Of a stretch of 64,000 nt of DNA, positions 1 to 64,000 are shown one piece after another. Every line of letters begins with the position of its first letter. Positions within the stretch are counted from its first letter, which is position 1. Made by a program: the position numbers and the translations under genes. Origin of the DNA: Oceanispirochaeta sp. GTDB lineage: Bacteria; Spirochaetota; Spirochaetia; DSM-2461. Location of the stretch: the NCBI GenBank assembly GCA_963666275.2, contig CAXXOA010000001.1, forward strand, positions 672,001 through 736,000, given 5' to 3'. The notes beneath the pieces are model-generated. The model made no database searches. It was not told the origin of the DNA and was given only the letters and a program-made list of their open reading frames with translations.

Positions 1-411
1 CAGTTCACATCCATAAGGGAAATGTACGAGACCCTGAATGACTGGCTTTTATCGCTTCTGGAGACACTGAGCCTGAAAAAGCCGGTTTCCCGTTTGACCT
101 CATCGGCGGTTATGAAGATCGAAGCCGTTTATGGACAGCCTGTTTCCATCGAGGAGATCGCCGATTCCCTGGAAGTTTCCTCCCGGTATCTGCGAAAGGT
201 CTTTAAATCTGAAATGGGCCTGGGAATCCACGATTATCTGACAAAACTCAGAATCACCAGGGCTAAGGAACTTCTTGGCGGTTCAAACCTGAAGATCCAT
301 CAGATAGCCAGCCGGGTGGGGATGGAGAATCCCCGTTATTTCTGCCAGTTTTTTAAAAAGGAAACCGGGGTGCTGCCCTCGGAGTATGCGGGGAGTAAAA
401 GAACTGTCTGA
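1..411 (+). CDS. AraC-family HTH transcriptional regulator, C-terminal part (5'-truncated by window edge; possibly a YesN-like response regulator)
   Basis: Frame is open from base 1; AraC signature IEEIADSLEVSSRYLRKVFK...RAKELL...IASRVGMENPRYFCQFFKKETGVLPSEY. Confidence 0.9.
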   Translation, partial: QFTSIREMYETLNDWLLSLLETLSLKKPVSRLTSSAVMKIEAVYGQPVSIEEIADSLEVSSRYLRKVFKSEMGLGIHDYLTKLRITRAKELLGGSNLKIHQIASRVGMENPRYFCQFFKKETGVLPSEYAGSKRTV

Positions 412-422
412 TCTGGAAGGAC

Positions 423-459
423 AAAAAAATCCCTGTCTCTCGGATGGACAAACAGGGAT
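423..459 (-). terminator. Intrinsic terminator-like hairpin between convergent genes
   Basis: atccctgt (429-436) / acagggat (452-459) inverted repeat; A7 run at 423-429 gives a U-tract on the minus strand. Confidence 0.6.
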
Positions 460-484
460 CATCTTCTTTTTTACATTACGATTC

Positions 485-673
485 TTAAGCAAGATGGCTT
501 TTAAAGAACCCTTCAATTTTATCAAAGGGGATAACATCCATCCTGTCGTACAGGTCTGCTGCCAGGGTGATGCCGTAGCGGTTATAAAATGTCACTTTTC
601 TGTGATTTACTTTGCTGCTTTTAGGGAAGACCTTGTCCCATTCCTGAGTTAAATTGAGATTATCTTTTGTCAT
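485..673 (-). pseudogene. Internally deleted alpha/beta-hydrolase remnant (62 aa)
   Basis: N-terminus EWDKVFPKS..VTFYNRYGITLAADLY joined directly to a C-terminal segment DLYDRMDVIPFDKIEGFF that I recall from ~300+ aa YcjY-like hydrolases; good RBS (AGAGGTAGG); no nucleophile motif. Confidence 0.7.
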
Positions 674-777
674 ATATATTACCTACCTCTTAAATAATTT
701 CTTTTCTTACAGGTCCTCAAAAGGATTTTTCTTCCTGTGTTGATTATTAATATAGTAAAAGGAATGCTTTCGGGAAA

Positions 778-840
778 TGTCCATTCTTACAGTAATATTG
801 CCTATAGTTACAAAATTATTGTTTAATTGTCATGAATAAT
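778..840. promoter_or_regulatory. Imperfect 21-bp direct repeats, candidate regulator-binding site
   Basis: tgtccattcttacagtaatat / tgcctatagttacaaaattat / tgtttaattgtcatgaataat in an AT-rich divergent intergenic region. Confidence 0.4.
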
Positions 841-903
841 ATTTTATTATTGCACAAAATAGGTTTTAACTGATTTTATTTTGGCTTGCGCGGTAGAGGC
901 GCC

Positions 904-1041
904 ATGTCTGTTCCGGGCTCAGTAACCGGACCGGCAAGATCAGTTCCGACGATTGACACACCTGGCCTCCCGGTGCTATTTGATCCTTTAGAATTCTCAA
1001 AAATCGAGGGTTTAAAGGAAGTTGTCGTCCTATATGATTGA
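904..1041 (+). CDS. Possible 45-aa peptide overlapping the radical SAM start
   Basis: MSVPGSVTGPARSVPTIDTPGLPVLFDPLEFSKIEGLKEVVVLYD; AGAGG upstream; stop overlaps next ATG (ATGATTGA). Confidence 0.3.
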   Translation: MSVPGSVTGPARSVPTIDTPGLPVLFDPLEFSKIEGLKEVVVLYD

Positions 1042-2623
1042 CCTTGTTTTTCCGCCCGCAGCGTCGCCGACCTGCGTGCCTCTGGGGGTCTCTTTTCTGA
1101 AGGCCCATATCGACTCGGTTCTGGGAACCGATCGTCTGGCTGTACAGGATCTGAATATCCGGTACTGGAATTATCTGGTGGATCAGAATGATGATTACAG
1201 CAGCTACCAGCGGTTTGTAAAAGGTGAAACCGGGGCATTCACCCGGGACCTCTACGAACCTCTCCTGCCGGTACAGCAGGCTCTGAAAGAGGAGTCCGAC
1301 AGGATCCTCTCTGCAGTCAGAAGATGGCTGGATCGGGGGGAGCTGTCCCATGAGCTCTTGCAGCTCTTCTTCTTTCTGGCAGAGTCTCTTACGGTCCCCG
1401 GTGAAGCGGTCATGTTCTCCTGTCTTTTTCCCGATCAGCTTCTCTTTGCTCTGGGATTTTCCCGCTGGCTACATCAGGAGCGGGGGGAGCGGATTTTCCT
1501 GGGCGGTGCTTCGGTGCTGATCGTGGACCCTGCCGAACTGATGGCCCTGGCCCCCTGGATTGACGGTGTTTTTACAGGAGAAGGGGAGCGGGCAATGGAG
1601 ATTTTCCTCCGGGACGGGGAGAGCGCTTCGGTGCCCGGTTTATACCGGCGGCTGAACACAGAGATCCTCAAAGAAGAGCCTGCAAAAGTCCCGGTTATAA
1701 CTCAGATGATCCGTCCCGATTTTTCCTGGGCCACCCTTTCGTCCTATTATAACCCCGAACCGGTTCTGCCTGTGCAGTTTTCCCGGGGATGCAAGTGGCG
1801 ACGCTGCCGGTTCTGTGCCCACAACTTCTCTTTCGGCCGGTACCGCTGTATGAGCCCGGAGGCCGCGGTGGATATGCTTAGTGAATACGGCGATTCCCTG
1901 GGGGTACGGTACTTCTACATTACCGATCAGTATCTGGATGCCTCTTTTCTTGAACCCTTTGCCCTGGAGCTTCTCTCCCGGAAAATGGCTGTCCGTTATA
2001 CCTTTATGGGGCGGCCCGCAGAAGATATGACGGCGGAACTGATGACCCTGCTGGCCGATTCGGGATGCCGGTGGATCATCTGGGGCGTCGAGTCGGGGAG
2101 CCGGCGTCTGCTGGATACGGCCGATAAGGGAACCAGGCCGGAGGAAGTCTCCCGGGTTCTGAAGGATTCGGCCAGAGCGGGTATCCGCAATCAGGCTCTT
2201 ATGATTTTCGGGCTTCCCGGATCGGATGATCAGGCGGCGGAAGATACCTATACGTTCCTTCAGGAGAACCGTCCCTGGATTCACTCCCATACGGCCAGTG
2301 AGTTTCAGCTCTATAAGGGGACACCCTTCGGTAACCACCCTGAAAAGTACGGCCTCAAAGTAACAGGGACATCGGTCTTCTGCCGCATAGACGGCTCGGC
2401 CCTGGAGAGCGTGAAAAGGGAGTTTACAAATATTTCCACCCGAGAGGAGCCGGAGATTCTCAGAGGCCCTCTGGAAGCCGGTAAATGGAAACGCCGGGGT
2501 ATCTGGCTCTATCCTGACAGTTTCTGGAATGCCCTTCCTTCGGAGCACTATCTGATTCTCAGTGCCCGGGAGTGGGATCAGGACACTCCGGGGAATACTT
2601 TCCTGGATGACCGGGCCGGTTAG
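1034..2623 (+). CDS. B12-binding-domain radical SAM protein
   Basis: PLGVSFLKA N-terminal motif, IFLGGA, GEGE, SRGCKWRRCRFC Fe-S motif, WGVESGS, MIFGLPG; ATG 1034 preferred over TTG 1022. Confidence 0.85.
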   Translation: MIDLVFPPAASPTCVPLGVSFLKAHIDSVLGTDRLAVQDLNIRYWNYLVDQNDDYSSYQRFVKGETGAFTRDLYEPLLPVQQALKEESDRILSAVRRWLDRGELSHELLQLFFFLAESLTVPGEAVMFSCLFPDQLLFALGFSRWLHQERGERIFLGGASVLIVDPAELMALAPWIDGVFTGEGERAMEIFLRDGESASVPGLYRRLNTEILKEEPAKVPVITQMIRPDFSWATLSSYYNPEPVLPVQFSRGCKWRRCRFCAHNFSFGRYRCMSPEAAVDMLSEYGDSLGVRYFYITDQYLDASFLEPFALELLSRKMAVRYTFMGRPAEDMTAELMTLLADSGCRWIIWGVESGSRRLLDTADKGTRPEEVSRVLKDSARAGIRNQALMIFGLPGSDDQAAEDTYTFLQENRPWIHSHTASEFQLYKGTPFGNHPEKYGLKVTGTSVFCRIDGSALESVKREFTNISTREEPEILRGPLEAGKWKRRGIWLYPDSFWNALPSEHYLILSAREWDQDTPGNTFLDDRAG

Positions 2624-2798
2624 AACACATCTCTATATATCTGTTCCCCCCGTATGAGGAGCAGATAGGTTCTCACTTTTCAGGGAACCTATGCCTTTAT
2701 AGATGCTCCGATCATTTTCAACGGGGGTATTATATTCTATAGTAACCCGGGAATCCCCGAAGAAAGGGCAATGCTGTAATAGGGAAGAAGAGGCGGAT

Positions 2799-3377
2799 AT
2801 GGATATTCAGAGGTTTTACGATTTTTTAATGGAAATGGATCAGCTGAAAGGGGTCTATCGGAAGACCTTCCTTTCCGACGGCTCCCGGCATGAGAACTCG
2901 GCGGAGCACAGCTGGCATCTGGCCATGGCTCTGATGATGCTGCAGCAGGAGATTCCCGAAACAATCGACTTTAACCGGGCTCTGAAAATGGCTCTGGTCC
3001 ATGACGTTTGCGAAATCGGAGCAGGGGATATCTCGGTGTACGACAAGGGCCGGGATGAGATTCAGTCCTCGGAAAAAGAGTATCTTCTGGACCTGGCCGG
3101 GAGACATCCCGGGGCATTTACAGAGGATCTGTATCAGCTCTGGGAGGAGTATGAAGCCCAGGAAACTCCCGAAAGCCGCTGGGTTAAGGTTCTGGACAGG
3201 CTTCTCCCTTTCTGCCTGAATCTGGTTACCCGGGGCCGTTCCTGGAAGGAGCAGAAGGTCAGGAAACACCAGGTCCTGGCCATTCACGAACCTATCCGGC
3301 AGCAGGCTCCCCATCTGTATGAATGGCTTAAGGCAAAGGTGGACTATGCTGTTTCCGAGGGATGGCTGGATGAGTGA
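2799..3377 (+). CDS. HD-domain phosphohydrolase (YfbR/HDDC2-like)
   Basis: RHENSAEHSW, MALVHDVCEIGAGD, LWEEYE, VKVLDRL; start at ATG 2799 after GAGGCGG. Confidence 0.9.
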   Translation: MDIQRFYDFLMEMDQLKGVYRKTFLSDGSRHENSAEHSWHLAMALMMLQQEIPETIDFNRALKMALVHDVCEIGAGDISVYDKGRDEIQSSEKEYLLDLAGRHPGAFTEDLYQLWEEYEAQETPESRWVKVLDRLLPFCLNLVTRGRSWKEQKVRKHQVLAIHEPIRQQAPHLYEWLKAKVDYAVSEGWLDE

Positions 3378-3852
3378 AAAACCCGCTCCGGAAAATTCCC
3401 TGAGTAAAAATGAGTCTTATCACATACAGATAGGCAGGGCTGAGGAATTGATAGCCCTGTCCCGCTCCATCCGCTATCAGGTCTTTGTCCTGGAGCAGGG
3501 AATCCCCGAACATCTGGATGACGACGGACTGGATGAACTGTCCTGGCACCTTATAGTCTCTGACGGAACGACTCCTGTGGCGGCAGCAAGGCTCTACAGC
3601 CCTGAGGGAATCCATTCCGTTATGGCGAGAGTTGCGGTGCTGAAAGAGTACCGCCGAAGGGGAATCGCCGGCAGGATTGTTCAGAGCATGATTGAGTTTG
3701 CCCGGACAAGCGGCATTGCCAGGATTGAAATTCATGCCCATAAGCATCTGGAACAGTATTATAAACAGTTCGGTTTTGCCTATATCAGAGAGGCAGAGGT
3801 CGTGGGCGGACACCAGCTCATAGAAATGCTCTGTCAGATTGGTGAAACATAA
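3370..3852 (+). CDS. GNAT N-acetyltransferase (ElaA/YjcF-like)
   Basis: IRYQVFVLEQGIP, RVAVLKEYRRRGIAG acetyl-CoA motif, YYKQFGF; overlaps HD gene stop. Confidence 0.9.
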   Translation: MSEKPAPENSLSKNESYHIQIGRAEELIALSRSIRYQVFVLEQGIPEHLDDDGLDELSWHLIVSDGTTPVAAARLYSPEGIHSVMARVAVLKEYRRRGIAGRIVQSMIEFARTSGIARIEIHAHKHLEQYYKQFGFAYIREAEVVGGHQLIEMLCQIGET

Positions 3853-3879
3853 CTCCCCCGGAGATTCCCCCGGGAAGGA

Positions 3880-5025
3880 CTACGCTTTCCTCTTCAGGCT
3901 GACCCACCCCCAGGCCGCTGCGATGGCGGACAGAAGGATCACCTGAAAAAGGAAGGCACTCCCTACGGATCTGTCGGCGAATTCCCCTGTTATCAGATTG
4001 ATTCCCGCCCCTGTCACCCCTTCAATCACGGCATAAACCGATAGAGCCGTCGCTCTGTTACGGCTGTTGAGCTCCCCGTTTTTTATGCTGTAGGACAGGG
4101 GCCGGAAAAGGGCCGCTCCCAGAAGGATAAAAGCAATACTGCCAATGCTCAGGCCTATGGACGTGGTAAAACTCAGGATCGTTTCCGCCGTCAGGATAAT
4201 GGTGAATACAAGAACCGCCGTGCCTGCGTTTCCGATGCGGCCCATGAGTCTGTAGGTCATGGTTGCTCCCAGGGGGATCAGCTGCATAAACGCATAGATC
4301 ATTCCGAAATAGCGGACCGGGATACCGGCTTTTATATACTGGGCCTGATTCAGCATGACCCCGGCGGCGAATGCAATTTCGGAAATGACCGCACCGGCTA
4401 TGAGAAAGAGGATCATCCGGGGAGTCAGGACTGTGTTCCGGAAGGATTCAATCATTCCCATTGCCGGGGCTTCCGGCGGTTTGGCCGTATCTTTCAGCAG
4501 AAAGCTCAGTAGCCAGGCGGCACCATAGGGAAAAATCGTAAGGAACGCCGTGAGCTTCATGGAAACTGCCAGGATCAGGGGTGAGGTCAGAGCGGCGATT
4601 ATCAGACCGAAAGTCCCTGCCGCACTGACAAGGCCGTAGATTCTGGCTTTGCTGTCCCCACCGGAGGACTCGTAGAGCAGAGCGGAATCACAGCCCGAGA
4701 GGCCCGCAATGGATACAGCCAGGAAAATCCGTTCCAGGAGAAAGAGGGAGTAGCTGTCGGCGTAGAAAAAGACGATTTTGGAAATAAAAAAGACAAAATT
4801 GCTTATAATCAGGGTTTTTCTGTATCCGAATCTGTCGGCAAAATATCCCCAGGGTATTTCAAGAAGAAAAGTGAGGATCCAGCAGATCGATTCAATCTGA
4901 AGGATATCCGAGAGAGTCAATCCGTACTGCTGCCGGTACAGCGCGGGGATGGAGCAGTAGAAGACCATTCCCTGAAGGAATGAAAGGAGAGAGAGTACGG
5001 GTATATTCCGGTTTTTTACCATCAT
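3880..5025 (-). CDS. MFS transporter
   Basis: LEIPWGYFADRFGYRKTL motif A, SGCDSALLYES, about 12 hydrophobic segments. Confidence 0.9.
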   Translation of the reverse strand: MMVKNRNIPVLSLLSFLQGMVFYCSIPALYRQQYGLTLSDILQIESICWILTFLLEIPWGYFADRFGYRKTLIISNFVFFISKIVFFYADSYSLFLLERIFLAVSIAGLSGCDSALLYESSGGDSKARIYGLVSAAGTFGLIIAALTSPLILAVSMKLTAFLTIFPYGAAWLLSFLLKDTAKPPEAPAMGMIESFRNTVLTPRMILFLIAGAVISEIAFAAGVMLNQAQYIKAGIPVRYFGMIYAFMQLIPLGATMTYRLMGRIGNAGTAVLVFTIILTAETILSFTTSIGLSIGSIAFILLGAALFRPLSYSIKNGELNSRNRATALSVYAVIEGVTGAGINLITGEFADRSVGSAFLFQVILLSAIAAAWGWVSLKRKA

Positions 5026-5060
5026 GAGTTCCTTTGGGGCAGAACTCTTTCATACAAGGC

Positions 5061-5141
5061 TTATTTTTTAACGTGAGAGATAGAGTTCTGCTCTGGTGTT
5101 TTTAAGTGAGATATTCCAGTGGGAACACTGGATTGGAACAT
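5061..5141 (-). CDS. Candidate 26-aa leader peptide upstream of the MFS gene
   Basis: MFQSSVPTGISHLKTPEQNSISHVKK; overlaps one arm of inverted repeat gcagaactct/agagttctgc whose other arm abuts the MFS RBS. Confidence 0.35.
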   Translation of the reverse strand: MFQSSVPTGISHLKTPEQNSISHVKK

Positions 5142-5171
5142 ATGACGGGTCTAAATCGGACTCATAGGGAT

Positions 5172-5200
5172 ATTGTCCTGCCAATTTCCCTGTGAGTCAA
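5172..5200 (-). promoter_or_regulatory. Sigma70-like promoter for the MFS gene, overlapped by a 12-bp inverted repeat
   Basis: TTGACT-17 bp-GACAAT on minus strand; gactcataggga (5159-5170) / tccctgtgagtc (5187-5198). Confidence 0.55.
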
Positions 5201-5237
5201 TATCTGTTCGTTCCTTTCCGGGCAAACTTCTGTCTTC

Positions 5238-5642
5238 TCAGGCTATCTCTGTGAGTCCCAGAAGGCTTTCATCCTTAATGGCCTCCAGAAACTCACGCAT
5301 TCCTTTAAAGGCACTGTCTCTGTCTTTCCCTTCCACAGCCAGGAAGAGGATGGAATCGTTCCGTCCGATCATCCCCATATTGTGCACCCCCAGGAGTCTG
5401 TTGAGGCTGTATCTCTCCGCAATCTCCCGGGCTTTGGCCAGAAGAATCTGCTCTGCGTCGGGCTTCTCTGCAAAAAGGCGGATACTGGTGAAATCGGCCA
5501 CTTTCTTTCCCGGATATTTGGCCTTGCCGTGGTGAACCAGGATGGTCCCCGTCGAGTCTGCCGGGGATTGATGAAACTCTTTATAAAGAGCCATATGATC
5601 GAGTCCTTCCGAGAGGGTAAATGATACGTCGTATTGGTTCAT
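5238..5642 (-). CDS. MoaE-like molybdopterin synthase large subunit homolog
   Basis: AREIAERYSLNRLLGVHNMGMIGRNDSILFLAVEGKDRDSAFKGMREFLEAIK matches the MoaE pattern; C-terminal PIWKKE motif absent. Confidence 0.65.
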   Translation of the reverse strand: MNQYDVSFTLSEGLDHMALYKEFHQSPADSTGTILVHHGKAKYPGKKVADFTSIRLFAEKPDAEQILLAKAREIAERYSLNRLLGVHNMGMIGRNDSILFLAVEGKDRDSAFKGMREFLEAIKDESLLGLTEIA

Positions 5643-5719
5643 GGGCAGCCTTCCTTAAAAGCATAAGATTTATTAATTCCTGACTATTATATTCAGAATA
5701 ACGAGAGGACTCAATAAAT

Positions 5720-5800
5720 TCCTCCCTCTCCCCCTGAGAGAGGGTCGGGGAGAGGCCGGTTACCTGCCTGAGCAACAAACGAAGTTTGTGACCAGGGGTA
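5720..5800. repeat. Composite REP-like element, copy A
   Basis: ccctctcccc-tgagagaggg-tcggggagagg hairpin plus 26-mer tgcctgagcaacaaacgaagtttgtg (5765-5790), exact reverse complement of 30715-30740. Confidence 0.75.
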
Positions 5801-5905
5801 CGGGAGCTTGCATAGATCCTCTGCAAACTGTATTTTTATAAAAAAATAATTGTCTGATAATACTTGTCTCATAAAGTCGCGTCAGGATTTCCCCGAGGAA
5901 CTACA

Positions 5906-6769
5906 ATGATAGATTTACACGCTCATACCAACATTTCGGATGGTACCTACTCTCCGAAAGAACTCATAGAGACTGCTGTAAAGGCAGGACTCTCGGCTAT
6001 TGCTGTTACCGATCATGACAGCATCGACGGCCTGGCGGAAGCCCGCCGGGAAGCGGAAAAGCAGGAGATAACCCTGGTTCAGGGCATTGAGTTCAGCGCC
6101 GCCTACGGAGAGAACCGTTTGATCCATATCCTGGGGTTGGGGATCGATCCGGAAGATCCGGCCTTTCTGGAAATCTATACTGCCTACAGAAAAACCCGCT
6201 CTGAATCCCTGGACCATGTTTTTCAGAAACTGCCGGAACTGGGCATCTCCCTGACGCCCGCAGATGCGGCGCCCTATATGACAGGTCAGTATCCGGACCG
6301 TCAGGCTATTGCCAAAACCATCGTTGCCAAAGGGTATGTTCCTCTGATTAAAAATGCCTGGATGGGGTATCTGGATCATATCCCCTACAGGCAGGAGGAA
6401 CTGATTCAACCCAAAAAGGCTATTCAGGCGATTCATGCCGCCGGAGGAAAGGCTTTTCTGGCCCATTTCCATATGCCCATCGGTTTAAAAGGCTATTCGG
6501 ATCTGGAAGCCCGCCGGCGCCTGGGAGAACTGAAAGACTGGGGGCTCGACGGAATGGAGTACTATTACCCCTCCTATACAGAAGAAGATTCCCGGCTCTG
6601 CGACAGGTATATCCGGGATTTCGGTTTCCTCCGTTCGGGAGGAACAGACTTTCATGGCGCCAACAGAGCCCATATCCAGCTGGGAACCGGGGAAGGGGAC
6701 TTTGCTGTTCCCGATGAACTGCTGAACACGATCATCCCGGCAGCAGGCAGAGCTCTCAAAGTCTCCTAG
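5906..6769 (+). CDS. PHP-domain phosphoesterase (TrpH/YciV-like)
   Basis: DLHAHTNISDG, AVTDHD, GIEFS, HILG, LAH, GGTDFHG. Confidence 0.92.
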   Translation: MIDLHAHTNISDGTYSPKELIETAVKAGLSAIAVTDHDSIDGLAEARREAEKQEITLVQGIEFSAAYGENRLIHILGLGIDPEDPAFLEIYTAYRKTRSESLDHVFQKLPELGISLTPADAAPYMTGQYPDRQAIAKTIVAKGYVPLIKNAWMGYLDHIPYRQEELIQPKKAIQAIHAAGGKAFLAHFHMPIGLKGYSDLEARRRLGELKDWGLDGMEYYYPSYTEEDSRLCDRYIRDFGFLRSGGTDFHGANRAHIQLGTGEGDFAVPDELLNTIIPAAGRALKVS

Positions 6770-6836
6770 AACACCCTGGCGGATGAAGAATCCGGCAGAA
6801 TGGAATACCCCCCTATAAAGGCAGGTCAGAAAAGCT

Positions 6837-7331
6837 ATGAAAAGGAATATCATCCTCATTGGAATGCCCTCCAGCGGAAAGAGCACTCTGGGAGTGCTTC
6901 TGGCCAAAAGGCTTTCCATGACTTTCCTGGATACGGATCTGCTGATTCAGAGCGAAGAGGGCCGCAGGCTCCAGGAGATTCAGAATGCCGTTGGAATGGA
7001 AGCGTTCCGGCTTCTGGAGGGCCGTATCATTGAAAATGTAGCCTGTGAAAATACTGTCATAGCCACCGGGGGAAGCGCCGTGTACTGTACTCAGGCAATG
7101 GCGTCTTTAAAACAAACCGGAACTACCGTCTTTCTCGATCTGCCTCTGGATGAGATCGAGACAAGGATCGGAGACCCTGCGGTTCGGGGCGTGGTCATGC
7201 AGCCTGGAATGACACTGGCAGACCTGTACAGGCAGCGAAGACCTCTTTACAGGCAATACGCGGATCTGACTCTCTCCTGCGGCGGTAAAAGCCATGATGC
7301 CCTGTTGGATGAACTGGCCGGACTGCTGTAA
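6837..7331 (+). CDS. aroK: Shikimate kinase
   Basis: NIILIGMPSSGKST P-loop, DTD, VIATGGSAV, RRPLY. Confidence 0.9.
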   Translation: MKRNIILIGMPSSGKSTLGVLLAKRLSMTFLDTDLLIQSEEGRRLQEIQNAVGMEAFRLLEGRIIENVACENTVIATGGSAVYCTQAMASLKQTGTTVFLDLPLDEIETRIGDPAVRGVVMQPGMTLADLYRQRRPLYRQYADLTLSCGGKSHDALLDELAGLL

Positions 7332-7353
7332 TATACTGAAAGAGGACAGGAAC

Positions 7354-8283
7354 ATGAACAGCGTAACAATTTTCGGTATCGGCGGCATTGGCGGTTATCT
7401 GGGAGCTGTCATCGGCTCCCGGCTTCCCGCTCTGGATCTGACTTTTATCGCCAGAGGAAAACACCTGGAAGCTATCAGAAATCAGGGGCTTACCTTCCGT
7501 CGGGACGGTCATTCCGACACCCTTGCCAGACCGGCCAGGGCCGTAGATTCCTCAGGGAATCTGGGGGTACAGGATCTCATATTCATCTGCGTCAAAGCCT
7601 ATGACCTGGAACAGGCCTGCCGGGAAATTGAAGAGCTTGTGGATGATCATACCGTAATCATTCCGGTTCTGAACGGCATGGATATCCATACGCGGATCCG
7701 CAAATTCCTCAAAAAAGGGATCCTCCTTTCCGGGGCAACCTATGTCTCCTCCTATATCGAAAAACCGGGAGTTATACGCTTTCAGACCGGCCGTGAGGTC
7801 TTTGTCCTGGGAAAGAGCCCGGACTGTCAGGATTTTAATCCCTCGGGTCTTCTGGCCTTTCTTGAAAATGCAGGAGTCCCCTTTCAGTGGTTTGACGATC
7901 CCCGGCCGGCCATCTGGCGAAAATACCTGTTTATCTCGCCCTACAGCCTTATGGGAGCCTGGAGCGGAAAAACCATGGGAGCTGTCCTGGCCGATCCACA
8001 GCTCAACAGTATGGTTCAGACTCTCCAGCAGGAAGTCTATGCGGTGGGACTGGCTTCGGGAGTCAATCTGACAGAAGATGATGTCCTGGATGCCCAGGCA
8101 TTTGCCCGGGGGCTGAACTATGAATGCACCACATCCTTCCAGCGGGACTTTATTGATCCATCGCGGAAAAACGAGCTGGATCTGTACGGATCAGCAGTGG
8201 TCCGTCTGGGCCATTCCCTTGATGTGCCCACTCCTCAGATGGAAAGAATCTCCCGGGATCTGGAAAAGAAAAGGGAAGGCTGA
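7354..8283 (+). CDS. panE: 2-dehydropantoate 2-reductase (ketopantoate reductase family)
   Basis: GIGGIGG Rossmann motif, ARGKH, CVKAYD, LNG, WRKY, SFQRD, ELD. Confidence 0.85.
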   Translation: MNSVTIFGIGGIGGYLGAVIGSRLPALDLTFIARGKHLEAIRNQGLTFRRDGHSDTLARPARAVDSSGNLGVQDLIFICVKAYDLEQACREIEELVDDHTVIIPVLNGMDIHTRIRKFLKKGILLSGATYVSSYIEKPGVIRFQTGREVFVLGKSPDCQDFNPSGLLAFLENAGVPFQWFDDPRPAIWRKYLFISPYSLMGAWSGKTMGAVLADPQLNSMVQTLQQEVYAVGLASGVNLTEDDVLDAQAFARGLNYECTTSFQRDFIDPSRKNELDLYGSAVVRLGHSLDVPTPQMERISRDLEKKREG

Positions 8284-8469
8284 AACAGCGTAAAAACCGG
8301 ACAGGATCCAGCTTAGAATCAGGCCGCAATATTATATCCCGGAAAAAGCAATTTTACTTCCCGACTGAAGAGTCAGGAATCCCCGGGGATATGGTTGAAT
8401 TTCCCCCGGATACAACGTATAAATATACAATCTTTACTATACCTAAATTCGAAATTTTTGGAGTAACTC

Positions 8470-9498
8470 ATGAAAAAGTTTATAAGTCTTCTGATGTTCA
8501 TGACTATTGCGTTCTCTCTCGCTGCGGCGGGAGGACAGGAAGGTTCTTCTGCTGAATACCCGAAGGGAGCCATTACCATGGTTGTCCCCTACGGAGCGGG
8601 CGGTACCACTGATACCACAGGACGGAAGTTCGCCGTTGCACTGCAGAAGCAGCTGGGAGTTCCCGTCACGGTTCAGAATGTCTCCGGAGCTTCCGGTTCC
8701 GTAGGCGCCAAAGCTGTTCTTGATGCCAGACCCGATGGTTACACCATCCATTACACAGCCGACTCTCTGGGTACACAGCAGGTTATGGGAATCAGCGACA
8801 TGAGTTACGATAATTTTACTCCCATTATGGCTGTTGTGAATGATCCCAAAGTCATTGTTGTTAAAGGCGACTCCAAGTATCAGACTCTGGAAGACCTTCT
8901 GAATGACATGAAAGCCAATCCCGGAAAAGTGAAAATGTCCTACACGGGACCCGGCGGATCCGGTCATGTTCAGGCTCTGATTTTTGAAGAACAGGGTTAT
9001 GATATGGCCCTGACAGCCTATTCGGGAGGCGGAGACTGTATCATTGCTGTACTGGGTGACCAGGTGGATTTCACCAACTCCAACTTCTCTACAATCGGAA
9101 AGTACCTGGAAAGCGGTGACCTGAGGCTCCTGGGGATTTCCGCAATGGACAGACTCCCCGGCTATCCCGATGTACCCACCCTTGCGGATGTGGATCCCTC
9201 TTTTGCCGACTATCTATCCATTCCTTTTACCCCCCTGTCTCTGGTTGTTTCCAATGAGGTGGACCCCGCTGTGGTGGATGTCCTGCGCAAAGCCTCTCTG
9301 GAAGCTGTGAAAGATCCGGAATGGCTTGCTTTTGTCAAAGAGAAAAACCTGGACGAACTGTACAAAAAATATCCTGAAACTGATGATATCCTCAATTTCT
9401 ATGATGAATGGCAGTCCATCGTAACCTACCTTCTGTTTGATGCGGGCGCTACCAAACACGATCCCGCTGAATTCGGAATCGAAAGACTCAGTAAATAA
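8470..9498 (+). CDS. tctC: Tripartite tricarboxylate transporter substrate-binding protein (TctC/Bug)
   Basis: Signal peptide, YPKGAITMVVPYGAGGTTD, NVSGASGSVG, PDGYT. Confidence 0.92.
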   Translation: MKKFISLLMFMTIAFSLAAAGGQEGSSAEYPKGAITMVVPYGAGGTTDTTGRKFAVALQKQLGVPVTVQNVSGASGSVGAKAVLDARPDGYTIHYTADSLGTQQVMGISDMSYDNFTPIMAVVNDPKVIVVKGDSKYQTLEDLLNDMKANPGKVKMSYTGPGGSGHVQALIFEEQGYDMALTAYSGGGDCIIAVLGDQVDFTNSNFSTIGKYLESGDLRLLGISAMDRLPGYPDVPTLADVDPSFADYLSIPFTPLSLVVSNEVDPAVVDVLRKASLEAVKDPEWLAFVKEKNLDELYKKYPETDDILNFYDEWQSIVTYLLFDAGATKHDPAEFGIERLSK

Positions 9499-9500
9499 TC

Positions 9501-9974
9501 GTGGCAAAGCTGTTTCTCTCTATTCGCAGAAACAGACACGGGTATGAATCTGTAGTATTCGGTACACTGGGAGTTCTTCTCCTGGTGTACTCGCTGTACT
9601 CTCACAGCCAGGTGGATACTCCCTGGAAGCTTTCTCCCTATCTGTTTCCCGTTTTTATAGCAGTCCTTCTTGTTCTGGTCGCCATCTCTCTATTCCTTCA
9701 GGGCAGAGCTCCTTCAGAGAAGAAGAGGGAACCTCAGGACAGAAAACTCCCTCACCGGGTGGCAGGCTTTATGGGACTGGTTCTTGTTTATTACGTTCTG
9801 CTACCGCTGCTGGGGTTTCTCATCACAGATACGCTGATGCTGACACTTTTTATGCTCTATCTGGGAGTTCGTCCCTGGTGGAAGTCACTGATCCTTTCGG
9901 CAGTACTGACCGGAATTATATACGTGGTATTTCAGGTGCTTCTTAATGTGCGCCTGCCACAGGGGTTTTTCTGA
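9501..9974 (+). CDS. tctB: Tripartite tricarboxylate transporter small membrane subunit
   Basis: Hydrophobic helices, SPYLFP, LGF, VFQVLLNVRLPQG; lies between tctC and tctA. Confidence 0.88.
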   Translation: MAKLFLSIRRNRHGYESVVFGTLGVLLLVYSLYSHSQVDTPWKLSPYLFPVFIAVLLVLVAISLFLQGRAPSEKKREPQDRKLPHRVAGFMGLVLVYYVLLPLLGFLITDTLMLTLFMLYLGVRPWWKSLILSAVLTGIIYVVFQVLLNVRLPQGFF

Positions 9975-11461
9975 TGGAAATGATTCATATTCTTGCCTAT
10001 CTAACGGATATCCGGTTTATCCTCTTTGTTCTGATGGGGGCTGTGTCCGGAATGTTCGTGGGCTCCATTCCGGGACTTTCCGTCACAATGGCCACGGCAA
10101 TCCTTGTTTCCATCACCTATACCTGGGCCACAAGCGATGCCCTGGGGCTTATCATGGGGCTCTACGTGGTGGGAGTTTTCAGCGGAGCCCTTTCGGCAAT
10201 TCTTATCAACATTCCCGGAGCGCCCTCCTCTGTGGTAACTACCTTTGACGGCCATCCCATGGCCCGGAAAGGGGAGGCCCACAAGGGCTTGAGGATCGCC
10301 ACATTCTATTCCTTCGTAGGAAGCGTTTTCGGCCTTCTCATGCTTTTTCTCCTGGGACGCCCCATAAGCCATCTGGCCATTAAATTCCAGCCCATGGACT
10401 ACTTCCTTCTGGCGGCCTTCGGTCTTTCAGCCGTAGGATCCCTGACAGGGGAGTCCTTCTCAAAAGGGATGATCAGCGTTCTGGCAGGGCTTTTTCTGTC
10501 TCTCATCGGTCTGGATTCGGTCATGGGCACCCCCAGGTTGACCATGGGAATCTGGAACCTCCAGGCAGGGGTCCCCATTGTGCCCGCCCTGGTGGGGCTT
10601 TTCGGTTTTTCCGAAGTGCTGATTGTAATCTCCGAAGGGAATGTACACTCCCAGATTTCGGAAGTCAAAAAAATGACCATAAAGTTCCGGGATCTGACAA
10701 AGCATTTTGTCCACTCCCTCTACTACAGTACTATAGGAACCCTCGTGGGCGCTCTTCCCGGAGCGGGAGGCCCCGTAGCCTCGTTCCTGGCCTATTCGGA
10801 AGCAAAGAGGCTTGTGAAAAATCCGCCCGTACCCTTCGGCGAAGGAGCGGAAGAGGGAATCGTTGCCTCTGAATCCTCCAATAACGCCTGTATCGGCGGG
10901 GCTCTCATTCCCATGCTGACCCTGGCTATTCCCGGCGATGCGGTGACCGCCATTATCCTGTCGGTCTTCTATGTCCACGGCCTCCAGCCGGGACCCATGT
11001 TTATTCAGACCCAGCCGGAGTTCTTCTCTGTTATCCTGGCGGGAGGATTCCTTGGATGTCTCGCCCTGCTGCTTCTGGGACTCTTTGTGGCTCCCCATAT
11101 GGCCCGGGTCCTGACGGTCCCCAAAAACATTCTGCTCCCGGCCATCACAGTGCTCTGCGTGATCGGCGCTTATGCCTACAACACCAGAATGTTCGATGTG
11201 CTTCTGATGATGCTCTTCGGAGTGCTCGGTTATTTCATGAGGAAACACGGCTATTCGGTGGCGCCGCTGACTCTGGCTCTGGTGCTGGGAAAAATGATGG
11301 ATGACAACTTCCGCCGGGCTGTTTCTCTGGCCATCTCGGAAGACAACATGATGGTTGCCCTTTTCGGCCGGCCCATTACCATGGTTCTGCTGGTTCTGAC
11401 AGTTATTACAGTTCTTATGAACTTTCCCTTCTGGAGGCTGAAGAAGAAGCGTAAAGGGTAG
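9974..11461 (+). CDS. tctA: Tripartite tricarboxylate transporter large membrane subunit
   Basis: GSIPGLSVTMA, ILINIPGAPSSVVTTFDGHPMA, ESSNNA, PMLTLAIPGD. Confidence 0.95.
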   Translation: MEMIHILAYLTDIRFILFVLMGAVSGMFVGSIPGLSVTMATAILVSITYTWATSDALGLIMGLYVVGVFSGALSAILINIPGAPSSVVTTFDGHPMARKGEAHKGLRIATFYSFVGSVFGLLMLFLLGRPISHLAIKFQPMDYFLLAAFGLSAVGSLTGESFSKGMISVLAGLFLSLIGLDSVMGTPRLTMGIWNLQAGVPIVPALVGLFGFSEVLIVISEGNVHSQISEVKKMTIKFRDLTKHFVHSLYYSTIGTLVGALPGAGGPVASFLAYSEAKRLVKNPPVPFGEGAEEGIVASESSNNACIGGALIPMLTLAIPGDAVTAIILSVFYVHGLQPGPMFIQTQPEFFSVILAGGFLGCLALLLLGLFVAPHMARVLTVPKNILLPAITVLCVIGAYAYNTRMFDVLLMMLFGVLGYFMRKHGYSVAPLTLALVLGKMMDDNFRRAVSLAISEDNMMVALFGRPITMVLLVLTVITVLMNFPFWRLKKKRKG

Positions 11462-11499
11462 AGCCTTTTCTATCTGGAAACCATAGTCAGATATCCCCA

Positions 11500-11525
11500 C
11501 CCTCCTGTCAAAAAGGACAGGAGGG
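11500..11525. terminator. Hairpin between convergent genes
   Basis: ccctcctgtc / gacaggaggg perfect 10-bp stem; no clear U-tract. Confidence 0.5.
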
Positions 11526-11549
11526 AGAGATCTGATTGCGGGGAACTCC

Positions 11550-11879
11550 CTATTTTTTCTTCCTGGATTTCTCCTGTTCTTTAATAGTCGTCTTCAGCAG
11601 ACCATTATAGGAAATTTTGGCCAGCAGGTAGCGAAGTTTTGTAAAAGGATTCCGGGATCTTTTGATAATGATTTCCACGCTGGTGATATTCATTTTCAGA
11701 ATGTTTTTCTGAACATTGGCTTTCAGCTTTTTAAAGGCTTTGCTTCCGGGGGCCTGACCGGACTGCAGGAAGTCTGTCAGATCCTTTCTGTCCTTTCCGG
11801 ACATCAGTTTCAGAATCTGTTTCAGCTGCTGTTCCTGCCGGGACATGATCTCTTTCTGTACTTCAGGTTTTAATTTCAA
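11550..11879 (-). CDS. Hypothetical basic (Lys-rich) protein
   Basis: 109-aa ORF, TTG start after AAGGGAGAG; no family recognised. Confidence 0.6.
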   Translation of the reverse strand: MKLKPEVQKEIMSRQEQQLKQILKLMSGKDRKDLTDFLQSGQAPGSKAFKKLKANVQKNILKMNITSVEIIIKRSRNPFTKLRYLLAKISYNGLLKTTIKEQEKSRKKK

Positions 11880-12094
11880 CTTTTCTCTCCCTTAAGTTTT
11901 TACATCTTTTTCAAGCTGGGATTTTATATCATAAACCGGCGAAGGAAAAGGTTTTTATTTCCGACTTCAGCGGGAAAAAGAGGAGTTTTGAGATGCTCTA
12001 TTGGGTTTTGAAGTAATAAAACCCGGAAAGAAAAGAATTGTGAGATCCCGGTTTATCGCTTAATTTTATATATATAATGTCCTTGAAAAAGTAA

Positions 12095-13849
12095 TTGATC
12101 ATGATAAAAAAAGTCAGAACGCTCCTTATATTCTTTTTATTTACTCTCTCTCTTGCGGCCGAACAGAAAAATATTTTTTTCCTTCATACCTATCCGGATA
12201 TTTTTCCCTGGACTGAAAATCTGAATGAAGGTATTGAAGAGAGTCTGAAAGAACTGGAGGACTGGGCACTTTTTACCGAGAGCCTGGATTATCCCCTTCT
12301 GGGAAGTTCCATGAATGAAGAGGCCTGGAGGGATTTTGTTTCCCAGAAGTACAAGTCTATTGAATTTGATGTGGTCATGGCCGAATCGGATCCGGCATGC
12401 CGGATTATATCAGAGTACGGTAAAGAACTTTTCGGGGACATTCCCAAAATCCTTTTTACAAGTGCCCCCATGGAACATGGCCCGGATGTGTACAACCTGA
12501 TCGATCAGCTGGATGATGCTGTCAGGGATACATTTGACATGGCCATGCAGCAGAATCCTGACAGCCGTGAGATCCTGGTTATTTCAAATAACAGTGAATA
12601 CCCGAATCAGATGAAAATCCTTTTGAATGCCATCGAAAAAACATCCCTCCCTCTGAGGATCCTTTCTGATTTTTCCCTGGAAGATTTGATATCCATTCTC
12701 GAATCGCTGGAGGGAGATGAGGTTCTGTTCTACTTTCCCGTATTTTCAGATAACAGTGGAGAATCTTTTGTTCCCCGACTTGTCCTTGCTGAGATTTCCG
12801 GCCTCAGTCCCAGCCCCATATACACATTCTGGGGGTCTCTTATGAATACCGGAAGTGCCGGAGGAGTCGTCGTTGACGGTAGAAAAATTTCCATTGAGAT
12901 GTTCCGGGCTGCAGAGGATTATCTGAGGACAGGATTATTCAGCAACGATTACAGTACCAACCAGGCCTATATGGACTGGAAAGCCATAAAAAACTTTCGC
13001 CTTGATATGCAGAAGACCTCAGGTGATATTGTATATCTCAATAAACCGCCGCCACTTTTCAAAGCCTATTTTTTACCGATTATGGCAACTTCCACCCTTC
13101 TTCTGCTTCTGTTTCTCCTGATCTCTCTTCTGGCTGTCTATAAAACCTCCCGGGCAAACAGGGCTCTCAAAGAGGTCATGCTTCTGGAACAGGAAAAAAA
13201 CTGGCTGGAGGAAGTCGGGAAAATGGCGGCTCTCATGGCCCATAAGATGAACAATCAGCTCTCCGGGGCCTACGGTTTTCTTCAACTGGCCCAGAATAAA
13301 ACTACCGGCGACAGGGATTTGCAGGACCTCTGGGACAGAATCATGTTATCCCTGGAAAATACCCGACAGACAGCCAATCAGTTCATCTCTTTCTCTCCGG
13401 GAGGAGAGCCCCGAAAGCAGGAGACTGTTCTGGATGACTTTCTGGGCTCATTTCTGACAAAGCAGAAGGATGGGGCAAATCTTAAACTGTCAATTCATAG
13501 AAGAGTGAAACATACAAAGATTACCCTGGATCCCATTCAGATCGAAAACGCCCTTCAGTATATACTGGATTATTGTTTAAAAAGGAAAAAGGAGAACACA
13601 CCTGTTTCTGTTTCTCTGGAAAAGGATCCCGGTCAGACAGTCCGGATAAATCTCTCTTTTTTATCAGAAGAAATGCTTCCTGTCGAAGATCAGGGCATTT
13701 TCGATTTGCTGGGAGATATAACCCGGGATATTTCCGATTTTTATCTGACCATAAGCCGTTCGGTTGTTTTGAAACATAAAGGGACCCTGGAGTTTCTTAA
13801 AAAAAATCCCGACCTCTATACCTTCAGGATTTCTCTCCCTTCCGGGTAA
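12095..13849 (+). CDS. Membrane sensor with periplasmic ABC-binding-like domain and a degenerate histidine kinase module
   Basis: Signal peptide, TM helix, H-box AHKMNNQL; ATP-binding N/G boxes not recognisable. Confidence 0.75.
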   Translation: MIMIKKVRTLLIFFLFTLSLAAEQKNIFFLHTYPDIFPWTENLNEGIEESLKELEDWALFTESLDYPLLGSSMNEEAWRDFVSQKYKSIEFDVVMAESDPACRIISEYGKELFGDIPKILFTSAPMEHGPDVYNLIDQLDDAVRDTFDMAMQQNPDSREILVISNNSEYPNQMKILLNAIEKTSLPLRILSDFSLEDLISILESLEGDEVLFYFPVFSDNSGESFVPRLVLAEISGLSPSPIYTFWGSLMNTGSAGGVVVDGRKISIEMFRAAEDYLRTGLFSNDYSTNQAYMDWKAIKNFRLDMQKTSGDIVYLNKPPPLFKAYFLPIMATSTLLLLLFLLISLLAVYKTSRANRALKEVMLLEQEKNWLEEVGKMAALMAHKMNNQLSGAYGFLQLAQNKTTGDRDLQDLWDRIMLSLENTRQTANQFISFSPGGEPRKQETVLDDFLGSFLTKQKDGANLKLSIHRRVKHTKITLDPIQIENALQYILDYCLKRKKENTPVSVSLEKDPGQTVRINLSFLSEEMLPVEDQGIFDLLGDITRDISDFYLTISRSVVLKHKGTLEFLKKNPDLYTFRISLPSG

Positions 13850-13927
13850 AGCCCCAGGTGGAGTCCCAGGCCGGAGCAGGAGTGAACTGATTCCTCCTGT
13901 TCTTCTTCCGGCAGAGACACCCCGGTC

Positions 13928-14896
13928 TCAGTTTACCGGTGTTTTAGCCTTTCCCGTTTCCAGAATGCTTTTCAGGTTTTCAGCGGCCAGCATGGCCATC
14001 TGCGTCCTGGTCTGAATGGTCGCCGATCCGATATGGGGAGTCAGCACAACATTATTCATTTCAAGCAGCGGATTGTCCGTTCCTACAGGTTCCGTTTCAA
14101 ATACATCCAGGCCGGCACCGGCGATCTGTCCCTCTTTCAGAGCTTCGATCAGGGCCTTTTCATCTATAGTCCGGCCCCGGGAGGCATTGATCAGAAATGC
14201 CGTCTCTTTCATGAGGGAAAACTCTTTCCTGCCTATCATTCCCCGGGTTTCTTCCGTCAGAGGAGTGAGCAGAACTATAAAATCCGATTCCTTCAGCAGA
14301 GTTGCCAGATCTGCATATACCGCACCCCACCTCATTTCAGCGTCAGGTTTTCTGCTTCTGTTATGATAGAGCAGATTCATGGAAAATCCTTCCGAGGCTC
14401 TGCGGGCAACGGCATTTCCGATATTTCCCATTCCTATGATTCCCAGGGTTTTATGGTGAACATCCAGGCCGAAAAGACCATTCAGGTTGGCAGTCGACCA
14501 TTTGCCGTTACGGATATCTCTGTCCAGTTCCGCCACCCGCCGGGAAGCACTGAGCATCAGTCCCAGGACCAGATCGGCTACGGTTTCATCCAGAATCCCC
14601 GGTGTATTGGTGACTATGACATTCCGTCTGGCTGCTTCGGCTGTATCGACACGGTCATACCCCACAGAAACATTGCAGACCGCTTTCAGTGAGGGGGCTG
14701 CGTCAAAAAACTCCCTGTCAACATACGTTCCCATCACCATAACTCCGTCTTTGTCTTTCAGTTTTTCAAGTAGTTCATTCCGGGGGATCCTGGCTGCATC
14801 GCAGTATTCACAGAAGCAGAAGCTTTCCAGAAACTCTTTGACCCTATCCGCAATCTCAACCCCAACAAGTATTTTGAAATCTTTCATATCTGCCAC
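13928..14896 (-). CDS. D-isomer-specific 2-hydroxyacid dehydrogenase (glyoxylate/hydroxypyruvate or 2-ketogluconate reductase)
   Basis: VGYD, TNTPG, GIIGMGNIG, INASRG, LDVFETEP, PHIGSAT. Confidence 0.93.
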   Translation of the reverse strand: MADMKDFKILVGVEIADRVKEFLESFCFCEYCDAARIPRNELLEKLKDKDGVMVMGTYVDREFFDAAPSLKAVCNVSVGYDRVDTAEAARRNVIVTNTPGILDETVADLVLGLMLSASRRVAELDRDIRNGKWSTANLNGLFGLDVHHKTLGIIGMGNIGNAVARRASEGFSMNLLYHNRSRKPDAEMRWGAVYADLATLLKESDFIVLLTPLTEETRGMIGRKEFSLMKETAFLINASRGRTIDEKALIEALKEGQIAGAGLDVFETEPVGTDNPLLEMNNVVLTPHIGSATIQTRTQMAMLAAENLKSILETGKAKTPVN

Positions 14897-15086
14897 CTCT
14901 CTCAGGGGATTCTACTGTTCCCGGAAAGGGAAATCAATTCCCTTTAACCATACTTTCTCCCCCTAAATGGTAATCTCAGAAAGATCAGACAGGACCTCTT
15001 TCCATCTTTTTATGGTAATTCCGCATAATCCCATTTAATATTGAAAGTATTATTGATGAGACAATTAAGGAGCTGTCCACACCCCT

Positions 15087-17006
15087 ATGAAACTCAGTGA
15101 TTTACATATTCATCACATACGATACAAACTTCTGATTTTCTATTGGCTCCTGACTGTTGTTATCCTGATCGGTTACAGCATTTCCATCTTTTTCTCCATA
15201 AAACAGTCCATACTTGATACAGCCAATGACACACTGGCCATGCAGATGGATCTGATCAAGACAAGTATTGAAACCAGTTACGAAGCTTCGATCAAAGGCT
15301 TCTACAGAGCCACAGCCTACACGTCAATGGATGTGGTAAAGTCCTGCTATGAAAAATCCCGCACAGGAGAGCTCTCTGTTGCCCAGGCTCAGGATCTGGC
15401 CTGGAGCCTCCTGAAAGGGACCGGCCTGGGGCCTTCGGGCTACATTGCCATACTGAACAGCAAAGGGATCCTGGTATATCATCGCTATGAGGAATACCAG
15501 GGAAATGATGTGAGCGGAACACAGCTGACCCAGGCTGTCATTGCAGGAAATGAAACGTTTATTGAATATGACTGGCTCAATCCGGGAGATGAAAATCCCA
15601 GGGAAAAGCTCCTTTACAGCCTCTACTTTGAGCCCTGGGACTGGTATCTCAGTATCACAGGGTACAAAGATGAGCTGAAGCAGCTTGTAACTCTATCGGA
15701 CTTCGAAGATAAGATCCTGTCCATCCAATTCGGCGAGACCGGATATCCCATTGTGGTGGATATGGAGGGAACCCTTCTGATTCACCCTGCTTACAAGGGG
15801 ATCAATATGATGGACAGGGATGACAGCATGGGGGAAATTGTCCGGAAGTCCCTTGAGTTGAGAAACGGAAAAAGTGAGTATCTCTGGAAAAATCCCGGTG
15901 AGAATTCCTATAGAAAAAAACTTACCTTTTTCTCTGAGATTCCCCAGTTCAGTATTATTGTGGCTGTTACCATTTATGAGTCGGAGATCCTGGAGCCTCT
16001 GGACAACATTAGAATCATCTTTTATCTGGTCAGCATCCTCTCTTTTCTGGCAACCGGGATTGTTACTGTTTTTATTAGCAAGTCCATAACCAAGCCTATT
16101 GTGGAACTGAAACAAAAGATGAACACCGCCGCGTCGGGAGACCTTTCCATCCGGTCACAGATCCTCTCCCGTGATGAGGTAGGCGAGATAGGACTCCATT
16201 TCAATGCTCTCATATCGGCTCTCCAGCAGAACCGGGCAGAGCTGGATATGACACAGAAAAAGCTGATCCGTGAGGAGAGATTTTCCAATGTGGGACGCCT
16301 GCTGGCACGGATCTCCCATCATCTCAATACGCCCCTGGGCAATGCGCTTATGACAGGATCCTATCTGGAAGAGGAGCTGAAAACCTGTGAGATGATCATG
16401 GAAAAGGGAAGTCCGGGGAATTCTGAACTTCAGGGGCATTTCAGCAGGATCAGCGAAGCTTCCAGTCTGATGAAGAAGTCTATCGACAAGTCTGTAGATA
16501 TTGTCAGGAATTTCAAGCTTCTCCAGTATGATGCGGCAGAAAGGGTTCCTGTCAGATCGGATATAAAAGAGTTTCTGGCAGTGCATTTCAGATCAACCTG
16601 GCTGAACCTCCTCGAAGGGGATTTTTCCATCACCATCGAATGCCCCGATAAGCTGGAGCTCTGTACGGACTATTCCCTTCTGCGTCTTGTTCTGGATAAG
16701 CTGGCTTCCAATTCTCAGGTTCATGGATTCAAAGGCCGTACTGAGGGGGAGATCTCTATTCAGATCCGTCCGGAAGGGATGGGCGTCAGAATCCTGTATT
16801 CGGACAATGGTGACGGAATCCCCGCAAAAATGGCCGACCGTGTTTTTGAACCTTTTTTCAGTCTGGATGAGAATTTCAACAACACAGGTCTCGGTCTGAA
16901 TATCCTCTATACAGTTGTTACAACAGCTCTGGAAGGGACAATCCAGTATGTGGGAGATATCTCCGGCTGCTGTTACAGTCTTTTCCTTCCGGATCTTCGG
17001 GAATAG
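15087..17006 (+). CDS. Cache-HAMP sensor histidine kinase
   Basis: Two Cache-like segments (YDWLNPG, YLWKNPG), HAMP (SRDEVGEIG), SHHLNTPL, DNGDGIP, GLGL. Confidence 0.92.
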   Translation: MKLSDLHIHHIRYKLLIFYWLLTVVILIGYSISIFFSIKQSILDTANDTLAMQMDLIKTSIETSYEASIKGFYRATAYTSMDVVKSCYEKSRTGELSVAQAQDLAWSLLKGTGLGPSGYIAILNSKGILVYHRYEEYQGNDVSGTQLTQAVIAGNETFIEYDWLNPGDENPREKLLYSLYFEPWDWYLSITGYKDELKQLVTLSDFEDKILSIQFGETGYPIVVDMEGTLLIHPAYKGINMMDRDDSMGEIVRKSLELRNGKSEYLWKNPGENSYRKKLTFFSEIPQFSIIVAVTIYESEILEPLDNIRIIFYLVSILSFLATGIVTVFISKSITKPIVELKQKMNTAASGDLSIRSQILSRDEVGEIGLHFNALISALQQNRAELDMTQKKLIREERFSNVGRLLARISHHLNTPLGNALMTGSYLEEELKTCEMIMEKGSPGNSELQGHFSRISEASSLMKKSIDKSVDIVRNFKLLQYDAAERVPVRSDIKEFLAVHFRSTWLNLLEGDFSITIECPDKLELCTDYSLLRLVLDKLASNSQVHGFKGRTEGEISIQIRPEGMGVRILYSDNGDGIPAKMADRVFEPFFSLDENFNNTGLGLNILYTVVTTALEGTIQYVGDISGCCYSLFLPDLRE

Positions 17007-17042
17007 TACCTTATAGACACAACATATAACCGGGAGGACGGG

Positions 17043-18314
17043 ATGATAACAAAAGATCAGAAAGCCAGTTACCGGGGGTTCTTATGGCACGGGGTGTTCC
17101 TTGCCCTGACTGTCACTTTTACCGAAGTGAACACAGTACTCCCCGCTATGGTCATCCAGGTGGGTGGCTCGGAAATCCATATCGGGATAATCACAGCCAT
17201 TATGATGGGATTCCCTCTGATTTCCCAGCTGCTTTTTGCCCCTTTCGTTCAGTCCGCCAACAGGAAAAAGCCCTTTCTGATAGGCGGGCTCTATGCCAGG
17301 ATGATCTCTCTCTTCGGGATAGGCCTGCTTCTCGGTTATACAGGATCCCTGTCAGCTGTTACCGTTCTGGCTTTCATCTATCTCGGTTTGACAGTATTTA
17401 CCCTGTCGGGAGCATTTGCCGGAATCAGCTATGTTTCATTGATCGGTCTATCCATTCCGGACAGCCTCAGAAAGCAGTTCTTTCTGAGGAAACAGGTTTT
17501 CTGGAGCCTGGGTGTGTTCTGTTCGGGGCTCCTGACCCGCTATGTCCTAACCGGCCTGGAGGGGGCTTTACGGTACCGGGTCCTCTTTTTTCTGGCCTCC
17601 CTGATGCTGGCCGCCGGATCCATAGGTTTCTGGATGATCCGGGAACCCCGGGTGATCGGAACAGACCGCCCGCAGGAATCTCTTGCTGTGATTCTCAAAT
17701 CCATAGGAGGTATTCTCAGAGAGGACAGGACCTTCAGACACTACTGCGTCGCCGTCAACCTCCTGACCCTTTCCATTGCGGTCATTCCCTTTTACGTTCC
17801 TGCTCTGATCAGGCATTTTTCTCTGAATTCGGATTTTATAGGGACCATCGTACTGCTGCAGATGGGAGGAATGGTCCTCTCGAATCTTCTCTGGCCCGGA
17901 ATCATAGAACCCCTGGGCTTCAAAGGACTATTGAAAATCCAGGCTGCCGGAAGTTTTCTCATCCCCCTTTTTCTGGCTGTTTCTCTGTTCCTTTCCCAGG
18001 GAAGGTGGATTCTCTACTGTGTTTTTCCGATGGAGGGAGCCCTGGCGGGAGCGCATAAAATGTCGGGAGAAGCGGTTCTTGTACAGATCAGTCACAAAGA
18101 GAAAAGGCCTCTTTATTCGGGCATCTACGGGGCCCTGAATCTGGCCAGTGCCCTGGCGCCTCTCCTTCTGGGAGTTCTGCTTAAAAAGATCTCCTTCCCG
18201 GTACTTTTTCCGGCGGTGGGATTGCTCTCTCTGCTCTCTTTTCCTTTTATCTCCTCCATGGTCTGTCCGGTGGATACGGAAAGGGCCAGACGTGATATGA
18301 TAGGAAACCGCTGA
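17043..18314 (+). CDS. MFS transporter
   Basis: About 12 hydrophobic segments, two-fold MFS architecture. Confidence 0.85.
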   Translation: MITKDQKASYRGFLWHGVFLALTVTFTEVNTVLPAMVIQVGGSEIHIGIITAIMMGFPLISQLLFAPFVQSANRKKPFLIGGLYARMISLFGIGLLLGYTGSLSAVTVLAFIYLGLTVFTLSGAFAGISYVSLIGLSIPDSLRKQFFLRKQVFWSLGVFCSGLLTRYVLTGLEGALRYRVLFFLASLMLAAGSIGFWMIREPRVIGTDRPQESLAVILKSIGGILREDRTFRHYCVAVNLLTLSIAVIPFYVPALIRHFSLNSDFIGTIVLLQMGGMVLSNLLWPGIIEPLGFKGLLKIQAAGSFLIPLFLAVSLFLSQGRWILYCVFPMEGALAGAHKMSGEAVLVQISHKEKRPLYSGIYGALNLASALAPLLLGVLLKKISFPVLFPAVGLLSLLSFPFISSMVCPVDTERARRDMIGNR

Positions 18315-18416
18315 GGAAAACTCTCTGAAAATACTATTTGCCATGTTTATTATTATCTATTAAACTTACTCAGCGGAACAAACTGATTTGTCTGTGTAAA
18401 ATTATCGGAAGTGTAA

Positions 18417-21356
18417 ATGAAAAAAGTATCCATGAAGGGGCTTCTTATCTTTGGAATGCCCGGCCTGATCATAGCCGTCGCATTCGGCCTTGTCCTGACC
18501 ACACATTTCTCAACAAAGAAGGTTTTTACAAGGCATGCCCGAAATATCATGCAGAATGTCACATCTTTTACGATCGATAAAGCCCGGAGCCATCTGGATC
18601 CCGCCAGGGATGCGGCCCTTCTGACCGGAGCTCTGGCTGTAAACAATATTGTCACATCCAGTGAAGTTTCAGCGATGGAGAGCTATTTTTTTGAACAGCT
18701 CCTCATAAATTCCCAGTTCTCAAATATCTATTACGGATCTGTCAACGGGGAGTTCATCATGGCTTCCCGAAACGGGGAAGAACAGTTCCTTTCCAAAATA
18801 ATCTCCCTGGACCGGGAGGGGAGGCAGGTCCATTTCAAAGAGATGGATCAGACCCTCTCTCTTCTGAGAGAATACGACAATCCCGGGGATGATTATGACC
18901 CCCGCAAACGTCCCTGGTTCCAGCAGGCTCTGGAAAAGGGGGAGCTCATCTGGACCAACCCCTATATCTTCTATACCTCCCGAAGCCCCGGGATCACCAC
19001 CGCCAGTCCGGTGTATGACGATCAGGGAAATCTGCTGGGAGTGGTCGGGGTTGATATTGAAATATCCGATCTGTCCGATTTCTTTGCCACTCTCAAAGTG
19101 GGAAACAGCGGGAAGGCTTTTATTCTGGACAATGCGGGGCAGGTCATAGCCTATCCGGATAAAAGCAAAATTACCCATACTATGGGGCAGAGCAACACTC
19201 TGGAGCTCGTCACAATCGCCGATCTGGACGACCATGTCAGTAAAGCCGCCTACAATACATTGAGCAGCCTCGAGTATGACTTCAGCAATGAAGAGGATCT
19301 GTTTTTTACATTCTCTTATGAAGGAGAGAACTATTACGCCATGTTCTCCCATTTCAATGTCTCCTACTGGCCCTGGCTGATGGGTGTCTATATCCCTCAG
19401 GATGATTTTATGGGGCAGCTGAAGGAAAACCGTAATTTCAGTATTGCCATGATCATCCTTCTGGGGGCGGTATCAGGATTCATAGGCTTTCTGATAACCC
19501 GGTCTATCCTGCAGTCTCTGGACAATCTCAGGCAGGCGGCTCATCAGGTCGGCAGGGGAAATCTCCAGAGCCAGATTGCCATCAGCACAGGCTATAGCGA
19601 ACTGGATGAAACCGCGGCGGTTTTCGAGTATATGAGGAACAGCCTGGAGGAGTACTCCTCCCATATGGAGTTTATGGTCCGCAAGAGAACCGAAGAGCTC
19701 GAGAAAAAGAACCGGGAACTGGGAGATGAGATCCTACAGAGGAAAAAAGCGGAAAAAGAACTGATTTATGCCCGGAACAGAGCTGACGAATCAAGGCAGA
19801 TCGCCGAGTCCGCCAACAAAGCGAAGAATACATTCCTGGCGAACATATCCCATGAGATCCGGACTCCCCTGTCGGGGATTATAGGATATGCCGAACTGAT
19901 GAATCAGGATAATTCTCCCGAGGTAAACAACAAGTTCCGGGAAACCATCCTTAAGGAGTCGGAGCGTCTGATTGCCCTGATAAACAGGCTCCTTGATATC
20001 TCAAAGATCGAATCCGGTCAGGTTATTGTTGAAAATAAACCCTTCGCCCTCATGAGTGTCCTGGAGGCCTCCTGGGGAGATATCTCTGCAAAACTTGTAG
20101 AGAAGGGGCTTGATAAAGTCATTGAGGTTGCTCCGGATGTACCGGACAGGCTGGTGGGGGATTCTCATCTGCTGACTCAGATCCTGACGAACCTTCTTTC
20201 CAACAGTGTGAAATTCACCCATCAGGGATCGATTGCCATGAATATCTCAGCCGCCGAGGGCTCCGAAAACACTGTGGAACTCTATTTTTCCGTCTCAGAT
20301 ACGGGGATCGGTATCCCCGAGGACAAATTGGGTGATATCTTTCAGATGTTTTTTCAGGGAGACAATTCCATAAGCCGCAATTACGGCGGATTCGGTCTGG
20401 GCCTCTCCATTGTCAAGGAGCTGTCCGAACTGATGGGCGGTTCGGTTTCTGTCAGAAGTTCCCGGTACAAGGGGACAACCTTTGTGGTCTCTCTGCCTTT
20501 CCAGCGTTTTCAGGAAGGCGGATATATAGAGTTTTCTCCCGAAGGAAAGTCCTCGCAGAATGATTCTTTCAGAGATCTGAAGGTTCTCCTGGCGGAAGAC
20601 TATAAAGTCAACCGGGATCTTATCCGGTATCATCTGGCTGAGACGGAATGCCAGCTGATTACTGCCCATAATGGTTCGGAAGCGATTGAGCTTTTTGAAA
20701 AAGAGAAACCCGATATCATCCTGATGGATATACAGATGCCCGGTATGGACGGCCTTGAAGCTACCCGAATCATCCGAAAACAGCCCGATGGACAGCGGGT
20801 CTGCATCATCGGAGTCACTGCCAATGCCTTCCCCCAGGATCTGAAAACCTACTGGAAAACAGGAATGAATGACTGCCTTGTCAAACCATTTAAAAGGAAA
20901 GACCTTTTTGACAAGTTGAAGCACTGGGAGAAATTCTCCCGGATGAGTCTCCTGGGTGATAAGACGGAAGAGTTGAATTACTCGGTTGTGTTTGATGAAC
21001 AGACCCTTCTGGAGGTCGTTGAAGACAACAGGGAAATGGCTGTTACCATCCTGGAGGGGTTCAGAATTGAATCTCAGAAGTTTTTTCTTCAGTTCAACGA
21101 ACTGGAGAAAAAGGGATATTTCGATGAAATCCACCGCCTGGCTCACGCCATGAAGTCCGGAGCTCTCAATGTCGGCGGCTTCCGCCTGGCCGAAGCCGCC
21201 AAAAAACTGGAAATGGCGGCACTGGACAGGGAAAGTCTCTTTATCCGGGAGCTTCAGGAACAGCTTCACGGTGAGTTCCTGATCTGGATGGAAGAGCAGA
21301 AAAAATGGGAAGAAAAACATTCTCAGATCGGCAGCGGCAGGGACAGGGGAAAATAA
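18417..21356 (+). CDS. Hybrid sensor kinase (Cache-HAMP-HisKA-HATPase-REC-Hpt)
   Basis: YDPRKRPWF, FLANISHEIRTPL, NLLSNSVKFT, DTGIGI, GLGLSI, LMDIQMPGMDG, AHAMKSGA. Confidence 0.95.
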   Translation: MKKVSMKGLLIFGMPGLIIAVAFGLVLTTHFSTKKVFTRHARNIMQNVTSFTIDKARSHLDPARDAALLTGALAVNNIVTSSEVSAMESYFFEQLLINSQFSNIYYGSVNGEFIMASRNGEEQFLSKIISLDREGRQVHFKEMDQTLSLLREYDNPGDDYDPRKRPWFQQALEKGELIWTNPYIFYTSRSPGITTASPVYDDQGNLLGVVGVDIEISDLSDFFATLKVGNSGKAFILDNAGQVIAYPDKSKITHTMGQSNTLELVTIADLDDHVSKAAYNTLSSLEYDFSNEEDLFFTFSYEGENYYAMFSHFNVSYWPWLMGVYIPQDDFMGQLKENRNFSIAMIILLGAVSGFIGFLITRSILQSLDNLRQAAHQVGRGNLQSQIAISTGYSELDETAAVFEYMRNSLEEYSSHMEFMVRKRTEELEKKNRELGDEILQRKKAEKELIYARNRADESRQIAESANKAKNTFLANISHEIRTPLSGIIGYAELMNQDNSPEVNNKFRETILKESERLIALINRLLDISKIESGQVIVENKPFALMSVLEASWGDISAKLVEKGLDKVIEVAPDVPDRLVGDSHLLTQILTNLLSNSVKFTHQGSIAMNISAAEGSENTVELYFSVSDTGIGIPEDKLGDIFQMFFQGDNSISRNYGGFGLGLSIVKELSELMGGSVSVRSSRYKGTTFVVSLPFQRFQEGGYIEFSPEGKSSQNDSFRDLKVLLAEDYKVNRDLIRYHLAETECQLITAHNGSEAIELFEKEKPDIILMDIQMPGMDGLEATRIIRKQPDGQRVCIIGVTANAFPQDLKTYWKTGMNDCLVKPFKRKDLFDKLKHWEKFSRMSLLGDKTEELNYSVVFDEQTLLEVVEDNREMAVTILEGFRIESQKFFLQFNELEKKGYFDEIHRLAHAMKSGALNVGGFRLAEAAKKLEMAALDRESLFIRELQEQLHGEFLIWMEEQKKWEEKHSQIGSGRDRGK

Positions 21357-21403
21357 AAAAAGAATTTCTTTTTCAATCTTAAAAGAAACAGGTATTATAG
21401 TAT

Positions 21404-24400
21404 ATGCTCAGAACTTTGAGATCCGGGGTAGGGAAAGCCCTGTTTATTATTCTTATCATTTCAGGTTTCTCTTCTCTCTCTTCCCAGTCCAGGGATAACA
21501 TACTGGTTCTGTTCTCCTATCATCCCGGAAATGAGTGGGAAGACTCAATCTATACTTCGCTGCTGGCAGGCCTGAAAGAGAAGGTCCCCGGATCGGATCT
21601 GTATGTGGAATATATGGATACCAAGAGGTTCTCCCCGGAAGAGCGGTTTCCCCTTATTTCCTACCGGCTGGGCAATATGAACCGGGAAGATCTTTCTCTC
21701 ATTATTACAGTTGACGACAATGCTCTGAATTTTATGCTTGAGAACCGGGATGCCCTGTTTCCCGATGTTCCTGTGGTCTTCTGCGGAGTGAACAGATCCG
21801 ATGCGATCAGATCCGGTCTGCCCGCTAATTATACTGGTGTGGTCAGCAGCTTAAATCTGGAATTCACTTTACAGTTCGCAAAGGATCTTCTCCCGGAGGT
21901 CTCCACCTACTATTTTATTGCAGACAGCACCGTGACAGGCAGGGCGGAGAGGGATTTCATACAGGAGCAGATCAGCAGTCTGCCCACTGCCTTCAGTTCT
22001 CTGGATTTCGGTTTTGTTCCTTCGGATATTACTACGGAGGAACTCCTTGTCTGGACAGAGTCTCTCCCCTCCGGTTCGGCTCTGGTTCTGACCAACTGGC
22101 ACAGGGATGTCAATGGTGAGTATATAAGCAAAAGGAGCTTTGTAGAAAAGCTTCAGAAGCATACAGCCGTCCCGGTGTTCAACATCCATCAGATGCTACC
22201 GGGGGTTCTCGGGGGAAATGTCAATACAGGACGCTCTCAGGCTGAAGCGGTCATAGACATGGCTTTTCAGATTCTCGACGGCAGGGAGGCATCTCTCATC
22301 CCTGTACAGTCTCTGGAGGGGGGGCAGTACTATGTTGATCATGACAGAGTCCGTTTCTGGAAGCTCCGTACTTCTCACCTTCCCTATGAAACGGAGGTTC
22401 TTAATCCGTCCTTTCTCTACAGGTATAAAACTATTGTCCTTGTCGTTCTGGTCGTTTTTCTGTTTCTCCTCCTCTTTGTATTTCTACTGGGGGGGCTCAT
22501 ATTGAGACTGAGAAAAACAGGAAGCGATCTGGCCCTCCAGAAGAATGAACTTTTTACCACTCTGAGTTCCATAGGGGACGGGGTCATCTCTACAGACAGG
22601 ATCGGAAACATAACATTCATCAACCCTGTGGCCGAAAAGATGACAGGCTGGTCTTTGGAGGACGCCCGGGGCCGAGAACTGAAGGACGTTTTCAGAATTG
22701 TCAATATGTACAGCCGCAAAGCCGTGTCCAATCCGGTTCAGAAAGTTCTCCTTTCGGGAAAAACAGTGGAACTCGCCAATCATACAGTCCTTATCAGCCG
22801 GGATGGTGTTGAATATCATATCGCCGACAGCGCCGCTCCGATCAGAGAGAACGGAAGTGAGCAGATAATGGGGGTTGTTCTTGTTTTCAGGGATGTGTCT
22901 GAAGCCTACAGGATGAAAAAAATCCTCAGTGACGAACAGCGGAGGCTGGATGATGCCCAGGCTATGGCCATGGTTGCCAACTGGGAGTACTATCCTGATA
23001 CGAACCGCTACTGGTTCTCCAACGAAGTCTATACCCTGTTCGGTCTGAACTTCAAAGACGAGAAAGAGTACCTCAATCTGGAGTTTATGAAGGAGATCTT
23101 TCCCGGATGGAATCCGGAGGATCCTCTGCCCTTCGGGCGGGGAGGAGAGAGACACAGCGGGATGATCCGGTTTCAGAAAAATGATGAGACAAGAATGGCT
23201 TTTATTCATGTTTCGGCCAGGATGATCATACTGCCGGAGAGCCGGAAACAGATCGTCACAGGAATTGTCCAGGATGTTTCCGAACTCTTCCATGCCCGGG
23301 AGGCTTTGAAAGCCAGCCGGGAGCAGCTCAGGCAGGCCGCCAGAATGGAAGCCGTGGGGAAACTGGCAGGAGGCATTGCCCACGAGTTCAACAACCTCCT
23401 TCAGGTGATCATGGGCTATTCCCAGCTGATGAAGGAAGAGTACACCGACGACCGGGCCCGAACACTGATTAATCCCATCCTGCATACCGCAGGCAGTGCA
23501 AGAAACCTGACCAAGCAGCTTCTGCTGTTCAGCAGAAAAGAGACATCCATTAAAAGTTTCCTCTCCCTGTCGGAGCTTATGAAAAGTCTCTTTCCCATCC
23601 TGACCCGCCTTCTGGATGCGGAGATCTCTCTGGAGTCGGATCTGGAGGGAAAGGATGATACCATTTTCGGAGACAGACAGCAGATTGAGCAGATCATTAT
23701 GAATCTCAGCCTCAATGCCAGGGATGCCATGGACGGTAAAGGTGTTCTGAAAATATCCCAGGATCTTTTTCACAGCTCCTCTTTCCTCCAGAGTCTGGAG
23801 GGCGAGATACCGCCGGGAGACTATGTCCATCTCACCGTTCAGGATACGGGGCACGGGATCCCCGAGAATATACTGCCTGAAATCTTTGATCCCTTTTTCA
23901 CAACCAAAGAGATGGACAAGGGGACAGGTCTGGGGCTTTCCATTGTTTACGGTATTATCAAGCAGCATGACGGTTATATCAGGATCGAAACAGAAGCCTC
24001 CCGGGGAACTGTATTTCATATCTACTTTCCCCAGTCCCGGGAACTGCCGAAGGACACCTCTGACTCTCTCAATTATCATACGGAAGAGAAGTCCTTTGAA
24101 GGCACTGTCTACCTGGCCGAGGATGACCCCATGGTCCGGGAACTGGTGGAAACCCTGATTCAGGATATGGGATACAGGATCAGGAGTTTTGTTAACGGCA
24201 GAGAGCTGGTGGAGCATCTTGACTATTTCAACTCCTCCAAAGCCGATGTGGATCTGTTCCTTCTGGATGTGGTTATGCCTGAAATGGGAGGAGAAGAGGT
24301 CTACAGAAAAATCCGTGAGTATGGCTACGAACAGCCTATACTGTTTGCCAGCGGCTATACCAGAGAACGGCTGGGAGATCTCAGCAAACTGGAAAACTCC

Positions 24401-24469
24401 CGGTTAATCCACAAACCCTTTTCAAAAAAGGAACTGTCCCAGCATATCCGGGAAATGATTGCCGGTTAA
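21404..24469 (+). CDS. PAS-domain hybrid sensor kinase (periplasmic sensor-PAS-HisKA-HATPase-REC)
   Basis: [67 protein letters not shown]. Confidence 0.95.
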
Positions 24470-24552
24470 TCCCGCCGGTTCCGGGACCAAGGCTTGTCAT
24501 CTCTTCCGGGGTTGTTTAGAATAACCTTCAATTTTATGGAGGAGGATCCAAT

Positions 24553-24675
24553 ATGAGTAATCCTGATTGTCCCTGTACCAACAGGACATGTCCCCGTAAC
24601 CGCAACTGTGATGCCTGTCGTGAGTTTCACCACTCTCAGGGACAGAAAACAGCCTGCGAGAAGAAGAATTCCTGA
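24553..24675 (+). CDS. Small Cys/His-rich protein (40 aa), not in ORF track
   Basis: MSNPDCPCTNRTCPRNRNCDACREFHHSQGQKTACEKKNS; strong RBS GGAGGAGG; TGATG overlap with next gene. Confidence 0.8.
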   Translation: MSNPDCPCTNRTCPRNRNCDACREFHHSQGQKTACEKKNS

Positions 24676-25412
24676 TGGCAAGCAATATAACGTCCTTCCA
24701 TGGAATCGAAGAATCTCTGAAAAAGAAACCCGCCGGTGCTGTCCTTTATGTGGGTAAGTCCAATAAAAGGGTCGAGGCCTTAGTCAAACTGGCGGAGGAA
24801 AAGGGTGTTTGCGTCAAAAATATATCCTCACAGGAACTGGAGAGGATGTGCGGCAAAGGCCAGTCCAAGGGGGCTCTCCTGACGATCCCCCGCAAAGAGA
24901 GCGGTACCGGTATCCGCTACAAAGACATCAAAGATTATCTGGCCCTGAACAGCGACAATGATCAGCAGCTGGTTCTTATCCTTGACGGTATCACCGATCC
25001 CCATAATCTGGGAGCGATTCTCCGTTCGGCCGACCAGTTCTCTGTGGACCTTGTCGTACTGCCCGAGAAAAGGAGCGTCGGCATCAATGCTACAGTGGCG
25101 AAAATTTCAGTCGGAGCTCATGCCTGGGTTCCCACCCTTCAGGTCACCAATCTCTCCCGGGTTATCGAAGAACTCCAGAAAGCGGGGTATTGGGTCTATG
25201 GGGCTGACATGGGAGGCGCCACCGCAGCGCAGACAGATCTGAGGGGGAAAACCGCCCTGATCATGGGCAGCGAAGGAAGCGGCATTTCCCGCCTTGTCAG
25301 AGAAAAATGCGATACCATGGTGAGCATTCCCATGTCCGGTCACGTTGATTCTCTCAATGTCTCGGTGGCTGCGGGTATCCTAATGTATGAGGTTATCCGT
25401 CAGAGAGGCTGA
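24675..25412 (+). CDS. rlmB: 23S rRNA (guanosine-2'-O)-methyltransferase, SpoU/TrmH family
   Basis: LDGITDPHNLGAILRSA, MGSEGSG, IPMSGHVDSLNVSVA. Confidence 0.92.
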   Translation: MASNITSFHGIEESLKKKPAGAVLYVGKSNKRVEALVKLAEEKGVCVKNISSQELERMCGKGQSKGALLTIPRKESGTGIRYKDIKDYLALNSDNDQQLVLILDGITDPHNLGAILRSADQFSVDLVVLPEKRSVGINATVAKISVGAHAWVPTLQVTNLSRVIEELQKAGYWVYGADMGGATAAQTDLRGKTALIMGSEGSGISRLVREKCDTMVSIPMSGHVDSLNVSVAAGILMYEVIRQRG

Positions 25413-26567
25413 CAGGCGTTTCATCCCTTCTTCCAGAAGAGAGCGGGGGCATCCGTAATTGAGTCTGAAAAACGGATGTCCTCCCGTTCCGAACCACCTG
25501 CCTTCAACAAGGGCAATTTTACCGATTTTGAGAAACCGCTCTTCCAGCTCTTCTACGGAATACCCCGAATCCCTGAAGTCTATCCAGCCTATGAATCCCG
25601 CCTGGGGATGCATCATTCTGATGGCAGGATGGTTCTTCTGCAGATAGGTTTCAATGTATTTTACATTTTCCGAAAGATAGTCTGTCAGTTTTCCGAGCCA
25701 TTCCATCCCCTCTTTGTAGGCGCCTTCTCCCATGCTCAGAGCCAGGGCGGATCCTTCATTCATGTTCAGACGGGCCAGTTCATTCTTCATAAGCAGCCGT
25801 TTCTCCCTGTTCTCAATCACAGAGACAGAGAGCTTTTCTCCGGCGATATTGAAGGTTTTCGACGGGGCCATACAGGTCATGGACTGCTCCGCCGTCTCCG
25901 GGGAAAGGGAGGAGTAGGGGATATGCCGGATAGAAGAATCCAGTACCAGATCGCAGTGAATCTCATCGGAGATCACAAAAACACCGTGAGCCCGGCAGAT
26001 CCGGTCCACCTTTTCCAGTTCCGTTCTGGTCCAGACCCGGCCGCCCGGGTTATGGGGGCTGCATAAAAGGAGCAGAGTCGTTTCCTTTCGGGAGGCTTTT
26101 TCTTCCAGATCGGCAAAGTCCATGGTATAGACTGTCCCGTCGTAGACAAGCTCATTCACCAGAGGAACCCTGTTGTTCCTTTCTATGATTCTGCGGAAGG
26201 GCTGATACACAGGTTCCTGCAGAATGACGCCCTCTCCGGGACGGGAGAACAGAGAGACCCCCAGGCTCATGGAAGAGACAATACCCGGAATGAATATGGT
26301 CTGGGAAAGGGACACGTCCCAGGAGTGCTTCTCTTTTGTCCACTTTTTCCAGGCCTTGAGAAAGGGGCTGTTTGAAGCGGGATAGCCGTAGATCCGGTGG
26401 TCCGCTTTTTCGTGGAGGATTCTGCTTACCGCAGGCGGCGAGGGGAGATCCATATCGGCTACCCAGAAGGGGAGAAGGTCCGAATGGCCGAACCTGTGTT
26501 TCAGGACAGATTCGTCCCATTTGGCGGCATTGCTGTTCCGGCGTTCTATCAGTTTGTTAAAATCCAT
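25380..26567 (-). CDS. MalY/PatB-family PLP-dependent C-S lyase
   Basis: LPFWVADMD, LCSPHNPGGRVW, SDEIHCDL, APSKTFNIAG, RLNYGCPR. Confidence 0.93.
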   Translation of the reverse strand: MDFNKLIERRNSNAAKWDESVLKHRFGHSDLLPFWVADMDLPSPPAVSRILHEKADHRIYGYPASNSPFLKAWKKWTKEKHSWDVSLSQTIFIPGIVSSMSLGVSLFSRPGEGVILQEPVYQPFRRIIERNNRVPLVNELVYDGTVYTMDFADLEEKASRKETTLLLLCSPHNPGGRVWTRTELEKVDRICRAHGVFVISDEIHCDLVLDSSIRHIPYSSLSPETAEQSMTCMAPSKTFNIAGEKLSVSVIENREKRLLMKNELARLNMNEGSALALSMGEGAYKEGMEWLGKLTDYLSENVKYIETYLQKNHPAIRMMHPQAGFIGWIDFRDSGYSVEELEERFLKIGKIALVEGRWFGTGGHPFFRLNYGCPRSLLEEGMKRLSASLTDNLIH

Positions 26568-26582
26568 AGGTCACGTCCTTTT

Positions 26583-27533
26583 TCAGAGCATTTTTTCTAT
26601 AAGGCTGATTCCCAGCAGTGTTGTGAAGGCTGCTCCGGCGGTTGTAAACATCACAACCAGGGCCGCCAGTTCGCCGTCATTGTCCAGCGCATCGGCCATC
26701 ACATGACTTGAAACGGCGGTGGGAGCTCCCAGAAGCAGAAAGATCATTCCCAGCTCATCACCCCTGTAACCGATAAGGTAAAACACAATCACACCGGCCA
26801 CGGGCATAATCACAAGTTTAAGCACCGTCGGCAGAAGGGCCAGCCGACCTTTCTCCCTGATACCCCGGGCCGTCAGGGAACCGCCGATTGTTATAAGCGC
26901 CAGAGGGAGGGCCAGATCGGCCAGATAGGAGAGGAATCTTTCCAGTATTGGAGGAATGGGTATCCTGAGCAGTGAGAAAAACATGGCTGCGATTACAGTC
27001 AGGATCAGAGGGTTCTTTGCAATGTTCTTCAGTGAACTTGTCAGCCCCGAGGGAGTCATCCCGTGAATGGGTAGGGTCAGGGCGATCACGCCGAGAATAT
27101 TGTAGAGAGGAAGCAGAAACGCCAGTGACATTGCCGACCGGGCCATCATCTCCTCTCCATACAGATTCAGGATCAGAGCGATACCCACAATGACAATATT
27201 TCCTCTGAAACCGCCCTGGATAATAACTCCTTTCTGTCTGTTATCTCCCAGTTTCAGAACCAGAAGGAAAGTGGCCAGATAAACGGCTATGTGAATCAGG
27301 CAGATCAGGAGGATCTCTTTTATAATAAAAACCTGGCTGAAATCCAGAGAGGCTATCTTGAGAAATGCCAGTGCCGGGATAGCCAGACGGAAGCTCATTT
27401 TTGAGGAACTCTTCAGAAAGCCTTCACCGATGATCCCTTTCTGTTTCAGAAACCATCCGCAGACCACAAGGAGAAATACAGGGAAAACGCCCTGAAATAC
27501 AAAGAAAAGTATTGCCATATCTATTTGTATCAT
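26583..27533 (-). CDS. AEC (auxin efflux carrier)-family transporter
   Basis: FRGN..VGI, KNPLI, PLALITIG, LKL, PTAVSS. Confidence 0.9.
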   Translation of the reverse strand: MIQIDMAILFFVFQGVFPVFLLVVCGWFLKQKGIIGEGFLKSSSKMSFRLAIPALAFLKIASLDFSQVFIIKEILLICLIHIAVYLATFLLVLKLGDNRQKGVIIQGGFRGNIVIVGIALILNLYGEEMMARSAMSLAFLLPLYNILGVIALTLPIHGMTPSGLTSSLKNIAKNPLILTVIAAMFFSLLRIPIPPILERFLSYLADLALPLALITIGGSLTARGIREKGRLALLPTVLKLVIMPVAGVIVFYLIGYRGDELGMIFLLLGAPTAVSSHVMADALDNDGELAALVVMFTTAGAAFTTLLGISLIEKML

Positions 27534-27737
27534 TCCCGTGAGAAGTGGTAAACCCGGCGGGAAAGTAGTGTAAATTAACTATTACTGACAAAAAAGGAAG
27601 AAATGTCATTATAAAAGGCCGAGTGACCCCCTTTTTGTATGGACGTGAAGGCTCTTTTTGATTAGTATTTCTACCCAAATAACCAATTTTATTTTTTTGG
27701 GGCGGTTATCAGCTGCCCACAACATAAGGAGAGCTTC

Positions 27738-29429
27738 ATGAGTTACGATTACAGGAAGTATAAACCCTTCCCGCCAATTACATTGCCTGACCGGACATGG
27801 CCCGACAAGGTCATCACTTCTGCCCCCCAGTGGTGCAGCGTTGACCTGAGAGACGGAAATCAGGCTCTACCCGTTCCGATGAACGTGGAAGAAAAATTGG
27901 AACTATTCGAGCTACTCCTGAAAATTGGTTTTAAAGAGATTGAAATCGGATTTCCCTCGGCCTCTCAGACCGAGTTTGACTTTTTGAGAACCCTGGTGGA
28001 AAGGAATCTTATTCCCGATGATGTGACCATTCAGCTGCTGACCCAGGCCAGGGAGCATCTGATCCGGCGTTCCTTTGAGGCCATTCAGGGCTGTAAGAAT
28101 GTGATCATCCACTTCTACAACTCCACCTCAACCCTCCAGAGGGATGTGGTATTCCGGAAAGGCCAGAAGGAGATCATCGATATTGCCGTGGAAGGCGCCA
28201 GACTGATCAAGGAGATTTCAAAAGAGAATCCCGATATCAATCTGAGATACGAATACTCCCCCGAGAGTTTCACAGGCACAGAAATGGAATTTGCCAAAGA
28301 GATCTGTGAAGCCGTTATGGATGTGATGGAACCCACACCCGAAAATAAACTGATTCTGAACCTTCCCGCCACTGTGGAAGGGCATACCCCCAATATCCAT
28401 GCCGACCAGATTGAATGGTTCTGCCGGAATATCAAAAACAGGGATTCCGTTATGATCTCCCTGCATGCCCACAATGACAGAGGTACAGGCATCGCCGCTA
28501 CGGAACTGGCTCTTATGGCCGGTGCCGACCGCGTGGAAGGAACTCTATTCGGCAACGGTGAGAGAACGGGTAACACGGATCTTATGAATGTGGCCATGAA
28601 TATGTACTCCCAGGGCGTGGATCCTCTGCTGGATTTCTCCCGGATGGATAAAATTGTACAGATCTACGAAAGATGCACCCGGATGGATGTTCATCCCCGC
28701 CACCCCTACGCGGGTGAGCTTGTGTTCACAGCCTTTTCCGGTTCCCATCAGGACGCTATCAAAAAAGGTCTGGACCGGTACAATACAGAGAAGCCCTACT
28801 ATTGGGAAATCCCCTATCTGCCCATCGATCCTTCCGATCTCAATCGGGAGTACGAGGCGATTATCAGAATCAACAGCCAGTCCGGAAAGGGCGGTGTGGC
28901 CTTTATTCTGGACTCCCAGTACGGTTACAAACTGCCCAAGGCCATGCATCCCGAGTTCAGCGGCGTGATCCAGAAAATCACCGACGATACGGGTAAAGAG
29001 CTGAAAGGCGAGGAGATCTATGAGGTCTTCTCACGGGAGTACCTGGATGACTCGGGTCCCTATTCGCTGGTGGACTATGAGATCCATGCCAAGCTGGACT
29101 CGAAGAAAACCGAGGGAAGCAAACACGATGTGGGGATCAAGTGCGCTCTGGACTATCATGGGGAAACTCTGGAACTCGAAGGCCATGGGAACGGACCGAT
29201 CGATGCGTTCTTCCATGCCCTTCAGGGAAGCAATGCTCCCAAAGTGAACTTCCTCTCCTACGATGAGCATGCCCTCAGTGAGGGAGCGGATTCTCAGGCG
29301 GTCTGCTACATCGGTGTTTCCGATTCCAAGGGAAGACCCTTTTTCGGAGTCGGCGTGGATTCCAGTATCAATGCGGCCTCCCTTAAAGCGCTGCTTTGTG
29401 CTATAAACAGAATAGAGAAAAGATCTTAA
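27738..29429 (+). CDS. leuA: 2-isopropylmalate synthase (yeast/actinobacterial type)
   Basis: WCSVDLRDGNQAL, YSPESFTGTE, SLHAHNDRG, FGNGERTGN, AFSGSHQDAI. Confidence 0.97.
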   Translation: MSYDYRKYKPFPPITLPDRTWPDKVITSAPQWCSVDLRDGNQALPVPMNVEEKLELFELLLKIGFKEIEIGFPSASQTEFDFLRTLVERNLIPDDVTIQLLTQAREHLIRRSFEAIQGCKNVIIHFYNSTSTLQRDVVFRKGQKEIIDIAVEGARLIKEISKENPDINLRYEYSPESFTGTEMEFAKEICEAVMDVMEPTPENKLILNLPATVEGHTPNIHADQIEWFCRNIKNRDSVMISLHAHNDRGTGIAATELALMAGADRVEGTLFGNGERTGNTDLMNVAMNMYSQGVDPLLDFSRMDKIVQIYERCTRMDVHPRHPYAGELVFTAFSGSHQDAIKKGLDRYNTEKPYYWEIPYLPIDPSDLNREYEAIIRINSQSGKGGVAFILDSQYGYKLPKAMHPEFSGVIQKITDDTGKELKGEEIYEVFSREYLDDSGPYSLVDYEIHAKLDSKKTEGSKHDVGIKCALDYHGETLELEGHGNGPIDAFFHALQGSNAPKVNFLSYDEHALSEGADSQAVCYIGVSDSKGRPFFGVGVDSSINAASLKALLCAINRIEKRS

Positions 29430-29434
29430 AACAT

Positions 29435-29466
29435 CCCCCTTCGGCTCCGCTCAGGGACCGGAGGGA
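29435..29466. repeat. REP-like hairpin downstream of leuA
   Basis: cccttcggctccgctcaggg motif within a GC-rich stem. Confidence 0.45.
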
Positions 29467-29480
29467 ACAATACAAACCTG

Positions 29481-29580
29481 ACATTCCTTCCTTCACCCTA
29501 CGGGAGAGGGGCAGGGGGTGAGGGAAAAAAACACTCACATTTCTCCCCTCGCCCTCTGGGAGAGGGGCCGGGGATGAGGG
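29481..29580. repeat. Two tandem 44-bp REP-like palindromic units
   Basis: acattccttccttcaccctacgggagaggggcagggggtgaggg (29481-29524) and acatttctcccctcgccctctgggagaggggccggggatgaggg (29537-29580). Confidence 0.75.
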
Positions 29581-29624
29581 TTGGTGAAGGAGAGGTCTTG
29601 TACATTATACGTAAGGAGAACACT

Positions 29625-30686
29625 ATGTCATATAAAGTAGCTGTCCTTCCCGGAGACGGGATCGGACCTGAAGTGATGGATGCAGCACTGGAAGTGCTGG
29701 AAGCGGTAGAAAAAAAATTCGGCTTCAAACTGGAAATTGAAAAAGGTCTGATCGGCGGATGTGCTTATGACGCCACGGGAGATCCCCTGCCAGAAGAGAC
29801 CAGAAAAATCTGTCTGGAATCGGATGCGGTTCTTCTGGGAAGCATCGGCGGCCCCAAATGGGACGGCCTTCCTCCCGAAAAAACTCCCGAGCTGGGAGGT
29901 CTTCTGGCTCTGCGGAAAATGCTCAAACTCTACGCCAACCTGCGCCCCGCGGTAATCTACGAAGAGCTGAAGGGGATGTCACCCCTTTCTGAAAAGGTCC
30001 TTACCGATAAAGTGGACCTGCTGACCGTAAGAGAGCTGGCCCACGGCATCTATTTCGGCGAACCCAAGGAACTGACCGACGAGATCGGTCTGGATACCAT
30101 GGTTTACACAGCCGAACAGGTGGAGAGGATCGCCCGTCAGGGATTCGAAGCCGCCCAGAAACGGGGCAAAAAACTCTGTTCCGTGGACAAGGCCAATGTC
30201 CTCTCCAGTTCCAAACTCTGGAGAAAGGTTGTCAACAAAGTGGCCGCCGACTATCCCGATGTGGAATTGACCCATATGTACGTGGATAACGCAGCCATGC
30301 AGCTCATGCTGAACCCCCTGCAGTTTGACGTTATCGTCACTTCAAACCTCTTCGGAGATATTCTGTCCGATGAATCTGCAGCCATCTGCGGTTCCCTGGG
30401 AATGCTGCCCTCCGCCTCACTGGGCGAAAAAATAAGCCTTTTTGAACCCTCCGGAGGAAGCGCCCCGGATATCGCCGGCAAGGGCATTGCCAACCCCATC
30501 GCCCAGATCATGAGTCTGGCCATGCTGCTGGAGTACTCCTTTGATATGTCCGAACCTGCGGCGGCTATCAAAAAAGCCGTGGACCAGTGTGTTTCCGAAG
30601 GCATCCGGACCGGAGATATCCTGTCTCCCGGTATCAAGCCTGTGAATACCAAAGAGATGACCCAGGCGATTATTGCAAGACTGTAA
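29625..30686 (+). CDS. leuB: 3-isopropylmalate dehydrogenase
   Basis: [63 protein letters not shown]. Confidence 0.97.
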
Positions 30687-30699
30687 GCGTCTGTTTCAC

Positions 30700-30778
30700 C
30701 CCCGGCTCCCCGGACACAAACTTCGTTTGTTGCTCAGGCATGCAGCCGGCCTCTCTCTGAGGGATAAGGGTGAGAGGT
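30700..30778. repeat. Composite REP-like element, copy B (inverted relative to 5720-5800)
   Basis: cacaaacttcgtttgttgctcaggca (30715-30740) plus ccggcctctc shared with copy A. Confidence 0.75.
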
Positions 30779-30790
30779 TTTAAATAGAAG

Positions 30791-32733
30791 GGGGCTGTTG
30801 CAAAAGTCTGAAAAGACTTTAGTAGCAGCCTTTTTCTTTTTTGAATGAATCGAACAAAGCATTTAGACTGCAAAAAGGGGCCGCAAAGCGACCCCAGCGT
30901 GCTACAATTTGTTTAACCACAAACAAATAAAAAGGAGCACGTGGTGAATCTTACAGCATTTTCCCAACATAGACAATTATTTCTTGATTTAAACATCTCA
31001 ATCCCCTTTGAAGTAACAGAACATGAAGCAGCACTTATGATTCTGTTGCAAAACCTAGATTACAGCCAGTTTGAACAACCAAAGCAGAAATCAGGACGTC
31101 CACGAGCTGTCAATTCATACACAATGATGCTGATTCTTCTGTATGCCAGGATTCATGGCAGGTTTAGTTCGCGAGATGTAGAACGTTTATGCAAACGAGA
31201 CCTTTTCCTTTTGCAAATCTTAGGTAATCAGAAAGTCCCAGACCATACGACGTTTGACCGTTTTGTTCATACCCATGAGAAAGCCATTGATGAACTATTT
31301 TTTCAGATAGTCGTTCGTCTGGATGCATTGGGAGAGCTTAAGAAAGATGTTGTCTATCAAGATGGCACTAAAATAGAGTCAAAAGCTGGTCGATATAGTT
31401 TTGTCTGGAAGAAAGCGACTAAAAAGAATCTGGAGAAACTCCATAACCATATCCGGAATTTGATTACTGAAGTTAATGATATTTTCTCCTGGCACTTGGA
31501 TCCAGGAGATTATCACACCTCATTGAAAATCCTCATAGAGAAGCTTGTTGCAACAGGAGAGCCTCTTTTCCCGAAGACAACAGGTCGAGGCCACCGAATC
31601 ACGAGAGTTCAGAAATTCTATCGAGATGCTCTTGTTTTCCTGGAGAAACTGGAAAAGTACAATGAATACCTGACTGCCATGAAGGGTAGGAACAGCATGA
31701 GTAAAACTGATCCTGATGCCACGTTTATGCGAATGAAAGAGGACTATATGAGGAACGGGCAGCTGAAACCAGCTTACAACCTTCAAGTACTAGTTGATAG
31801 CGGATATGTTGTCGGAGCTCACGCCAGTGACGATCGCACTGACTATGTAACCATGTGTCCTGCACTGGATCATATGCATGAACATCTGCCCTGGACATAT
31901 TCAAAATACTGTGCGGACAGCGGATACGACTGTCAACAAAACTATGAGGCTCTGGAAAAACAGAATATAGAGGCTTTCATCAAGCCCCAGTTACACGAGC
32001 AATCAAAGAAACGAAAATTCAAAAAGGATATCGGAAAGAAAGAAAACATGATTTATGATCCTTCAACCGATCATTTCATTTGTGCGAAGGGAAAGAAGCT
32101 AAAACTGAAATATGTTCGATCCAGGAAGAATCAATACGGTTATGAAACGACAACACATACATATCGTTGTGAAAGAGGGTGTAAGAGCTGCTCTCTCCGT
32201 TCTTCCTGTATAAAACGAAGTAAGGCAGACTATAAACAGGTACAGATCAACCACAAGCTGTCATCTTATCAAAGAAGAGCTACTGCTTTGATATCCAGTC
32301 CGGAAGGTAAAGAAATCCGTGTTAATAGAAGTATTCAGGCAGAAGGAGTATTTGCTCAGATCAAAGCCAACTGGTCATTCAGGAGATTTTTACGGGCAGG
32401 AAAAACAGGTATCTATACAGAATGGCTATTAGTTTGTCTGGCTATGAATGCTGTTCATTTGGGAAATAGATTATCCCGAGATGAAGTTGGTAATCCCTTC
32501 TATTATCAGATAAAGGATGAATCAGCATAGCTCTAAATCCATTTTTTAATAGATAATGTATAGTCTCAGGTGCATCACATAGGATAAGTGTCAGTAAATT
32601 ACTAAACAAAATGGGAAATTATCAGAATTTTTATTACCAGAACAGAAGTTGTGATCTAAATAGTGATCAAAATAAAAAGAATTTGATTAATGAAAAAAAG
32701 AGGCTGTCGCATTTTTACTTTTGCAACAGCCCC
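30791..32733 (+). mobile_element. IS1182-family insertion sequence
   Basis: Perfect 17-bp terminal inverted repeats ggggctgttgcaaaagt (30791-30807) / acttttgcaacagcccc (32717-32733) flanking a transposase; visibly AT-richer than flanks. Confidence 0.9.
30941..32530 (+). CDS. IS1182-family DDE transposase
   Basis: GRP, SSRDVE, PDHTTF, DGTKIES, SKTDPDATFMRMKED, KPAYNLQ, ADSGY, RSIQAEGVFAQIK. Confidence 0.93.
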   Translation: MVNLTAFSQHRQLFLDLNISIPFEVTEHEAALMILLQNLDYSQFEQPKQKSGRPRAVNSYTMMLILLYARIHGRFSSRDVERLCKRDLFLLQILGNQKVPDHTTFDRFVHTHEKAIDELFFQIVVRLDALGELKKDVVYQDGTKIESKAGRYSFVWKKATKKNLEKLHNHIRNLITEVNDIFSWHLDPGDYHTSLKILIEKLVATGEPLFPKTTGRGHRITRVQKFYRDALVFLEKLEKYNEYLTAMKGRNSMSKTDPDATFMRMKEDYMRNGQLKPAYNLQVLVDSGYVVGAHASDDRTDYVTMCPALDHMHEHLPWTYSKYCADSGYDCQQNYEALEKQNIEAFIKPQLHEQSKKRKFKKDIGKKENMIYDPSTDHFICAKGKKLKLKYVRSRKNQYGYETTTHTYRCERGCKSCSLRSSCIKRSKADYKQVQINHKLSSYQRRATALISSPEGKEIRVNRSIQAEGVFAQIKANWSFRRFLRAGKTGIYTEWLLVCLAMNAVHLGNRLSRDEVGNPFYYQIKDESA

Positions 32734-32739
32734 TTTTTT

Positions 32740-34011
32740 TTACTGATCCAGAGGGATCGGATCCCCTTCGTTTTTGTACATACCTTTAAATTCAACATAA
32801 TCTGCTGTGGAAAAAGTACTATCATTTACAGCGATATTAAAATAACAAGGTTCGTAGGGAAGGTCAGACCAGGCTAGATATTTATTAAATCTTAATTCCA
32901 GAAACCCATCACCCGCACCACCGGTGTGTCCGCTACTATCTTGAGATGCATTGTAATTGACTTGAAAAGTACTTGTTAACCAGTCAGAACCATCATATTC
33001 CGCGTAAAAATTGTGTGAATAGGCTCCATTTTCCTGATCTACGTAAATATCAACGGAAGTTATGGCTCCTATGGAGCCGGAATCATAAAAAGTCAGCAGA
33101 AAGTAGATATAATCATCGTCTTGTTTTATATACACTTTATCAATGTCAGTATTGACTTCTCCAGAGTTATCGTCAGTCAAGACGAAATCCTGATACCAGT
33201 AGCCATATTCTTCCCATGCGGTTATATCAGCCAATGAATTATCATCACATGTGGGGGTTATTCCTCTGTAAAACTGCACAATAGGAGAGTCCATGCTCGG
33301 TTGGGTATCAGAAGAGCTTTTCAGGAGAATATTGAACGTATTTTCATCATTGGAATTATCTATATTCCCATCACCATACAGATTTTCATGATACTGGTAC
33401 CACGAACCAATATGAAAATTCATTCCTGAATCAGATGGTATATAGTTCCAATACGTTGCCTTGGATATCCCAAGCTCAATTGCATTTTCAGATTCATTAA
33501 TCCCTGCAAACCTGATTCCTGCATTATTCAGATCGTAATCTCCCGTGTCATCATAATACCTTGACCAGAAACCAATTGTTCCGTCACTTGTTATTCCGCC
33601 ATCTGGAGAATTGTGGGTTAAATTGAAAAGATTTATCCCATAATTTGATTCATTCAGATCAAAACTAACACTTATACTGGGTTCTGTTAAAGGATTTCCA
33701 TTATAGGATTCAATAAAAAAATAGAGAGTATCATTATCCTGAGCAGCTTTTAACTGGTACAGGTCTCCCCCTGCTATCATGGGGTAGCCGTTCTGAGCTG
33801 TATCTGAAGAGTCATCTGTATACAGAGGCTCTACGTTATCCCAATCCAACAGATCGCCGTCAATAGCAATATCATCCCTGTATTCCAGAGTAATCCCATC
33901 CTGGCCAGTCGGGTCATAGGGGTTGTCGAATACCATATCTTCATACATAAAGCATGCGGATAATAGAAGAGCGGCTCCTGCTGTAATGAAAAAAAGGCCC
34001 GTTTTTCTCAT
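32740..34011 (-). CDS. Acidic, AT-rich lipoprotein with two related beta-rich (DOMON/CBM9-like) units
   Basis: Lipobox LLLSAC; IDGDLLDW...DLYQLKAAQDNDTLYFFI echoed by DIDKVYIKQDDDYIYFLL. Confidence 0.7.
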   Translation of the reverse strand: MRKTGLFFITAGAALLLSACFMYEDMVFDNPYDPTGQDGITLEYRDDIAIDGDLLDWDNVEPLYTDDSSDTAQNGYPMIAGGDLYQLKAAQDNDTLYFFIESYNGNPLTEPSISVSFDLNESNYGINLFNLTHNSPDGGITSDGTIGFWSRYYDDTGDYDLNNAGIRFAGINESENAIELGISKATYWNYIPSDSGMNFHIGSWYQYHENLYGDGNIDNSNDENTFNILLKSSSDTQPSMDSPIVQFYRGITPTCDDNSLADITAWEEYGYWYQDFVLTDDNSGEVNTDIDKVYIKQDDDYIYFLLTFYDSGSIGAITSVDIYVDQENGAYSHNFYAEYDGSDWLTSTFQVNYNASQDSSGHTGGAGDGFLELRFNKYLAWSDLPYEPCYFNIAVNDSTFSTADYVEFKGMYKNEGDPIPLDQ

Positions 34012-34204
34012 AAAACTAAGTATAACAGAAATATAATAACCCCTCTATGGAAAAATGCATTCTTATAGGGAAACAGCTCTGTTAAGGTTCCATTAATTCC
34101 GTATGAGAAATAGGTTATGTCTTTTAGGATGATTTAAATACCTGAATATAAACAAAATAGATGTTTTTTAAGCCAGCAGGTCGGTCCCGCGTATGGTCAA
34201 CTCC

Positions 34205-34265
34205 TGTTAAGGTTTCTTAACATAAGCTAATTTACTTTGACAGACCGGAAATCTCTTTCTAATGT
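34205..34265 (+). promoter_or_regulatory. Promoter of the cysD operon with an upstream palindrome
   Basis: TTGACA (34237-34242)-17 bp-TAATGT; perfect palindrome TGTTAAG-gttt-CTTAACA (34205-34222). Confidence 0.55.
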
Positions 34266-34271
34266 GTTTCT

Positions 34272-35153
34272 ATGGACCAACTGGATCAATTAGAAAGCAT
34301 CGGCATAAGAATCCTCCGGGAAGCTTATGCGAATTTTAAAAACCTGTGCATGCTCTGGTCAATCGGCAAGGACAGCACGGTTCTGTTATGGCTTGCCCGT
34401 AAAGCTTTTTACGGGCATGTTCCCTTTCCTCTGGTACACATCGACACACACTACAAGATTCCCGAAATGATCGAGTACAGAGACCGGCTGACCCGGGAAT
34501 GGAAACTGCCCATGGTCTACGGGGAGAACTCCGAAGCCCTGGCGGCCCATCAGACCTTTCCCGAAGGCAATGTGGACAGACTGACCTGCTGCCGCCTCCT
34601 GAAGGCCGAAGCCCTGAAGAATACCCTGAACGGAAGCTGGAAGCGTTACCGGTTCAATCATTCCACCGACCAGTATGAACTGGACAAGGATACGGAAATG
34701 TACACCGGAGTCATCGTGGGTGTACGGGCCGACGAAGAGGGGTCCCGTTCCAAGGAACGCTACTTCAGCCCCCGGGACAAGGAGAATATCTGGGACGTGG
34801 GAGATCAGCCCCCCGAGTTCTGGAACCAGTTTAAAACTGATTTTGCTCCGGGAACCCATGTGAGGATTCATCCTCTCCTGGACTGGACCGAGCTGAATAT
34901 CTGGGAGTACATCGAACGGGAGCAGATTCCCACGGTCTCCCTCTACTACGATCAGGGTTCAGGTCAGCGCTACCGTTCCCTGGGATGCGGTCCCTGTACC
35001 AATCCTGTGGAATCCACCGCAAAAAATGTGGGGGATATCATCACCGAGCTGAAAACAGGCAAGTTCGCCCATATCGCCGAGCGGTCCGGTAGGGCCCAGG
35101 ACAAGGATGACGGAGGCGGACTGGAAACTCTCAGAAGGGACGGGTACATGTGA
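34272..35153 (+). CDS. cysD: Sulfate adenylyltransferase subunit 2
   Basis: [11 protein letters not shown]-loop, [35 protein letters not shown]. Confidence 0.95.
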
Positions 35154-36961
35154 TGAGCAGAGATCAGATGAATATCGTCTTTACAGGACATGTGGACCAT
35201 GGCAAGAGTACGGTGGTCGGACGCCTTCTGGCCGATACGGACTCCCTTCCCGAAGGAAAGCTGGAACAGGTCAAACGGGAGTGTGAGCGCAACTCCAAAC
35301 CCTTCGAATACGCCTTTCTGCTGGATGCCCTGAAAGATGAGCAGTCCCAGGGCATCACCATCGATTCGGCCCGTGTCTTTTTCAATACTGAAAAGCGCGA
35401 CTACATCATCATCGACGCACCGGGTCATATCGAGTTTCTGAAAAATATGATAACCGGGGCAGCCCGGGCGGAAGCGGCTTTTCTTGTGATTGACGCCGAT
35501 GAGGGGGTTCAGGAAAACTCACGGCGCCACGGATACCTCCTCTCCATGCTGGGGATCCGTCAGCTCTGTGTCCTTGTCAATAAAATGGACCTGGTAGGTT
35601 ACAACAGGCAGGTCTATAACAAAATTGTGCGGAAGTACTCCCGGTTTCTGAAAAATATCAATCTCACCGATGTCAACTTCATTCCCGTCAGCGGCCGGGA
35701 AGGGGACAATATCTTCCACAGGGGCGGGAACATGCCCTGGTGGGAGGGCGGTACCGTTCTGGAGCTGCTGGATGCGTTTAAAAAAGAAAAACCTCTGGAC
35801 GATCTTCCCATGAGGATGCCTGTGACGGATATCTACAAGTTCACCAACTATGATGATTCCAGAAGGATCATTGCGGGGACTGTGGAAACCGGTAAATTCA
35901 AGCCGGGAGATGAGTTGATCTTCTATCCCTCCGGAAAGAAAAGTAAAATCAGAACAGTAGAAAGCTTCAATGCGGAAGTTCCTGCGGCTGTGACTGCCGG
36001 AATGGCTACAGGTGTCACTCTGGAGGAGCAGATCTATCTCTCCCGGGGGGCCGTGGCCTGCCGTTCCGACCAGCTGCCTCCCAAAGTGGGGAGCTATCTG
36101 AAAACAAGCCTTTTCTGGCTGGGCAAAGAGCCCCTTGTCAAAGGGAAAGAGTACATGCTGAAAAACGGAACCTCCAAGGTCCGGGCTCAGCTGGCCGAAA
36201 TTACCCGAGTCATCGATGCCTCCTCTCTGGATACGGAAAACACCCAGGAGCAGGTCAACAGGCATGAAGTGGCCGAATGTGTGTTCAGTCTCCAGAAAGC
36301 CATTGCCTTCGATCTGGTGGAGGAACTGCCCCAGACCAGCCGGTTTGTTCTCGTGGACGGGTATGAAATCGCCGGAGGAGGAATTATCCGTGACGTTCAT
36401 GACCACGGGCAGACCGAATACGGCGAGCAGTTGATCCGAAGAACCCTGGAGTGGGAAAACGGTATCGTCACCGAACTGGACAGGATGCAGACCTATGGTC
36501 AGAGACCCGCGCTGATCCTTGTCTCGGGTGAGCTGAACGGCGGAAAGAAAGCCTTTGCGGAAAAGCTTGAAAAGGAGCTCTTTTCCCTGGGAAAAAAGGT
36601 CTACTATCTGGGATACAAGAGCATCAAATTCGGACTGGACTCGGACCTCAGGGACGGCCGGGCCGAACGGCGTCAGCAGGCTGCCCGGGAAGAGCATATC
36701 CGCAGGATTGCCGAGATCGCCCATATCATGCTGGATGCGGGGCTCTTTTTTATAGTTAAAATCGATAATCTGACCTACGAGGAGAGGGATCTTATTCAGC
36801 TCCTCATGGGATCCTCCCGCCTGAAAACTGTCTGGGTGGGAGAAAAAATAGCGACGGACATTCAGCCTGACTGGCATGTAAAACGGCCTCTTGCTGTGGA
36901 CGAACATATGAAAGAAGTTCAGCAGATTCTGGTGGACTGGGAACTGGTGGAGGTACGTTGA
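35150..36961 (+). CDS. cysN: Sulfate adenylyltransferase subunit 1 (GTPase) with degenerate C-terminal APS-kinase-like domain
   Basis: [25 protein letters not shown]-terminal CysC-like region with altered P-loop SGELNGGKK. Confidence 0.92.
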
Positions 36962-38253
36962 TGAAGCAGTTCGAACCGACAAAATATAAAGTGCAGGCCC
37001 TTTGCTGCGGAAAAGTCTTCAGTGATCAGGGGCAGCCCCTGTCCTGTCCCGACTGCTCGGATCCGCATTTTCTGAGGGCTGATTATGAGAAGAAACAGCT
37101 GGACGTCAAAGAGGATGCCCTGGGGCTCTACAGATTCAGTGACTGGCTCCCTGTGGAAAAGACCCTGGAAGGCTCGGGAGCGCCTGTGACCTTCAGGAGC
37201 GAAAAACTGGCCGGGAAACTGGGCCTGAGCAATCTGTGGATCACCTTTAACGGCTGGTGGCCCGAAAAAGGCGCCTTTATGAAAACAGGAACCTTCAAAG
37301 AGTGCGAAGCCTACTCGGTCTGTGCCAGAATTCCAAAAGGAAAAAAGGGCATTCTGGTCGTGGCTTCCGCGGGAAATACAGCCAGGGCATTTGCCCGGGT
37401 GTGCTCTGAAAACAACATTCCCCTGGTCATCACCATCCCCGAAGACAATCTGGGTGCCATGTGGTCGGACAAACCTCTGGCGGACTGTGTCAAAATCATT
37501 GCCGCCTCCTCGGGGTCGGACTACTTCGATGCCATCGATCTGTCGAACAAAATCTGTCAGGGCGAAGATTTCTTTCCCGAAGGGGGCGCGAAAAACATAG
37601 CCCGGAGAGACGGAATGGGAACAACGGTCCTTTCCGCTGTGACAGCCATCGGTGAGATTCCCGACTACTATTTTCAGGCTGTCGGGAGCGGTACAGGCGC
37701 TATCGCCGCCTGGGAAGCCAATCTGAGATTCCTGAAAGACGGAAGGTTCGGCAATAAAAAGATGAAACTGATGGTCTCCCAGAATGCCCCGTTCAAAATT
37801 ATCTATGACTCCTGGAGGGCCGACAGCAGAGCCCTGGTGGCTCTGGATGATGATGAAGCCAGGCAGCAGGTGATTGCCATGAACGCCAAGGTGCTTTCCA
37901 ACCGGAAACCTCCCTATTCTTTGCCGAACGGTCTTTACGATGCCCTCAAGGATACAGGGGGAGATGTCCTTTTGGCGGACAATGAGGAAGCTGCCGAAGC
38001 GGGGCGCCTTTTCAGGGAGACCGAAGGAAATGATATCTCACCGGCTGCCTCGGTTGCCTTGGCATCTTTGATAAAAGCTGTTAACAATGATACGGTGAAG
38101 GCCGGCGAAACGGTGATGCTCAACATAACCGGAGGCGGCATGGGGCGATTTGCCTCTGAAAATACAGTAACAATTGCCAAAGCGGACCTTGTGTTTTCTC
38201 CCCGGGTGGATACACAGGAGCTGATAGAAGCGGTAAGAGATTTATTTAAATAA
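36958..38253 (+). CDS. Cysteate synthase (threonine-synthase-like PLP enzyme; CapA-like)
   Basis: N-terminal [69 protein letters not shown]; embedded in a sulfite-generating operon. Confidence 0.85.
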
Positions 38254-38293
38254 AAAGGTTTATTCAAACAACTCGATTAAGTAGGAGAAAACT

Positions 38294-39580
38294 ATGAGTG
38301 TAGATATTTTTGACAAGTGTAAAACAGACGGTGGATATTTCGGTAAATACAGAGCCGCCGGCGATAGAGACCTGACACGGCCCACCATGGATCCGATCCC
38401 CGGGAAAACCATGCAGTACAAGGGAGAAGAGTACGTGATGTGGTCTGTGAACAACTACATCGGACTGGCTGAAAACCAGGAAGTCAAAGCCGCTGCGGCC
38501 GAGGCTCTTGCGTCTTTCGGAACAAGTGCTCCCATGGGTTCCAGGATGATGAGCGGTAATACCCAGCACCATCAGGACCTTGAAAAACGCCTGGCTGATT
38601 TTTCCCAGAAAGAAGCGGCCTATCTGTTTAACTACGGCTATATGGGTGTTCTCGGTATTGTTTCTTCCCTCTGCGGCCCCAAAGATACGGTTGTGGTGGA
38701 CAAACTGGCTCATGCGTGTATCCTCGATGCCGCCGCCATGGCAAAAGCCGCAGGAGCGACTATCCGCTATTTTAAACACAACAATATGGAAGATCTGGAA
38801 AAGGTTCTTCAGAGTGTGAATAAAGGCAGGGAAGGGGGCGTCATGATCCTCATCGAGGGGGTTTACGGTATGACCGGAGACCTGGCTGACCTCCCCGGAA
38901 TCTGCGAACTGAAAGAAAAATACAACGCCCGCCTTTTCATCGATGATGCCCATGGTATCGGAGTTATGGGAGAAACAGGCCGCGGTACCGGCGACTTCTT
39001 CGGTGTTCAGGACAAGATCGATATCTACTTCGGAACCTTCGCCAAGGCTTTCGCGTCCATCGGCGGTTACTGTGCGGCCGATCAGGATGTGATCGACTGG
39101 ATTGCCTACAATGCCCGGACGCAGGTCTTTGCCAAGAGCCTCCCCATGGTCTATGTGAAAGCTCTGGACAGAACTCTGGACTTTGTGATTGAGGGAAATG
39201 ACAGGCGTCAGAAAATGTGGGACAACTCCCATAAACTGAGAGACGGACTGAGGGAACTGGGGTACTACATCGGCCCCGGTGAATCTCCCATCTGTTCCGT
39301 TTTTACCCCCACCGGGAGCGATGATCCCAACGGCATGGGTGTGAGAATGGTAAAATTCCTGAGAGAGAACAACATCTTTGTCACAGCTGTTGTCTATCCT
39401 GTTATTCCTCCCGGGCTGTGTATGTTCAGAATGATCCCCACCACATCCCATACAGATGCGGAAATCAACAGAACCATTGAGGTATTTGCCAGGATGAAAG
39501 AGGCCCTGGAGCTGGCAGACTCGGTCACCGATGACGATATCAGCAAGATTAAAAGAGTCTACAGGGAAAGAAAATCCTGA
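38294..39580 (+). CDS. Alpha-oxoamine synthase (SPT/AONS family), predicted cysteate-C-fatty acyltransferase (CapB-like)
   Basis: NNYIGLA, GSRMMSG, HACILD, FKHNNMEDL, EGVYGMTGD, DDAHGIG, GTFAKAFASIG (PLP Lys); substrate inferred from adjacency to cysteate synthase. Confidence 0.8.
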   Translation: MSVDIFDKCKTDGGYFGKYRAAGDRDLTRPTMDPIPGKTMQYKGEEYVMWSVNNYIGLAENQEVKAAAAEALASFGTSAPMGSRMMSGNTQHHQDLEKRLADFSQKEAAYLFNYGYMGVLGIVSSLCGPKDTVVVDKLAHACILDAAAMAKAAGATIRYFKHNNMEDLEKVLQSVNKGREGGVMILIEGVYGMTGDLADLPGICELKEKYNARLFIDDAHGIGVMGETGRGTGDFFGVQDKIDIYFGTFAKAFASIGGYCAADQDVIDWIAYNARTQVFAKSLPMVYVKALDRTLDFVIEGNDRRQKMWDNSHKLRDGLRELGYYIGPGESPICSVFTPTGSDDPNGMGVRMVKFLRENNIFVTAVVYPVIPPGLCMFRMIPTTSHTDAEINRTIEVFARMKEALELADSVTDDDISKIKRVYRERKS

Positions 39581-40287
39581 TGCAGAAAGATCTGGTTGCA
39601 CAGTATCAGAAAGAACTGGCCGGCGCTTCCCCCGGGGAGGTCCTGGCCTGGGCTCACAATACCTTTGATCTTTCCGGGATTGCCCTGTCCAACAGTCTGG
39701 GGCTGGAAGATATGGTCCTGACCGACATGCTTATGAAGATTGACCGGAATTTTCCGGTGTTCACCCTGGATACGGGGCGCCTCTTTCAGGAGACCTATGA
39801 TCTCATGGAAGAAGCCCGTACCCGGTGGAAGCTGTCTATGAAGGTTCTGTTTCCCGATCGGGAAGAAGTGGAGAGTCTGATGGTCCGGAAGGGCCCCAAC
39901 TCGTTCTACTACAGTCTGGATAACCGGAAAGAGTGCTGCCGGATCAGAAAGATCGAACCCCTGAAAAAAGAGCTGTCTACTCTGGATGCCTGGATCACCG
40001 GGCTCAGAAGAGAACAGTCTGTCACAAGGAATGAAGTTCAGTGCGTGGAATGGGATGAAGCCTTCGGTCTGATAAAGATCAATCCCCTTGTGGACTGGAG
40101 CGAAAAACAGTGCTGGGATTATGTAAAAGAGCATCATGTCCCGGTTCACAGTCTCCATAAAAAAGGCTTCCCCTCTATAGGCTGTGCTCCCTGTACCCGG
40201 GCTGTGAAACCCGGAGAAGATATCCGGGCCGGCCGCTGGTGGTGGGAAAATCCTGAAAGCAAAGAGTGCGGACTGCACAGAAAATAG
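39580..40287 (+). CDS. cysH: Adenylyl-sulfate (APS) reductase, CysH family with Fe-S cysteines
   Basis: LDTG, ECCRIRK, TGLRREQS, SIGCAPCT, RAGRWWWE, ECGLH. Confidence 0.93.
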   Translation: MQKDLVAQYQKELAGASPGEVLAWAHNTFDLSGIALSNSLGLEDMVLTDMLMKIDRNFPVFTLDTGRLFQETYDLMEEARTRWKLSMKVLFPDREEVESLMVRKGPNSFYYSLDNRKECCRIRKIEPLKKELSTLDAWITGLRREQSVTRNEVQCVEWDEAFGLIKINPLVDWSEKQCWDYVKEHHVPVHSLHKKGFPSIGCAPCTRAVKPGEDIRAGRWWWENPESKECGLHRK

Positions 40288-40307
40288 ATTTATCCGTTCC
40301 CCAGTAC

Positions 40308-40338
40308 AGGGACAGTTCTCAGGAACTGTCCCTTTTTT
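40308..40338 (+). terminator. Intrinsic terminator ending the cys/cysteate operon
   Basis: agggacagtt-ctcagg-aactgtccct followed by T-run. Confidence 0.8.
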
Positions 40339-41986
40339 AATGGAAAGGAGGGAGGAGCGACACTCTTCCGCTGTTTACCGCATCCTTGAAGGTTTCATAA
40401 ATATCCTGCTCAGCCAGGATTTCAAGAATTCCTGACTTCTCCAATGTTTCCCTGACATCATGGTTCAGTCCGGAAAGAAGAACTTTGATCCCCCTTTTTC
40501 TGAGAAAGCGCAGAGCATCAAACAGGGCTTTCTGACCGGTCTGATCAATAAAGGACACATGACGCATCCTTATGATAATAGCCCTGTTTGTGATTCCCAC
40601 TTCCTTCACAACCTCCGCATACTGTCTGGCCGAGGCAAAAAACAGAGGGCCGCTGATCTCATAAATACCAAGATCAGAAGGCAGATCGGAATAGTCCTCG
40701 ATCACATCGGTATCCACAATATGATCGATCCTCTTTTCTGCGAACTCGGACATACGGATCATAAACAGAAGGCTGGAGAGCACAATCCCTATCTCTATGG
40801 CAGCAACGAGATCGACGACAACTGTCAGGATAAATGTAACCAGGAGAACAATCCTGTCGTTCCTGTTGCTTCTCAGAATGGCCGCAAAAGACCGCCATTC
40901 ACTCATATTGTAAGCCACTATAATCAGGATTCCCGCCAGACAGGGCATGGGTATGTAGGAGGCAAAGCGGCCGAAGAAAAGCATAATGCACAGAAGGGTA
41001 ACAGAGTGAGTCATTCCGGCAATAGGAGTGCGACCTCCGTTTTTGACATTCGTAGCGGTTCTGGCAATTGCACCGGTTGCGGGGATTCCTCCGAACAGAG
41101 GGGTCACAATATTGGCAATTCCCTGGGCTATCATTTCAGTGTTGGATCGGTGATTTCCGCTGATCATACCGTCTGAAACCGTGGCGGAGAGCAGGGATTC
41201 AATGCCTCCCAGAAGGGCGAGAACCAGTCCCGACTGGAGGTAGAAGGGAATATCCGAATGAACGAATCCCGGTATGGTCAGGGAGATACCCCGGGGAATC
41301 TCTCCGAAAAGAGATCCGATCGTTGACACGGGTATGTCAAGGAGCCTGACAACCAGGCTCACAAGGAGGATGGCTATAAACGACCCGGGGATCCTTTTAA
41401 AGACCCTTCCCGAAAGTAGGACAATCCCGATGGTCACAGCTGTAACCGCCGGAGCGGCAGGGTTCATATCGGAAAAGGCTCCTCCGTAGGCCTGCCATTT
41501 CTGAAAAAACTCTCCCGGGACCTTATCCAGAGGAAGGCCCAGGGCGTCCTTGACCTGGGTGGTGAATATGACCAGAGCTATCCCGCTGGTAAATCCGACA
41601 ATCAGGGAGTGGGGTATGAATTTCAGAAGTTTGCCCAGTTTCAGAACTCCGAAAAATACAAGTATGATTCCGGCCAGCAGGGTGGAATAGAAAAGCCCCT
41701 GGTATCCTTTGAGCTGAACGATTTCAAATATAAGGATTACAAAAGCCCCGGTGGGGCCGCCAATCTGAACCCGGCTTCCTCCGAGCAGGGCAATAAGAAA
41801 TCCGGCCAGGATTCCTGTGATCAGTCCCCTTTCGGGAGAGACTCCCGAAGCAACAGCAAAGGCTATGGAAAGGGGGAGGGCCACAATGCCCACCACAACG
41901 CCGGCCATAAGATCGCTGAGTATCTGCTGTTTCTCAAACCCGGATCGCAGCAGGGTAAAAAATTTGGGTGTAAACGGGTCTTTCAT
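40337..41986 (-). CDS. SulP-family anion (sulfate) permease with STAS domain
   Basis: DLMAGVVVGIVALPLSIAFA, GGSRVQIGGPTGAF, ESLLSA, GAIARTATN, GPLFFAS. Confidence 0.95.
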   Translation of the reverse strand: MKDPFTPKFFTLLRSGFEKQQILSDLMAGVVVGIVALPLSIAFAVASGVSPERGLITGILAGFLIALLGGSRVQIGGPTGAFVILIFEIVQLKGYQGLFYSTLLAGIILVFFGVLKLGKLLKFIPHSLIVGFTSGIALVIFTTQVKDALGLPLDKVPGEFFQKWQAYGGAFSDMNPAAPAVTAVTIGIVLLSGRVFKRIPGSFIAILLVSLVVRLLDIPVSTIGSLFGEIPRGISLTIPGFVHSDIPFYLQSGLVLALLGGIESLLSATVSDGMISGNHRSNTEMIAQGIANIVTPLFGGIPATGAIARTATNVKNGGRTPIAGMTHSVTLLCIMLFFGRFASYIPMPCLAGILIIVAYNMSEWRSFAAILRSNRNDRIVLLVTFILTVVVDLVAAIEIGIVLSSLLFMIRMSEFAEKRIDHIVDTDVIEDYSDLPSDLGIYEISGPLFFASARQYAEVVKEVGITNRAIIIRMRHVSFIDQTGQKALFDALRFLRKRGIKVLLSGLNHDVRETLEKSGILEILAEQDIYETFKDAVNSGRVSLLPPFH

Positions 41987-42271
41987 ATATGCTCCTGATT
42001 ATCTGACAATCTCTTTGTACACCTTCTATTTCTTCCTTTACAATCCCTTCCCCTGATAAAGCAGAGGACGGGAGGATATTTTCTGCGATTTTCTGAGCCC
42101 TCCGGAACCGGCTTCTTCTAGTGTTTTCGTACTATTTTCCCCTTTCCCCCCTTTTCTTATAAGGAAAAACCCGCTATGGTATAGATATTAAAATGACAAA
42201 AATACTTAAAGTGTCAAAATAAAGATTTCCCTCGCACCCAACGGGTCGGGATTTCTGTATCAAAACAGGAG

Positions 42272-45200
42272 ATGGGAATGGATCTACAGACTTTAAGAGA
42301 ATACTTCAAACACATGGTTACCGCCCGTGAAATGGATCTGCTTGAGCAGAGTTACACAGGGCGTGGAGAAGCCTTCTTTCATGTATCCGGAGCAGGGCAT
42401 GAAGGAACCTGTTTTCTGAATGCCGTACTGGGCGAACAGGACTGGCTCCACTGTCACTACAGGGATAAAGCCCTCATGCTGGCGAGAGGCATCGATTCAA
42501 AGATGTTCTTTATGTCCCTTTTCAATAAAGATCAGTCCCATTCCAGGGGACGTCAGATGAATGCCCACATGAGTGATCCTGAGAGAAAGGTCCTCAGCAT
42601 TGTCGGTCCGGTAGGAAACAGCGCACTCCAGGCTGTGGGTGTCGCCGAAGCGGTTAAAGATGAAAAGGACAACCCCGTTGTCCTCTGCGGTCTTGGTGAC
42701 GGAATGAGTCAGCAGGGAGAGGTTCTGGAAGCTGTCGCTCATGCGGTAAGAAAAGAACTTCCTGTACTGTTTTTTATTCAGGATAACAGTTTTGCCATAT
42801 CGACCAAAACAAAAGGGAAAACCTTTTTCTCCCATCCTGAGGGAGATGCGGAAGAATTCTACGGAATCCCCATTGTCCGCATGGACGGACGGTATCCTCA
42901 GAATCTTTATAAACCTATGGAAGAGGTCGTACAGGGAATCCGGGATACCCGGAAACCGGCGATCGTCGTCTTCTCGGTTGACCGTCTTCACAGCCATACC
43001 AATGCGGATGATCACAGGGTCTACAGAACCGAGGAGGAGATTAAAGCTCTTCATAAATCGGGAGATCCCATAGATCAGATGCATGCCTGGCTGCTGGATC
43101 AGGGTGTCGATGAGAAAGAGCTGGAACAGGAGAGAGAGCAGATAGTTGCGGAGCTCAAAGAAAAAGCCCGGGCGGCTCAGATGTCTCCCGAACCGGAACC
43201 CTTTTTCTCTGCGAAAAAAGAAATCCCCCCTCATCTGACAGATCCGAAACAGGAGTACAGAGGAACCCCGGGAAAAGAAGAGCTTACAATGCTGGAAGCG
43301 ATCAGGGAAACCCTCCGTTTTCATCTGGAAAGGAACCCTGCCGTAGAGCTCCTGGGAGAAGATCTGGAAGATCCCAAAGGGGATGTTTTCGGAATTACAA
43401 AAACACTGACACAGGAATTTTCCCGGCGTGTGGAAAACAGCCCTCTTACCGAGTCCACCATTGTGGGGCTTTCTGTAGGAAGGGCTCTGGCTGGAAAACG
43501 TCCTGTCGCATTCCTGCAGTTTGCGGATTTTCTTCCCATTGCGTTTAACCAGCTATGGGCGGAGATGGGCAGTATGTTCTGGAGAACCGACGGCGGCTGG
43601 CAGTGCCCCATGATCGTCATGGTTTCCTGCGGAGGATACAAGCCGGGACTCGGCCCCTTCCATGCCTCCAGTATGGAATCGGTGGCTGCCCATATCCCCG
43701 GAGTCGATGTGGTTATGCCCTCCACCGCAGGGGATGCCGCAGGCCTTCTGAATGCCGCTATGGAGTCGGAAAGGCCTACCATATTCTTCTACCCCAAAGT
43801 CTGTCTGAACGAATCCCTGGGTAAAACCAGTCCCGATGTGTCCAGGCAGCTTGTTCCCCTGGGAGTGGCCAGAAAGCTCAGCGAAGGTGAGCATCTGACC
43901 ATGGTCTCCTACGGGAATACCATCAAGCTCTGCCAGAAAGCGGCGGATGTTCTGAAAAATCAGGGTGTTCACTGTGATATTCTGGACCTGCGATCCATCT
44001 CCCCCTGGGATCAGAAGGCCGTTCTGGAATCTGCTGAAAAAACAGGAAAGCTGATCATTGTCCAGGAGGAGAACGGTACAGCTTCCTTTGCTTCCGAAGT
44101 GGCGGCCTATGTGGCGGAACATGCCGGGACAGCTGTGAAAATCCGCCGTCTTACCAGAGAGGACACATTTGTTCCCTGTAATTTCGATTGTCAGCTGGCT
44201 GTACTGCCTTCCTATCAGAGGATCCTTGAAACAGCTGTTGATCTGTTCGGCGGATCCATCTCCTGGAAGAAGGATGAGTCCGCAGAAGCGGGAATCTTTT
44301 CCGTGGAGATCATCGGAACCAGTCCCGCAGACGAAACTGCCACAGTCATTGAGTGGAAGGTTGAGCCGGGTGACGTTATAGAAGAGGGGGATCTGCTGGC
44401 AGAGATCGAAGCGGATAAAGCCGCAGCGGAAATGAAATCTCCCGTATCCGGTACGGTAGAGGAACTCCTTCTGGATGAGGGAGAAGCTGTTGAGATCGGT
44501 ACTCCCGCACTGAAGGTTAAAACCGGTGAAAATGCGGAAATCTCCCTGAAACCCAAAACAAAAGAAGATCCCGGTGAACCTGTCATTTCAGGGCTTCAGC
44601 TGGAAACTTCATCAACCGACGCGGCACCGGCGGTTTCCGGTGACAGACGCCCCTACCTTGTGGATGTGGCAGGCACCCTGGGAAGCCGGGTTGTAGATAA
44701 CGATGAGATCATGAAGTCCTGTCCCGGATGGGAAGAGGGCGAAATCCTGAAAATGACAGGAATAGAAAAACGCTGCTGGATTGATGAAGGGGAGAATATT
44801 CTTACCCTTTCCCGCACAGCCTCTCAGACTGTGCTCGAAAGAAACGGACTGTCCCTGGACGACCTGAGTCTTATCATCGTTTCAAGCGGCACCCCTGATA
44901 TGATCACCCCCTCCATGGCCACTAGGCTGCAGTATGCGCTGATGCCCGGGGGAAAACGGAAAATGAGCTGTCCCGCTTTTGATATCAACGCCGCCTGTTC
45001 GGGATACCTGTACGGACTGCAGTCCGCCTGGGATTTTCTCAATACCAAGCCCGACGGACTTGTTCTTCTGGTAACAGCGGAAGTCCTTTCTCCTCTGGTG
45101 GATCTGACTGACAAGTCCACTTCCCCCATTTTCGGAGACGGCGCCACAGCCACACTGATAGCCGGTGTCAATCATAAACTGAAAGCACAGGGCAAAGCCC

Positions 45201-45616
45201 GGCTTTTCCGTCCCGTCACAGCTGCTGCCGGAGAACCGGGAGAGATCCTGACCGTTCCCGCCAACCCGGTGGAGCCTATTTTCATGCACGGTCCCAAGGT
45301 TTACCTGGAAGCGGTACAGAGCATGATCGAACTGCTGGGCAGTGCCATGGAACAGGATGGGAAGACTCTGCAGGATGTCTCTCTGATTGTCCCCCATCAG
45401 GCTAACCAGAGGATCATCAATGCAGTACGTCAGAGGCTTAAAATCAGAGAAGAGCAGATCTACAGCGAGATCAGATACAGAGGAAATACATCCTCCTGTA
45501 CGATCCCCCTCTGTCTTGAAACCCTGGTGAATGAGAGAAAATCCGGAGATATTCTGGGTATGACAGCATTCGGCGGCGGATTCACCTCTGCCGGCGGTCT
45601 TCTGGAAATTCTGTAA
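42272..45616 (+). CDS. Fusion: 2-oxoacid dehydrogenase E1alpha + E1beta + lipoyl domain + beta-ketoacyl-ACP synthase III (FabH)
   Basis: TPP motif GDG..IQDN; GEDL..GDVFG, NSPLTES, QFADF, GPFH; lipoyl-Lys IEADKA (K716); FabH triad AAC909SG, PH1042QAN, GN1072TSS. Confidence 0.9.
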   Translation: MGMDLQTLREYFKHMVTAREMDLLEQSYTGRGEAFFHVSGAGHEGTCFLNAVLGEQDWLHCHYRDKALMLARGIDSKMFFMSLFNKDQSHSRGRQMNAHMSDPERKVLSIVGPVGNSALQAVGVAEAVKDEKDNPVVLCGLGDGMSQQGEVLEAVAHAVRKELPVLFFIQDNSFAISTKTKGKTFFSHPEGDAEEFYGIPIVRMDGRYPQNLYKPMEEVVQGIRDTRKPAIVVFSVDRLHSHTNADDHRVYRTEEEIKALHKSGDPIDQMHAWLLDQGVDEKELEQEREQIVAELKEKARAAQMSPEPEPFFSAKKEIPPHLTDPKQEYRGTPGKEELTMLEAIRETLRFHLERNPAVELLGEDLEDPKGDVFGITKTLTQEFSRRVENSPLTESTIVGLSVGRALAGKRPVAFLQFADFLPIAFNQLWAEMGSMFWRTDGGWQCPMIVMVSCGGYKPGLGPFHASSMESVAAHIPGVDVVMPSTAGDAAGLLNAAMESERPTIFFYPKVCLNESLGKTSPDVSRQLVPLGVARKLSEGEHLTMVSYGNTIKLCQKAADVLKNQGVHCDILDLRSISPWDQKAVLESAEKTGKLIIVQEENGTASFASEVAAYVAEHAGTAVKIRRLTREDTFVPCNFDCQLAVLPSYQRILETAVDLFGGSISWKKDESAEAGIFSVEIIGTSPADETATVIEWKVEPGDVIEEGDLLAEIEADKAAAEMKSPVSGTVEELLLDEGEAVEIGTPALKVKTGENAEISLKPKTKEDPGEPVISGLQLETSSTDAAPAVSGDRRPYLVDVAGTLGSRVVDNDEIMKSCPGWEEGEILKMTGIEKRCWIDEGENILTLSRTASQTVLERNGLSLDDLSLIIVSSGTPDMITPSMATRLQYALMPGGKRKMSCPAFDINAACSGYLYGLQSAWDFLNTKPDGLVLLVTAEVLSPLVDLTDKSTSPIFGDGATATLIAGVNHKLKAQGKARLFRPVTAAAGEPGEILTVPANPVEPIFMHGPKVYLEAVQSMIELLGSAMEQDGKTLQDVSLIVPHQANQRIINAVRQRLKIREEQIYSEIRYRGNTSSCTIPLCLETLVNERKSGDILGMTAFGGGFTSAGGLLEIL

Positions 45617-45674
45617 AGCAGGGAAAAGTTACCATGCTATTCCATTAGTGTTATAAAAGCACTGTGTTAATTAG

Positions 45675-45712
45675 CCCCTTCTACTAAAGTTCTGCCCGGT
45701 AGAAGGGGTTTT
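45675..45712 (+). terminator. Terminator-like hairpin between convergent genes
   Basis: ccccttctac / gtagaagggg followed by tttt. Confidence 0.6.
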
Positions 45713-45732
45713 GTAATAAAAGCTTGAAGGGA

Positions 45733-46917
45733 TTAATACTGGCCGATATGGATCTGGACTGGCTGGAAATCCTGCAGATCCTCATCTATCATAAAGAATT
45801 TTTTGATCTCAACAGGTACGTTCTGGTTAATGGTTGTGTAATTTCCCAATTCTCCATAGTCGTTTTTTCCAAATCCCCAGAGAGTTCCGTCCTCTTTCAG
45901 AACAATGGTATGGTCTCCTCCGTTATGGCTGATAGCGGAAACGTCATTCATGACTTCTTTGAAGACGGCAGCATTGGTATTTGTACCGTCTCCAAGCTGC
46001 CCCTGATCATTGCGTCCCGTCGTCCATAAGGTTCCATCGATTTTGAGTGCTACGGTGTGAAAACGACCTGTGGAAATATCGACAACATCGGAGAGAACCT
46101 GTTCAAAAGCTAGTCTGTCAGCGGTATCACCCGTTCCTAACTGGCCGTAGGTATTGCCACCCGAGGCCCAGAGGGTGCCGTTTGTTTTCAGGACCATAGA
46201 ATGGGCAGTCCCTGCAGAAACACTTAAGACTCCCGTTATTATTTGAGTAAAATCGGCTATATCAGATGTATCGCCGCTTCCAAGCTGTCCCCGGGAGTTT
46301 CCGCCGCTAACCAGTAGGTCTCCGGAAGTGTCCACCACCAGAGAAAAGTTATTTCCCGTATCCATAGTTTTTACGCTGCTGAGCACTTTTTCCGGTGTTG
46401 CCATACCAGTGGTTGAAGTTGTACTGTTACCAAATTGTCCATCTTTATTCAAACCTGCTGCCCAGAGGGTCCCGTCGTTTTTTAACATAAGAGAAAAATC
46501 AGTTCCTGCAGAGGCTTTTTTGGCATTGTCCATAATTTTAACAGGTGAGGCAACTTTAGCAGAAGCACTTCCTGTTCCCAGTTCGCCTTCCGTGTTGTCT
46601 CCCATCGCCCATAGAGTCTTGTCTGACTTAAGAAGGAAACTGTGATTCTCTCCTGCAAAAATACCAATTACATCCTCCAGTATCTTCTGGTAGTAGTTGT
46701 ATTGGTCGTTTGATAATTTACCAAGCTGACCTTTGTCATTTTTTCCTGTACCGTAAAGGCTACCGTTGCTGTTGAGGAAAAATGAGTGATCCCCTCCGGC
46801 GGACAAAGTTGTATCAATTGATACCTTGTCTCTGTTACTGCTGCTGAACATGCCGTTGTCGCATCCAGACAGTAGCAGTATTAAAATTGTGAATCCTGTG
46901 AAAATAGTTTTTTTCAT
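45733..46917 (-). CDS. RCC1/BLIP-II beta-propeller repeat lipoprotein
   Basis: Lipobox LLLSGC; about 7 repeats of G..HS..LK.DGTLW..G.N..GQLG. Confidence 0.9.
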   Translation of the reverse strand: MKKTIFTGFTILILLLSGCDNGMFSSSNRDKVSIDTTLSAGGDHSFFLNSNGSLYGTGKNDKGQLGKLSNDQYNYYQKILEDVIGIFAGENHSFLLKSDKTLWAMGDNTEGELGTGSASAKVASPVKIMDNAKKASAGTDFSLMLKNDGTLWAAGLNKDGQFGNSTTSTTGMATPEKVLSSVKTMDTGNNFSLVVDTSGDLLVSGGNSRGQLGSGDTSDIADFTQIITGVLSVSAGTAHSMVLKTNGTLWASGGNTYGQLGTGDTADRLAFEQVLSDVVDISTGRFHTVALKIDGTLWTTGRNDQGQLGDGTNTNAAVFKEVMNDVSAISHNGGDHTIVLKEDGTLWGFGKNDYGELGNYTTINQNVPVEIKKFFMIDEDLQDFQPVQIHIGQY

Positions 46918-47001
46918 TATTTCATTCTCCTGTAAAATAAGTATTCCGGCTGGTTATCCAGCCTAAAAGCCGTCGTTCCCGGCGGTTTTTTCTTTTTTCA
47001 A

Positions 47002-47118
47002 AGAGATCTAGTGATCTCTATAGATTGCAAGATTAAAGAGATCGTATGATCTCTATTTGCCCAAAGGAAACCGAGTCCAGAGAAACGGATCCAGAAATTA
47101 AGAGATCGGATGATCTCT
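47002..47118. promoter_or_regulatory. Three palindromic operators AGAGATC-N4-GATCTCT
   Basis: Copies at 47002-47019, 47037-47054 and 47101-47118. Confidence 0.8.
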
Positions 47119-47131
47119 TAAAACTAAAAAA

Positions 47132-47704
47132 TTATTCCATTTTCAGTATTCCTACCGCCAGCATCCCGGAAATATGGTAGCGTAGATAAGTTTGGACAAT
47201 CTCCTTGAACTGGGTTATATCTTCAAATTTTCCAGCAAAACGTATGAAGGCATTTATCAGGTTATCTGTCAACACGTCTGAAAGGAGATCGCTCTGGGAC
47301 GTAACATAAATCCTCTGTTTCAAGGATTCCATCAGATCAACTTTTAACTGATAAAGTTTAGATTCTTCCATACCTGTAAGGAAAATCATAAATTTGACCG
47401 GACTCTTTTCGTATAGGGCGACTAGGGCGTTAACCATGAGTTCAACATGGTGATCATCGGGATTCTGATGAAGCGACTTTTCCATAATATCCCGGAAGTT
47501 TTTCAGAACCCCCTTGGCGTATTCCCCAATGACGGCTTCAAGGAGCTCATCCTTGTTCTGAAAATACTTATACATATTCCCGTAACTTACCTGGGCCCGT
47601 TTTGCCAACTGCCTTGTGGTGGTTCCCGAAAAACCCTTGCTGGAAAACTCCAGTTCCGCCGCTTTCAGGATTCTGTTTTTTATTTCGTCACTTTTTTGTC
47701 TCAT
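47132..47704 (-). CDS. TetR/AcrR-family transcriptional regulator
   Basis: RILKAAELEFSSKGFSGTTTRQLAKRAQVSYGNMYKYFQNKDEL HTH. Confidence 0.93.
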   Translation of the reverse strand: MRQKSDEIKNRILKAAELEFSSKGFSGTTTRQLAKRAQVSYGNMYKYFQNKDELLEAVIGEYAKGVLKNFRDIMEKSLHQNPDDHHVELMVNALVALYEKSPVKFMIFLTGMEESKLYQLKVDLMESLKQRIYVTSQSDLLSDVLTDNLINAFIRFAGKFEDITQFKEIVQTYLRYHISGMLAVGILKME

Positions 47705-47705
47705 A

Positions 47706-47753
47706 GGGGATCACTTGATCTCTAAAGTATTCCTAATAGTTTCTTTTTGTCAA
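47706..47753 (-). promoter_or_regulatory. TetR promoter with a fourth operator copy
   Basis: TTGACA-16 bp-AATACT on minus strand; GGGGATC-actt-GATCTCT (47706-47723) next to the start codon. Confidence 0.7.
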
Positions 47754-47911
47754 GTTGCAGGTTTCAAAAAAGGAATAATTCAATAAGAAACCCTTCCTTT
47801 TTTTGAAAAAATCCTGCTATACCAAAGCTCCGCCGGAAAATAGCAGGGACGTCTTCCATAAGAAAGCGTATTGCGAATACAGACCTCCCCGGGAGAGGGG
47901 GCCGTATCAGC

Positions 47912-48964
47912 CTAGTCTCTGACCCGGCCCAGGCCCAGGAGTTTCAGCAACCACTTGGCCAGAGGTTTGGCGGGGTTCCTTTTTTTCAGATTCAGATACC
48001 AGTTCCATTTTTTCACGATGGGGATTTTATGGGTTTCCACGAATTCGATCAGCGTTCCATCCGGATCTTCACAGTAGGAAAACCGGCCAGCCGCCTCTCC
48101 CATGTCAAAGGAGTTTCCCGTATCCACGGTAAAAGGAAAGCCTTTTTCCCTGAGAGTTTCTCCCAGTTCATCCATGCCGTTCACATCGAAGCAGAGATGG
48201 ATAAAACCGGCATCTCCCCAGTAACGGTCTTTGAAGATTTTTTCAGGTTTCCGTTCCAGGCACTGGATCAGCTCTATGCTTCCGTAGCCGAACATCTCCG
48301 CAAACGCTCCCTGTCTCGGTTCCATATGGGTCAGCAGAACTCTTCTGAATGAACCGTCTCCTCCGGGCAGGGCGGAAAGGTCTTCAAAACTTCCGGTCTG
48401 ATCATAAGCTGTGGTGGAGTATCCCAGAATATCACGGTACAGGGGGAGGGCTTTGTCTATATCGCTGACGCCGATCACAGCTCCGCAGGGGCCTGCAGTC
48501 AGACCGGGTCTGCTGAAGAAATCCTCAGCCGTCAGAATCTCAAAAATATTACCGTAAGGATCCCTGGCATAAAAGTGGTCTCTTCCGACAGGATCCTTTT
48601 CCACTTTTCCCAGGATATCCACGCCCTGATCTCTGTAATGATCAAAAACGGCTTTTACATCAGGAGCTTTTATTTTGCCTATCTGTATTCCCAGGTCACC
48701 TATCTTCAATGGGGCGTCGGGGAATACTGTCTCCCTGGTGGTGTACTGCCAGATTTCAAATCCGCTGCCTCCGCCAAGGTTCAGAGCCAGAACCGCATCC
48801 CGTCCCTGGACTTTGTCTCCTGTGTAGCGGGTCATGAAGGGGGCATCTGCCGCTTCCTGAAATACAGGGACATCCATGCCGAAATATTTTCTGTACCAGG
48901 CCCAGGCTTTGTTCCTGTCGGCTACGCCTATACCTAACTGCTGAATTCCGCTGATGATTGTCAT
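47912..48964 (-). CDS. Two-domain VOC (glyoxalase/epimerase-like) protein
   Basis: QQLGIGVAD, FEIWQY, RDPYGNIFE, IELIQ, FIHLCFDV, EDPDGTLIEFVE. Confidence 0.88.
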   Translation of the reverse strand: MTIISGIQQLGIGVADRNKAWAWYRKYFGMDVPVFQEAADAPFMTRYTGDKVQGRDAVLALNLGGGSGFEIWQYTTRETVFPDAPLKIGDLGIQIGKIKAPDVKAVFDHYRDQGVDILGKVEKDPVGRDHFYARDPYGNIFEILTAEDFFSRPGLTAGPCGAVIGVSDIDKALPLYRDILGYSTTAYDQTGSFEDLSALPGGDGSFRRVLLTHMEPRQGAFAEMFGYGSIELIQCLERKPEKIFKDRYWGDAGFIHLCFDVNGMDELGETLREKGFPFTVDTGNSFDMGEAAGRFSYCEDPDGTLIEFVETHKIPIVKKWNWYLNLKKRNPAKPLAKWLLKLLGLGRVRD

Positions 48965-49064
48965 AATGAGTTCCTTTTCCGGTATTTTTTTTAGGATTCG
49001 TTCATGCAGATTTTATTGTATTATTAAAATACCAAAAAAGGAATAGAAAACACGGGGAGGGGTT

Positions 49065-50078
49065 TTAAACTTCCTGCCAGTCCCGTCTCTCTTTGAGGCT
49101 TTCAATATAGTCGTTGAAGATGGCCTTATAGTCATCGTAGCTGTCCGAATGAACCAGACGGTTCCGGATTTCCGAAGATCCGGGAAGACCTTTTGTGTAG
49201 GCGCACATCTGCTTTTTCATCTCTTTGACGGCAACTTCAGCGTTCTTGTAGTTCACAGCCAGGGCCAGCTGATGAAAAGCGGTTTCCATTTTTTCATAAG
49301 GCGTCGGGGGAGGGAGGACCTCTCCTGTTTCAAGGAGGGAACGGATCTCTCTGAAAATAAAGGGATTACCAATGGCGCCCCTGGCGATCATCACCCCGTC
49401 AATACCTGTTTCGGTGAGCATTTTTTCCACTGCCTGGGGAGAAAACAGATCTCCTGATCCCAGAACGGGAATATTCCCCATATTTTCTTTCAGTATTTTC
49501 AGATGCTCCCAGGCGGCAGTACCGCCGTAGGCCTGGCTTCTGGTTCTGGCATGCATACAGACCAGTTTTGCCCCGGCTCTGACAGCTTTTTCCGCCACTT
49601 CCAGGTAGTTCAGAGACAGAGCATCCCATCCTGTCCGGATTTTTACAGTCACAGGACAGTCGGAATTGTCTGTCATGGCTCTGACTATTTCAGCTACTTT
49701 GTCGGGTGTCTGCATCAGGGCGGAACCAGCGCCGGATTTTATGATTTTGGGAACAGGGCATCCGCAGTTGAGATCTATCAGGAGCGGTTTGTATCTGTTG
49801 ACCATACTGACGGCTCTGCCTGCTGTGTCGGCATTACCCGCAAAGAGCTGTACAGCATAGACTTTTTCAGCGTCAGCCTGGGCCAGCAGACTCTCTGTTT
49901 TTTCACTGTGTCTTGTAAGGGCTTCGCAGGAAACCATCTCCGTATAGGTCAGGTCGGCTCCCATCTCAACACTCACCGAGCGGAACGCCCGGTCAGTATA
50001 GCCTGCCAGGGGGGCAAGGAAAATATTCCCCCCGGTTTCGGCATTTCCAATTTTTAGAGAATGATAAAGAGATCCCAT
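49065..50078 (-). CDS. dusB: tRNA-dihydrouridine synthase
   Basis: LAPLAGYTD, TEMVS, DLNCGCP, GSALM, VKIRTG, HART, MIARGAIGNP. Confidence 0.93.
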   Translation of the reverse strand: MGSLYHSLKIGNAETGGNIFLAPLAGYTDRAFRSVSVEMGADLTYTEMVSCEALTRHSEKTESLLAQADAEKVYAVQLFAGNADTAGRAVSMVNRYKPLLIDLNCGCPVPKIIKSGAGSALMQTPDKVAEIVRAMTDNSDCPVTVKIRTGWDALSLNYLEVAEKAVRAGAKLVCMHARTRSQAYGGTAAWEHLKILKENMGNIPVLGSGDLFSPQAVEKMLTETGIDGVMIARGAIGNPFIFREIRSLLETGEVLPPPTPYEKMETAFHQLALAVNYKNAEVAVKEMKKQMCAYTKGLPGSSEIRNRLVHSDSYDDYKAIFNDYIESLKERRDWQEV

Positions 50079-50851
50079 TACAGTCCGAAAAGTGTCCTCG
50101 CGTTGTCAAAAAGTGTCTGATAGACTTCTTCTTCCGGTTCTTCCCGCAAAGAGGCAATGAACTGGGCTGTAGAAGGCAGATACATGGGTTTGTTTCTTTT
50201 CCCCCTGTAGGCCGCAGGAACCATAAAAGGACTTTCGCTCTCTATGACAATCCTGTCCAGAGGCAGATAACGCACGGTGTCGTGCAGATTTCTGGCATTT
50301 CTATAGGTTACATTCCCGGCAAAGGAAAAGTACATATTGTCATGCTGGTCCAGAATCTTTCTGGCATATTCCCAGTCTTCTGAATAGCAGTGCAGAACAC
50401 CTCCGCTGGAGGGCATTCTTGTGGAGAGAATCTCCTGTATATCCTTGCCGGCATTCCTGTTATGGATGATAACAGGCTTATTGTTCTGGTCAGCGATCTC
50501 AAGCTGGGCAATAAAAAGTTCCACCTGGGAGCTTTTATCCCCGAATTTCCTGTAGTAGTCCAGGCCTGTTTCTCCCAGTGCCACTACCTTATCCATCTGA
50601 AGACCTTCTGATATCTTCTGTTCCCAGTCGGGGCCGGGATTCTGCACTTCCGAGGGGGAAACCCCAATGGCAAACACCACATTTGATGCGGAAGAGAGAT
50701 TGTTGTACAAATCGTTAAAGTCGTACAGGTTGTTGCAGATACTCATAATGTACGCAACGTTTTCCTGCCGGGCTTCCTGTGTTATAATCAGCTGCTCAAT
50801 AGGATCTTCATGAATCAGACCTATATGGGCGTGAGTATCAAAATACTGCAT
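50078..50851 (-). CDS. tatD: TatD-family nuclease
   Basis: DTHAH, GETGLDY, IHNR, LHCYS, ESESPF. Confidence 0.9.
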   Translation of the reverse strand: MQYFDTHAHIGLIHEDPIEQLIITQEARQENVAYIMSICNNLYDFNDLYNNLSSASNVVFAIGVSPSEVQNPGPDWEQKISEGLQMDKVVALGETGLDYYRKFGDKSSQVELFIAQLEIADQNNKPVIIHNRNAGKDIQEILSTRMPSSGGVLHCYSEDWEYARKILDQHDNMYFSFAGNVTYRNARNLHDTVRYLPLDRIVIESESPFMVPAAYRGKRNKPMYLPSTAQFIASLREEPEEEVYQTLFDNARTLFGL

Positions 50852-51248
50852 GTGGTTACCGCTTTAAAATTTAGGATTAGAAAGATTGTAATAATCTTCT
50901 ACATGTTTATCATAACTAACATGTCAAGTCAATTCTATTCACCGGATCACCATAAGCGGTGAAACAGCTGCGAGTTCGGATCACAACCTTTCTCTTATTA
51001 TTACTTCATTTCACCGGCAAAACAAGATTAATTGATGAAAAGAACAAAAAAGGGGAATACAAACCGGTATTTTTCTATAGTATTTCCCTGTTTATAATTT
51101 GAGAAAATCTTTTTACAGGTGTATAATGAATCTGTTTTTGGAGAGTCTAACCCACCTATTTCGGCATTTCGGCATATTCATCTTGTCTTATCCTTTAGAA
51201 ATAGTGTAGATTGTACGAAAATATAATATTAGAGACCAAGGAGTTTTC

Positions 51249-52280
51249 GTGGCGAGCAGGAAAGGGCGCCGTACCCTCAAAGGTGACAGATCCACTTCCG
51301 GTAAAACAGGTTTTCTGGGAAGGTTTGTCCAATCAGGCCGGCAAAAAATCACCATAATGCTGATTCCTCATTCAGAAAAAAGGGTCTTCAATTTTCAAAT
51401 TTCCCTTTTTGCTCTTTCATTTGTCAGCGTTCTCCTTATCTCACTTGTTGTAACGTTCATATGGCTTACAGCTGATTTTTCAGGCACAAACGATATGCTG
51501 GCTTCCCGGTCCCAGGATCTGGAATACAGTGAAGCCAGTCTGGAAGTACTGCGTAATGAAGTAAGCGAACTCATAAATTCCACAGACAATTTTCAGAATA
51601 CCCTGGCCAGAACCATGGGGACCCTGGGGCTTGAAACTGCCGTAAGGGAGGGAATGGTGAATGAAGGGGGAGACCTCTCCTCTTTTTTCAACGTGGAACA
51701 GTCTGAAAGCGGCTCCATGAGTGAAACCATTGAGCTGCAGAAGCTGAAAACCACTCTGGACAGTTCCATATCCTCACTGGATGAAATCGGACAGATCCTC
51801 AATTCCCAGAAGGAACTTCTTTCGGATATTCCCTCTCTGTGGCCTTTGAAGGGTGTACAGGGCCATGTGACTGCTGTTTTCGGTCCTTCCATTCATCCCT
51901 TTACAGGACAGTGGTATCTGCACAAAGGGCTGGACATCGCCTACGGATACGGCGTTCCGATTGTTGCAACGGCCAATGGTAAGGTCATTGAACGGGATAA
52001 CGATGAAAAAGGGTTCGGAAACTATGTGGTTATCCGCCATAAGTACGGATTCTATACAAAATATGCCCATATGCAGAGAGTTTATGTTTCAGCCGGTCAG
52101 GACATTTCCCAGGGAGATGTCATAGGAACCATGGGAAATACGGGACTGTCGACGGGGCCGCATGTGCACTATGAAGTGCGGATCGGTTCTCAGGTCGTAG
52201 ATCCCACCAAGTATCTCAATATGACTGACAAGAGCGATATATTTACCCGGGTGACACGGAATCTGCAAAAATATAAATAA
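51249..52280 (+). CDS. M23-family metallo-endopeptidase with coiled-coil N-terminus
   Basis: HKGLDI, YAHM, GNTGLSTGPHVHYEV. Confidence 0.93.
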   Translation: MASRKGRRTLKGDRSTSGKTGFLGRFVQSGRQKITIMLIPHSEKRVFNFQISLFALSFVSVLLISLVVTFIWLTADFSGTNDMLASRSQDLEYSEASLEVLRNEVSELINSTDNFQNTLARTMGTLGLETAVREGMVNEGGDLSSFFNVEQSESGSMSETIELQKLKTTLDSSISSLDEIGQILNSQKELLSDIPSLWPLKGVQGHVTAVFGPSIHPFTGQWYLHKGLDIAYGYGVPIVATANGKVIERDNDEKGFGNYVVIRHKYGFYTKYAHMQRVYVSAGQDISQGDVIGTMGNTGLSTGPHVHYEVRIGSQVVDPTKYLNMTDKSDIFTRVTRNLQKYK

Positions 52281-52298
52281 CAAATACAGGTACATCTC

Positions 52299-52715
52299 AT
52301 GAGCGATTATTTAAAAAGCCATTCTTTTATAAACTCCATTATCGGGGAGGGAACCCGTTTTAACGGAGAACTTGTACTGGATGGGCTTTTAAGAATAGAC
52401 GGCGATTTTTCAGGAAGTATTGAAACGACAGGTAAAGTTCTTGTCGGGAAAACCGGAAGAGCCGAATGCAATATCATTGCCGGCACTGTTGTCATCGGCG
52501 GAGCCGTAAGAGGGAATATCTACTCTTCCGGTAAAGTTGTCATTCTTTCTACAGGTATGGTGATCGGGAATATCCAGGCTCCCCGGCTGGTTGTGGAGGA
52601 AGGTGTCCTTCTGCATGGAACCTGCCGGATTATCAGCAGTGATGATTCCACTGAGAAAAAAGCTGTCGCAGCCGGCAGCGGGACCTACTCTGTCGAGTGG
52701 GACAATAAGGGCTGA
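52299..52715 (+). CDS. Bactofilin (polymer-forming cytoskeletal protein)
   Basis: SIIGEGTRFNGEL..LRIDG..G.I, GNIQAPRLVVEEG; follows an M23 gene. Confidence 0.92.
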   Translation: MSDYLKSHSFINSIIGEGTRFNGELVLDGLLRIDGDFSGSIETTGKVLVGKTGRAECNIIAGTVVIGGAVRGNIYSSGKVVILSTGMVIGNIQAPRLVVEEGVLLHGTCRIISSDDSTEKKAVAAGSGTYSVEWDNKG

Positions 52716-52725
52716 CAGGCGTTCT

Positions 52726-53223
52726 ATGGATAAGCTGGGGATAGTAGGCAGCAGTTTTGTTCCCCACCCGGACAAACGGTCCGGAAAAAAGGTTGATAAG
52801 GAAAAAACCAAGGGTGTATCCTTTCGGAAAAGTCTTGACGGGACCCGGGAGGAGCATCAGACTATAGCGGAAAACCTGCATAGCAGTCTGGATGGGACAG
52901 AGACGGCGGAGGAACTCCTCGACGAGGTCTATCAGCTGGGGGAAGCTCTGAAGAAAGACGGCTCCCTGGGGGCTCTGAAGCGCTACAGGGATTCGGTAAA
53001 GCATTTTTATCAGTTTATCGTGTCCAACAGTCTGGAAACCGAAAAAGTGAACGGCCGTCTGAATCCCCGAACCATGTCGCGAAAACAGTACACTCTGATT
53101 TCAGTTGTCAATGAAAAACTGGAAAGACTGGGAGCGGCAGTTCTGAAAAACCAGAAAGATCAGATGGATATCCTGAAAAAGGTGGATGAAATTTACGGGA
53201 TCCTGATAGATCTTCAGCGGTAA
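52726..53223 (+). CDS. YaaR (DUF327)-like protein
   Basis: LLDEVYQLGEALK..LKRYRDSVKHF..VNEKLERL..VDEIYGILIDL. Confidence 0.8.
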   Translation: MDKLGIVGSSFVPHPDKRSGKKVDKEKTKGVSFRKSLDGTREEHQTIAENLHSSLDGTETAEELLDEVYQLGEALKKDGSLGALKRYRDSVKHFYQFIVSNSLETEKVNGRLNPRTMSRKQYTLISVVNEKLERLGAAVLKNQKDQMDILKKVDEIYGILIDLQR

Positions 53224-53276
53224 AAGGTATTGAAAGGTGTTAGAGCACCAGAGTAAAAAACAAGGAGTACATCAGT

Positions 53277-54179
53277 ATGAGTGCTGATAGACATAAAGAG
53301 CATAATAAATCGGGGGGAGGCCCGGTAGATCCGGAAAAGTATCCGGAAGGACTCTATCGTGTAAAAATCCTTCATTCCAGTGAAACGGAAGTCATTACGC
53401 CTCCGGAAGGAGAATCCTTTGAGGCCGGCGAACTTGTCATTATAAAAACACGATACGGAAATGACATGACAAAAGTTCTGGGTCGCATTACCGATCTGTC
53501 TCATGTCAAGAAAGGGGAGATCCGGCAGTTGATCCGCCGTGTTACTGATGAGGATCGGAAAAAAGCCGATTCCCTGCGGGACAAAGAAGAAGATGCCTAC
53601 CGGATCTGCCGGGAGAAAATAGATAAGCATAAACTGGATATGGCTCTGGTTTCCGCCCATTATCTGCTGGATGAACCCAAGGTCATGTTCTTTTTTACGG
53701 CCGAGAACCGGATCGATTTCCGTGAGCTTGTGAAAGATCTTGTGGCCATATTCAAAATGCGGATAGAACTCCGTCAGATCGGTGTCAGGGACGAATCGAG
53801 GGTTCTGGGGGGGCTGGGGGTCTGCGGGAGAGATTACTGCTGTCACGGCCTCACAGATCATCTGAGCCCTGTTTCCATCAAGATGGCTAAAGAGCAGAAC
53901 CTGTCTCTTAATTCCATGAAGATTTCAGGACCCTGCGGCAGGCTCCTGTGCTGCCTCTCTTATGAGTATGACTACTATCAGACAGAAAAAAGAAAACTGC
54001 CTTCCGAAGGCAGCCGGATCCAGTGGGACGGGACGTCCTTCAAGGTGACGGAGGTTAATATATTTTCCAGACGGATAAAACTCTCCGGGGGAGACGGTCG
54101 TCAGTTGGAAATCTCCACGGCTGAGGTGGAATTTGTGAAAGAAACAAAATCATGGAAGATAAATCCTGTAGAAATTTAG
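53277..54179 (+). CDS. PSP1/YaaT (RicT)-domain protein
   Basis: FTAENRIDFRELVKDL, IELRQIGVRDE, CGRDYCC, MAKEQNLSLN..KISGPCGRLLCCL. Confidence 0.92.
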   Translation: MSADRHKEHNKSGGGPVDPEKYPEGLYRVKILHSSETEVITPPEGESFEAGELVIIKTRYGNDMTKVLGRITDLSHVKKGEIRQLIRRVTDEDRKKADSLRDKEEDAYRICREKIDKHKLDMALVSAHYLLDEPKVMFFFTAENRIDFRELVKDLVAIFKMRIELRQIGVRDESRVLGGLGVCGRDYCCHGLTDHLSPVSIKMAKEQNLSLNSMKISGPCGRLLCCLSYEYDYYQTEKRKLPSEGSRIQWDGTSFKVTEVNIFSRRIKLSGGDGRQLEISTAEVEFVKETKSWKINPVEI

Positions 54180-54189
54180 ACTTGTCTTG

Positions 54190-54219
54190 TTGACAGTGTC
54201 TTTGTATGTTTGTTAATAT
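54190..54219 (+). promoter_or_regulatory. Sigma70-like promoter
   Basis: TTGACA-18 bp-TAATAT upstream of the small zinc-ribbon ORF. Confidence 0.55.
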
Positions 54220-54248
54220 CCATCTGCTAATGAAATAAGGAGTCGAAT

Positions 54249-54422
54249 ATGGCAGGAGTTAGTAAGAATGCCCGTATCGGTTCAGGAACACATAAATTTT
54301 TCTGTTCTGACTGTGGAGGCGAAGTAAAAATGCGTTCCATTTTTTCAAACGGACGGATGAAACATCTGTGCGAATGTGAAAAATGTAAACGCCAGGAAAG
54401 AAGACCCAGCGATTTTAAATAA
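54249..54422 (+). CDS. Small basic zinc-ribbon protein (57 aa), not in ORF track
   Basis: MAGVSKNARIGSGTHKFFCSDCGGEVKMRSIFSNGRMKHLCECEKCKRQERRPSDFK; RBS TAAGGAG; two CxxC pairs. Confidence 0.85.
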   Translation: MAGVSKNARIGSGTHKFFCSDCGGEVKMRSIFSNGRMKHLCECEKCKRQERRPSDFK

Positions 54423-54547
54423 TCTCCTGGGATTCTTTTATTTTTTTAAGATACCTTTATAAGGTGTCAGGTAAGTCTTGACACTGCTGAAGGTTATCTG
54501 TTAATTTCATTAAACTTGATTTTGATTATTATCGGGAGGTAACGACA

Positions 54548-54811
54548 GTGCCCAATTCCAATGATGCTGCTAAAAGACATCGTCAGAGTCTGAGAGCCAG
54601 AGCGCATAACCGCTCCATCAGAAGTACTGTCCGAACCAGTATTAAATCTTTTGAAGCGGCTGTAAAAAAACACGATAAAGCCGAAGCCGAAGCATCTTAT
54701 GCTCAGGTTGTGAAACTGATTGATACTGCTGCGGGCAAAGGATTGTATCACAAAAATATGGCAGCCAGAAAGAAGTCCAGGCTTCATAAAGTTCTCGCCG
54801 CAATGGCATAA
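54548..54811 (+). CDS. rpsT: 30S ribosomal protein S20
   Basis: AAKRHRQS..NRS..STVRT, IDTAAGKGLYHKNMAARKKSRL. Confidence 0.96.
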   Translation: MPNSNDAAKRHRQSLRARAHNRSIRSTVRTSIKSFEAAVKKHDKAEAEASYAQVVKLIDTAAGKGLYHKNMAARKKSRLHKVLAAMA

Positions 54812-54845
54812 ACGACGTGAAAATTTCTATCCACAGAGAAGAGAT

Positions 54846-55148
54846 ATGACAGAGAATAAGCTAACTAAGGCTGAGATCATCGAACATATATATGATGAAT
54901 CGGGAATCAGCCGGAAAGATATTCACAGTGTGATCGATTCTTTCTTTGAAGAAGTAAAACAAGCTCTGGAAGATGATAGGGTTGTTGAGCTGAGAGGCTT
55001 CGGGACTTTTGAAATCCGGACAAGAAAAGGCCGCGAAAAGGCACGTAATCCTAAAACAGGAGAAATTGTTCCTGTTGAAAGTCATGGAGTCACCGTTTTC
55101 AGGCCTGGAAAGGAACTGAAAAAGCTGGCATGGCCGCTGAGGAAATAG
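54846..55148 (+). CDS. HU/IHF-family DNA-binding protein (Hbb-like)
   Basis: LTKAEII, VELRGFGTF, RNPKTGE, FRPGKELK. Confidence 0.95.
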   Translation: MTENKLTKAEIIEHIYDESGISRKDIHSVIDSFFEEVKQALEDDRVVELRGFGTFEIRTRKGREKARNPKTGEIVPVESHGVTVFRPGKELKKLAWPLRK

Positions 55149-56800
55149 TTTCAGCAGTCAGGATAGAGGGCCGGAAAGAAGAAGGAAAATTATCCCTTCG
55201 GAATATTTTCCTTACAATTCTTTCGGCTTTTCTTTTTTCCCTGGCTTTTCCGGGATTGTTCAGTGAAAAGGGGATGCCAATAATGGCATTCCTTTTTTTT
55301 ATTCCCCTTGTACAGGTCCTGCGGACCTGCCGCTGGAGAGCAGTAGTTCCCCTGGGAATGATTCATGGATACGTGAGTTATGCCCTCTTCAATTACTGGC
55401 TCGCCGATTTTCATCCCCTCACAATTCTTATTGTTCCTCTTATATACGTTGTTATCTATGCCGTTCTGTTTCCTGTGCTGAAAGCCGGGACATCACTATT
55501 TCCCCGCTGGGGTTTTCTTGTGCTTGCCCTGATCTGGACATCCTTTGAATTCCTGAAATCCAAAGGATTCCTGGGCTATCCCTACGGAACGATCGGTTCT
55601 GTTTTTTATCAGTGGCCTTTGATGGTTCGTGTCACGTCCCTGACGGGAATCTGGGGGCTTTCCTTCTTTATCATATTGACTGGTGCCTGGCTGGGCTATG
55701 TTCTGAATCTGAAATCTCTCTGCCGTTCTCTGGGAAACTGGATCTTCTTTCAGCGTGCCGGGCTGGCCATTGGGGGATTGGCTTTTATTCTTATCTGTTA
55801 CGGCTGGTTTTCGAAGGTTGATCTAGAGGAATCCCCCGGATATACAATTGCACTGACCCAGCATAATGCGGATTCCTGGAAGGGAGGATACGAAGCCTTC
55901 CGGGATAATTTCTACAAACTGAGAGATTTGAGTCTCCAGTCCCGGACAGAGGGGAATCCTGAACTGATAGTCTGGCCCGAAACGGCCTTTGTTCCCACTA
56001 TTCATTATCATAAAACCTACAAAACCAACAGACGGTCTCTCTCTCTTGTGGAGGAACTGGAAGAGTTTCTGGCTACCCAGGATATTCCCTATCTTCTGGG
56101 GAATGATGATGCCAGAAAAGAGCCTGTGGGAGAAGACGGCGCATGGGAGAGGGTGGATTACAATGCCGCTGTTCTCTATCTGGGCAACCAGTGGAAAGGG
56201 TTGTACCGGAAACGTCAACTGGTTCCTTTTACAGAATATTTCCCCTACACAGAGCAGTTCCCCCGGATCTATCAGTGGCTTCTGGATGCGGATACCCACT
56301 TCTGGAAGAAAGGGGAGGCTTTCAATCTTATAGATACGGGAAAATTCAGGATAGGAACCCCCATCTGTTTTGAAGATACTTTCGGATTTATAAGCCGTGA
56401 GTTTGTCCGTTCCGGCGCAGATCTCATTGTGAATCTGAGTAATGATGCCTGGTCCGGTTCTGTTGTGGCGGAGCGTCAGCACTTTATGCTCAGCGTGTTC
56501 AGGGCCGGTGAAAACCGGAGGACCATGGTAAGAAGTACCAACTCGGGCATTACTGGATGGGTGGATCCCAACGGGGTGATCCGGGAGGAACTGGCGCCTT
56601 TTACAGAGGATGTGCTGATTGCGGATGTTCCCGTTTATACGGCTTCAAATACCCTCTATACGCTCTGGGGCGACTGGTTTGCCTGGATGTGCCTTTCGGC
56701 ATGTTTTATTCTCCTGGTCGGGGCTGTTATCATAAGATTGACAATACGCCTCAGAAGTAGGAGAATAAGGGGTGAGAATAGGGGGAAAAATGATTTCTGA
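55130..56800 (+). CDS. lnt: Apolipoprotein N-acyltransferase
   Basis: TM N-terminus, GYPY, VWPETA, YRKRQLVPFTEY, ICFED, NLSNDAW, RSTNSG. Confidence 0.95.
   Translation: MAAEEIVSAVRIEGRKEEGKLSLRNIFLTILSAFLFSLAFPGLFSEKGMPIMAFLFFIPLVQVLRTCRWRAVVPLGMIHGYVSYALFNYWLADFHPLTILIVPLIYVVIYAVLFPVLKAGTSLFPRWGFLVLALIWTSFEFLKSKGFLGYPYGTIGSVFYQWPLMVRVTSLTGIWGLSFFIILTGAWLGYVLNLKSLCRSLGNWIFFQRAGLAIGGLAFILICYGWFSKVDLEESPGYTIALTQHNADSWKGGYEAFRDNFYKLRDLSLQSRTEGNPELIVWPETAFVPTIHYHKTYKTNRRSLSLVEELEEFLATQDIPYLLGNDDARKEPVGEDGAWERVDYNAAVLYLGNQWKGLYRKRQLVPFTEYFPYTEQFPRIYQWLLDADTHFWKKGEAFNLIDTGKFRIGTPICFEDTFGFISREFVRSGADLIVNLSNDAWSGSVVAERQHFMLSVFRAGENRRTMVRSTNSGITGWVDPNGVIREELAPFTEDVLIADVPVYTASNTLYTLWGDWFAWMCLSACFILLVGAVIIRLTIRLRSRRIRGENRGKNDF
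56738..56766 (+). promoter_or_regulatory. Candidate internal promoter in the lnt 3' end
   Basis: TTGACA-17 bp-GAGAAT. Confidence 0.45.
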
Positions 56801-57011
56801 AGATAAAAGAAAGGTTCTCCAGTTATTTTCTGAAGGAAGAGAACTCTATAAAGAGAGAAGTTTCTCCGATGCCATGAAGAAATTTGCGGAAGCTCTGAAA
56901 GTGGACAGGGAAGACGGACCTTCCAAGGTCTATTATGCCAGATGCCGCATGTACATGGAAAATCCCCCGCCTCCTGAATGGGACGGCGTATTCACAATGA
57001 CAACAAAATAA
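56790..57011 (+). CDS. Small TPR-like protein
   Basis: FSEGRELYKERSFSDAMKKFAEAL..DGPSKVY..RC..PPPEWDGVF..TTK. Confidence 0.8.
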   Translation: MISEDKRKVLQLFSEGRELYKERSFSDAMKKFAEALKVDREDGPSKVYYARCRMYMENPPPPEWDGVFTMTTK

Positions 57012-57026
57012 ATCACAGGTTTAAAA

Positions 57027-57434
57027 ATGACATTACCAAAAGATATCCAATCTATTTCTACAATTCTTGGAAATGAAACTGTATTTAAAGGAACCATGAG
57101 GTTCAATAAGCCCCTTAAAATCGATGGAAAATACGAGGGAAAAATTGAATCCGACGGGTTTCTCTACATTGAAGACGGCGCGGAAGTGCGTGCCGATATA
57201 AAAGTAGCCTCCATCGTAGTCGGAGGTATTGTCTACGGAGACATCGAAGCCTACGAAAAACTTGAAATGCTTGAAACCGGTCAGGTGGTGGGTAACATCA
57301 GGACAGCCAGGCTTAAAATCGCCGATGGTGTCCGCTTTGAAGGCAAATGCGATATGATCAGCGATCACGAAGCGATTGATGTGTTCTCTGCTTCTGTTTC
57401 CCAGCTGAAACAGGATTACAATGAGCCGGGATAA
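57027..57434 (+). CDS. Bactofilin
   Basis: TILGNETVFKG, LKIDG, VVGNIRTARLKIADGVRFEG. Confidence 0.9.
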   Translation: MTLPKDIQSISTILGNETVFKGTMRFNKPLKIDGKYEGKIESDGFLYIEDGAEVRADIKVASIVVGGIVYGDIEAYEKLEMLETGQVVGNIRTARLKIADGVRFEGKCDMISDHEAIDVFSASVSQLKQDYNEPG

Positions 57435-57921
57435 GGCGGAATCTCTTATCCGTCTCTGCAGAGAGAACAATATAACCATGGTGACCGCCGAATCCTGTAC
57501 CGGAGGACTTATCGGCGGGGCCTTGACTGATATTTCCGGAAGTTCCGATGTTTTCTGGGGCGGTTTCATTACCTATGCCAATCAGGCCAAAATGTCCGCT
57601 CTGGGAGTCTCCGGGGAGACTCTCGAGCAGAATGGAGCCGTTTCAGAACCCGTTGTGTCCCAGATGCTTTCGGGGGCCCTTGAAAAAAGCGGGGCCTCTC
57701 TGGCCATGGCGGTTTCCGGTGTTGCCGGGCCGGGCGGGGGGACTCCCGACAAGCCCGTAGGGACAGTCTGGATTGGAGTTTCTCTCAAAGGAGCTGCTCC
57801 GGTGAAGGAAAAATTCCTTTTTTCGGGGAATCGGGAGGAAATTCGGAATAAAACGGTCATAAATGCTCTTGAAATGGCAGAAAAAGTTATTTTAAACAGA
57901 TCCTTACTTGACAGTGAATAG
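57421..57921 (+). CDS. CinA/PncC nicotinamide-nucleotide amidase
   Basis: TAESCTGG, GAVS, SGVAGPGGGT..KPVGTV. Confidence 0.92.
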   Translation: MSRDKAESLIRLCRENNITMVTAESCTGGLIGGALTDISGSSDVFWGGFITYANQAKMSALGVSGETLEQNGAVSEPVVSQMLSGALEKSGASLAMAVSGVAGPGGGTPDKPVGTVWIGVSLKGAAPVKEKFLFSGNREEIRNKTVINALEMAEKVILNRSLLDSE

Positions 57922-57936
57922 ACCGCATCATATATT
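57908..57936 (+). promoter_or_regulatory. Candidate rho promoter
   Basis: TTGACA-17 bp-TATATT, about 120 nt upstream of the rho ATG. Confidence 0.6.
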
Positions 57937-58058
57937 GACCTTGTAGTATCCCCCAGATAGCTAATCTGATTCTTCATTTCACGAATTCATACAATTTGTA
58001 AACGTTTTGAAGAGTTTTATATAGAAATTAAATCAAATTATATTTTATTGGAGAAATT

Positions 58059-59885
58059 ATGGCGATTATCCGGAAAAATTCGGCTGATCTCCAGGACGAT
58101 CCTGCAGCGGTCACGGAAGGTGACGCACAAAAAGAATTGGACCTGGATCCTGTATCTGAAGTAAACACAGATGATACGGAAGAGAAAGAACCACGTACCG
58201 TTAAAGTTAAAAAAGCAACTGTAAAAAAGAAAGCTGCCGTAAAAAAATCAGAAACCTCAGAAAGTGATGCTTCCGATGAGAGCATTTCAGAAAACTCTGA
58301 TAACAGTGAGGCTCCTCAGGCCGAGGAAGTCAAGGTCGTTGTTCCCCGCAAACGGTTGAGGAAAAAGAAAGAATCCGAAGATCAGATCACTGAAGACTTT
58401 TCCGGACCCGCAGAAACTCCTGCAGACGAAGAGAATGAAGACAATCCCGAGGACATGGATTCTCAGGATGATTTCAGAGATTCCGACAAAAAGGACACTG
58501 CCGGTCGAAACGGCTCTGCCAAAAGATCCGGCAGTTCCTACAACCGGAGAAAAAACGGCAAATCCCGCCGGGATCATAACAAGGTTACCCAGCGTCAGGC
58601 TTCTCTTCCCACAGATGACCAGCCCCGTATAACCATCAATGACCTGTCTATCATGACAATGCCCGGCCTGCGTCAGTACGCCCAGGATATGGAGCTCGGC
58701 CGGGATGATCTGATTACGCTTAAAAAGCAGGAGATCATCTTTGCCATCCTGAAAACACATATTGAGAGGAACGGGGTTATTTTCGCCTATGGCGCCCTTG
58801 AAATACTTCCCGACGGATATGGTTTTCTCCGGTCTCCCCAGAACTCCTATCTGCCCGGTAGTGATGATATCTACATTTCCCCCTCCCAGATCAGACTTTT
58901 CAATCTGAAAACAGGTGATACTGTCTACGGACAGATCCGGTCTCCCAAGGAAGGGGAACGGTTCTTTGCCATGCTCAGGGTTGTCAGTGTCAACTTCGAT
59001 GATCCCGGTGTGGCTCAGACAAGAATCTCTTTTGAGAACCTTACACCTCTGTATCCCAAGCAGAGACTGGATATGGAGTCTAAAGTTCCCGATCCTTCAA
59101 CAAGAATGATCAATCTTTTCTGTCCCATCGGTAAAGGTCAGAGGGGACTGATCGTATCACCGCCCCGTTCGGGAAAAACAGTGATACTCCAGAAAATAGC
59201 CAATGCCATTACCGAGAATCATCCGGAAGTTCAGCTCATCGTTCTGCTGATTGATGAAAGACCTGAAGAAGTTACCGATATGAGACGGAGTGTTCAGGGA
59301 GAGGTTATCGCATCAACCTTCGACGAACAGGCCAGCAGGCATGTACAGGTCGCTGAAATGGTTCTTGAAAAAGCCCGGAGACTGGTGGAGCATAAAAAAG
59401 ATGTTGTAATCCTTCTGGATTCCATTACACGTCTTGCCAGAGCCTACAATCAGACTGTTCCCACATCGGGAAAGATCCTGTCCGGTGGTGTAGACTCCAA
59501 CGCTCTGCACCGACCTAAACGATTTTTCGGTGCCGCCCGTAATATCGAAGACGGAGGCAGCCTGACCATCGTAGCCACAGCTCTGATCGAAACAGGCAGC
59601 CGTATGGATGAAGTTATCTTTGAAGAGTTCAAAGGTACCGGTAATATGGAGCTTGTGCTGGACAGAAGACTGGCGGACAAAAGGGTTTTTCCTGCCATCA
59701 ACATTAAGAAATCGGGAACAAGAAAAGAAGATCTCCTTCTTACAAGCGAAGAGCTGAATAAGATGTGGATCCTCAGAAAAGTTCTGAGCCCCATGGATGA
59801 TATGGAAGTTACCGAGATGATTGTTGACAAAATGCGGAAAACCAAGAATAATGAGGCGTTCCTGAAATCTATGAATACAACATAG
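58059..59885 (+). CDS. rho: Transcription termination factor Rho with long N-terminal extension
   Basis: [56 protein letters not shown]. Confidence 0.98.
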
Positions 59886-59944
59886 GTTCGAATAAGCAAT
59901 TAACGGGGTCTTTGAAGCGGAGATCTCTTGGAGGATAGAAGATT

Positions 59945-60154
59945 ATGAAAGAAGGAATACATCCTAACTATGTGGATGCAAAAGTAACTTGTGCCTGTGG
60001 TAACGTCATTGAGACTCGTTCTACACAGGGTGATATGGAAGTTGAAATCTGCAGTTCCTGCCACCCCTTTTATACAGGGAAGCAGAAACTGGTTGATACT
60101 GCCGGTCGTGTTGAAAGATTCAACAGAAAATACGGTATTAAAAGCAAAGACTGA
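59945..60154 (+). CDS. rpmE: 50S ribosomal protein L31 (Zn-binding form)
   Basis: [29 protein letters not shown]. Confidence 0.97.
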
Positions 60155-60179
60155 TAGAGAATATCAGCCTTTTAGAAGG

Positions 60180-60209
60180 AGCTGTCACGGTTGTGACAGC
60201 TTTTTTTTT
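60180..60209 (+). terminator. Intrinsic terminator after rpmE
   Basis: agctgtcac-ggtt-gtgacagct followed by a long T-run. Confidence 0.9.
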
Positions 60210-60315
60210 GCTCTGGGGGCTCTAATTTCTTTCTATGGTAATTTTTATTGAAATATTAGTTAACATGTCTTACTATAAAAGTGGGTTTTTCACATCAGTG
60301 TTACAGGACTAGATA

Positions 60316-61458
60316 ATGGATGAGATTCACAGTCTCCATAAGACGGCCCATGGGAATGCTCCTCAAATAACTGTAAAGGTTCCCGGTAAAATAGATCTTA
60401 TGGGGGAGCATACGGAATATTATGGGGGACTCGTTCTTTCATTTGCCGTAAACAAATACCTATACGTCTCTTTGTCCGAGCGGCAGGATAATTCACTTCG
60501 CTGTTTTTCACGGAATTACAATGAGAGAAAGAAATCCTCTCTCTCTGGATTGAAATACAAGAGAGAAGACCGCTGGGCCAACTATGTCAAAGGGGCTGTG
60601 GCTGTAATGATGCAGCTCGGATGCCCCGTGAAAGGGCTGGATATCACCATTGACAGTGAAATACCCGAACAGGTGGGGCTGGGATCTTCTTCGGCACTGA
60701 CCCTGGCGGTTGTCTGCGCTCTCAGAGATTTCTACAGTTTTGAAATATCTGATATTCAGCTTGTCGAAGCCGCCCGGCTTGCGGAACTCAAATTTATGAA
60801 AAAGGATCCGGGGCTGACGGCCTGTTCTGTCGCTTATTACAGCGAAGAGGGACGGGCTCTTCTGATCGATACAAAAACTATGGATATGGGTTATATCGAT
60901 CTGGAGTTTGATCCCATTGTTATTCTGATTACAGATTCCCATGTGCCCAACGGCGCCGGTTACGATGAAACAGAGGACCTGGGGAAAAATAATGAAGAAT
61001 GCCTGACCGCTTTGAACCAGCTGCGGAAGAATCAGCCCATCAGAGAGCTTTCGGCCAAGGATTTGAGGGTCGGGCTTGAGAGCTATCCCGAGCTTGTAAG
61101 ACGCCGCTGTCTTCATGTGGTTCAGGAGTATCACCGGGTGGAAGAGGTCAGAGAGGCCCTGGCTGCTAAAGACCTGGCAGGTGTAGGGAAGCTGATGACC
61201 AGGTCTCATGAAAGTCTGCGGGATCTCCTTGAAATATCCTGTCCCGAGCTGGACTGGCTTGTTAAAAGAGCCAATGAAACCAACGGTGTCTTCGGAGCCC
61301 GGATGATCGGCAATGGATTCGGCGGGTGTACAATAAACCTGATAAATGTTAATAATATTTCATTGTACGATGAACATCTGGAAGAGTATGACCGGATTTT
61401 CGGCTTCAAAGCAGACCATTTTATCTGTCGGCCCGTATCAGGTGTGAAGTTTCAATAA
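60316..61458 (+). CDS. Galactokinase-like GHMP protein with altered catalytic motifs
   Basis: PGKIDLMGEHTEY, WANYVKG, GLGSSSA, SHESLRD, GARMIGNGFGG. Confidence 0.8.
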   Translation: MDEIHSLHKTAHGNAPQITVKVPGKIDLMGEHTEYYGGLVLSFAVNKYLYVSLSERQDNSLRCFSRNYNERKKSSLSGLKYKREDRWANYVKGAVAVMMQLGCPVKGLDITIDSEIPEQVGLGSSSALTLAVVCALRDFYSFEISDIQLVEAARLAELKFMKKDPGLTACSVAYYSEEGRALLIDTKTMDMGYIDLEFDPIVILITDSHVPNGAGYDETEDLGKNNEECLTALNQLRKNQPIRELSAKDLRVGLESYPELVRRRCLHVVQEYHRVEEVREALAAKDLAGVGKLMTRSHESLRDLLEISCPELDWLVKRANETNGVFGARMIGNGFGGCTINLINVNNISLYDEHLEEYDRIFGFKADHFICRPVSGVKFQ

Positions 61459-61481
61459 TTCAAACCGAGAGAAATGCTTTC

Positions 61482-62231
61482 ATGAAAATACTTATTACCA
61501 ACGATGACGGAGTAAACAGCCCGGGGCTTCAGGTCCTGAAAGAGGTTGTCTCGCGGAAGCATGAGGTCTGGGTTATGGCTCCCAGTGGAGACCAGAGCGG
61601 CGTCTCCCAATCCATTACGCTGCGGGATCCTGTTAAGATTCAAAATGTGGAAGAGAATGTCTGGTCCTGCGGCGGTACTCCAACGGACTGCGTCGTCTAT
61701 GGTTCCGGCGGTTTTCTGCCAGTCTCATTTGATATGGTTCTTTCGGGGATCAATATCGGTTCCAATGTAGGAACAGATCTTATCTATTCGGGGACAGCCG
61801 CAGCAGCAAGGCAGGCGGCTCTTCATGACATCCCTGCAATAGCCATCTCTCTGGACAAGTTTCAGGGGCCTTTTCCTTTTACAGAAATCGCGGAGTTTGT
61901 TCTGGAAAGACTGGAGGATCTTCACAGTCAGTGGGACAGTTCCTTTTTTTACAATATGAATTTCCCACCGGAAATTACGGCGGATACGCCCATGGTCTGG
62001 ACAAGACCGGGGCGGCGGAAATACCATGATGAAGTGGTTCAGATGAAATCACCCCGGGGTGAGGGCGTCTACTGTTTTCTGAAAGGCAATATTGTTTCCA
62101 GCGAGCAGACCGAGGGGACAGATGTTTTTGAAGTCAAACGGGGAAGAGTCACCCTGTCGGCTGTGTCAATCTTACCGGTCGTGGTCAGTCATATGGGTGA
62201 CGTACCGGAGAAAGCGGAGGCAGGTCACTGA
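61482..62231 (+). CDS. surE: 5'/3'-nucleotidase SurE
   Basis: ILITNDDG, QSG, GTPTDCV, SGINIGSN, YSGT. Confidence 0.95.
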   Translation: MKILITNDDGVNSPGLQVLKEVVSRKHEVWVMAPSGDQSGVSQSITLRDPVKIQNVEENVWSCGGTPTDCVVYGSGGFLPVSFDMVLSGINIGSNVGTDLIYSGTAAAARQAALHDIPAIAISLDKFQGPFPFTEIAEFVLERLEDLHSQWDSSFFYNMNFPPEITADTPMVWTRPGRRKYHDEVVQMKSPRGEGVYCFLKGNIVSSEQTEGTDVFEVKRGRVTLSAVSILPVVVSHMGDVPEKAEAGH

Positions 62232-62902
62232 TGTCAAACAGGGATGATGGACTGAAATTGTATGAGAACGGCCTCTACGAAGATGCCCTTGATGCTCTTA
62301 TGTCAGAGGATATCGACCCGGTTGAAGATGCGGAGCTCTCCTATCTGATCGGTCTCTGCTATACCCGTACAGGGGAGTTCAATGCAGCAGTCTTTTATCT
62401 TGAAAAATCTCTGGAGCTGGACAATTCCTTTCTACGGGCCTATCAGATCCGTATGGTCCTCTCCTATATCTACAATGTGACAGCCAATTATCCTGCTGCG
62501 GAAATGCAGCTTCGGCAGGTACTGAAGGACGGTTTTGAATCCTCCCAGATCTACTCCTCTCTGGGGTATACCCTCTGGAATAAAGGGAGTATTCCCGAAG
62601 CAATTGACAGTTTAACCAAAGCATTGGAACTGGATCCGGAGAATCCCAACACACTGAATTCTCTGGGGTATATAATGGCGGAAGAGAGTCTTAATCCTGA
62701 AAAAGCCGTAGAGTACTGCCGTCAGGCCGTGGGGATGAATCCCGGAAACGGAAATTATCTTGATTCTCTGGGTTGGGCTCTTTTCAAGAACGGAGAGGTT
62801 GAAGAAGCCCGGTACAATCTTGAAAAAGCCGTGGGCATCAATCAGGACAGCCCTGAAATTCGGGAGCATTTGAATGTGCTGGAGAGGTATGAAAAATTCT
62901 AG
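62231..62902 (+). CDS. TPR-repeat protein
   Basis: ALELDPENPNTLNSLGY, YLDSLGWALFK. Confidence 0.9.
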   Translation: MSNRDDGLKLYENGLYEDALDALMSEDIDPVEDAELSYLIGLCYTRTGEFNAAVFYLEKSLELDNSFLRAYQIRMVLSYIYNVTANYPAAEMQLRQVLKDGFESSQIYSSLGYTLWNKGSIPEAIDSLTKALELDPENPNTLNSLGYIMAEESLNPEKAVEYCRQAVGMNPGNGNYLDSLGWALFKNGEVEEARYNLEKAVGINQDSPEIREHLNVLERYEKF

Positions 62903-64000
62903 AGTTATTGCTGGGGTAGGTATTCTTCTTTTATTCCTTTCCCTGCCGGCGGTCCTTTCCGCTCAGCAGGAGAGTCTGGATTCGGTTTCCATCAAAGCCG
63001 CCGAGGAGTTCCGCTGGGGAGTTGTTTCCTTTCACGAAGGGCTTTTCAATAAAGCCATTCTCTCTCTGGAGAAATCTCTGGCAATGGATCCGGATAATAC
63101 TCTGACACGGTTCTGGCTGGGACGCAGCTACTATCAGTCGGGCTACGAGGAAGCGGCTCTGAATGAGTGGCAGAACCTTATGGATACGGGAAATGCCGGT
63201 TCCACACTGATGAGTTTTGCTGAAATAATCACAGACAGAAGAGGGCTTTCCCGTGAGTTAAAGTCCAGTGACCGCCTTGTTGAACTCTATGATATCCCCC
63301 GGGAGCAGGAGGGATTTACTTTTTATAACCGTCCTGTTTCTGTGAATGCCTCTCCCGCTGGAGACGGCAGTTTCTATCTTCTCTCCTATCTCAATGGAGA
63401 TCTCCTTCAGATCAGTACTACCGGTCGGGTTTCTCATGTGCTCTCCGGAGGTGTCCTGGGTTTCGACAGGCCCTTTGATATGGACTTCCTGACAGACGGA
63501 GAACTTGTGGTTTCGGAATACGGAGCTGACAGAATTTCCATCTGCTCCCGTCAGGGATTCAGGATCAGGACCATAGGCTCCACCGGAACCGGCGAGGGAG
63601 AGCTTCTGGGGCCCCAGTATCTGCGGGTTTCCGATGACGGTTACATCTATGTCTCAGAATGGGGAAACCGCCGGGTCAGCAAGTTTAATCTGGATGGAGA
63701 GTTTATCCTCTCCTTTGGAAGACCCCGGGCGGACTTCGCAGGCCTCAGAGGTCCCAGCGGACTGGAACTGCGAAACGGTTTTGTTTATATCGCCGATTCT
63801 ATGACTGGAAAAATTGAGGTCTTCGACCAGAGCGGAAACTATATTCGGACTCTTATCCGGGAGGGCCTTCAGGCTCCGGAGGATCTTCTTTTTACAGATG
63901 ACAACTCCCTCCTCATTGCTGACGAGGGACAGGTTCTGGTTTACGATCTGGAGAATGACATCCTTTCTGTGGCTTCTGACCTGGCCGGAGCGGGGAAGCG
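62889..64000 (+). CDS. Exported TPR + NHL-repeat protein, 3'-truncated by window edge (resembles spirochete flagellar-collar BB0236/FlcD-type proteins)
   Basis: Not in ORF track; MKNSRVIAGVGILLLFLSLPAVLSA signal, AEEFRWGVVSFH..AILSLEKSL TPR, GSTGTGEGELLGPQY and YVSEWGNRRVSKF NHL motifs. Confidence 0.75.
   Translation, partial: MKNSRVIAGVGILLLFLSLPAVLSAQQESLDSVSIKAAEEFRWGVVSFHEGLFNKAILSLEKSLAMDPDNTLTRFWLGRSYYQSGYEEAALNEWQNLMDTGNAGSTLMSFAEIITDRRGLSRELKSSDRLVELYDIPREQEGFTFYNRPVSVNASPAGDGSFYLLSYLNGDLLQISTTGRVSHVLSGGVLGFDRPFDMDFLTDGELVVSEYGADRISICSRQGFRIRTIGSTGTGEGELLGPQYLRVSDDGYIYVSEWGNRRVSKFNLDGEFILSFGRPRADFAGLRGPSGLELRNGFVYIADSMTGKIEVFDQSGNYIRTLIREGLQAPEDLLFTDDNSLLIADEGQVLVYDLENDILSVASDLAGAGK

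Follow-up and report, generated by a model that had tools for sequence, protein, structure and literature searches.

Does this locus encode a dedicated route from sulfate to a sulfonate lipid, and does that route end in the capnine-type lipid proposed in an earlier note on the same DNA? The window, a stretch of 64,000 nucleotides, belongs to a spirochaete, as that note had supposed (94% to an Oceanispirochaeta MAG). Our analysis answers the first part positively: in a marine spirochaete, the locus holds a dedicated operon predicted to take sulfate to a sulfonate lipid backbone, a route so far described only in Bacteroidota. We put at about 0.75 the probability that the operon makes a 3-ketocapnine-type base and that a VOC enzyme encoded downstream acts in the same pathway. 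In the accessible part of PMC10191378, sulfonolipid synthesis is described as limited to Bacteroidota, and in that of PMC12766260 their presence in sediments is taken to mark Bacteroidetes. Neither sulfonolipids of spirochaetes nor a VOC enzyme acting in this pathway is the subject of any paper found in the literature searched, a partly accessible body whose scope excludes subscription papers (for example, Liu 2022 on CapABC and Baronio 2010 on acylhalocapnines). Since Clostridia and Marinimicrobia have related clusters, a conserved spirochaete operon would lessen the value of this marker and would extend sulfonolipids to a second type of cell envelope.

The operon and its surroundings

The features of the locus are as follows.

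34205..34222, + strand: palindromic upstream element with a TTAA-N6-TTAA core, centred ~58 nt before the cysD start
34237..34265, + strand: candidate leaderless sigma70-type promoter (TTGACA, 17 nt, TAATGT), which stops 6 nt short of the cysD ATG
34272..35153, + strand: cysD, ATP sulfurylase small subunit, 293 aa (NF003587 339 bits, cut-off 195)
35150..36961, + strand: cysN, ATP sulfurylase GTPase subunit with degenerate APS-kinase tail, 603 aa (TIGR02034 344.5, cut-off 336)
36958..38253, + strand: cysteate synthase of the archaeal/Alistipes type (phosphoserine + sulfite), 431 aa (TIGR03844 469.6 bits, cut-off 324.9)
38294..39580, + strand: predicted cysteate C-acyltransferase (CFAT), CapB/SulA orthologue, 428 aa (PDB 28EH 355 bits, 7U7H 332 bits)
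39580..40287, + strand: thioredoxin-dependent APS reductase, predicted sulfite source, 235 aa (TIGR02055 264 bits, cut-off 235)
40308..40339, + strand: intrinsic terminator-like hairpin of 11 pairs with a T-run (at 40308-40333)
40337..41986, - strand: SulP/STAS transporter, 549 aa, converging on the hairpin (closest model DauA, below cut-off)
47912..48964, - strand: uncharacterised four-module VOC (glyoxalase-fold) protein, 350 aa, 7.6 kb downstream of the operon

The five-gene operon is real. Five co-directional genes closed by a terminator had been proposed, and the open reading frames, the junctions (neighbours overlapping by 4, 4 and 1 bp, with a single 40-bp gap), the hairpin and the family cut-offs all confirm this arrangement. 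A synteny survey, which the earlier note had recommended, retrieved 80 related loci, many of which end at a contig edge. The predicted gene order is not due to chance, because the cysteate synthase lies directly upstream of the acyltransferase in 29 of these loci and all five genes occur in order in 11. The SulP gene does converge on the operon as described, but its membership in the system does not stand: it adjoins the operon in only 1/80 loci (L001, the closest relative) and its best model is below cut-off. We therefore rejected it as the sulfate importer of the operon, and it is probably an incidental neighbour.

The upstream palindrome is kept at the same distance in 9/9 aligned same-genus upstream regions and is a probable regulator site or UP-like element. 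No regulon is visible for it: the strict pattern has two genomic occurrences, where chance alone would give about one. Downstream of it, TTGAC and its spacing to the cysD ATG are likewise kept in 9/9 same-genus regions. The -10 element has 3/6 matches, which is below the threshold of the promoter scan, and no Shine-Dalgarno sequence is present between the putative promoter and the ATG. A leaderless, sigma70-type cysD promoter with a putative start site is probable.

Between the operon and the VOC gene lies a PDH-E1/lipoyl/FabH fusion (42272-45616). It was rejected as a pathway member as it stays where the operon is lost; it is present in 16/41 relatives, four of which (G006, G029, G033 and G035) are without CFAT. 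The Dus and TatD genes adjoining the VOC gene are housekeeping genes and were also set aside.

From sulfate to a predicted 3-ketocapnine

We propose that the operon is devoted to supplying a sulfonate long-chain base, with enzyme identities assigned by sequence tests and flux through them presumed. CysDN would produce APS. The APS-kinase-like tail of CysN, the only PF01583 match genome-wide, scores 44 bits with apsK against a cut-off of 139 and has the altered P-loop GELNGGKK (of 15 CysN tails aligned, most have a changed P-loop), and the protein is thus not classed as a bifunctional CysNC with active APS kinase. Because this tail is degenerate, APS would go to the APS reductase, which would release sulfite. 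The CC and CxxC iron-sulfur motifs of the reductase are present, and the PAPS-reductase model is below its cut-off. It had been claimed that neither sulfite reductase nor cysteine synthase is present in the window. The first half extends to the whole 97%-complete genome, where the sulfite-reductase domains PF01077 and PF03460 have no match (one or the other is matched in 11/14 control genomes), but CysK-like ORFs, named from reading of the sequence, exist elsewhere in it (C2:430706 and C2:1431041). Because the genome lacks a sulfite-reductase domain and the CysN tail is degenerate, sulfite most likely goes to cysteate, which supports the view that sulfate activation serves the lipid route rather than cysteine.

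The third gene would join sulfite to O-phosphoserine, for which SerC is encoded elsewhere in the genome with a score above cut-off. The suggested profile comparison clearly favours cysteate synthase, since threonine-synthase models reach at most 63.9 bits, and among PDB entries 9K3C matches with 520 bits (E 4e-155) while threonine synthase matches with E 1e-16. The accessible part of PMC10191378 splits cysteate synthases into an archaeal type and CapA. By this split the third gene is assigned to the archaeal type, which is used by Alistipes and Odoribacter, and is not a CapA homologue; the identity proposed in the earlier note stands, whereas the CapA model does not. Unlike those archaeal-type enzymes, it would here be co-transcribed with cysDN and the APS reductase.

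The fourth gene is, from its residues and its phylogeny, a CapB/SulA orthologue and predicted cysteate acyltransferase. Other oxoamine synthases score lower (SPT 3A2B 223 bits, KBL 207, BioF 159), every SPT, BioF and KBL model is below cut-off, and Lys281 replaces the Ala281 of SPT. This lysine is named in the accessible text of PMC9304779 as a feature setting SulA apart from SPT, and in our alignment it occurs in 78/78 CFAT-type rows and 0/8 other oxoamine synthases. The protein shares PLP Lys251, Lys281, Gly115, Tyr116, Cys142, Glu188, Phe246 and Ala250 with CapB (the CO-CFAT of Capnocytophaga ochracea, 28EH), and most sulfonate-pocket residues also with SulA of Alistipes finegoldii (7U7H), although its operon, unlike theirs, includes its own sulfite supply. 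In a quick tree of 86 rows it groups with the CFATs, apart from SPT, KBL and BioF, as the suggested phylogeny was meant to decide; the clade (support 99) is anchored by a proxy, a Capnocytophaga protein scoring 787 bits to CapB, and the rows of the tree include no characterised sequence. In the same tree it falls in a non-Bacteroidota clade of its own (support 89), separate from CapB-type and SulA-type proteins. The acyltransferase would condense cysteate with an acyl thioester, probably a C13-C16 acyl-ACP, to give 3-ketocapnine. The route from sulfate through APS, sulfite and cysteate to acyl-cysteate condensation is thus supported by family cut-offs and PDB ranks.

A VOC protein linked to the acyltransferase

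The 350-aa VOC gene downstream of the operon was absent from the earlier note. Its structure model (pLDDT 95.8) has a putative metal site formed by Q9, E70, H256 and E307; the two glutamates never vary, while either Q or H is found at position 9. At three positions of an alignment, Q9, H256 and E307 fall opposite the matching His, Gln and Glu of 6BU2, which we take to be metal ligands, and a four-ligand site with two opposed glutamates is presumably of the glyoxalase I or methylmalonyl-CoA epimerase kind. Arg208, Arg247, Trp249 and Asp251 are also invariant, the second site is degenerate, and the C-terminal helix is basic and amphipathic. Four-module glyoxalase I (maize 6BNN), GLOD4, PcpA (4HUZ) and methylmalonyl-CoA epimerase have the same module pairing (rmsd ~3 A over 255-272 residues) and the putative Q/H, E, H, E ligand positions in common with it. 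They differ from it in sequence (11-16% identity), in its degenerate second site and C-terminal amphipathic helix, and in its strict-anaerobe carriers. Plant glyoxalase I, GLOD4 and PcpA are tied as fold matches at Z 20-25 with 1+4 module pairing; the best match, an O2-dependent dioxygenase (Z 24.9), is tied within ~1 with the next rows, and the fold shows no function. The protein is below the cut-offs for glyoxalase I (32 vs 120 bits) and methylmalonyl-CoA epimerase (30 vs 115). Its family is large and unannotated (7960/8000 scored candidates at E ≤ 0.001), with only 'VOC family' names in the ESM Atlas.

The VOC gene is kept and lost together with the operon and is almost confined to acyltransferase-bearing genomes. 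It lies near CFAT in 33/81 loci, and is present in 21/21 CFAT genomes versus 1/20 others, that one being 74% complete and carrying a cysteate synthase. In two further genome sets it occurs in 12/15 and 31/58 CFAT-bearing genomes versus 0/186 and 0/103 without CFAT, and in Bacteroidia in 79/181 versus 3/20 (3/82 VOC matches are in genomes without a CFAT match); kin in these counts are not independent, and for this reason Fisher tests are given no weight here. In the same-genus genome G006 the operon and the VOC gene have been lost in two separate deletions flanking the intact PDH-FabH gene, and in a second genome of the genus, G010, only fragments of both are left. The family spans Spirochaetota, Clostridia, Marinimicrobia, Balneolaceae/Rhodothermales and ~40% of sampled Bacteroidia, and in one Bacteroidota genome (L137) a short-chain dehydrogenase/reductase (SDR) gene, CFAT and VOC are operonic. 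A universal core role was rejected, as a 16-row profile gave only generic single-domain matches, in 4/64 genomes, and detected no family member in 32 CFAT genomes. Synteny, nested occurrence and co-loss tie the VOC protein to the pathway, in which it would be an accessory enzyme of putative chemistry. Because the family is large, unannotated and genetically tied to the pathway, it is a concrete candidate enzyme for unexplained sulfonolipid variety, IOR-1A included.

The end product and its alternatives

3-Ketocapnine is an alpha-amino ketone, and the VOC enzyme would most likely move its acidic proton at C2. By analogy with glyoxalase, this might be a 1,2-shift with loss of ammonia to a 2-oxo-3-hydroxy sulfonate, which an SDR would reduce to a 2,3-diol sulfonate of the IOR-1A type; we advance this sequence of steps tentatively. 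The broader proposal, which is slightly more speculative, is that of an unrecognised sulfonolipid branch in which a metal enzyme deaminates 3-ketocapnine by a 1,2-proton shift, leading to nitrogen-free 2,3-diol sulfonates, possibly O-acylated. C2 epimerisation of 3-ketocapnine seems a rather unlikely outcome. According to the accessible text of PMC9825905, IOR-1A is a signalling lipid that Algoriphagus and relatives make, a 2,3-dihydroxy sulfonolipid whose structure is that of a deaminated 3-ketocapnine; its biosynthesis is unexplained and only some sulfonolipid producers have it. Its m/z of 351.22 equals that of the diol computed from a C15 donor. The authors of that paper propose transamination followed by reduction, unlike the VOC route. 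If true, VOC deamination would be the missing step for this choanoflagellate rosette inhibitor and would explain why positive-mode lipidomics of Oceanispirochaeta lists no capnines.

The candidate ketoreductase is an SDR on another contig (C2:594678-595493; 269 bits with a profile of 10 CFAT/VOC-adjacent SDRs, none a characterised CapC). Its co-occurrence with CFAT is loose: 17 of the 20 genomes that have it also have CFAT, and it was not found in G003. For C. gleum and A. finegoldii, PMC11211663 describes kcr genes that lie apart from cfat and cys. With this SDR elsewhere and the VOC gene tied to the operon, the cluster cannot be called self-contained, as had been supposed. The cysteate and 3-ketocapnine steps, and perhaps the reduction if the KCR-like SDR candidate performs it, are common to the Bacteroidota capnine/sulfobacin pathway (CapA or Cys, CapB, CapC/KCR, N-acylation). 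The host here is a spirochaete, and the literature passages covered make no mention of a VOC partner. Our neighbour survey, made without a CerS query, found no conserved N-acyltransferase beside the spirochaete clusters; PlsC-like acyltransferases next to VOC in L139-L141 and L009 have no clear cluster-tied counterpart in this genome.

The capnine-type end lipid of the earlier note is not borne out by published data. Cultured Oceanispirochaeta M1 and M2, which very probably carry both CFAT and VOC judging from inferred gene content, have no sulfur lipid and no capnine in their intact-polar-lipid table of positive adducts (PMC11129491 Table S46); for Lutibacter, by contrast, that paper does report capnines. 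Their 'unknown phospho-sugar lipids' were rejected as sulfur lipids, since no S formula fits within 1 mDa. A less likely reading is that the product is an ordinary N-acyl capnine of the sulfobacin type, made at low level or conditionally (for example under phosphate limitation), and that VOC only clears or repairs a reactive amino-ketone side product. In its favour, every head-group enzyme matches the Alistipes route, the element kept upstream of cysD points to regulation, M1 and M2 were grown under a single condition for their lipid analysis and many CFAT genomes have no detected VOC gene. Against it stand the lipid table, from a laboratory that reports capnines in other strains, and the lack of a cluster-linked N-acyltransferase; a pure repair role would also not readily explain the operonic coupling of VOC with a ketoreductase in Clostridia and Bacteroidota.

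Less probably still, the sulfonate base does not stay free in the membrane but anchors or caps a larger glycoconjugate or protein, or is released to act as a signal, and thereby escapes Bligh-Dyer lipidomics. The M1/M2 table and the signalling role of IOR-1A would agree with this, but no glycosyltransferase or exporter was found in neighbour clusters common to at least 3 non-Bacteroidota loci (40 representative proteins scanned).

It is very unlikely that the spirochaete CFAT has drifted to serine or another amino acid, with cysteate used elsewhere, for example in a sulfonate solute or cofactor. The CapB-cysteate pocket consists of N52, G81, A82, F113-G114-Y115, H139, C141, E187, F245, A249, K250, M277 and F278, according to the accessible part of PMC13692747. 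Ser83, Tyr114 and Val278 replace Ala82, Phe113 and Met277 here, Ser83, which occurs in 37/78 rows, matching SPT 3A2B, and identity to Bacteroidota CFATs is only 40-46%. However, 16/19 pocket positions are identical to CapB, including Lys281, Tyr116 and Gly115; SPT-like swaps never yielded serine activity in the same source; another gene of this genome, SPT-like and separate from the CFAT (C1:204000-206408), encodes Ala where the CFAT has Ser83; and the frequent adjacency of cysteate synthase to CFAT also speaks against it.

An assimilatory sulfate-reduction operon serving cysteine, into which two unrelated PLP enzymes were inserted, is hardly credible. That path does usually begin with cysD, cysN and an APS reductase, and CysK-like genes exist, but no sulfite-reductase domain was found, and at this locus in G006 and G010 all three genes have gone along with cysteate synthase and CFAT.

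The preferred 3-ketocapnine route would include its own sulfite supply, for which Clostridial loci hold an independent solution: in L018, L020, L021 and L028 the cysteate synthase and CFAT are the same, but the APS reductase beside them is of the non-homologous AprA type, and an SDR and the VOC gene are also present.

The operon and its enzymes

The operon is real and conserved; it represents a variant form of a pathway already known, here in a phylum new to it and joined by an accessory enzyme that is uncharacterised. ORF analysis of the window bears out the arrangement claimed in the earlier note, namely five co-directional genes that overlap or lie at most 40 bp apart, a terminator-like hairpin at their end (40308–40333) and a SulP gene convergent on them. 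The host was rightly taken for a spirochaete, the acyltransferase being 94% identical to an Oceanispirochaeta MAG copy and 82% to other Spirochaetales; the source genome is 5.27 Mb in size and 97% complete.

30941–32530 (+), transposase of the IS1182 family (exceeds the NF033551 cut-off), flanked by leuB and the lipoprotein-like gene that follows
32740–34011 (−), lipoprotein-like gene, 423-aa acidic protein, divergent from cysD
34272–35153 (+), cysD
35150–36961 (+), cysN
36958–38253 (+), gene 3, cysteate synthase
38294–39580 (+), gene 4, cysteate C-acyltransferase (CFAT)
39580–40287 (+), gene 5, thioredoxin-type APS reductase with iron-sulfur cysteine motifs
40337–41986 (−), SulP/STAS transporter gene
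42272–45616 (+), PDH-FabH gene, a single 1114-aa protein of 2-oxoacid dehydrogenase E1-alpha and E1-beta, lipoyl domain and FabH-type synthase
45733–46917 (−), lipoprotein-like gene, 394-aa RCC1-repeat protein
47912–48964 (−), 350-aa VOC-fold gene, a partner overlooked by the earlier, sequence-only note

In 9/9 same-genus regions upstream of cysD, a TTGAC hexamer lies 35 nt before the ATG, a TTAA-N6-TTAA element is present and a ribosome-binding site is absent. These conserved features, from which the start is placed, point to a regulated and leaderless transcript. An imperfect second copy of the TTAA palindrome is located at 34079–34097, ~125 bp upstream of the first. The 423-aa lipoprotein-like protein returned zero Pfam or NCBIfam matches; its gene is also present in the compared loci L001 and L024, and the transposase is missing from the corresponding place in L001.

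CysD and CysN score above their family cut-offs. The APS-kinase tail of CysN reaches only 44 bits where the cut-off is 139, and it is the sole PF01583 match in the source genome. Its P-loop is altered, as are those of the majority of 15 aligned tails; PAPS synthesis is therefore unlikely. The reading of gene 3 as a cysteate synthase is upheld by the profile test (470 bits, cut-off 325) and by a 520-bit match to PDB 9K3C, and it belongs to the archaeal/Alistipes type. By the split between types described in PMC10191378, it is not a CapA homologue. Gene 4 falls below every BioF, KBL and SPT cut-off, and its best PDB matches are CapB 28EH (355 bits) and SulA 7U7H (332 bits), with SPT at 223 bits. 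It retains Lys281, proposed as a SulA/SPT discriminator in the accessible text of PMC9304779, and is identical to CapB at 16 of 19 pocket residues listed in PMC13692747. The differences are at Ser83, Tyr114 and Val278; position 83 is Ser in gene 4 and SPT, whereas CFATs have Ala. The suggested phylogenetic check agrees, since in a quick tree of 86 rows, with CapB represented by a Capnocytophaga proxy and the characterised sequences not among the rows, gene 4 joins that proxy with support 99, gene 4 itself lying in a non-Bacteroidota subclade (Spirochaetota, Bacillota, Marinimicrobia; support 89).

Judged by sequence, both key enzymes qualify as members of the Alistipes route, which the operon resembles as far as 3-ketocapnine. 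The capnine-type pathway of the earlier note stands for the cysteate synthase and CFAT steps. For the complete sulfobacin pathway the evidence falls short, because the ketoreductase is only a candidate (a short-chain reductase, SDR, at C2:594678), an N-acyltransferase for that pathway was not found and the lipid was not seen. The further proposal that sulfate activation feeds cysteate is the most likely one: the sulfite-reductase domains PF01077 and PF03460 were not found across the source genome (each family is present in 11 of 14 control genomes), SerC is encoded, and in clostridial clusters the same cysteate synthase and CFAT pair is accompanied by an AprA-type APS reductase unrelated to gene 5. 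CysK-like genes are present elsewhere in the source genome.

Distribution of the operon and its link to the VOC gene

Cysteate synthase precedes CFAT in 29/80 compared loci and the complete five-gene order occurs in 11/80, with further complete operons in distant spirochaetes (L147, L148). The SulP gene, which the earlier note saw convergent on the operon, is probably not part of the system, lying beside the operon in 1/80 loci. The distribution of CFAT is patchy: searches recovered it from 21 of 41 relatives, one copy being broken, and from 15 of the 201 genomes in a Spirochaetota-wide sample. A literature search, with subscription papers outside its scope, listed no paper that deals with sulfonolipids of spirochaetes or places a VOC enzyme in the pathway; in a gut survey (PMC11525784), genomes with prioritised pathway genes numbered 9632 in Bacteroidota and one in Firmicutes_A.

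Four loci from Ruminiclostridium, Thermoclostridium and Bacillota MAGs (L018, L020, L021, L028) have the order VOC, cysteate synthase, CFAT, SDR and AprA-like APS reductase, in some with ferredoxin; if the clostridial bins are correct, sulfonolipid genes exist in Bacillota. CFAT-VOC pairs occur in L013, together with SDR, and in L014. In another CFAT clade (L012, L015–L017, L019, L029, L077), the genes next after CFAT encode a CAAX-protease-like protein and an HpnA-like reductase, and neither cysteate synthase nor VOC lies near CFAT. These near-identical loci have conflicting record titles (Eubacteriales, Aminicenantes, Acidobacteriota), and some labels are probably wrong.

The VOC gene is near CFAT in 33/81 loci, from Spirochaetota, Clostridia, Marinimicrobia, Chlorobi and Bacteroidales, and one Bacteroidota genome (L137) has an SDR-CFAT-VOC operon. 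VOC occurrence is nested within that of CFAT (table).

Genomes with VOC, by presence of CFAT
Relatives: 21/21 with CFAT, 1/20 without
Spirochaetota: 12/15 with, 0/186 without
Bacteroidota sample: 31/58 with, 0/103 without; many VOC matches are probably close kin, and the named relatives are Balneolaceae
Bacteroidia: 79/181 with, 3/20 without; the unpublished genomes G549 and G481 are both counted here, and G481 is the basis for one exception among the 3

Since 32 CFAT genomes yielded no VOC gene, even to a profile search, the protein is accessory to the pathway. The strongest evidence for the link is co-loss. In G006, a same-genus genome in one contig (95% complete), the PDH-FabH gene comes directly after leuB and dus comes next, which means that the operon has been lost on one side of the retained fusion gene and the VOC gene on the other; in G010 an intact PDH-FabH gene is flanked by mere fragments of CFAT and VOC. 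Against a strict link counts G034, in which CFAT is intact, the VOC gene is split and cysteate synthase has no match.

A divergent VOC subfamily (~30% identity) occurs in four CFAT-bearing genomes (L142–L145, from G248, G212, G226 and G288), and G288 carries both types. Seven loci (L038, L039, L041, L045, L047, L056, L058) have a second oxoamine synthase, of KBL-like type, immediately upstream of VOC, co-directional with it and convergent on the operon.

The VOC protein and the lipid product

The predicted VOC structure (pLDDT 95.8) matches four-module VOC proteins in the arrangement of plant glyoxalase I, GLOD4 and PcpA (Z 20–25), whereas HPPD and extradiol dioxygenases fit poorly (TM ~0.3). 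Conserved positions are Gln9, Glu70, His256 and Glu307 (His9 and Glu256 in the divergent subfamily), three of which correspond in an alignment to His, Gln and Glu residues of 6BU2. As putative metal ligands, these four with their two glutamates would make up the set of proton-transfer enzymes, whereas dioxygenases use a 2-His-1-carboxylate set. The Oceanispirochaeta isolates are strictly anaerobic. Arg208 and Arg247, invariant in the family, could bind a sulfonate; the helix at the C-terminus seems to be amphipathic.

The obvious enolisable substrate in the pathway would be 3-ketocapnine. A glyoxalase-like shift would convert it to a 2-imino-3-hydroxy compound, which would give a 2-oxo-3-hydroxy compound and ammonia and, once reduced, a 2,3-diol sulfonate, the structure class of the dihydroxy sulfonolipid IOR-1A. 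The biosynthesis of IOR-1A is only hypothesised, and only some sulfonolipid producers make it, according to PMC9825905. A mass calculation agrees, the m/z of 351.22 for IOR-1A being that of the diol expected from a C15 donor. Alternatively, the enzyme might epimerise C2; assays of 3-ketocapnine reductase gave two reduced epimers, as the accessible text of PMC11211663 describes. A route to diol sulfonolipids is a tentative candidate function for the VOC protein, to which we give slightly better than one chance in four. In three Bacteroidota loci (L139, L140, L141) the VOC gene abuts or overlaps a gene for a membrane acyltransferase of PlsC type, which is a candidate for O-acylating a diol or capnine.

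The accessible text of PMC11129491 lists cardiolipins, glycolipids, PG, PC and an unknown phospho-sugar lipid as intact polar lipids of the cultured Oceanispirochaeta strains M1 and M2; as far as that text goes, capnine was not found in them, though capnines are reported for Lutibacter. This counts against a plain capnine reading of the operon. RefSeq MULTISPECIES records of 'unclassified Oceanispirochaeta', a group containing only M1, M2 and 'sp.', hold a CFAT 86% and a VOC protein 68% identical to ours, with accession numbers three apart in each of three assemblies, from which we infer that M1 and M2 carry the cluster. Sulfur formulas tried on their unknown lipids did not fit. It is possible that expression is low or conditional, that the product is a nitrogen-free sulfonate with poor positive-ion ionisation, or that the sulfonate is attached to a larger molecule.

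The PDH-FabH fusion occurs in 16/41 relatives and 10/10 same-genus genomes, independently of the operon. Elsewhere in the source genome (contig C1, 204000–206408, minus strand; L135, 12001–14409), an 802-aa fusion joins an N-terminal domain, GNAT-like by sequence reading and with zero model matches, to an SPT-like domain, which scores 444 bits with NF047600, short of the cut-off, and has Ala in place of Lys281. Entry enzymes for sphingolipids as well as for sulfonolipids may be encoded in this genome, although a review regards the two as possibly exclusive in Bacteroidota.

Follow-up and report, generated by a model that had tools for sequence, protein, structure and literature searches.

A single open reading frame on the plus strand (positions 42272..45616 of the 64-kb stretch analysed here, the window) encodes a protein of 1114 amino acids in which E1alpha, E1beta, a lipoyl domain and a KAS III (FabH-fold) domain are fused. 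The protein is probably a CoA-free starter module of type II fatty-acid synthesis, with a branched 2-oxoacid as the likely substrate. In the proposed route, the E1 half would decarboxylate a 2-oxoacid, with 2-oxoisocaproate or another branched acid as the probable choice, and load the acyl group onto lipoyl-K716. From the lipoyl arm the acyl group would move to C909 without an intermediate, and its condensation with malonyl-ACP by the KAS III half would yield the first 3-oxoacyl-ACP. Re-oxidation of the spent dihydrolipoyl arm would fall to a free E3 whose gene lies elsewhere, and the ordinary FabH, encoded in a fabH-fabD-fabG operon of this genome, would keep initiating straight chains from acetyl-CoA. 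Since the FabH half lacks the two residues that grip CoA, fatty acids are likely to be started from keto acids without CoA. We infer the direct transfer, the condensation, the substrate and the product from comparison of sequences.

Architecture and distribution of the fusion

The frame contained no internal stop. Pfam domains above the cut-offs were E1_dh (residues 14-310), Transket_pyr (337-509) and Transketolase_C (531-639) in the E1 part, and Biotin_lipoyl (690-746), ACP_syn_III (903-966) and ACP_syn_III_C (1027-1112) in the C-terminal part. The ThDP-binding E1alpha domain (42311..43201) carries the GDG..N motif at residues 142-172 and is followed by the pyrimidine-binding and C-terminal domains of E1beta (43280..44236), in which E394, QFADF and H464 are conserved. 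A linker of only 15-19 amino acids in the fused copies leads to the lipoyl domain (44315..44518; K716 codon 44417-44419). A segment conserved in the alignment, KPxTxExPGxPxI (44549..44593), and then a variable linker precede the KAS III domain (44660..45613), whose triad is encoded at 44996-44998 (C909), 45395-45397 (H1042) and 45485-45487 (N1072); all these features lie on the plus strand. K716 stands in the sequence EADKA. The sequence-only reading had described this four-part frame, with K716 and the triad at the same positions and with the E2 catalytic domain missing, and the searches bore it out: neither PF00198 (E2 core) nor PF02817 (E1/E3-binding) matched anywhere in the fusion protein in the Pfam search. 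A single-sequence fold reached a mean pLDDT of only 39, too low for use, and a promoter scan gave 3 promoters against 2.8 expected, which is chance level.

Residue counts were made on 150 fused copies, including the query and not dereplicated. D715-K716-A717 was kept in all 150. The DKA motif and the closest solved relatives of the arm, which were E2 lipoyl domains, mark it as an arm of the lipoyl type, and K716 is presumably lipoylated. The lipA gene was present in this genome and in 49/51 carrier genomes compared with 80/150 non-carriers, kin genomes not being independent.

The fusion was found in one open frame in 49 of the 201 Spirochaetia genomes. In one further genome (G019) it was divided between two contigs and in another (G056) it was interrupted by stops; these two and the 49 form the set of 51 carriers. 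An assembly artefact was ruled out, chiefly by this conservation across the class. A public contig matched positions 41800-46200 without difference, but it is possibly the source assembly itself, and the three runs represent one sample. Relatives of the fusion were named from several phyla beyond Spirochaetota, Accumulibacter and Anthocerotibacter among them; one relative (P0286) extends further into KR and ACP domains, and one planctomycete locus (L019) was broken into several frames. Natural split forms were also considered and rejected: the shorter matches inspected begin mid-domain and look like fragments. No plasmid record covered 80% of the fusion protein. Among the titles and abstracts listed by searches of an open-licence library, none described the fusion.

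Loss of the CoA clamp and the proposed transfer of the acyl group

In FabH, the adenine of CoA is held by stacking against Trp32 and Arg151 (PMC4606726). The fusion has E824 and K948 at the equivalent positions. Trp and Arg were each found there in none of the 150 fused copies, whereas both were present in 21/21 stand-alone spirochaete FabHs. More distant partial copies gave the same result (Trp 0/116, Arg 0/120). Among full-length representatives of clusters at 50% identity, Trp was present in 2/37, these two full fusions retaining Trp32, and Arg in 1/37, compared with 42/47 and 42/47 of the short matches. The fused domain did not pass the curated fabH models NF006829 (234 bits, cut-off 249) and TIGR00747 (198 bits, cut-off 292), while the stand-alone FabH of the genome passed both. 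The fused KAS III domains separated from the spirochaete housekeeping FabHs in a quick-method tree with weak deep branches.

A second family, named Opitutaceae, consists of a lipoyl domain, an E3-binding domain and KAS III, and by its domain order reads as an E2 whose core is FabH. It carried Glu at the Trp32 position in 120/120 and Arg151 in 0/120 sequences and formed a separate branch in that tree, with its weak deep branches. A search of up to 7 kb around the Opitutaceae gene at 31 loci, several of which are short contigs, turned up no E1 gene. In two lipoyl-KAS III proteins (P0327 and P0345) the clamp positions are still occupied by Tyr and Arg. The claim that the cysteine receives its acyl group from the lipoyl arm, bypassing CoA, draws comparative support from the lost clamp, from the kept triad and ACP face, and from a FabH in the E2-core position of the Opitutaceae family.

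The sequence-only reading had also argued from missing E2 and E3 genes. This held for the 64-kb window but not for the genome, which has two E2 and three E3 genes elsewhere. The three E3 genes are unlinked and above the TIGR01350 cut-off, and both E2 genes belong to E1-E2-E3 operons of their own. An E3 match was found in 51/51 carriers and at least one E2 core gene in each of the 51, so the argument from missing genes is weak and that from genome-wide absence of E2 failed. A second KAS III-family gene was present in 48/51 carriers. The module is not self-sufficient, because E3, the lipoylation enzymes, FabD and ACP would be required in trans; the genome has FabD and one ACP match, which is not linked to the fusion.

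With E2 in all carriers, the release of acyl-CoA in trans would be compatible with a fusion of mere convenience, in which an E2 elsewhere makes acyl-CoA from the arm-bound group and the fused FabH takes this as its donor. Arg36 was retained in 121/150 fused copies, and W820, adjacent to the lost Trp32 and conserved in 149/150 close copies but in only 10/37 distant ones, might substitute for it. Both clamp residues are nevertheless gone in almost all copies, both E2 genes of this genome are tied to their own operons, no E2 gene recurred beside the fusion at 32 loci (1.5-kb flanks for 30), and the E2-shaped Opitutaceae family swaps out the core itself. This explanation was judged unlikely.

The E1 half and its likely substrate

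F36 and H62-Y63-R64 of E1alpha align with F85 and the Y113-R114 region of human branched-chain E1alpha, and GRQMxxH (residues 93-99), R238 and H242 align with its GRQMPVH, R287 and H291; we take these residues to line the substrate pocket. G142, G144, N172, R238, H242, E394 and H464 were invariant in 150/150 fused copies, and the GRQMxxH motif was unique to the fusion among the E1s of this genome. Matches of E1alpha to solved structures listed branched-chain enzymes first (E 1e-32), with pyruvate dehydrogenase behind (8e-19). The pocket thus appears to be of the branched-chain type, and the motifs together with the top structural matches favour a preference for branched 2-oxoacids.

The same CoA-free chemistry could also act on pyruvate or 2-oxobutyrate and give acetyl or propionyl primers and straight chains. 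The top NCBIfam models for the E1 part were pyruvate dehydrogenase models, although every one was below its cut-off, and the fusion passed no curated E1 model. The branched-type pocket was less uniform in the distant full-length representatives (M96 in 28/37, H99 in 22/37), and the relatives include Accumulibacter and Anthocerotibacter, which to our knowledge are not known as branched fatty-acid producers. Against this stand the branched-chain type of the E1 motifs and closest structures, and the fact that acetyl priming is already served by the normal FabH and by AceEF pyruvate dehydrogenase, both encoded in this genome. In addition, the equivalent of Phe87, which limits primer size in E. coli FabH, was Thr or Ser in 150/150 fused copies compared with Phe or Tyr in 19/21 stand-alone spirochaete FabHs, though this position varies widely across other FabHs. 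A straight-chain substrate was likewise considered improbable.

Major fatty acids of Oceanispirochaeta strains are iso-C13:0, C14:0, iso-C15:0 and C16:0 (PMC11129491), which speaks for a branched substrate. The genome also encodes a VorB-type 2-oxoisovalerate:ferredoxin oxidoreductase above cut-off, which could supply branched acyl-CoA. Iso fatty acids are therefore explicable without the fusion, by this enzyme and the normal FabH.

Probable condensation, gene neighbourhood and related systems

The Cys-His-Asn triad was intact in 150/150 fused copies, and the equivalents of H1042 and N1072 were kept in 36/37 and 37/37 distant full-length copies. The face R1047/A1051/R1053/R1055, which presumably docks ACP, was conserved as well: R or K at the Arg249 position (R1047) in 150/150, Ala as the small residue 253 (A1051) in 147/150, and R or K as the basic residue 257 in 150/150. 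With triad and ACP face conserved, condensation with malonyl-ACP looks selected. FabH is known to have a transacylase side activity, and its His and Asn are required for the decarboxylation of malonyl groups. The KAS III domain might act as a transacylase that charges holo-ACP with the lipoyl-bound acyl group, with another ketosynthase extending it. Loading from a ThDP enzyme via lipoyl to ACP has a precedent in the step from QncL to QncM (PMC6335953). The near-complete retention of H1042 and N1072 speaks against this function, which we regard as quite improbable, and in favour of condensation by the fused domain.

No conserved neighbourhood or biosynthetic cluster was shared across families at the 32 loci (1.5-kb flanks for 30). 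In Oceanispirochaeta, leuA-leuB lies upstream of the fusion gene on the same strand, immediately so in one genome (G055), which again favours a branched substrate; a leuB neighbourhood was found in only 4 of the 43 leuB-bearing carriers, all of a single genus. Capnine has an iso-C15 chain. A role in starting one particular lipid instead of the bulk fatty acids, for instance a capnine-type sulfonolipid made by neighbouring genes, would fit the genes cysD-cysNC-cysteate synthase-aminoacyl C-acyltransferase-cysH just upstream in this genome and at G187, G031, L017 and L018, and the run-on of P0286 into KR and ACP domains, but it is very improbable, as cysteate synthase was present in only 11/51 carriers and near the fusion in only three of a single genus, and no neighbours were conserved across families.

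In Bacillus and Staphylococcus, a branched-chain 2-oxoacid dehydrogenase (BCKDH) complex of E1alpha2beta2, E2 and E3 supplies acyl-CoA primers to a separate FabH. The fusion resembles this system in its E1alpha and E1beta folds, pocket motifs (1dtw and 1um9 closest), lipoyl arm and FabH. It differs in being one polypeptide without an E2 core, subunit-binding domain or linked E3, and its FabH lacks the CoA adenine clamp. The triad, HQANxR, GNTS and the basic ACP face are shared with the FabHs of E. coli (1hn9), Aquifex (2ebd) and S. aureus (1zow), while Trp32 is replaced by Asp or Glu, Arg151 by residues other than Arg, and Asn210 mostly by Pro.

For QncN/QncL/QncM (quinocarcin) and SclQ1-4 (scleric acid), PMC6335953 describes a ThDP enzyme that loads lipoyl, after which the acyl group reaches a carrier protein of an assembly line. 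The loading of lipoyl by a ThDP enzyme is common to the route predicted for the fusion. The Qnc and Scl systems, however, belong to secondary metabolism, start from a ketose and still have an acyltransferase domain of the E2 type, whereas the fusion has KAS III instead of the acyltransferase, and its gene stands alone without a conserved cluster. A fused E1 of Streptomyces (NZ_CP109590, NZ_CP061282) was among the best plasmid-record matches, with 37% identity and shared GEAxFHxS and HYRD motifs. As in the fusion, a lipoyl domain directly follows; the protein lies next to a lipoyl-E2-ACP-KS loading module which, unlike the fusion, retains a degenerate E2 core and has ACP ahead of a type I ketosynthase. 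From their gene content we take these clusters to be of the streptogramin type. The starter of group A streptogramins is isobutyryl (PMC6963833), and the match to these E1s counts in favour of a branched substrate for the fusion.

There is about an even chance that a KAS III with a lipoyl thioester as its acyl donor was assembled at least twice, once as the one-chain fusion and once as the E2-shaped Opitutaceae protein, and is the main source of branched membrane lipids in about one quarter of the Spirochaetia and in members of several other phyla. Textbook fatty-acid initiation uses acyl-CoA, as in FabH-type enzymes, or decarboxylated malonyl-ACP; a lipoyl-fed KAS III would be a further initiation route and a new acyl-transfer partnership. 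Such proteins presently carry only the labels 'transketolase', '2-oxoisovalerate dehydrogenase' or 'FabH', and the genome-based prediction of iso and anteiso lipids would therefore change. If the proposed route is correct, engineered hosts could be made to produce branched fatty acids with this one gene as a module, and in the organisms themselves branched 2-oxoacids would be committed to lipids and kept apart from the fermentative acyl-CoA pool.

Organisation and distribution of the fusion

The open reading frame at 42272-45616 (+) encodes 1114 aa in one frame. Pfam matched an E1alpha domain (aa 14-310), an E1beta domain (aa 337-509 and 531-639), a lipoyl domain (aa 690-746) and a KAS III domain (aa 903-966 and 1027-1112). 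Frame and matches thus agreed with the sequence-only reading, which had described an uninterrupted E1alpha-E1beta-lipoyl-FabH protein, and K716, C909, H1042 and N1072 were at the positions it had given. Neither an E2 core nor an E1/E3-binding domain was matched by Pfam in the protein, as it had claimed for the E2 catalytic domain.

Nearly all of the best 120 of 1365 homologues were full-length fusions, the closest named relative (90% identity) being a protein in an Oceanispirochaeta MAG. Among 201 Spirochaetia genomes the fusion was kept as one open frame in 49, cut across two contigs in one and broken by stops in another. These 51 carriers represent 31 genera; all five genomes of the organism's own genus had the fusion, compared with 0/9 from the rest of the family. 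By source name, relatives came from Accumulibacter and Anthocerotibacter, and partial relatives from Verrucomicrobia, Planctomycetota, Alphaproteobacteria, Burkholderiales and KSB3. An assembly artefact, raised earlier as a possible origin, is ruled out by the full-length homologues and the one-frame copies across the class. The fusion stretch was also matched without differences by one public contig, possibly the source assembly itself. The copy broken by stops (G056:C1:813831-817290) is split into three frames, and its genome has seven KAS III-family matches. In the related protein P0286 (1942 aa) the fusion is extended by ketoreductase and ACP domains, a layout resembling a small polyketide assembly line.

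CoA contacts of the KAS III domain

Trp32 and Arg151 of FabH form a clamp that holds the adenine of CoA stacked between them (PMC4606726). The equivalent residues of the fusion are E824 and K948. With 21 stand-alone spirochaete FabHs as the control, we aligned 150 domains from fusions, without dereplication: one from the query, 118 from homologues longer than 1090 aa and 31 from loci. Trp at the first position was found in 0/150 fused and 21/21 stand-alone domains, and Arg at the second likewise in 0/150 versus 21/21. The Cys-His-Asn triad was intact in all 150 fused domains and the ACP-face residues were conserved in 147-150 of them; numbering follows E. coli FabH, in which the latter residues serve ACP docking. 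In 120 more distant partial copies the clamp Trp occurred in 0/116 and the Arg in 0/120. Among 37 full-length representatives (50% identity clusters) two had the Trp and one the Arg, while comparison hits of 305-345 aa had each in 42/47. Direct transfer from the lipoyl arm would predict this loss of CoA contacts with catalysis and ACP docking retained. W820, adjoining the lost Trp32 position, was however kept in 149/150 close copies, but only 10/37 distant ones, and Arg36 in 121/150 fused domains, and this retention would count against such a loss.

A sensitive search also found lipoyl - E3-binding domain - KAS III proteins (P0327, P0349), whose layout, judged from sequence, is that of an E2 with FabH as its core. 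This family is abundant in Opitutaceae (proteins P0349, P0327 and P0419-P0537; loci L075-L105). Glu occupied the Trp32 position in 120/120 and Arg151 was present in 0/120, with triad and ACP face intact; the outliers P0327 and P0345 kept Tyr and Arg at the clamp positions. In a quick tree these proteins formed a separate branch (SH-aLRT 99), 36/39 fused domains split from stand-alone FabHs on a weakly supported branch, and 0/39 clustered with spirochaete housekeeping FabHs. Two origins, one for the fusion and one for the E2-shaped family, are suggested. No E1 gene was found within up to 7 kb at 31 metagenome loci of this family (one weak locus excluded). Lipoyl part and KAS III lay in separate frames at seven of the 31 (L081, L083, L088, L089, L092, L095 and L099), either natural splits or sequence errors.

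Substrate of the E1 half and gene neighbourhood

The best solved matches of E1alpha were branched-chain enzymes (E 1e-32), with pyruvate dehydrogenase at 8e-19. F36, Y63-R64, M96 and H99, which we take to be substrate-pocket residues, correspond in the alignment to F85, Y113-R114 and GRQMPVH of the human enzyme and were retained in 149-150 of 150 close copies. The genome has no other E1 of this branched-chain type. The nearest plasmid E1 (37% identity) is followed by a loading module of the layout lipoyl-E2-ACP-KS, and the clusters concerned resemble those for streptogramins. In two Streptomyces plasmid clusters (L070:14968-19993 and L071:11944-16977) a fused E1 is followed by a PKS/NRPS starting with lipoyl-E2 core-ACP-KS, an arrangement suggesting that streptogramin-type pathways load their starter without CoA. 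The major acids of Oceanispirochaeta M1 and M2 are given in PMC11129491 as iso-C13:0, C14:0, iso-C15:0 and C16:0. This profile fits two starters. M1 and M2 may carry the gene; an 'unclassified Oceanispirochaeta' protein belongs to the fusion family.

The gene order in the genus is leuA-leuB-(sulfonolipid-type operon)-fusion. Yeast-type leuA and leuB lie upstream at 27738-30686 (+). In another carrier, G055, the fusion immediately follows leuB, but this link occurred in only 4/43 carriers possessing leuB. The run at 34272-40287 (+), comprising cysD, cysNC, cysteate synthase (above the TIGR03844 cut-off), a BioF/serine palmitoyltransferase-like enzyme and cysH, is a predicted capnine-type sulfonolipid operon in a spirochaete, and such an operon also adjoins the fusion in G187, G031, L017 and L018. 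Between leuB and cysD lie a 529-aa ORF (30941-32530, +; by eye a putative transposase) and a low-GC 423-aa ORF with no Pfam match (32740-34011, -). Downstream of the fusion is a two-domain glyoxalase-fold gene (47912-48964, -), found likewise in L017, L018, G187 and G031.

Partner genes and proposed route

The absence of E2 and E3 genes noted in the sequence-only reading held inside the window only, since such matches exist elsewhere in the genome and in all carriers (E2 51/51, E3 51/51). The genome has two E2 genes, each in its own operon (aceE-aceF-lpd, and E2-E3-E1, where the E1 is a fused 819-aa protein with a GGSMH motif), and three E3 genes, one of them a stand-alone lipoyl-E3. The latter (577 aa; G000:C2:1186719-1188452, locus L003) has no E1 or E2 gene nearby and is a candidate for re-oxidising the lipoyl arm of the fusion. 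Also present are lipA, a normal fabH-fabD-fabG operon, four ligase-family matches and one ACP match. Of the 51 carriers, 48 had a further KAS III-family match; in G022, G011 and G047 (93-96% complete) the fused domain was the only one found, and the fusion may be their sole FabH-type starter. lipA occurred in 49/51 carriers versus 80/150 non-carriers (relatives not independent), a distribution that would fit a lipoylated arm but does not test for one.

A CoA-free route from the 2-oxoacid via the lipoyl arm and C909 to condensation with malonyl-ACP seems to us somewhat the better bet, every chemical step being inferred. A branched 2-oxoacid would be decarboxylated by the ThDP-dependent E1 half and lipoyl-K716 reductively acylated. 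The acyl group would then move to C909 by transthioesterification and be condensed with malonyl-ACP, while a free E3 would re-oxidise the arm. E1 (alpha2beta2) and FabH are both two-fold symmetric, so a fusion dimer could form both active-site sets. Alternatively, the VorB-type oxidoreductase of the genome could supply branched acyl-CoA to the normal FabH.

In its predicted sequence of activities the fusion works like a branched-chain dehydrogenase plus FabH. It has no E2 core and so falls outside the dehydrogenase complexes; its KAS III domain, which lacks the clamp and scores below curated cut-offs, falls outside canonical FabH. QncN/L/M and SclQ are described in PMC6335953 as CoA-free loading from a ThDP enzyme via a lipoyl arm, but there, unlike in the fusion, an E2-type acyltransferase does the transfer. 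No description of the fusion was found in searches of the open-licence literature. The enzyme is genuine, occurs widely and seems not to have been studied before; it is built of known parts, and it gives a specific and directly testable prediction.
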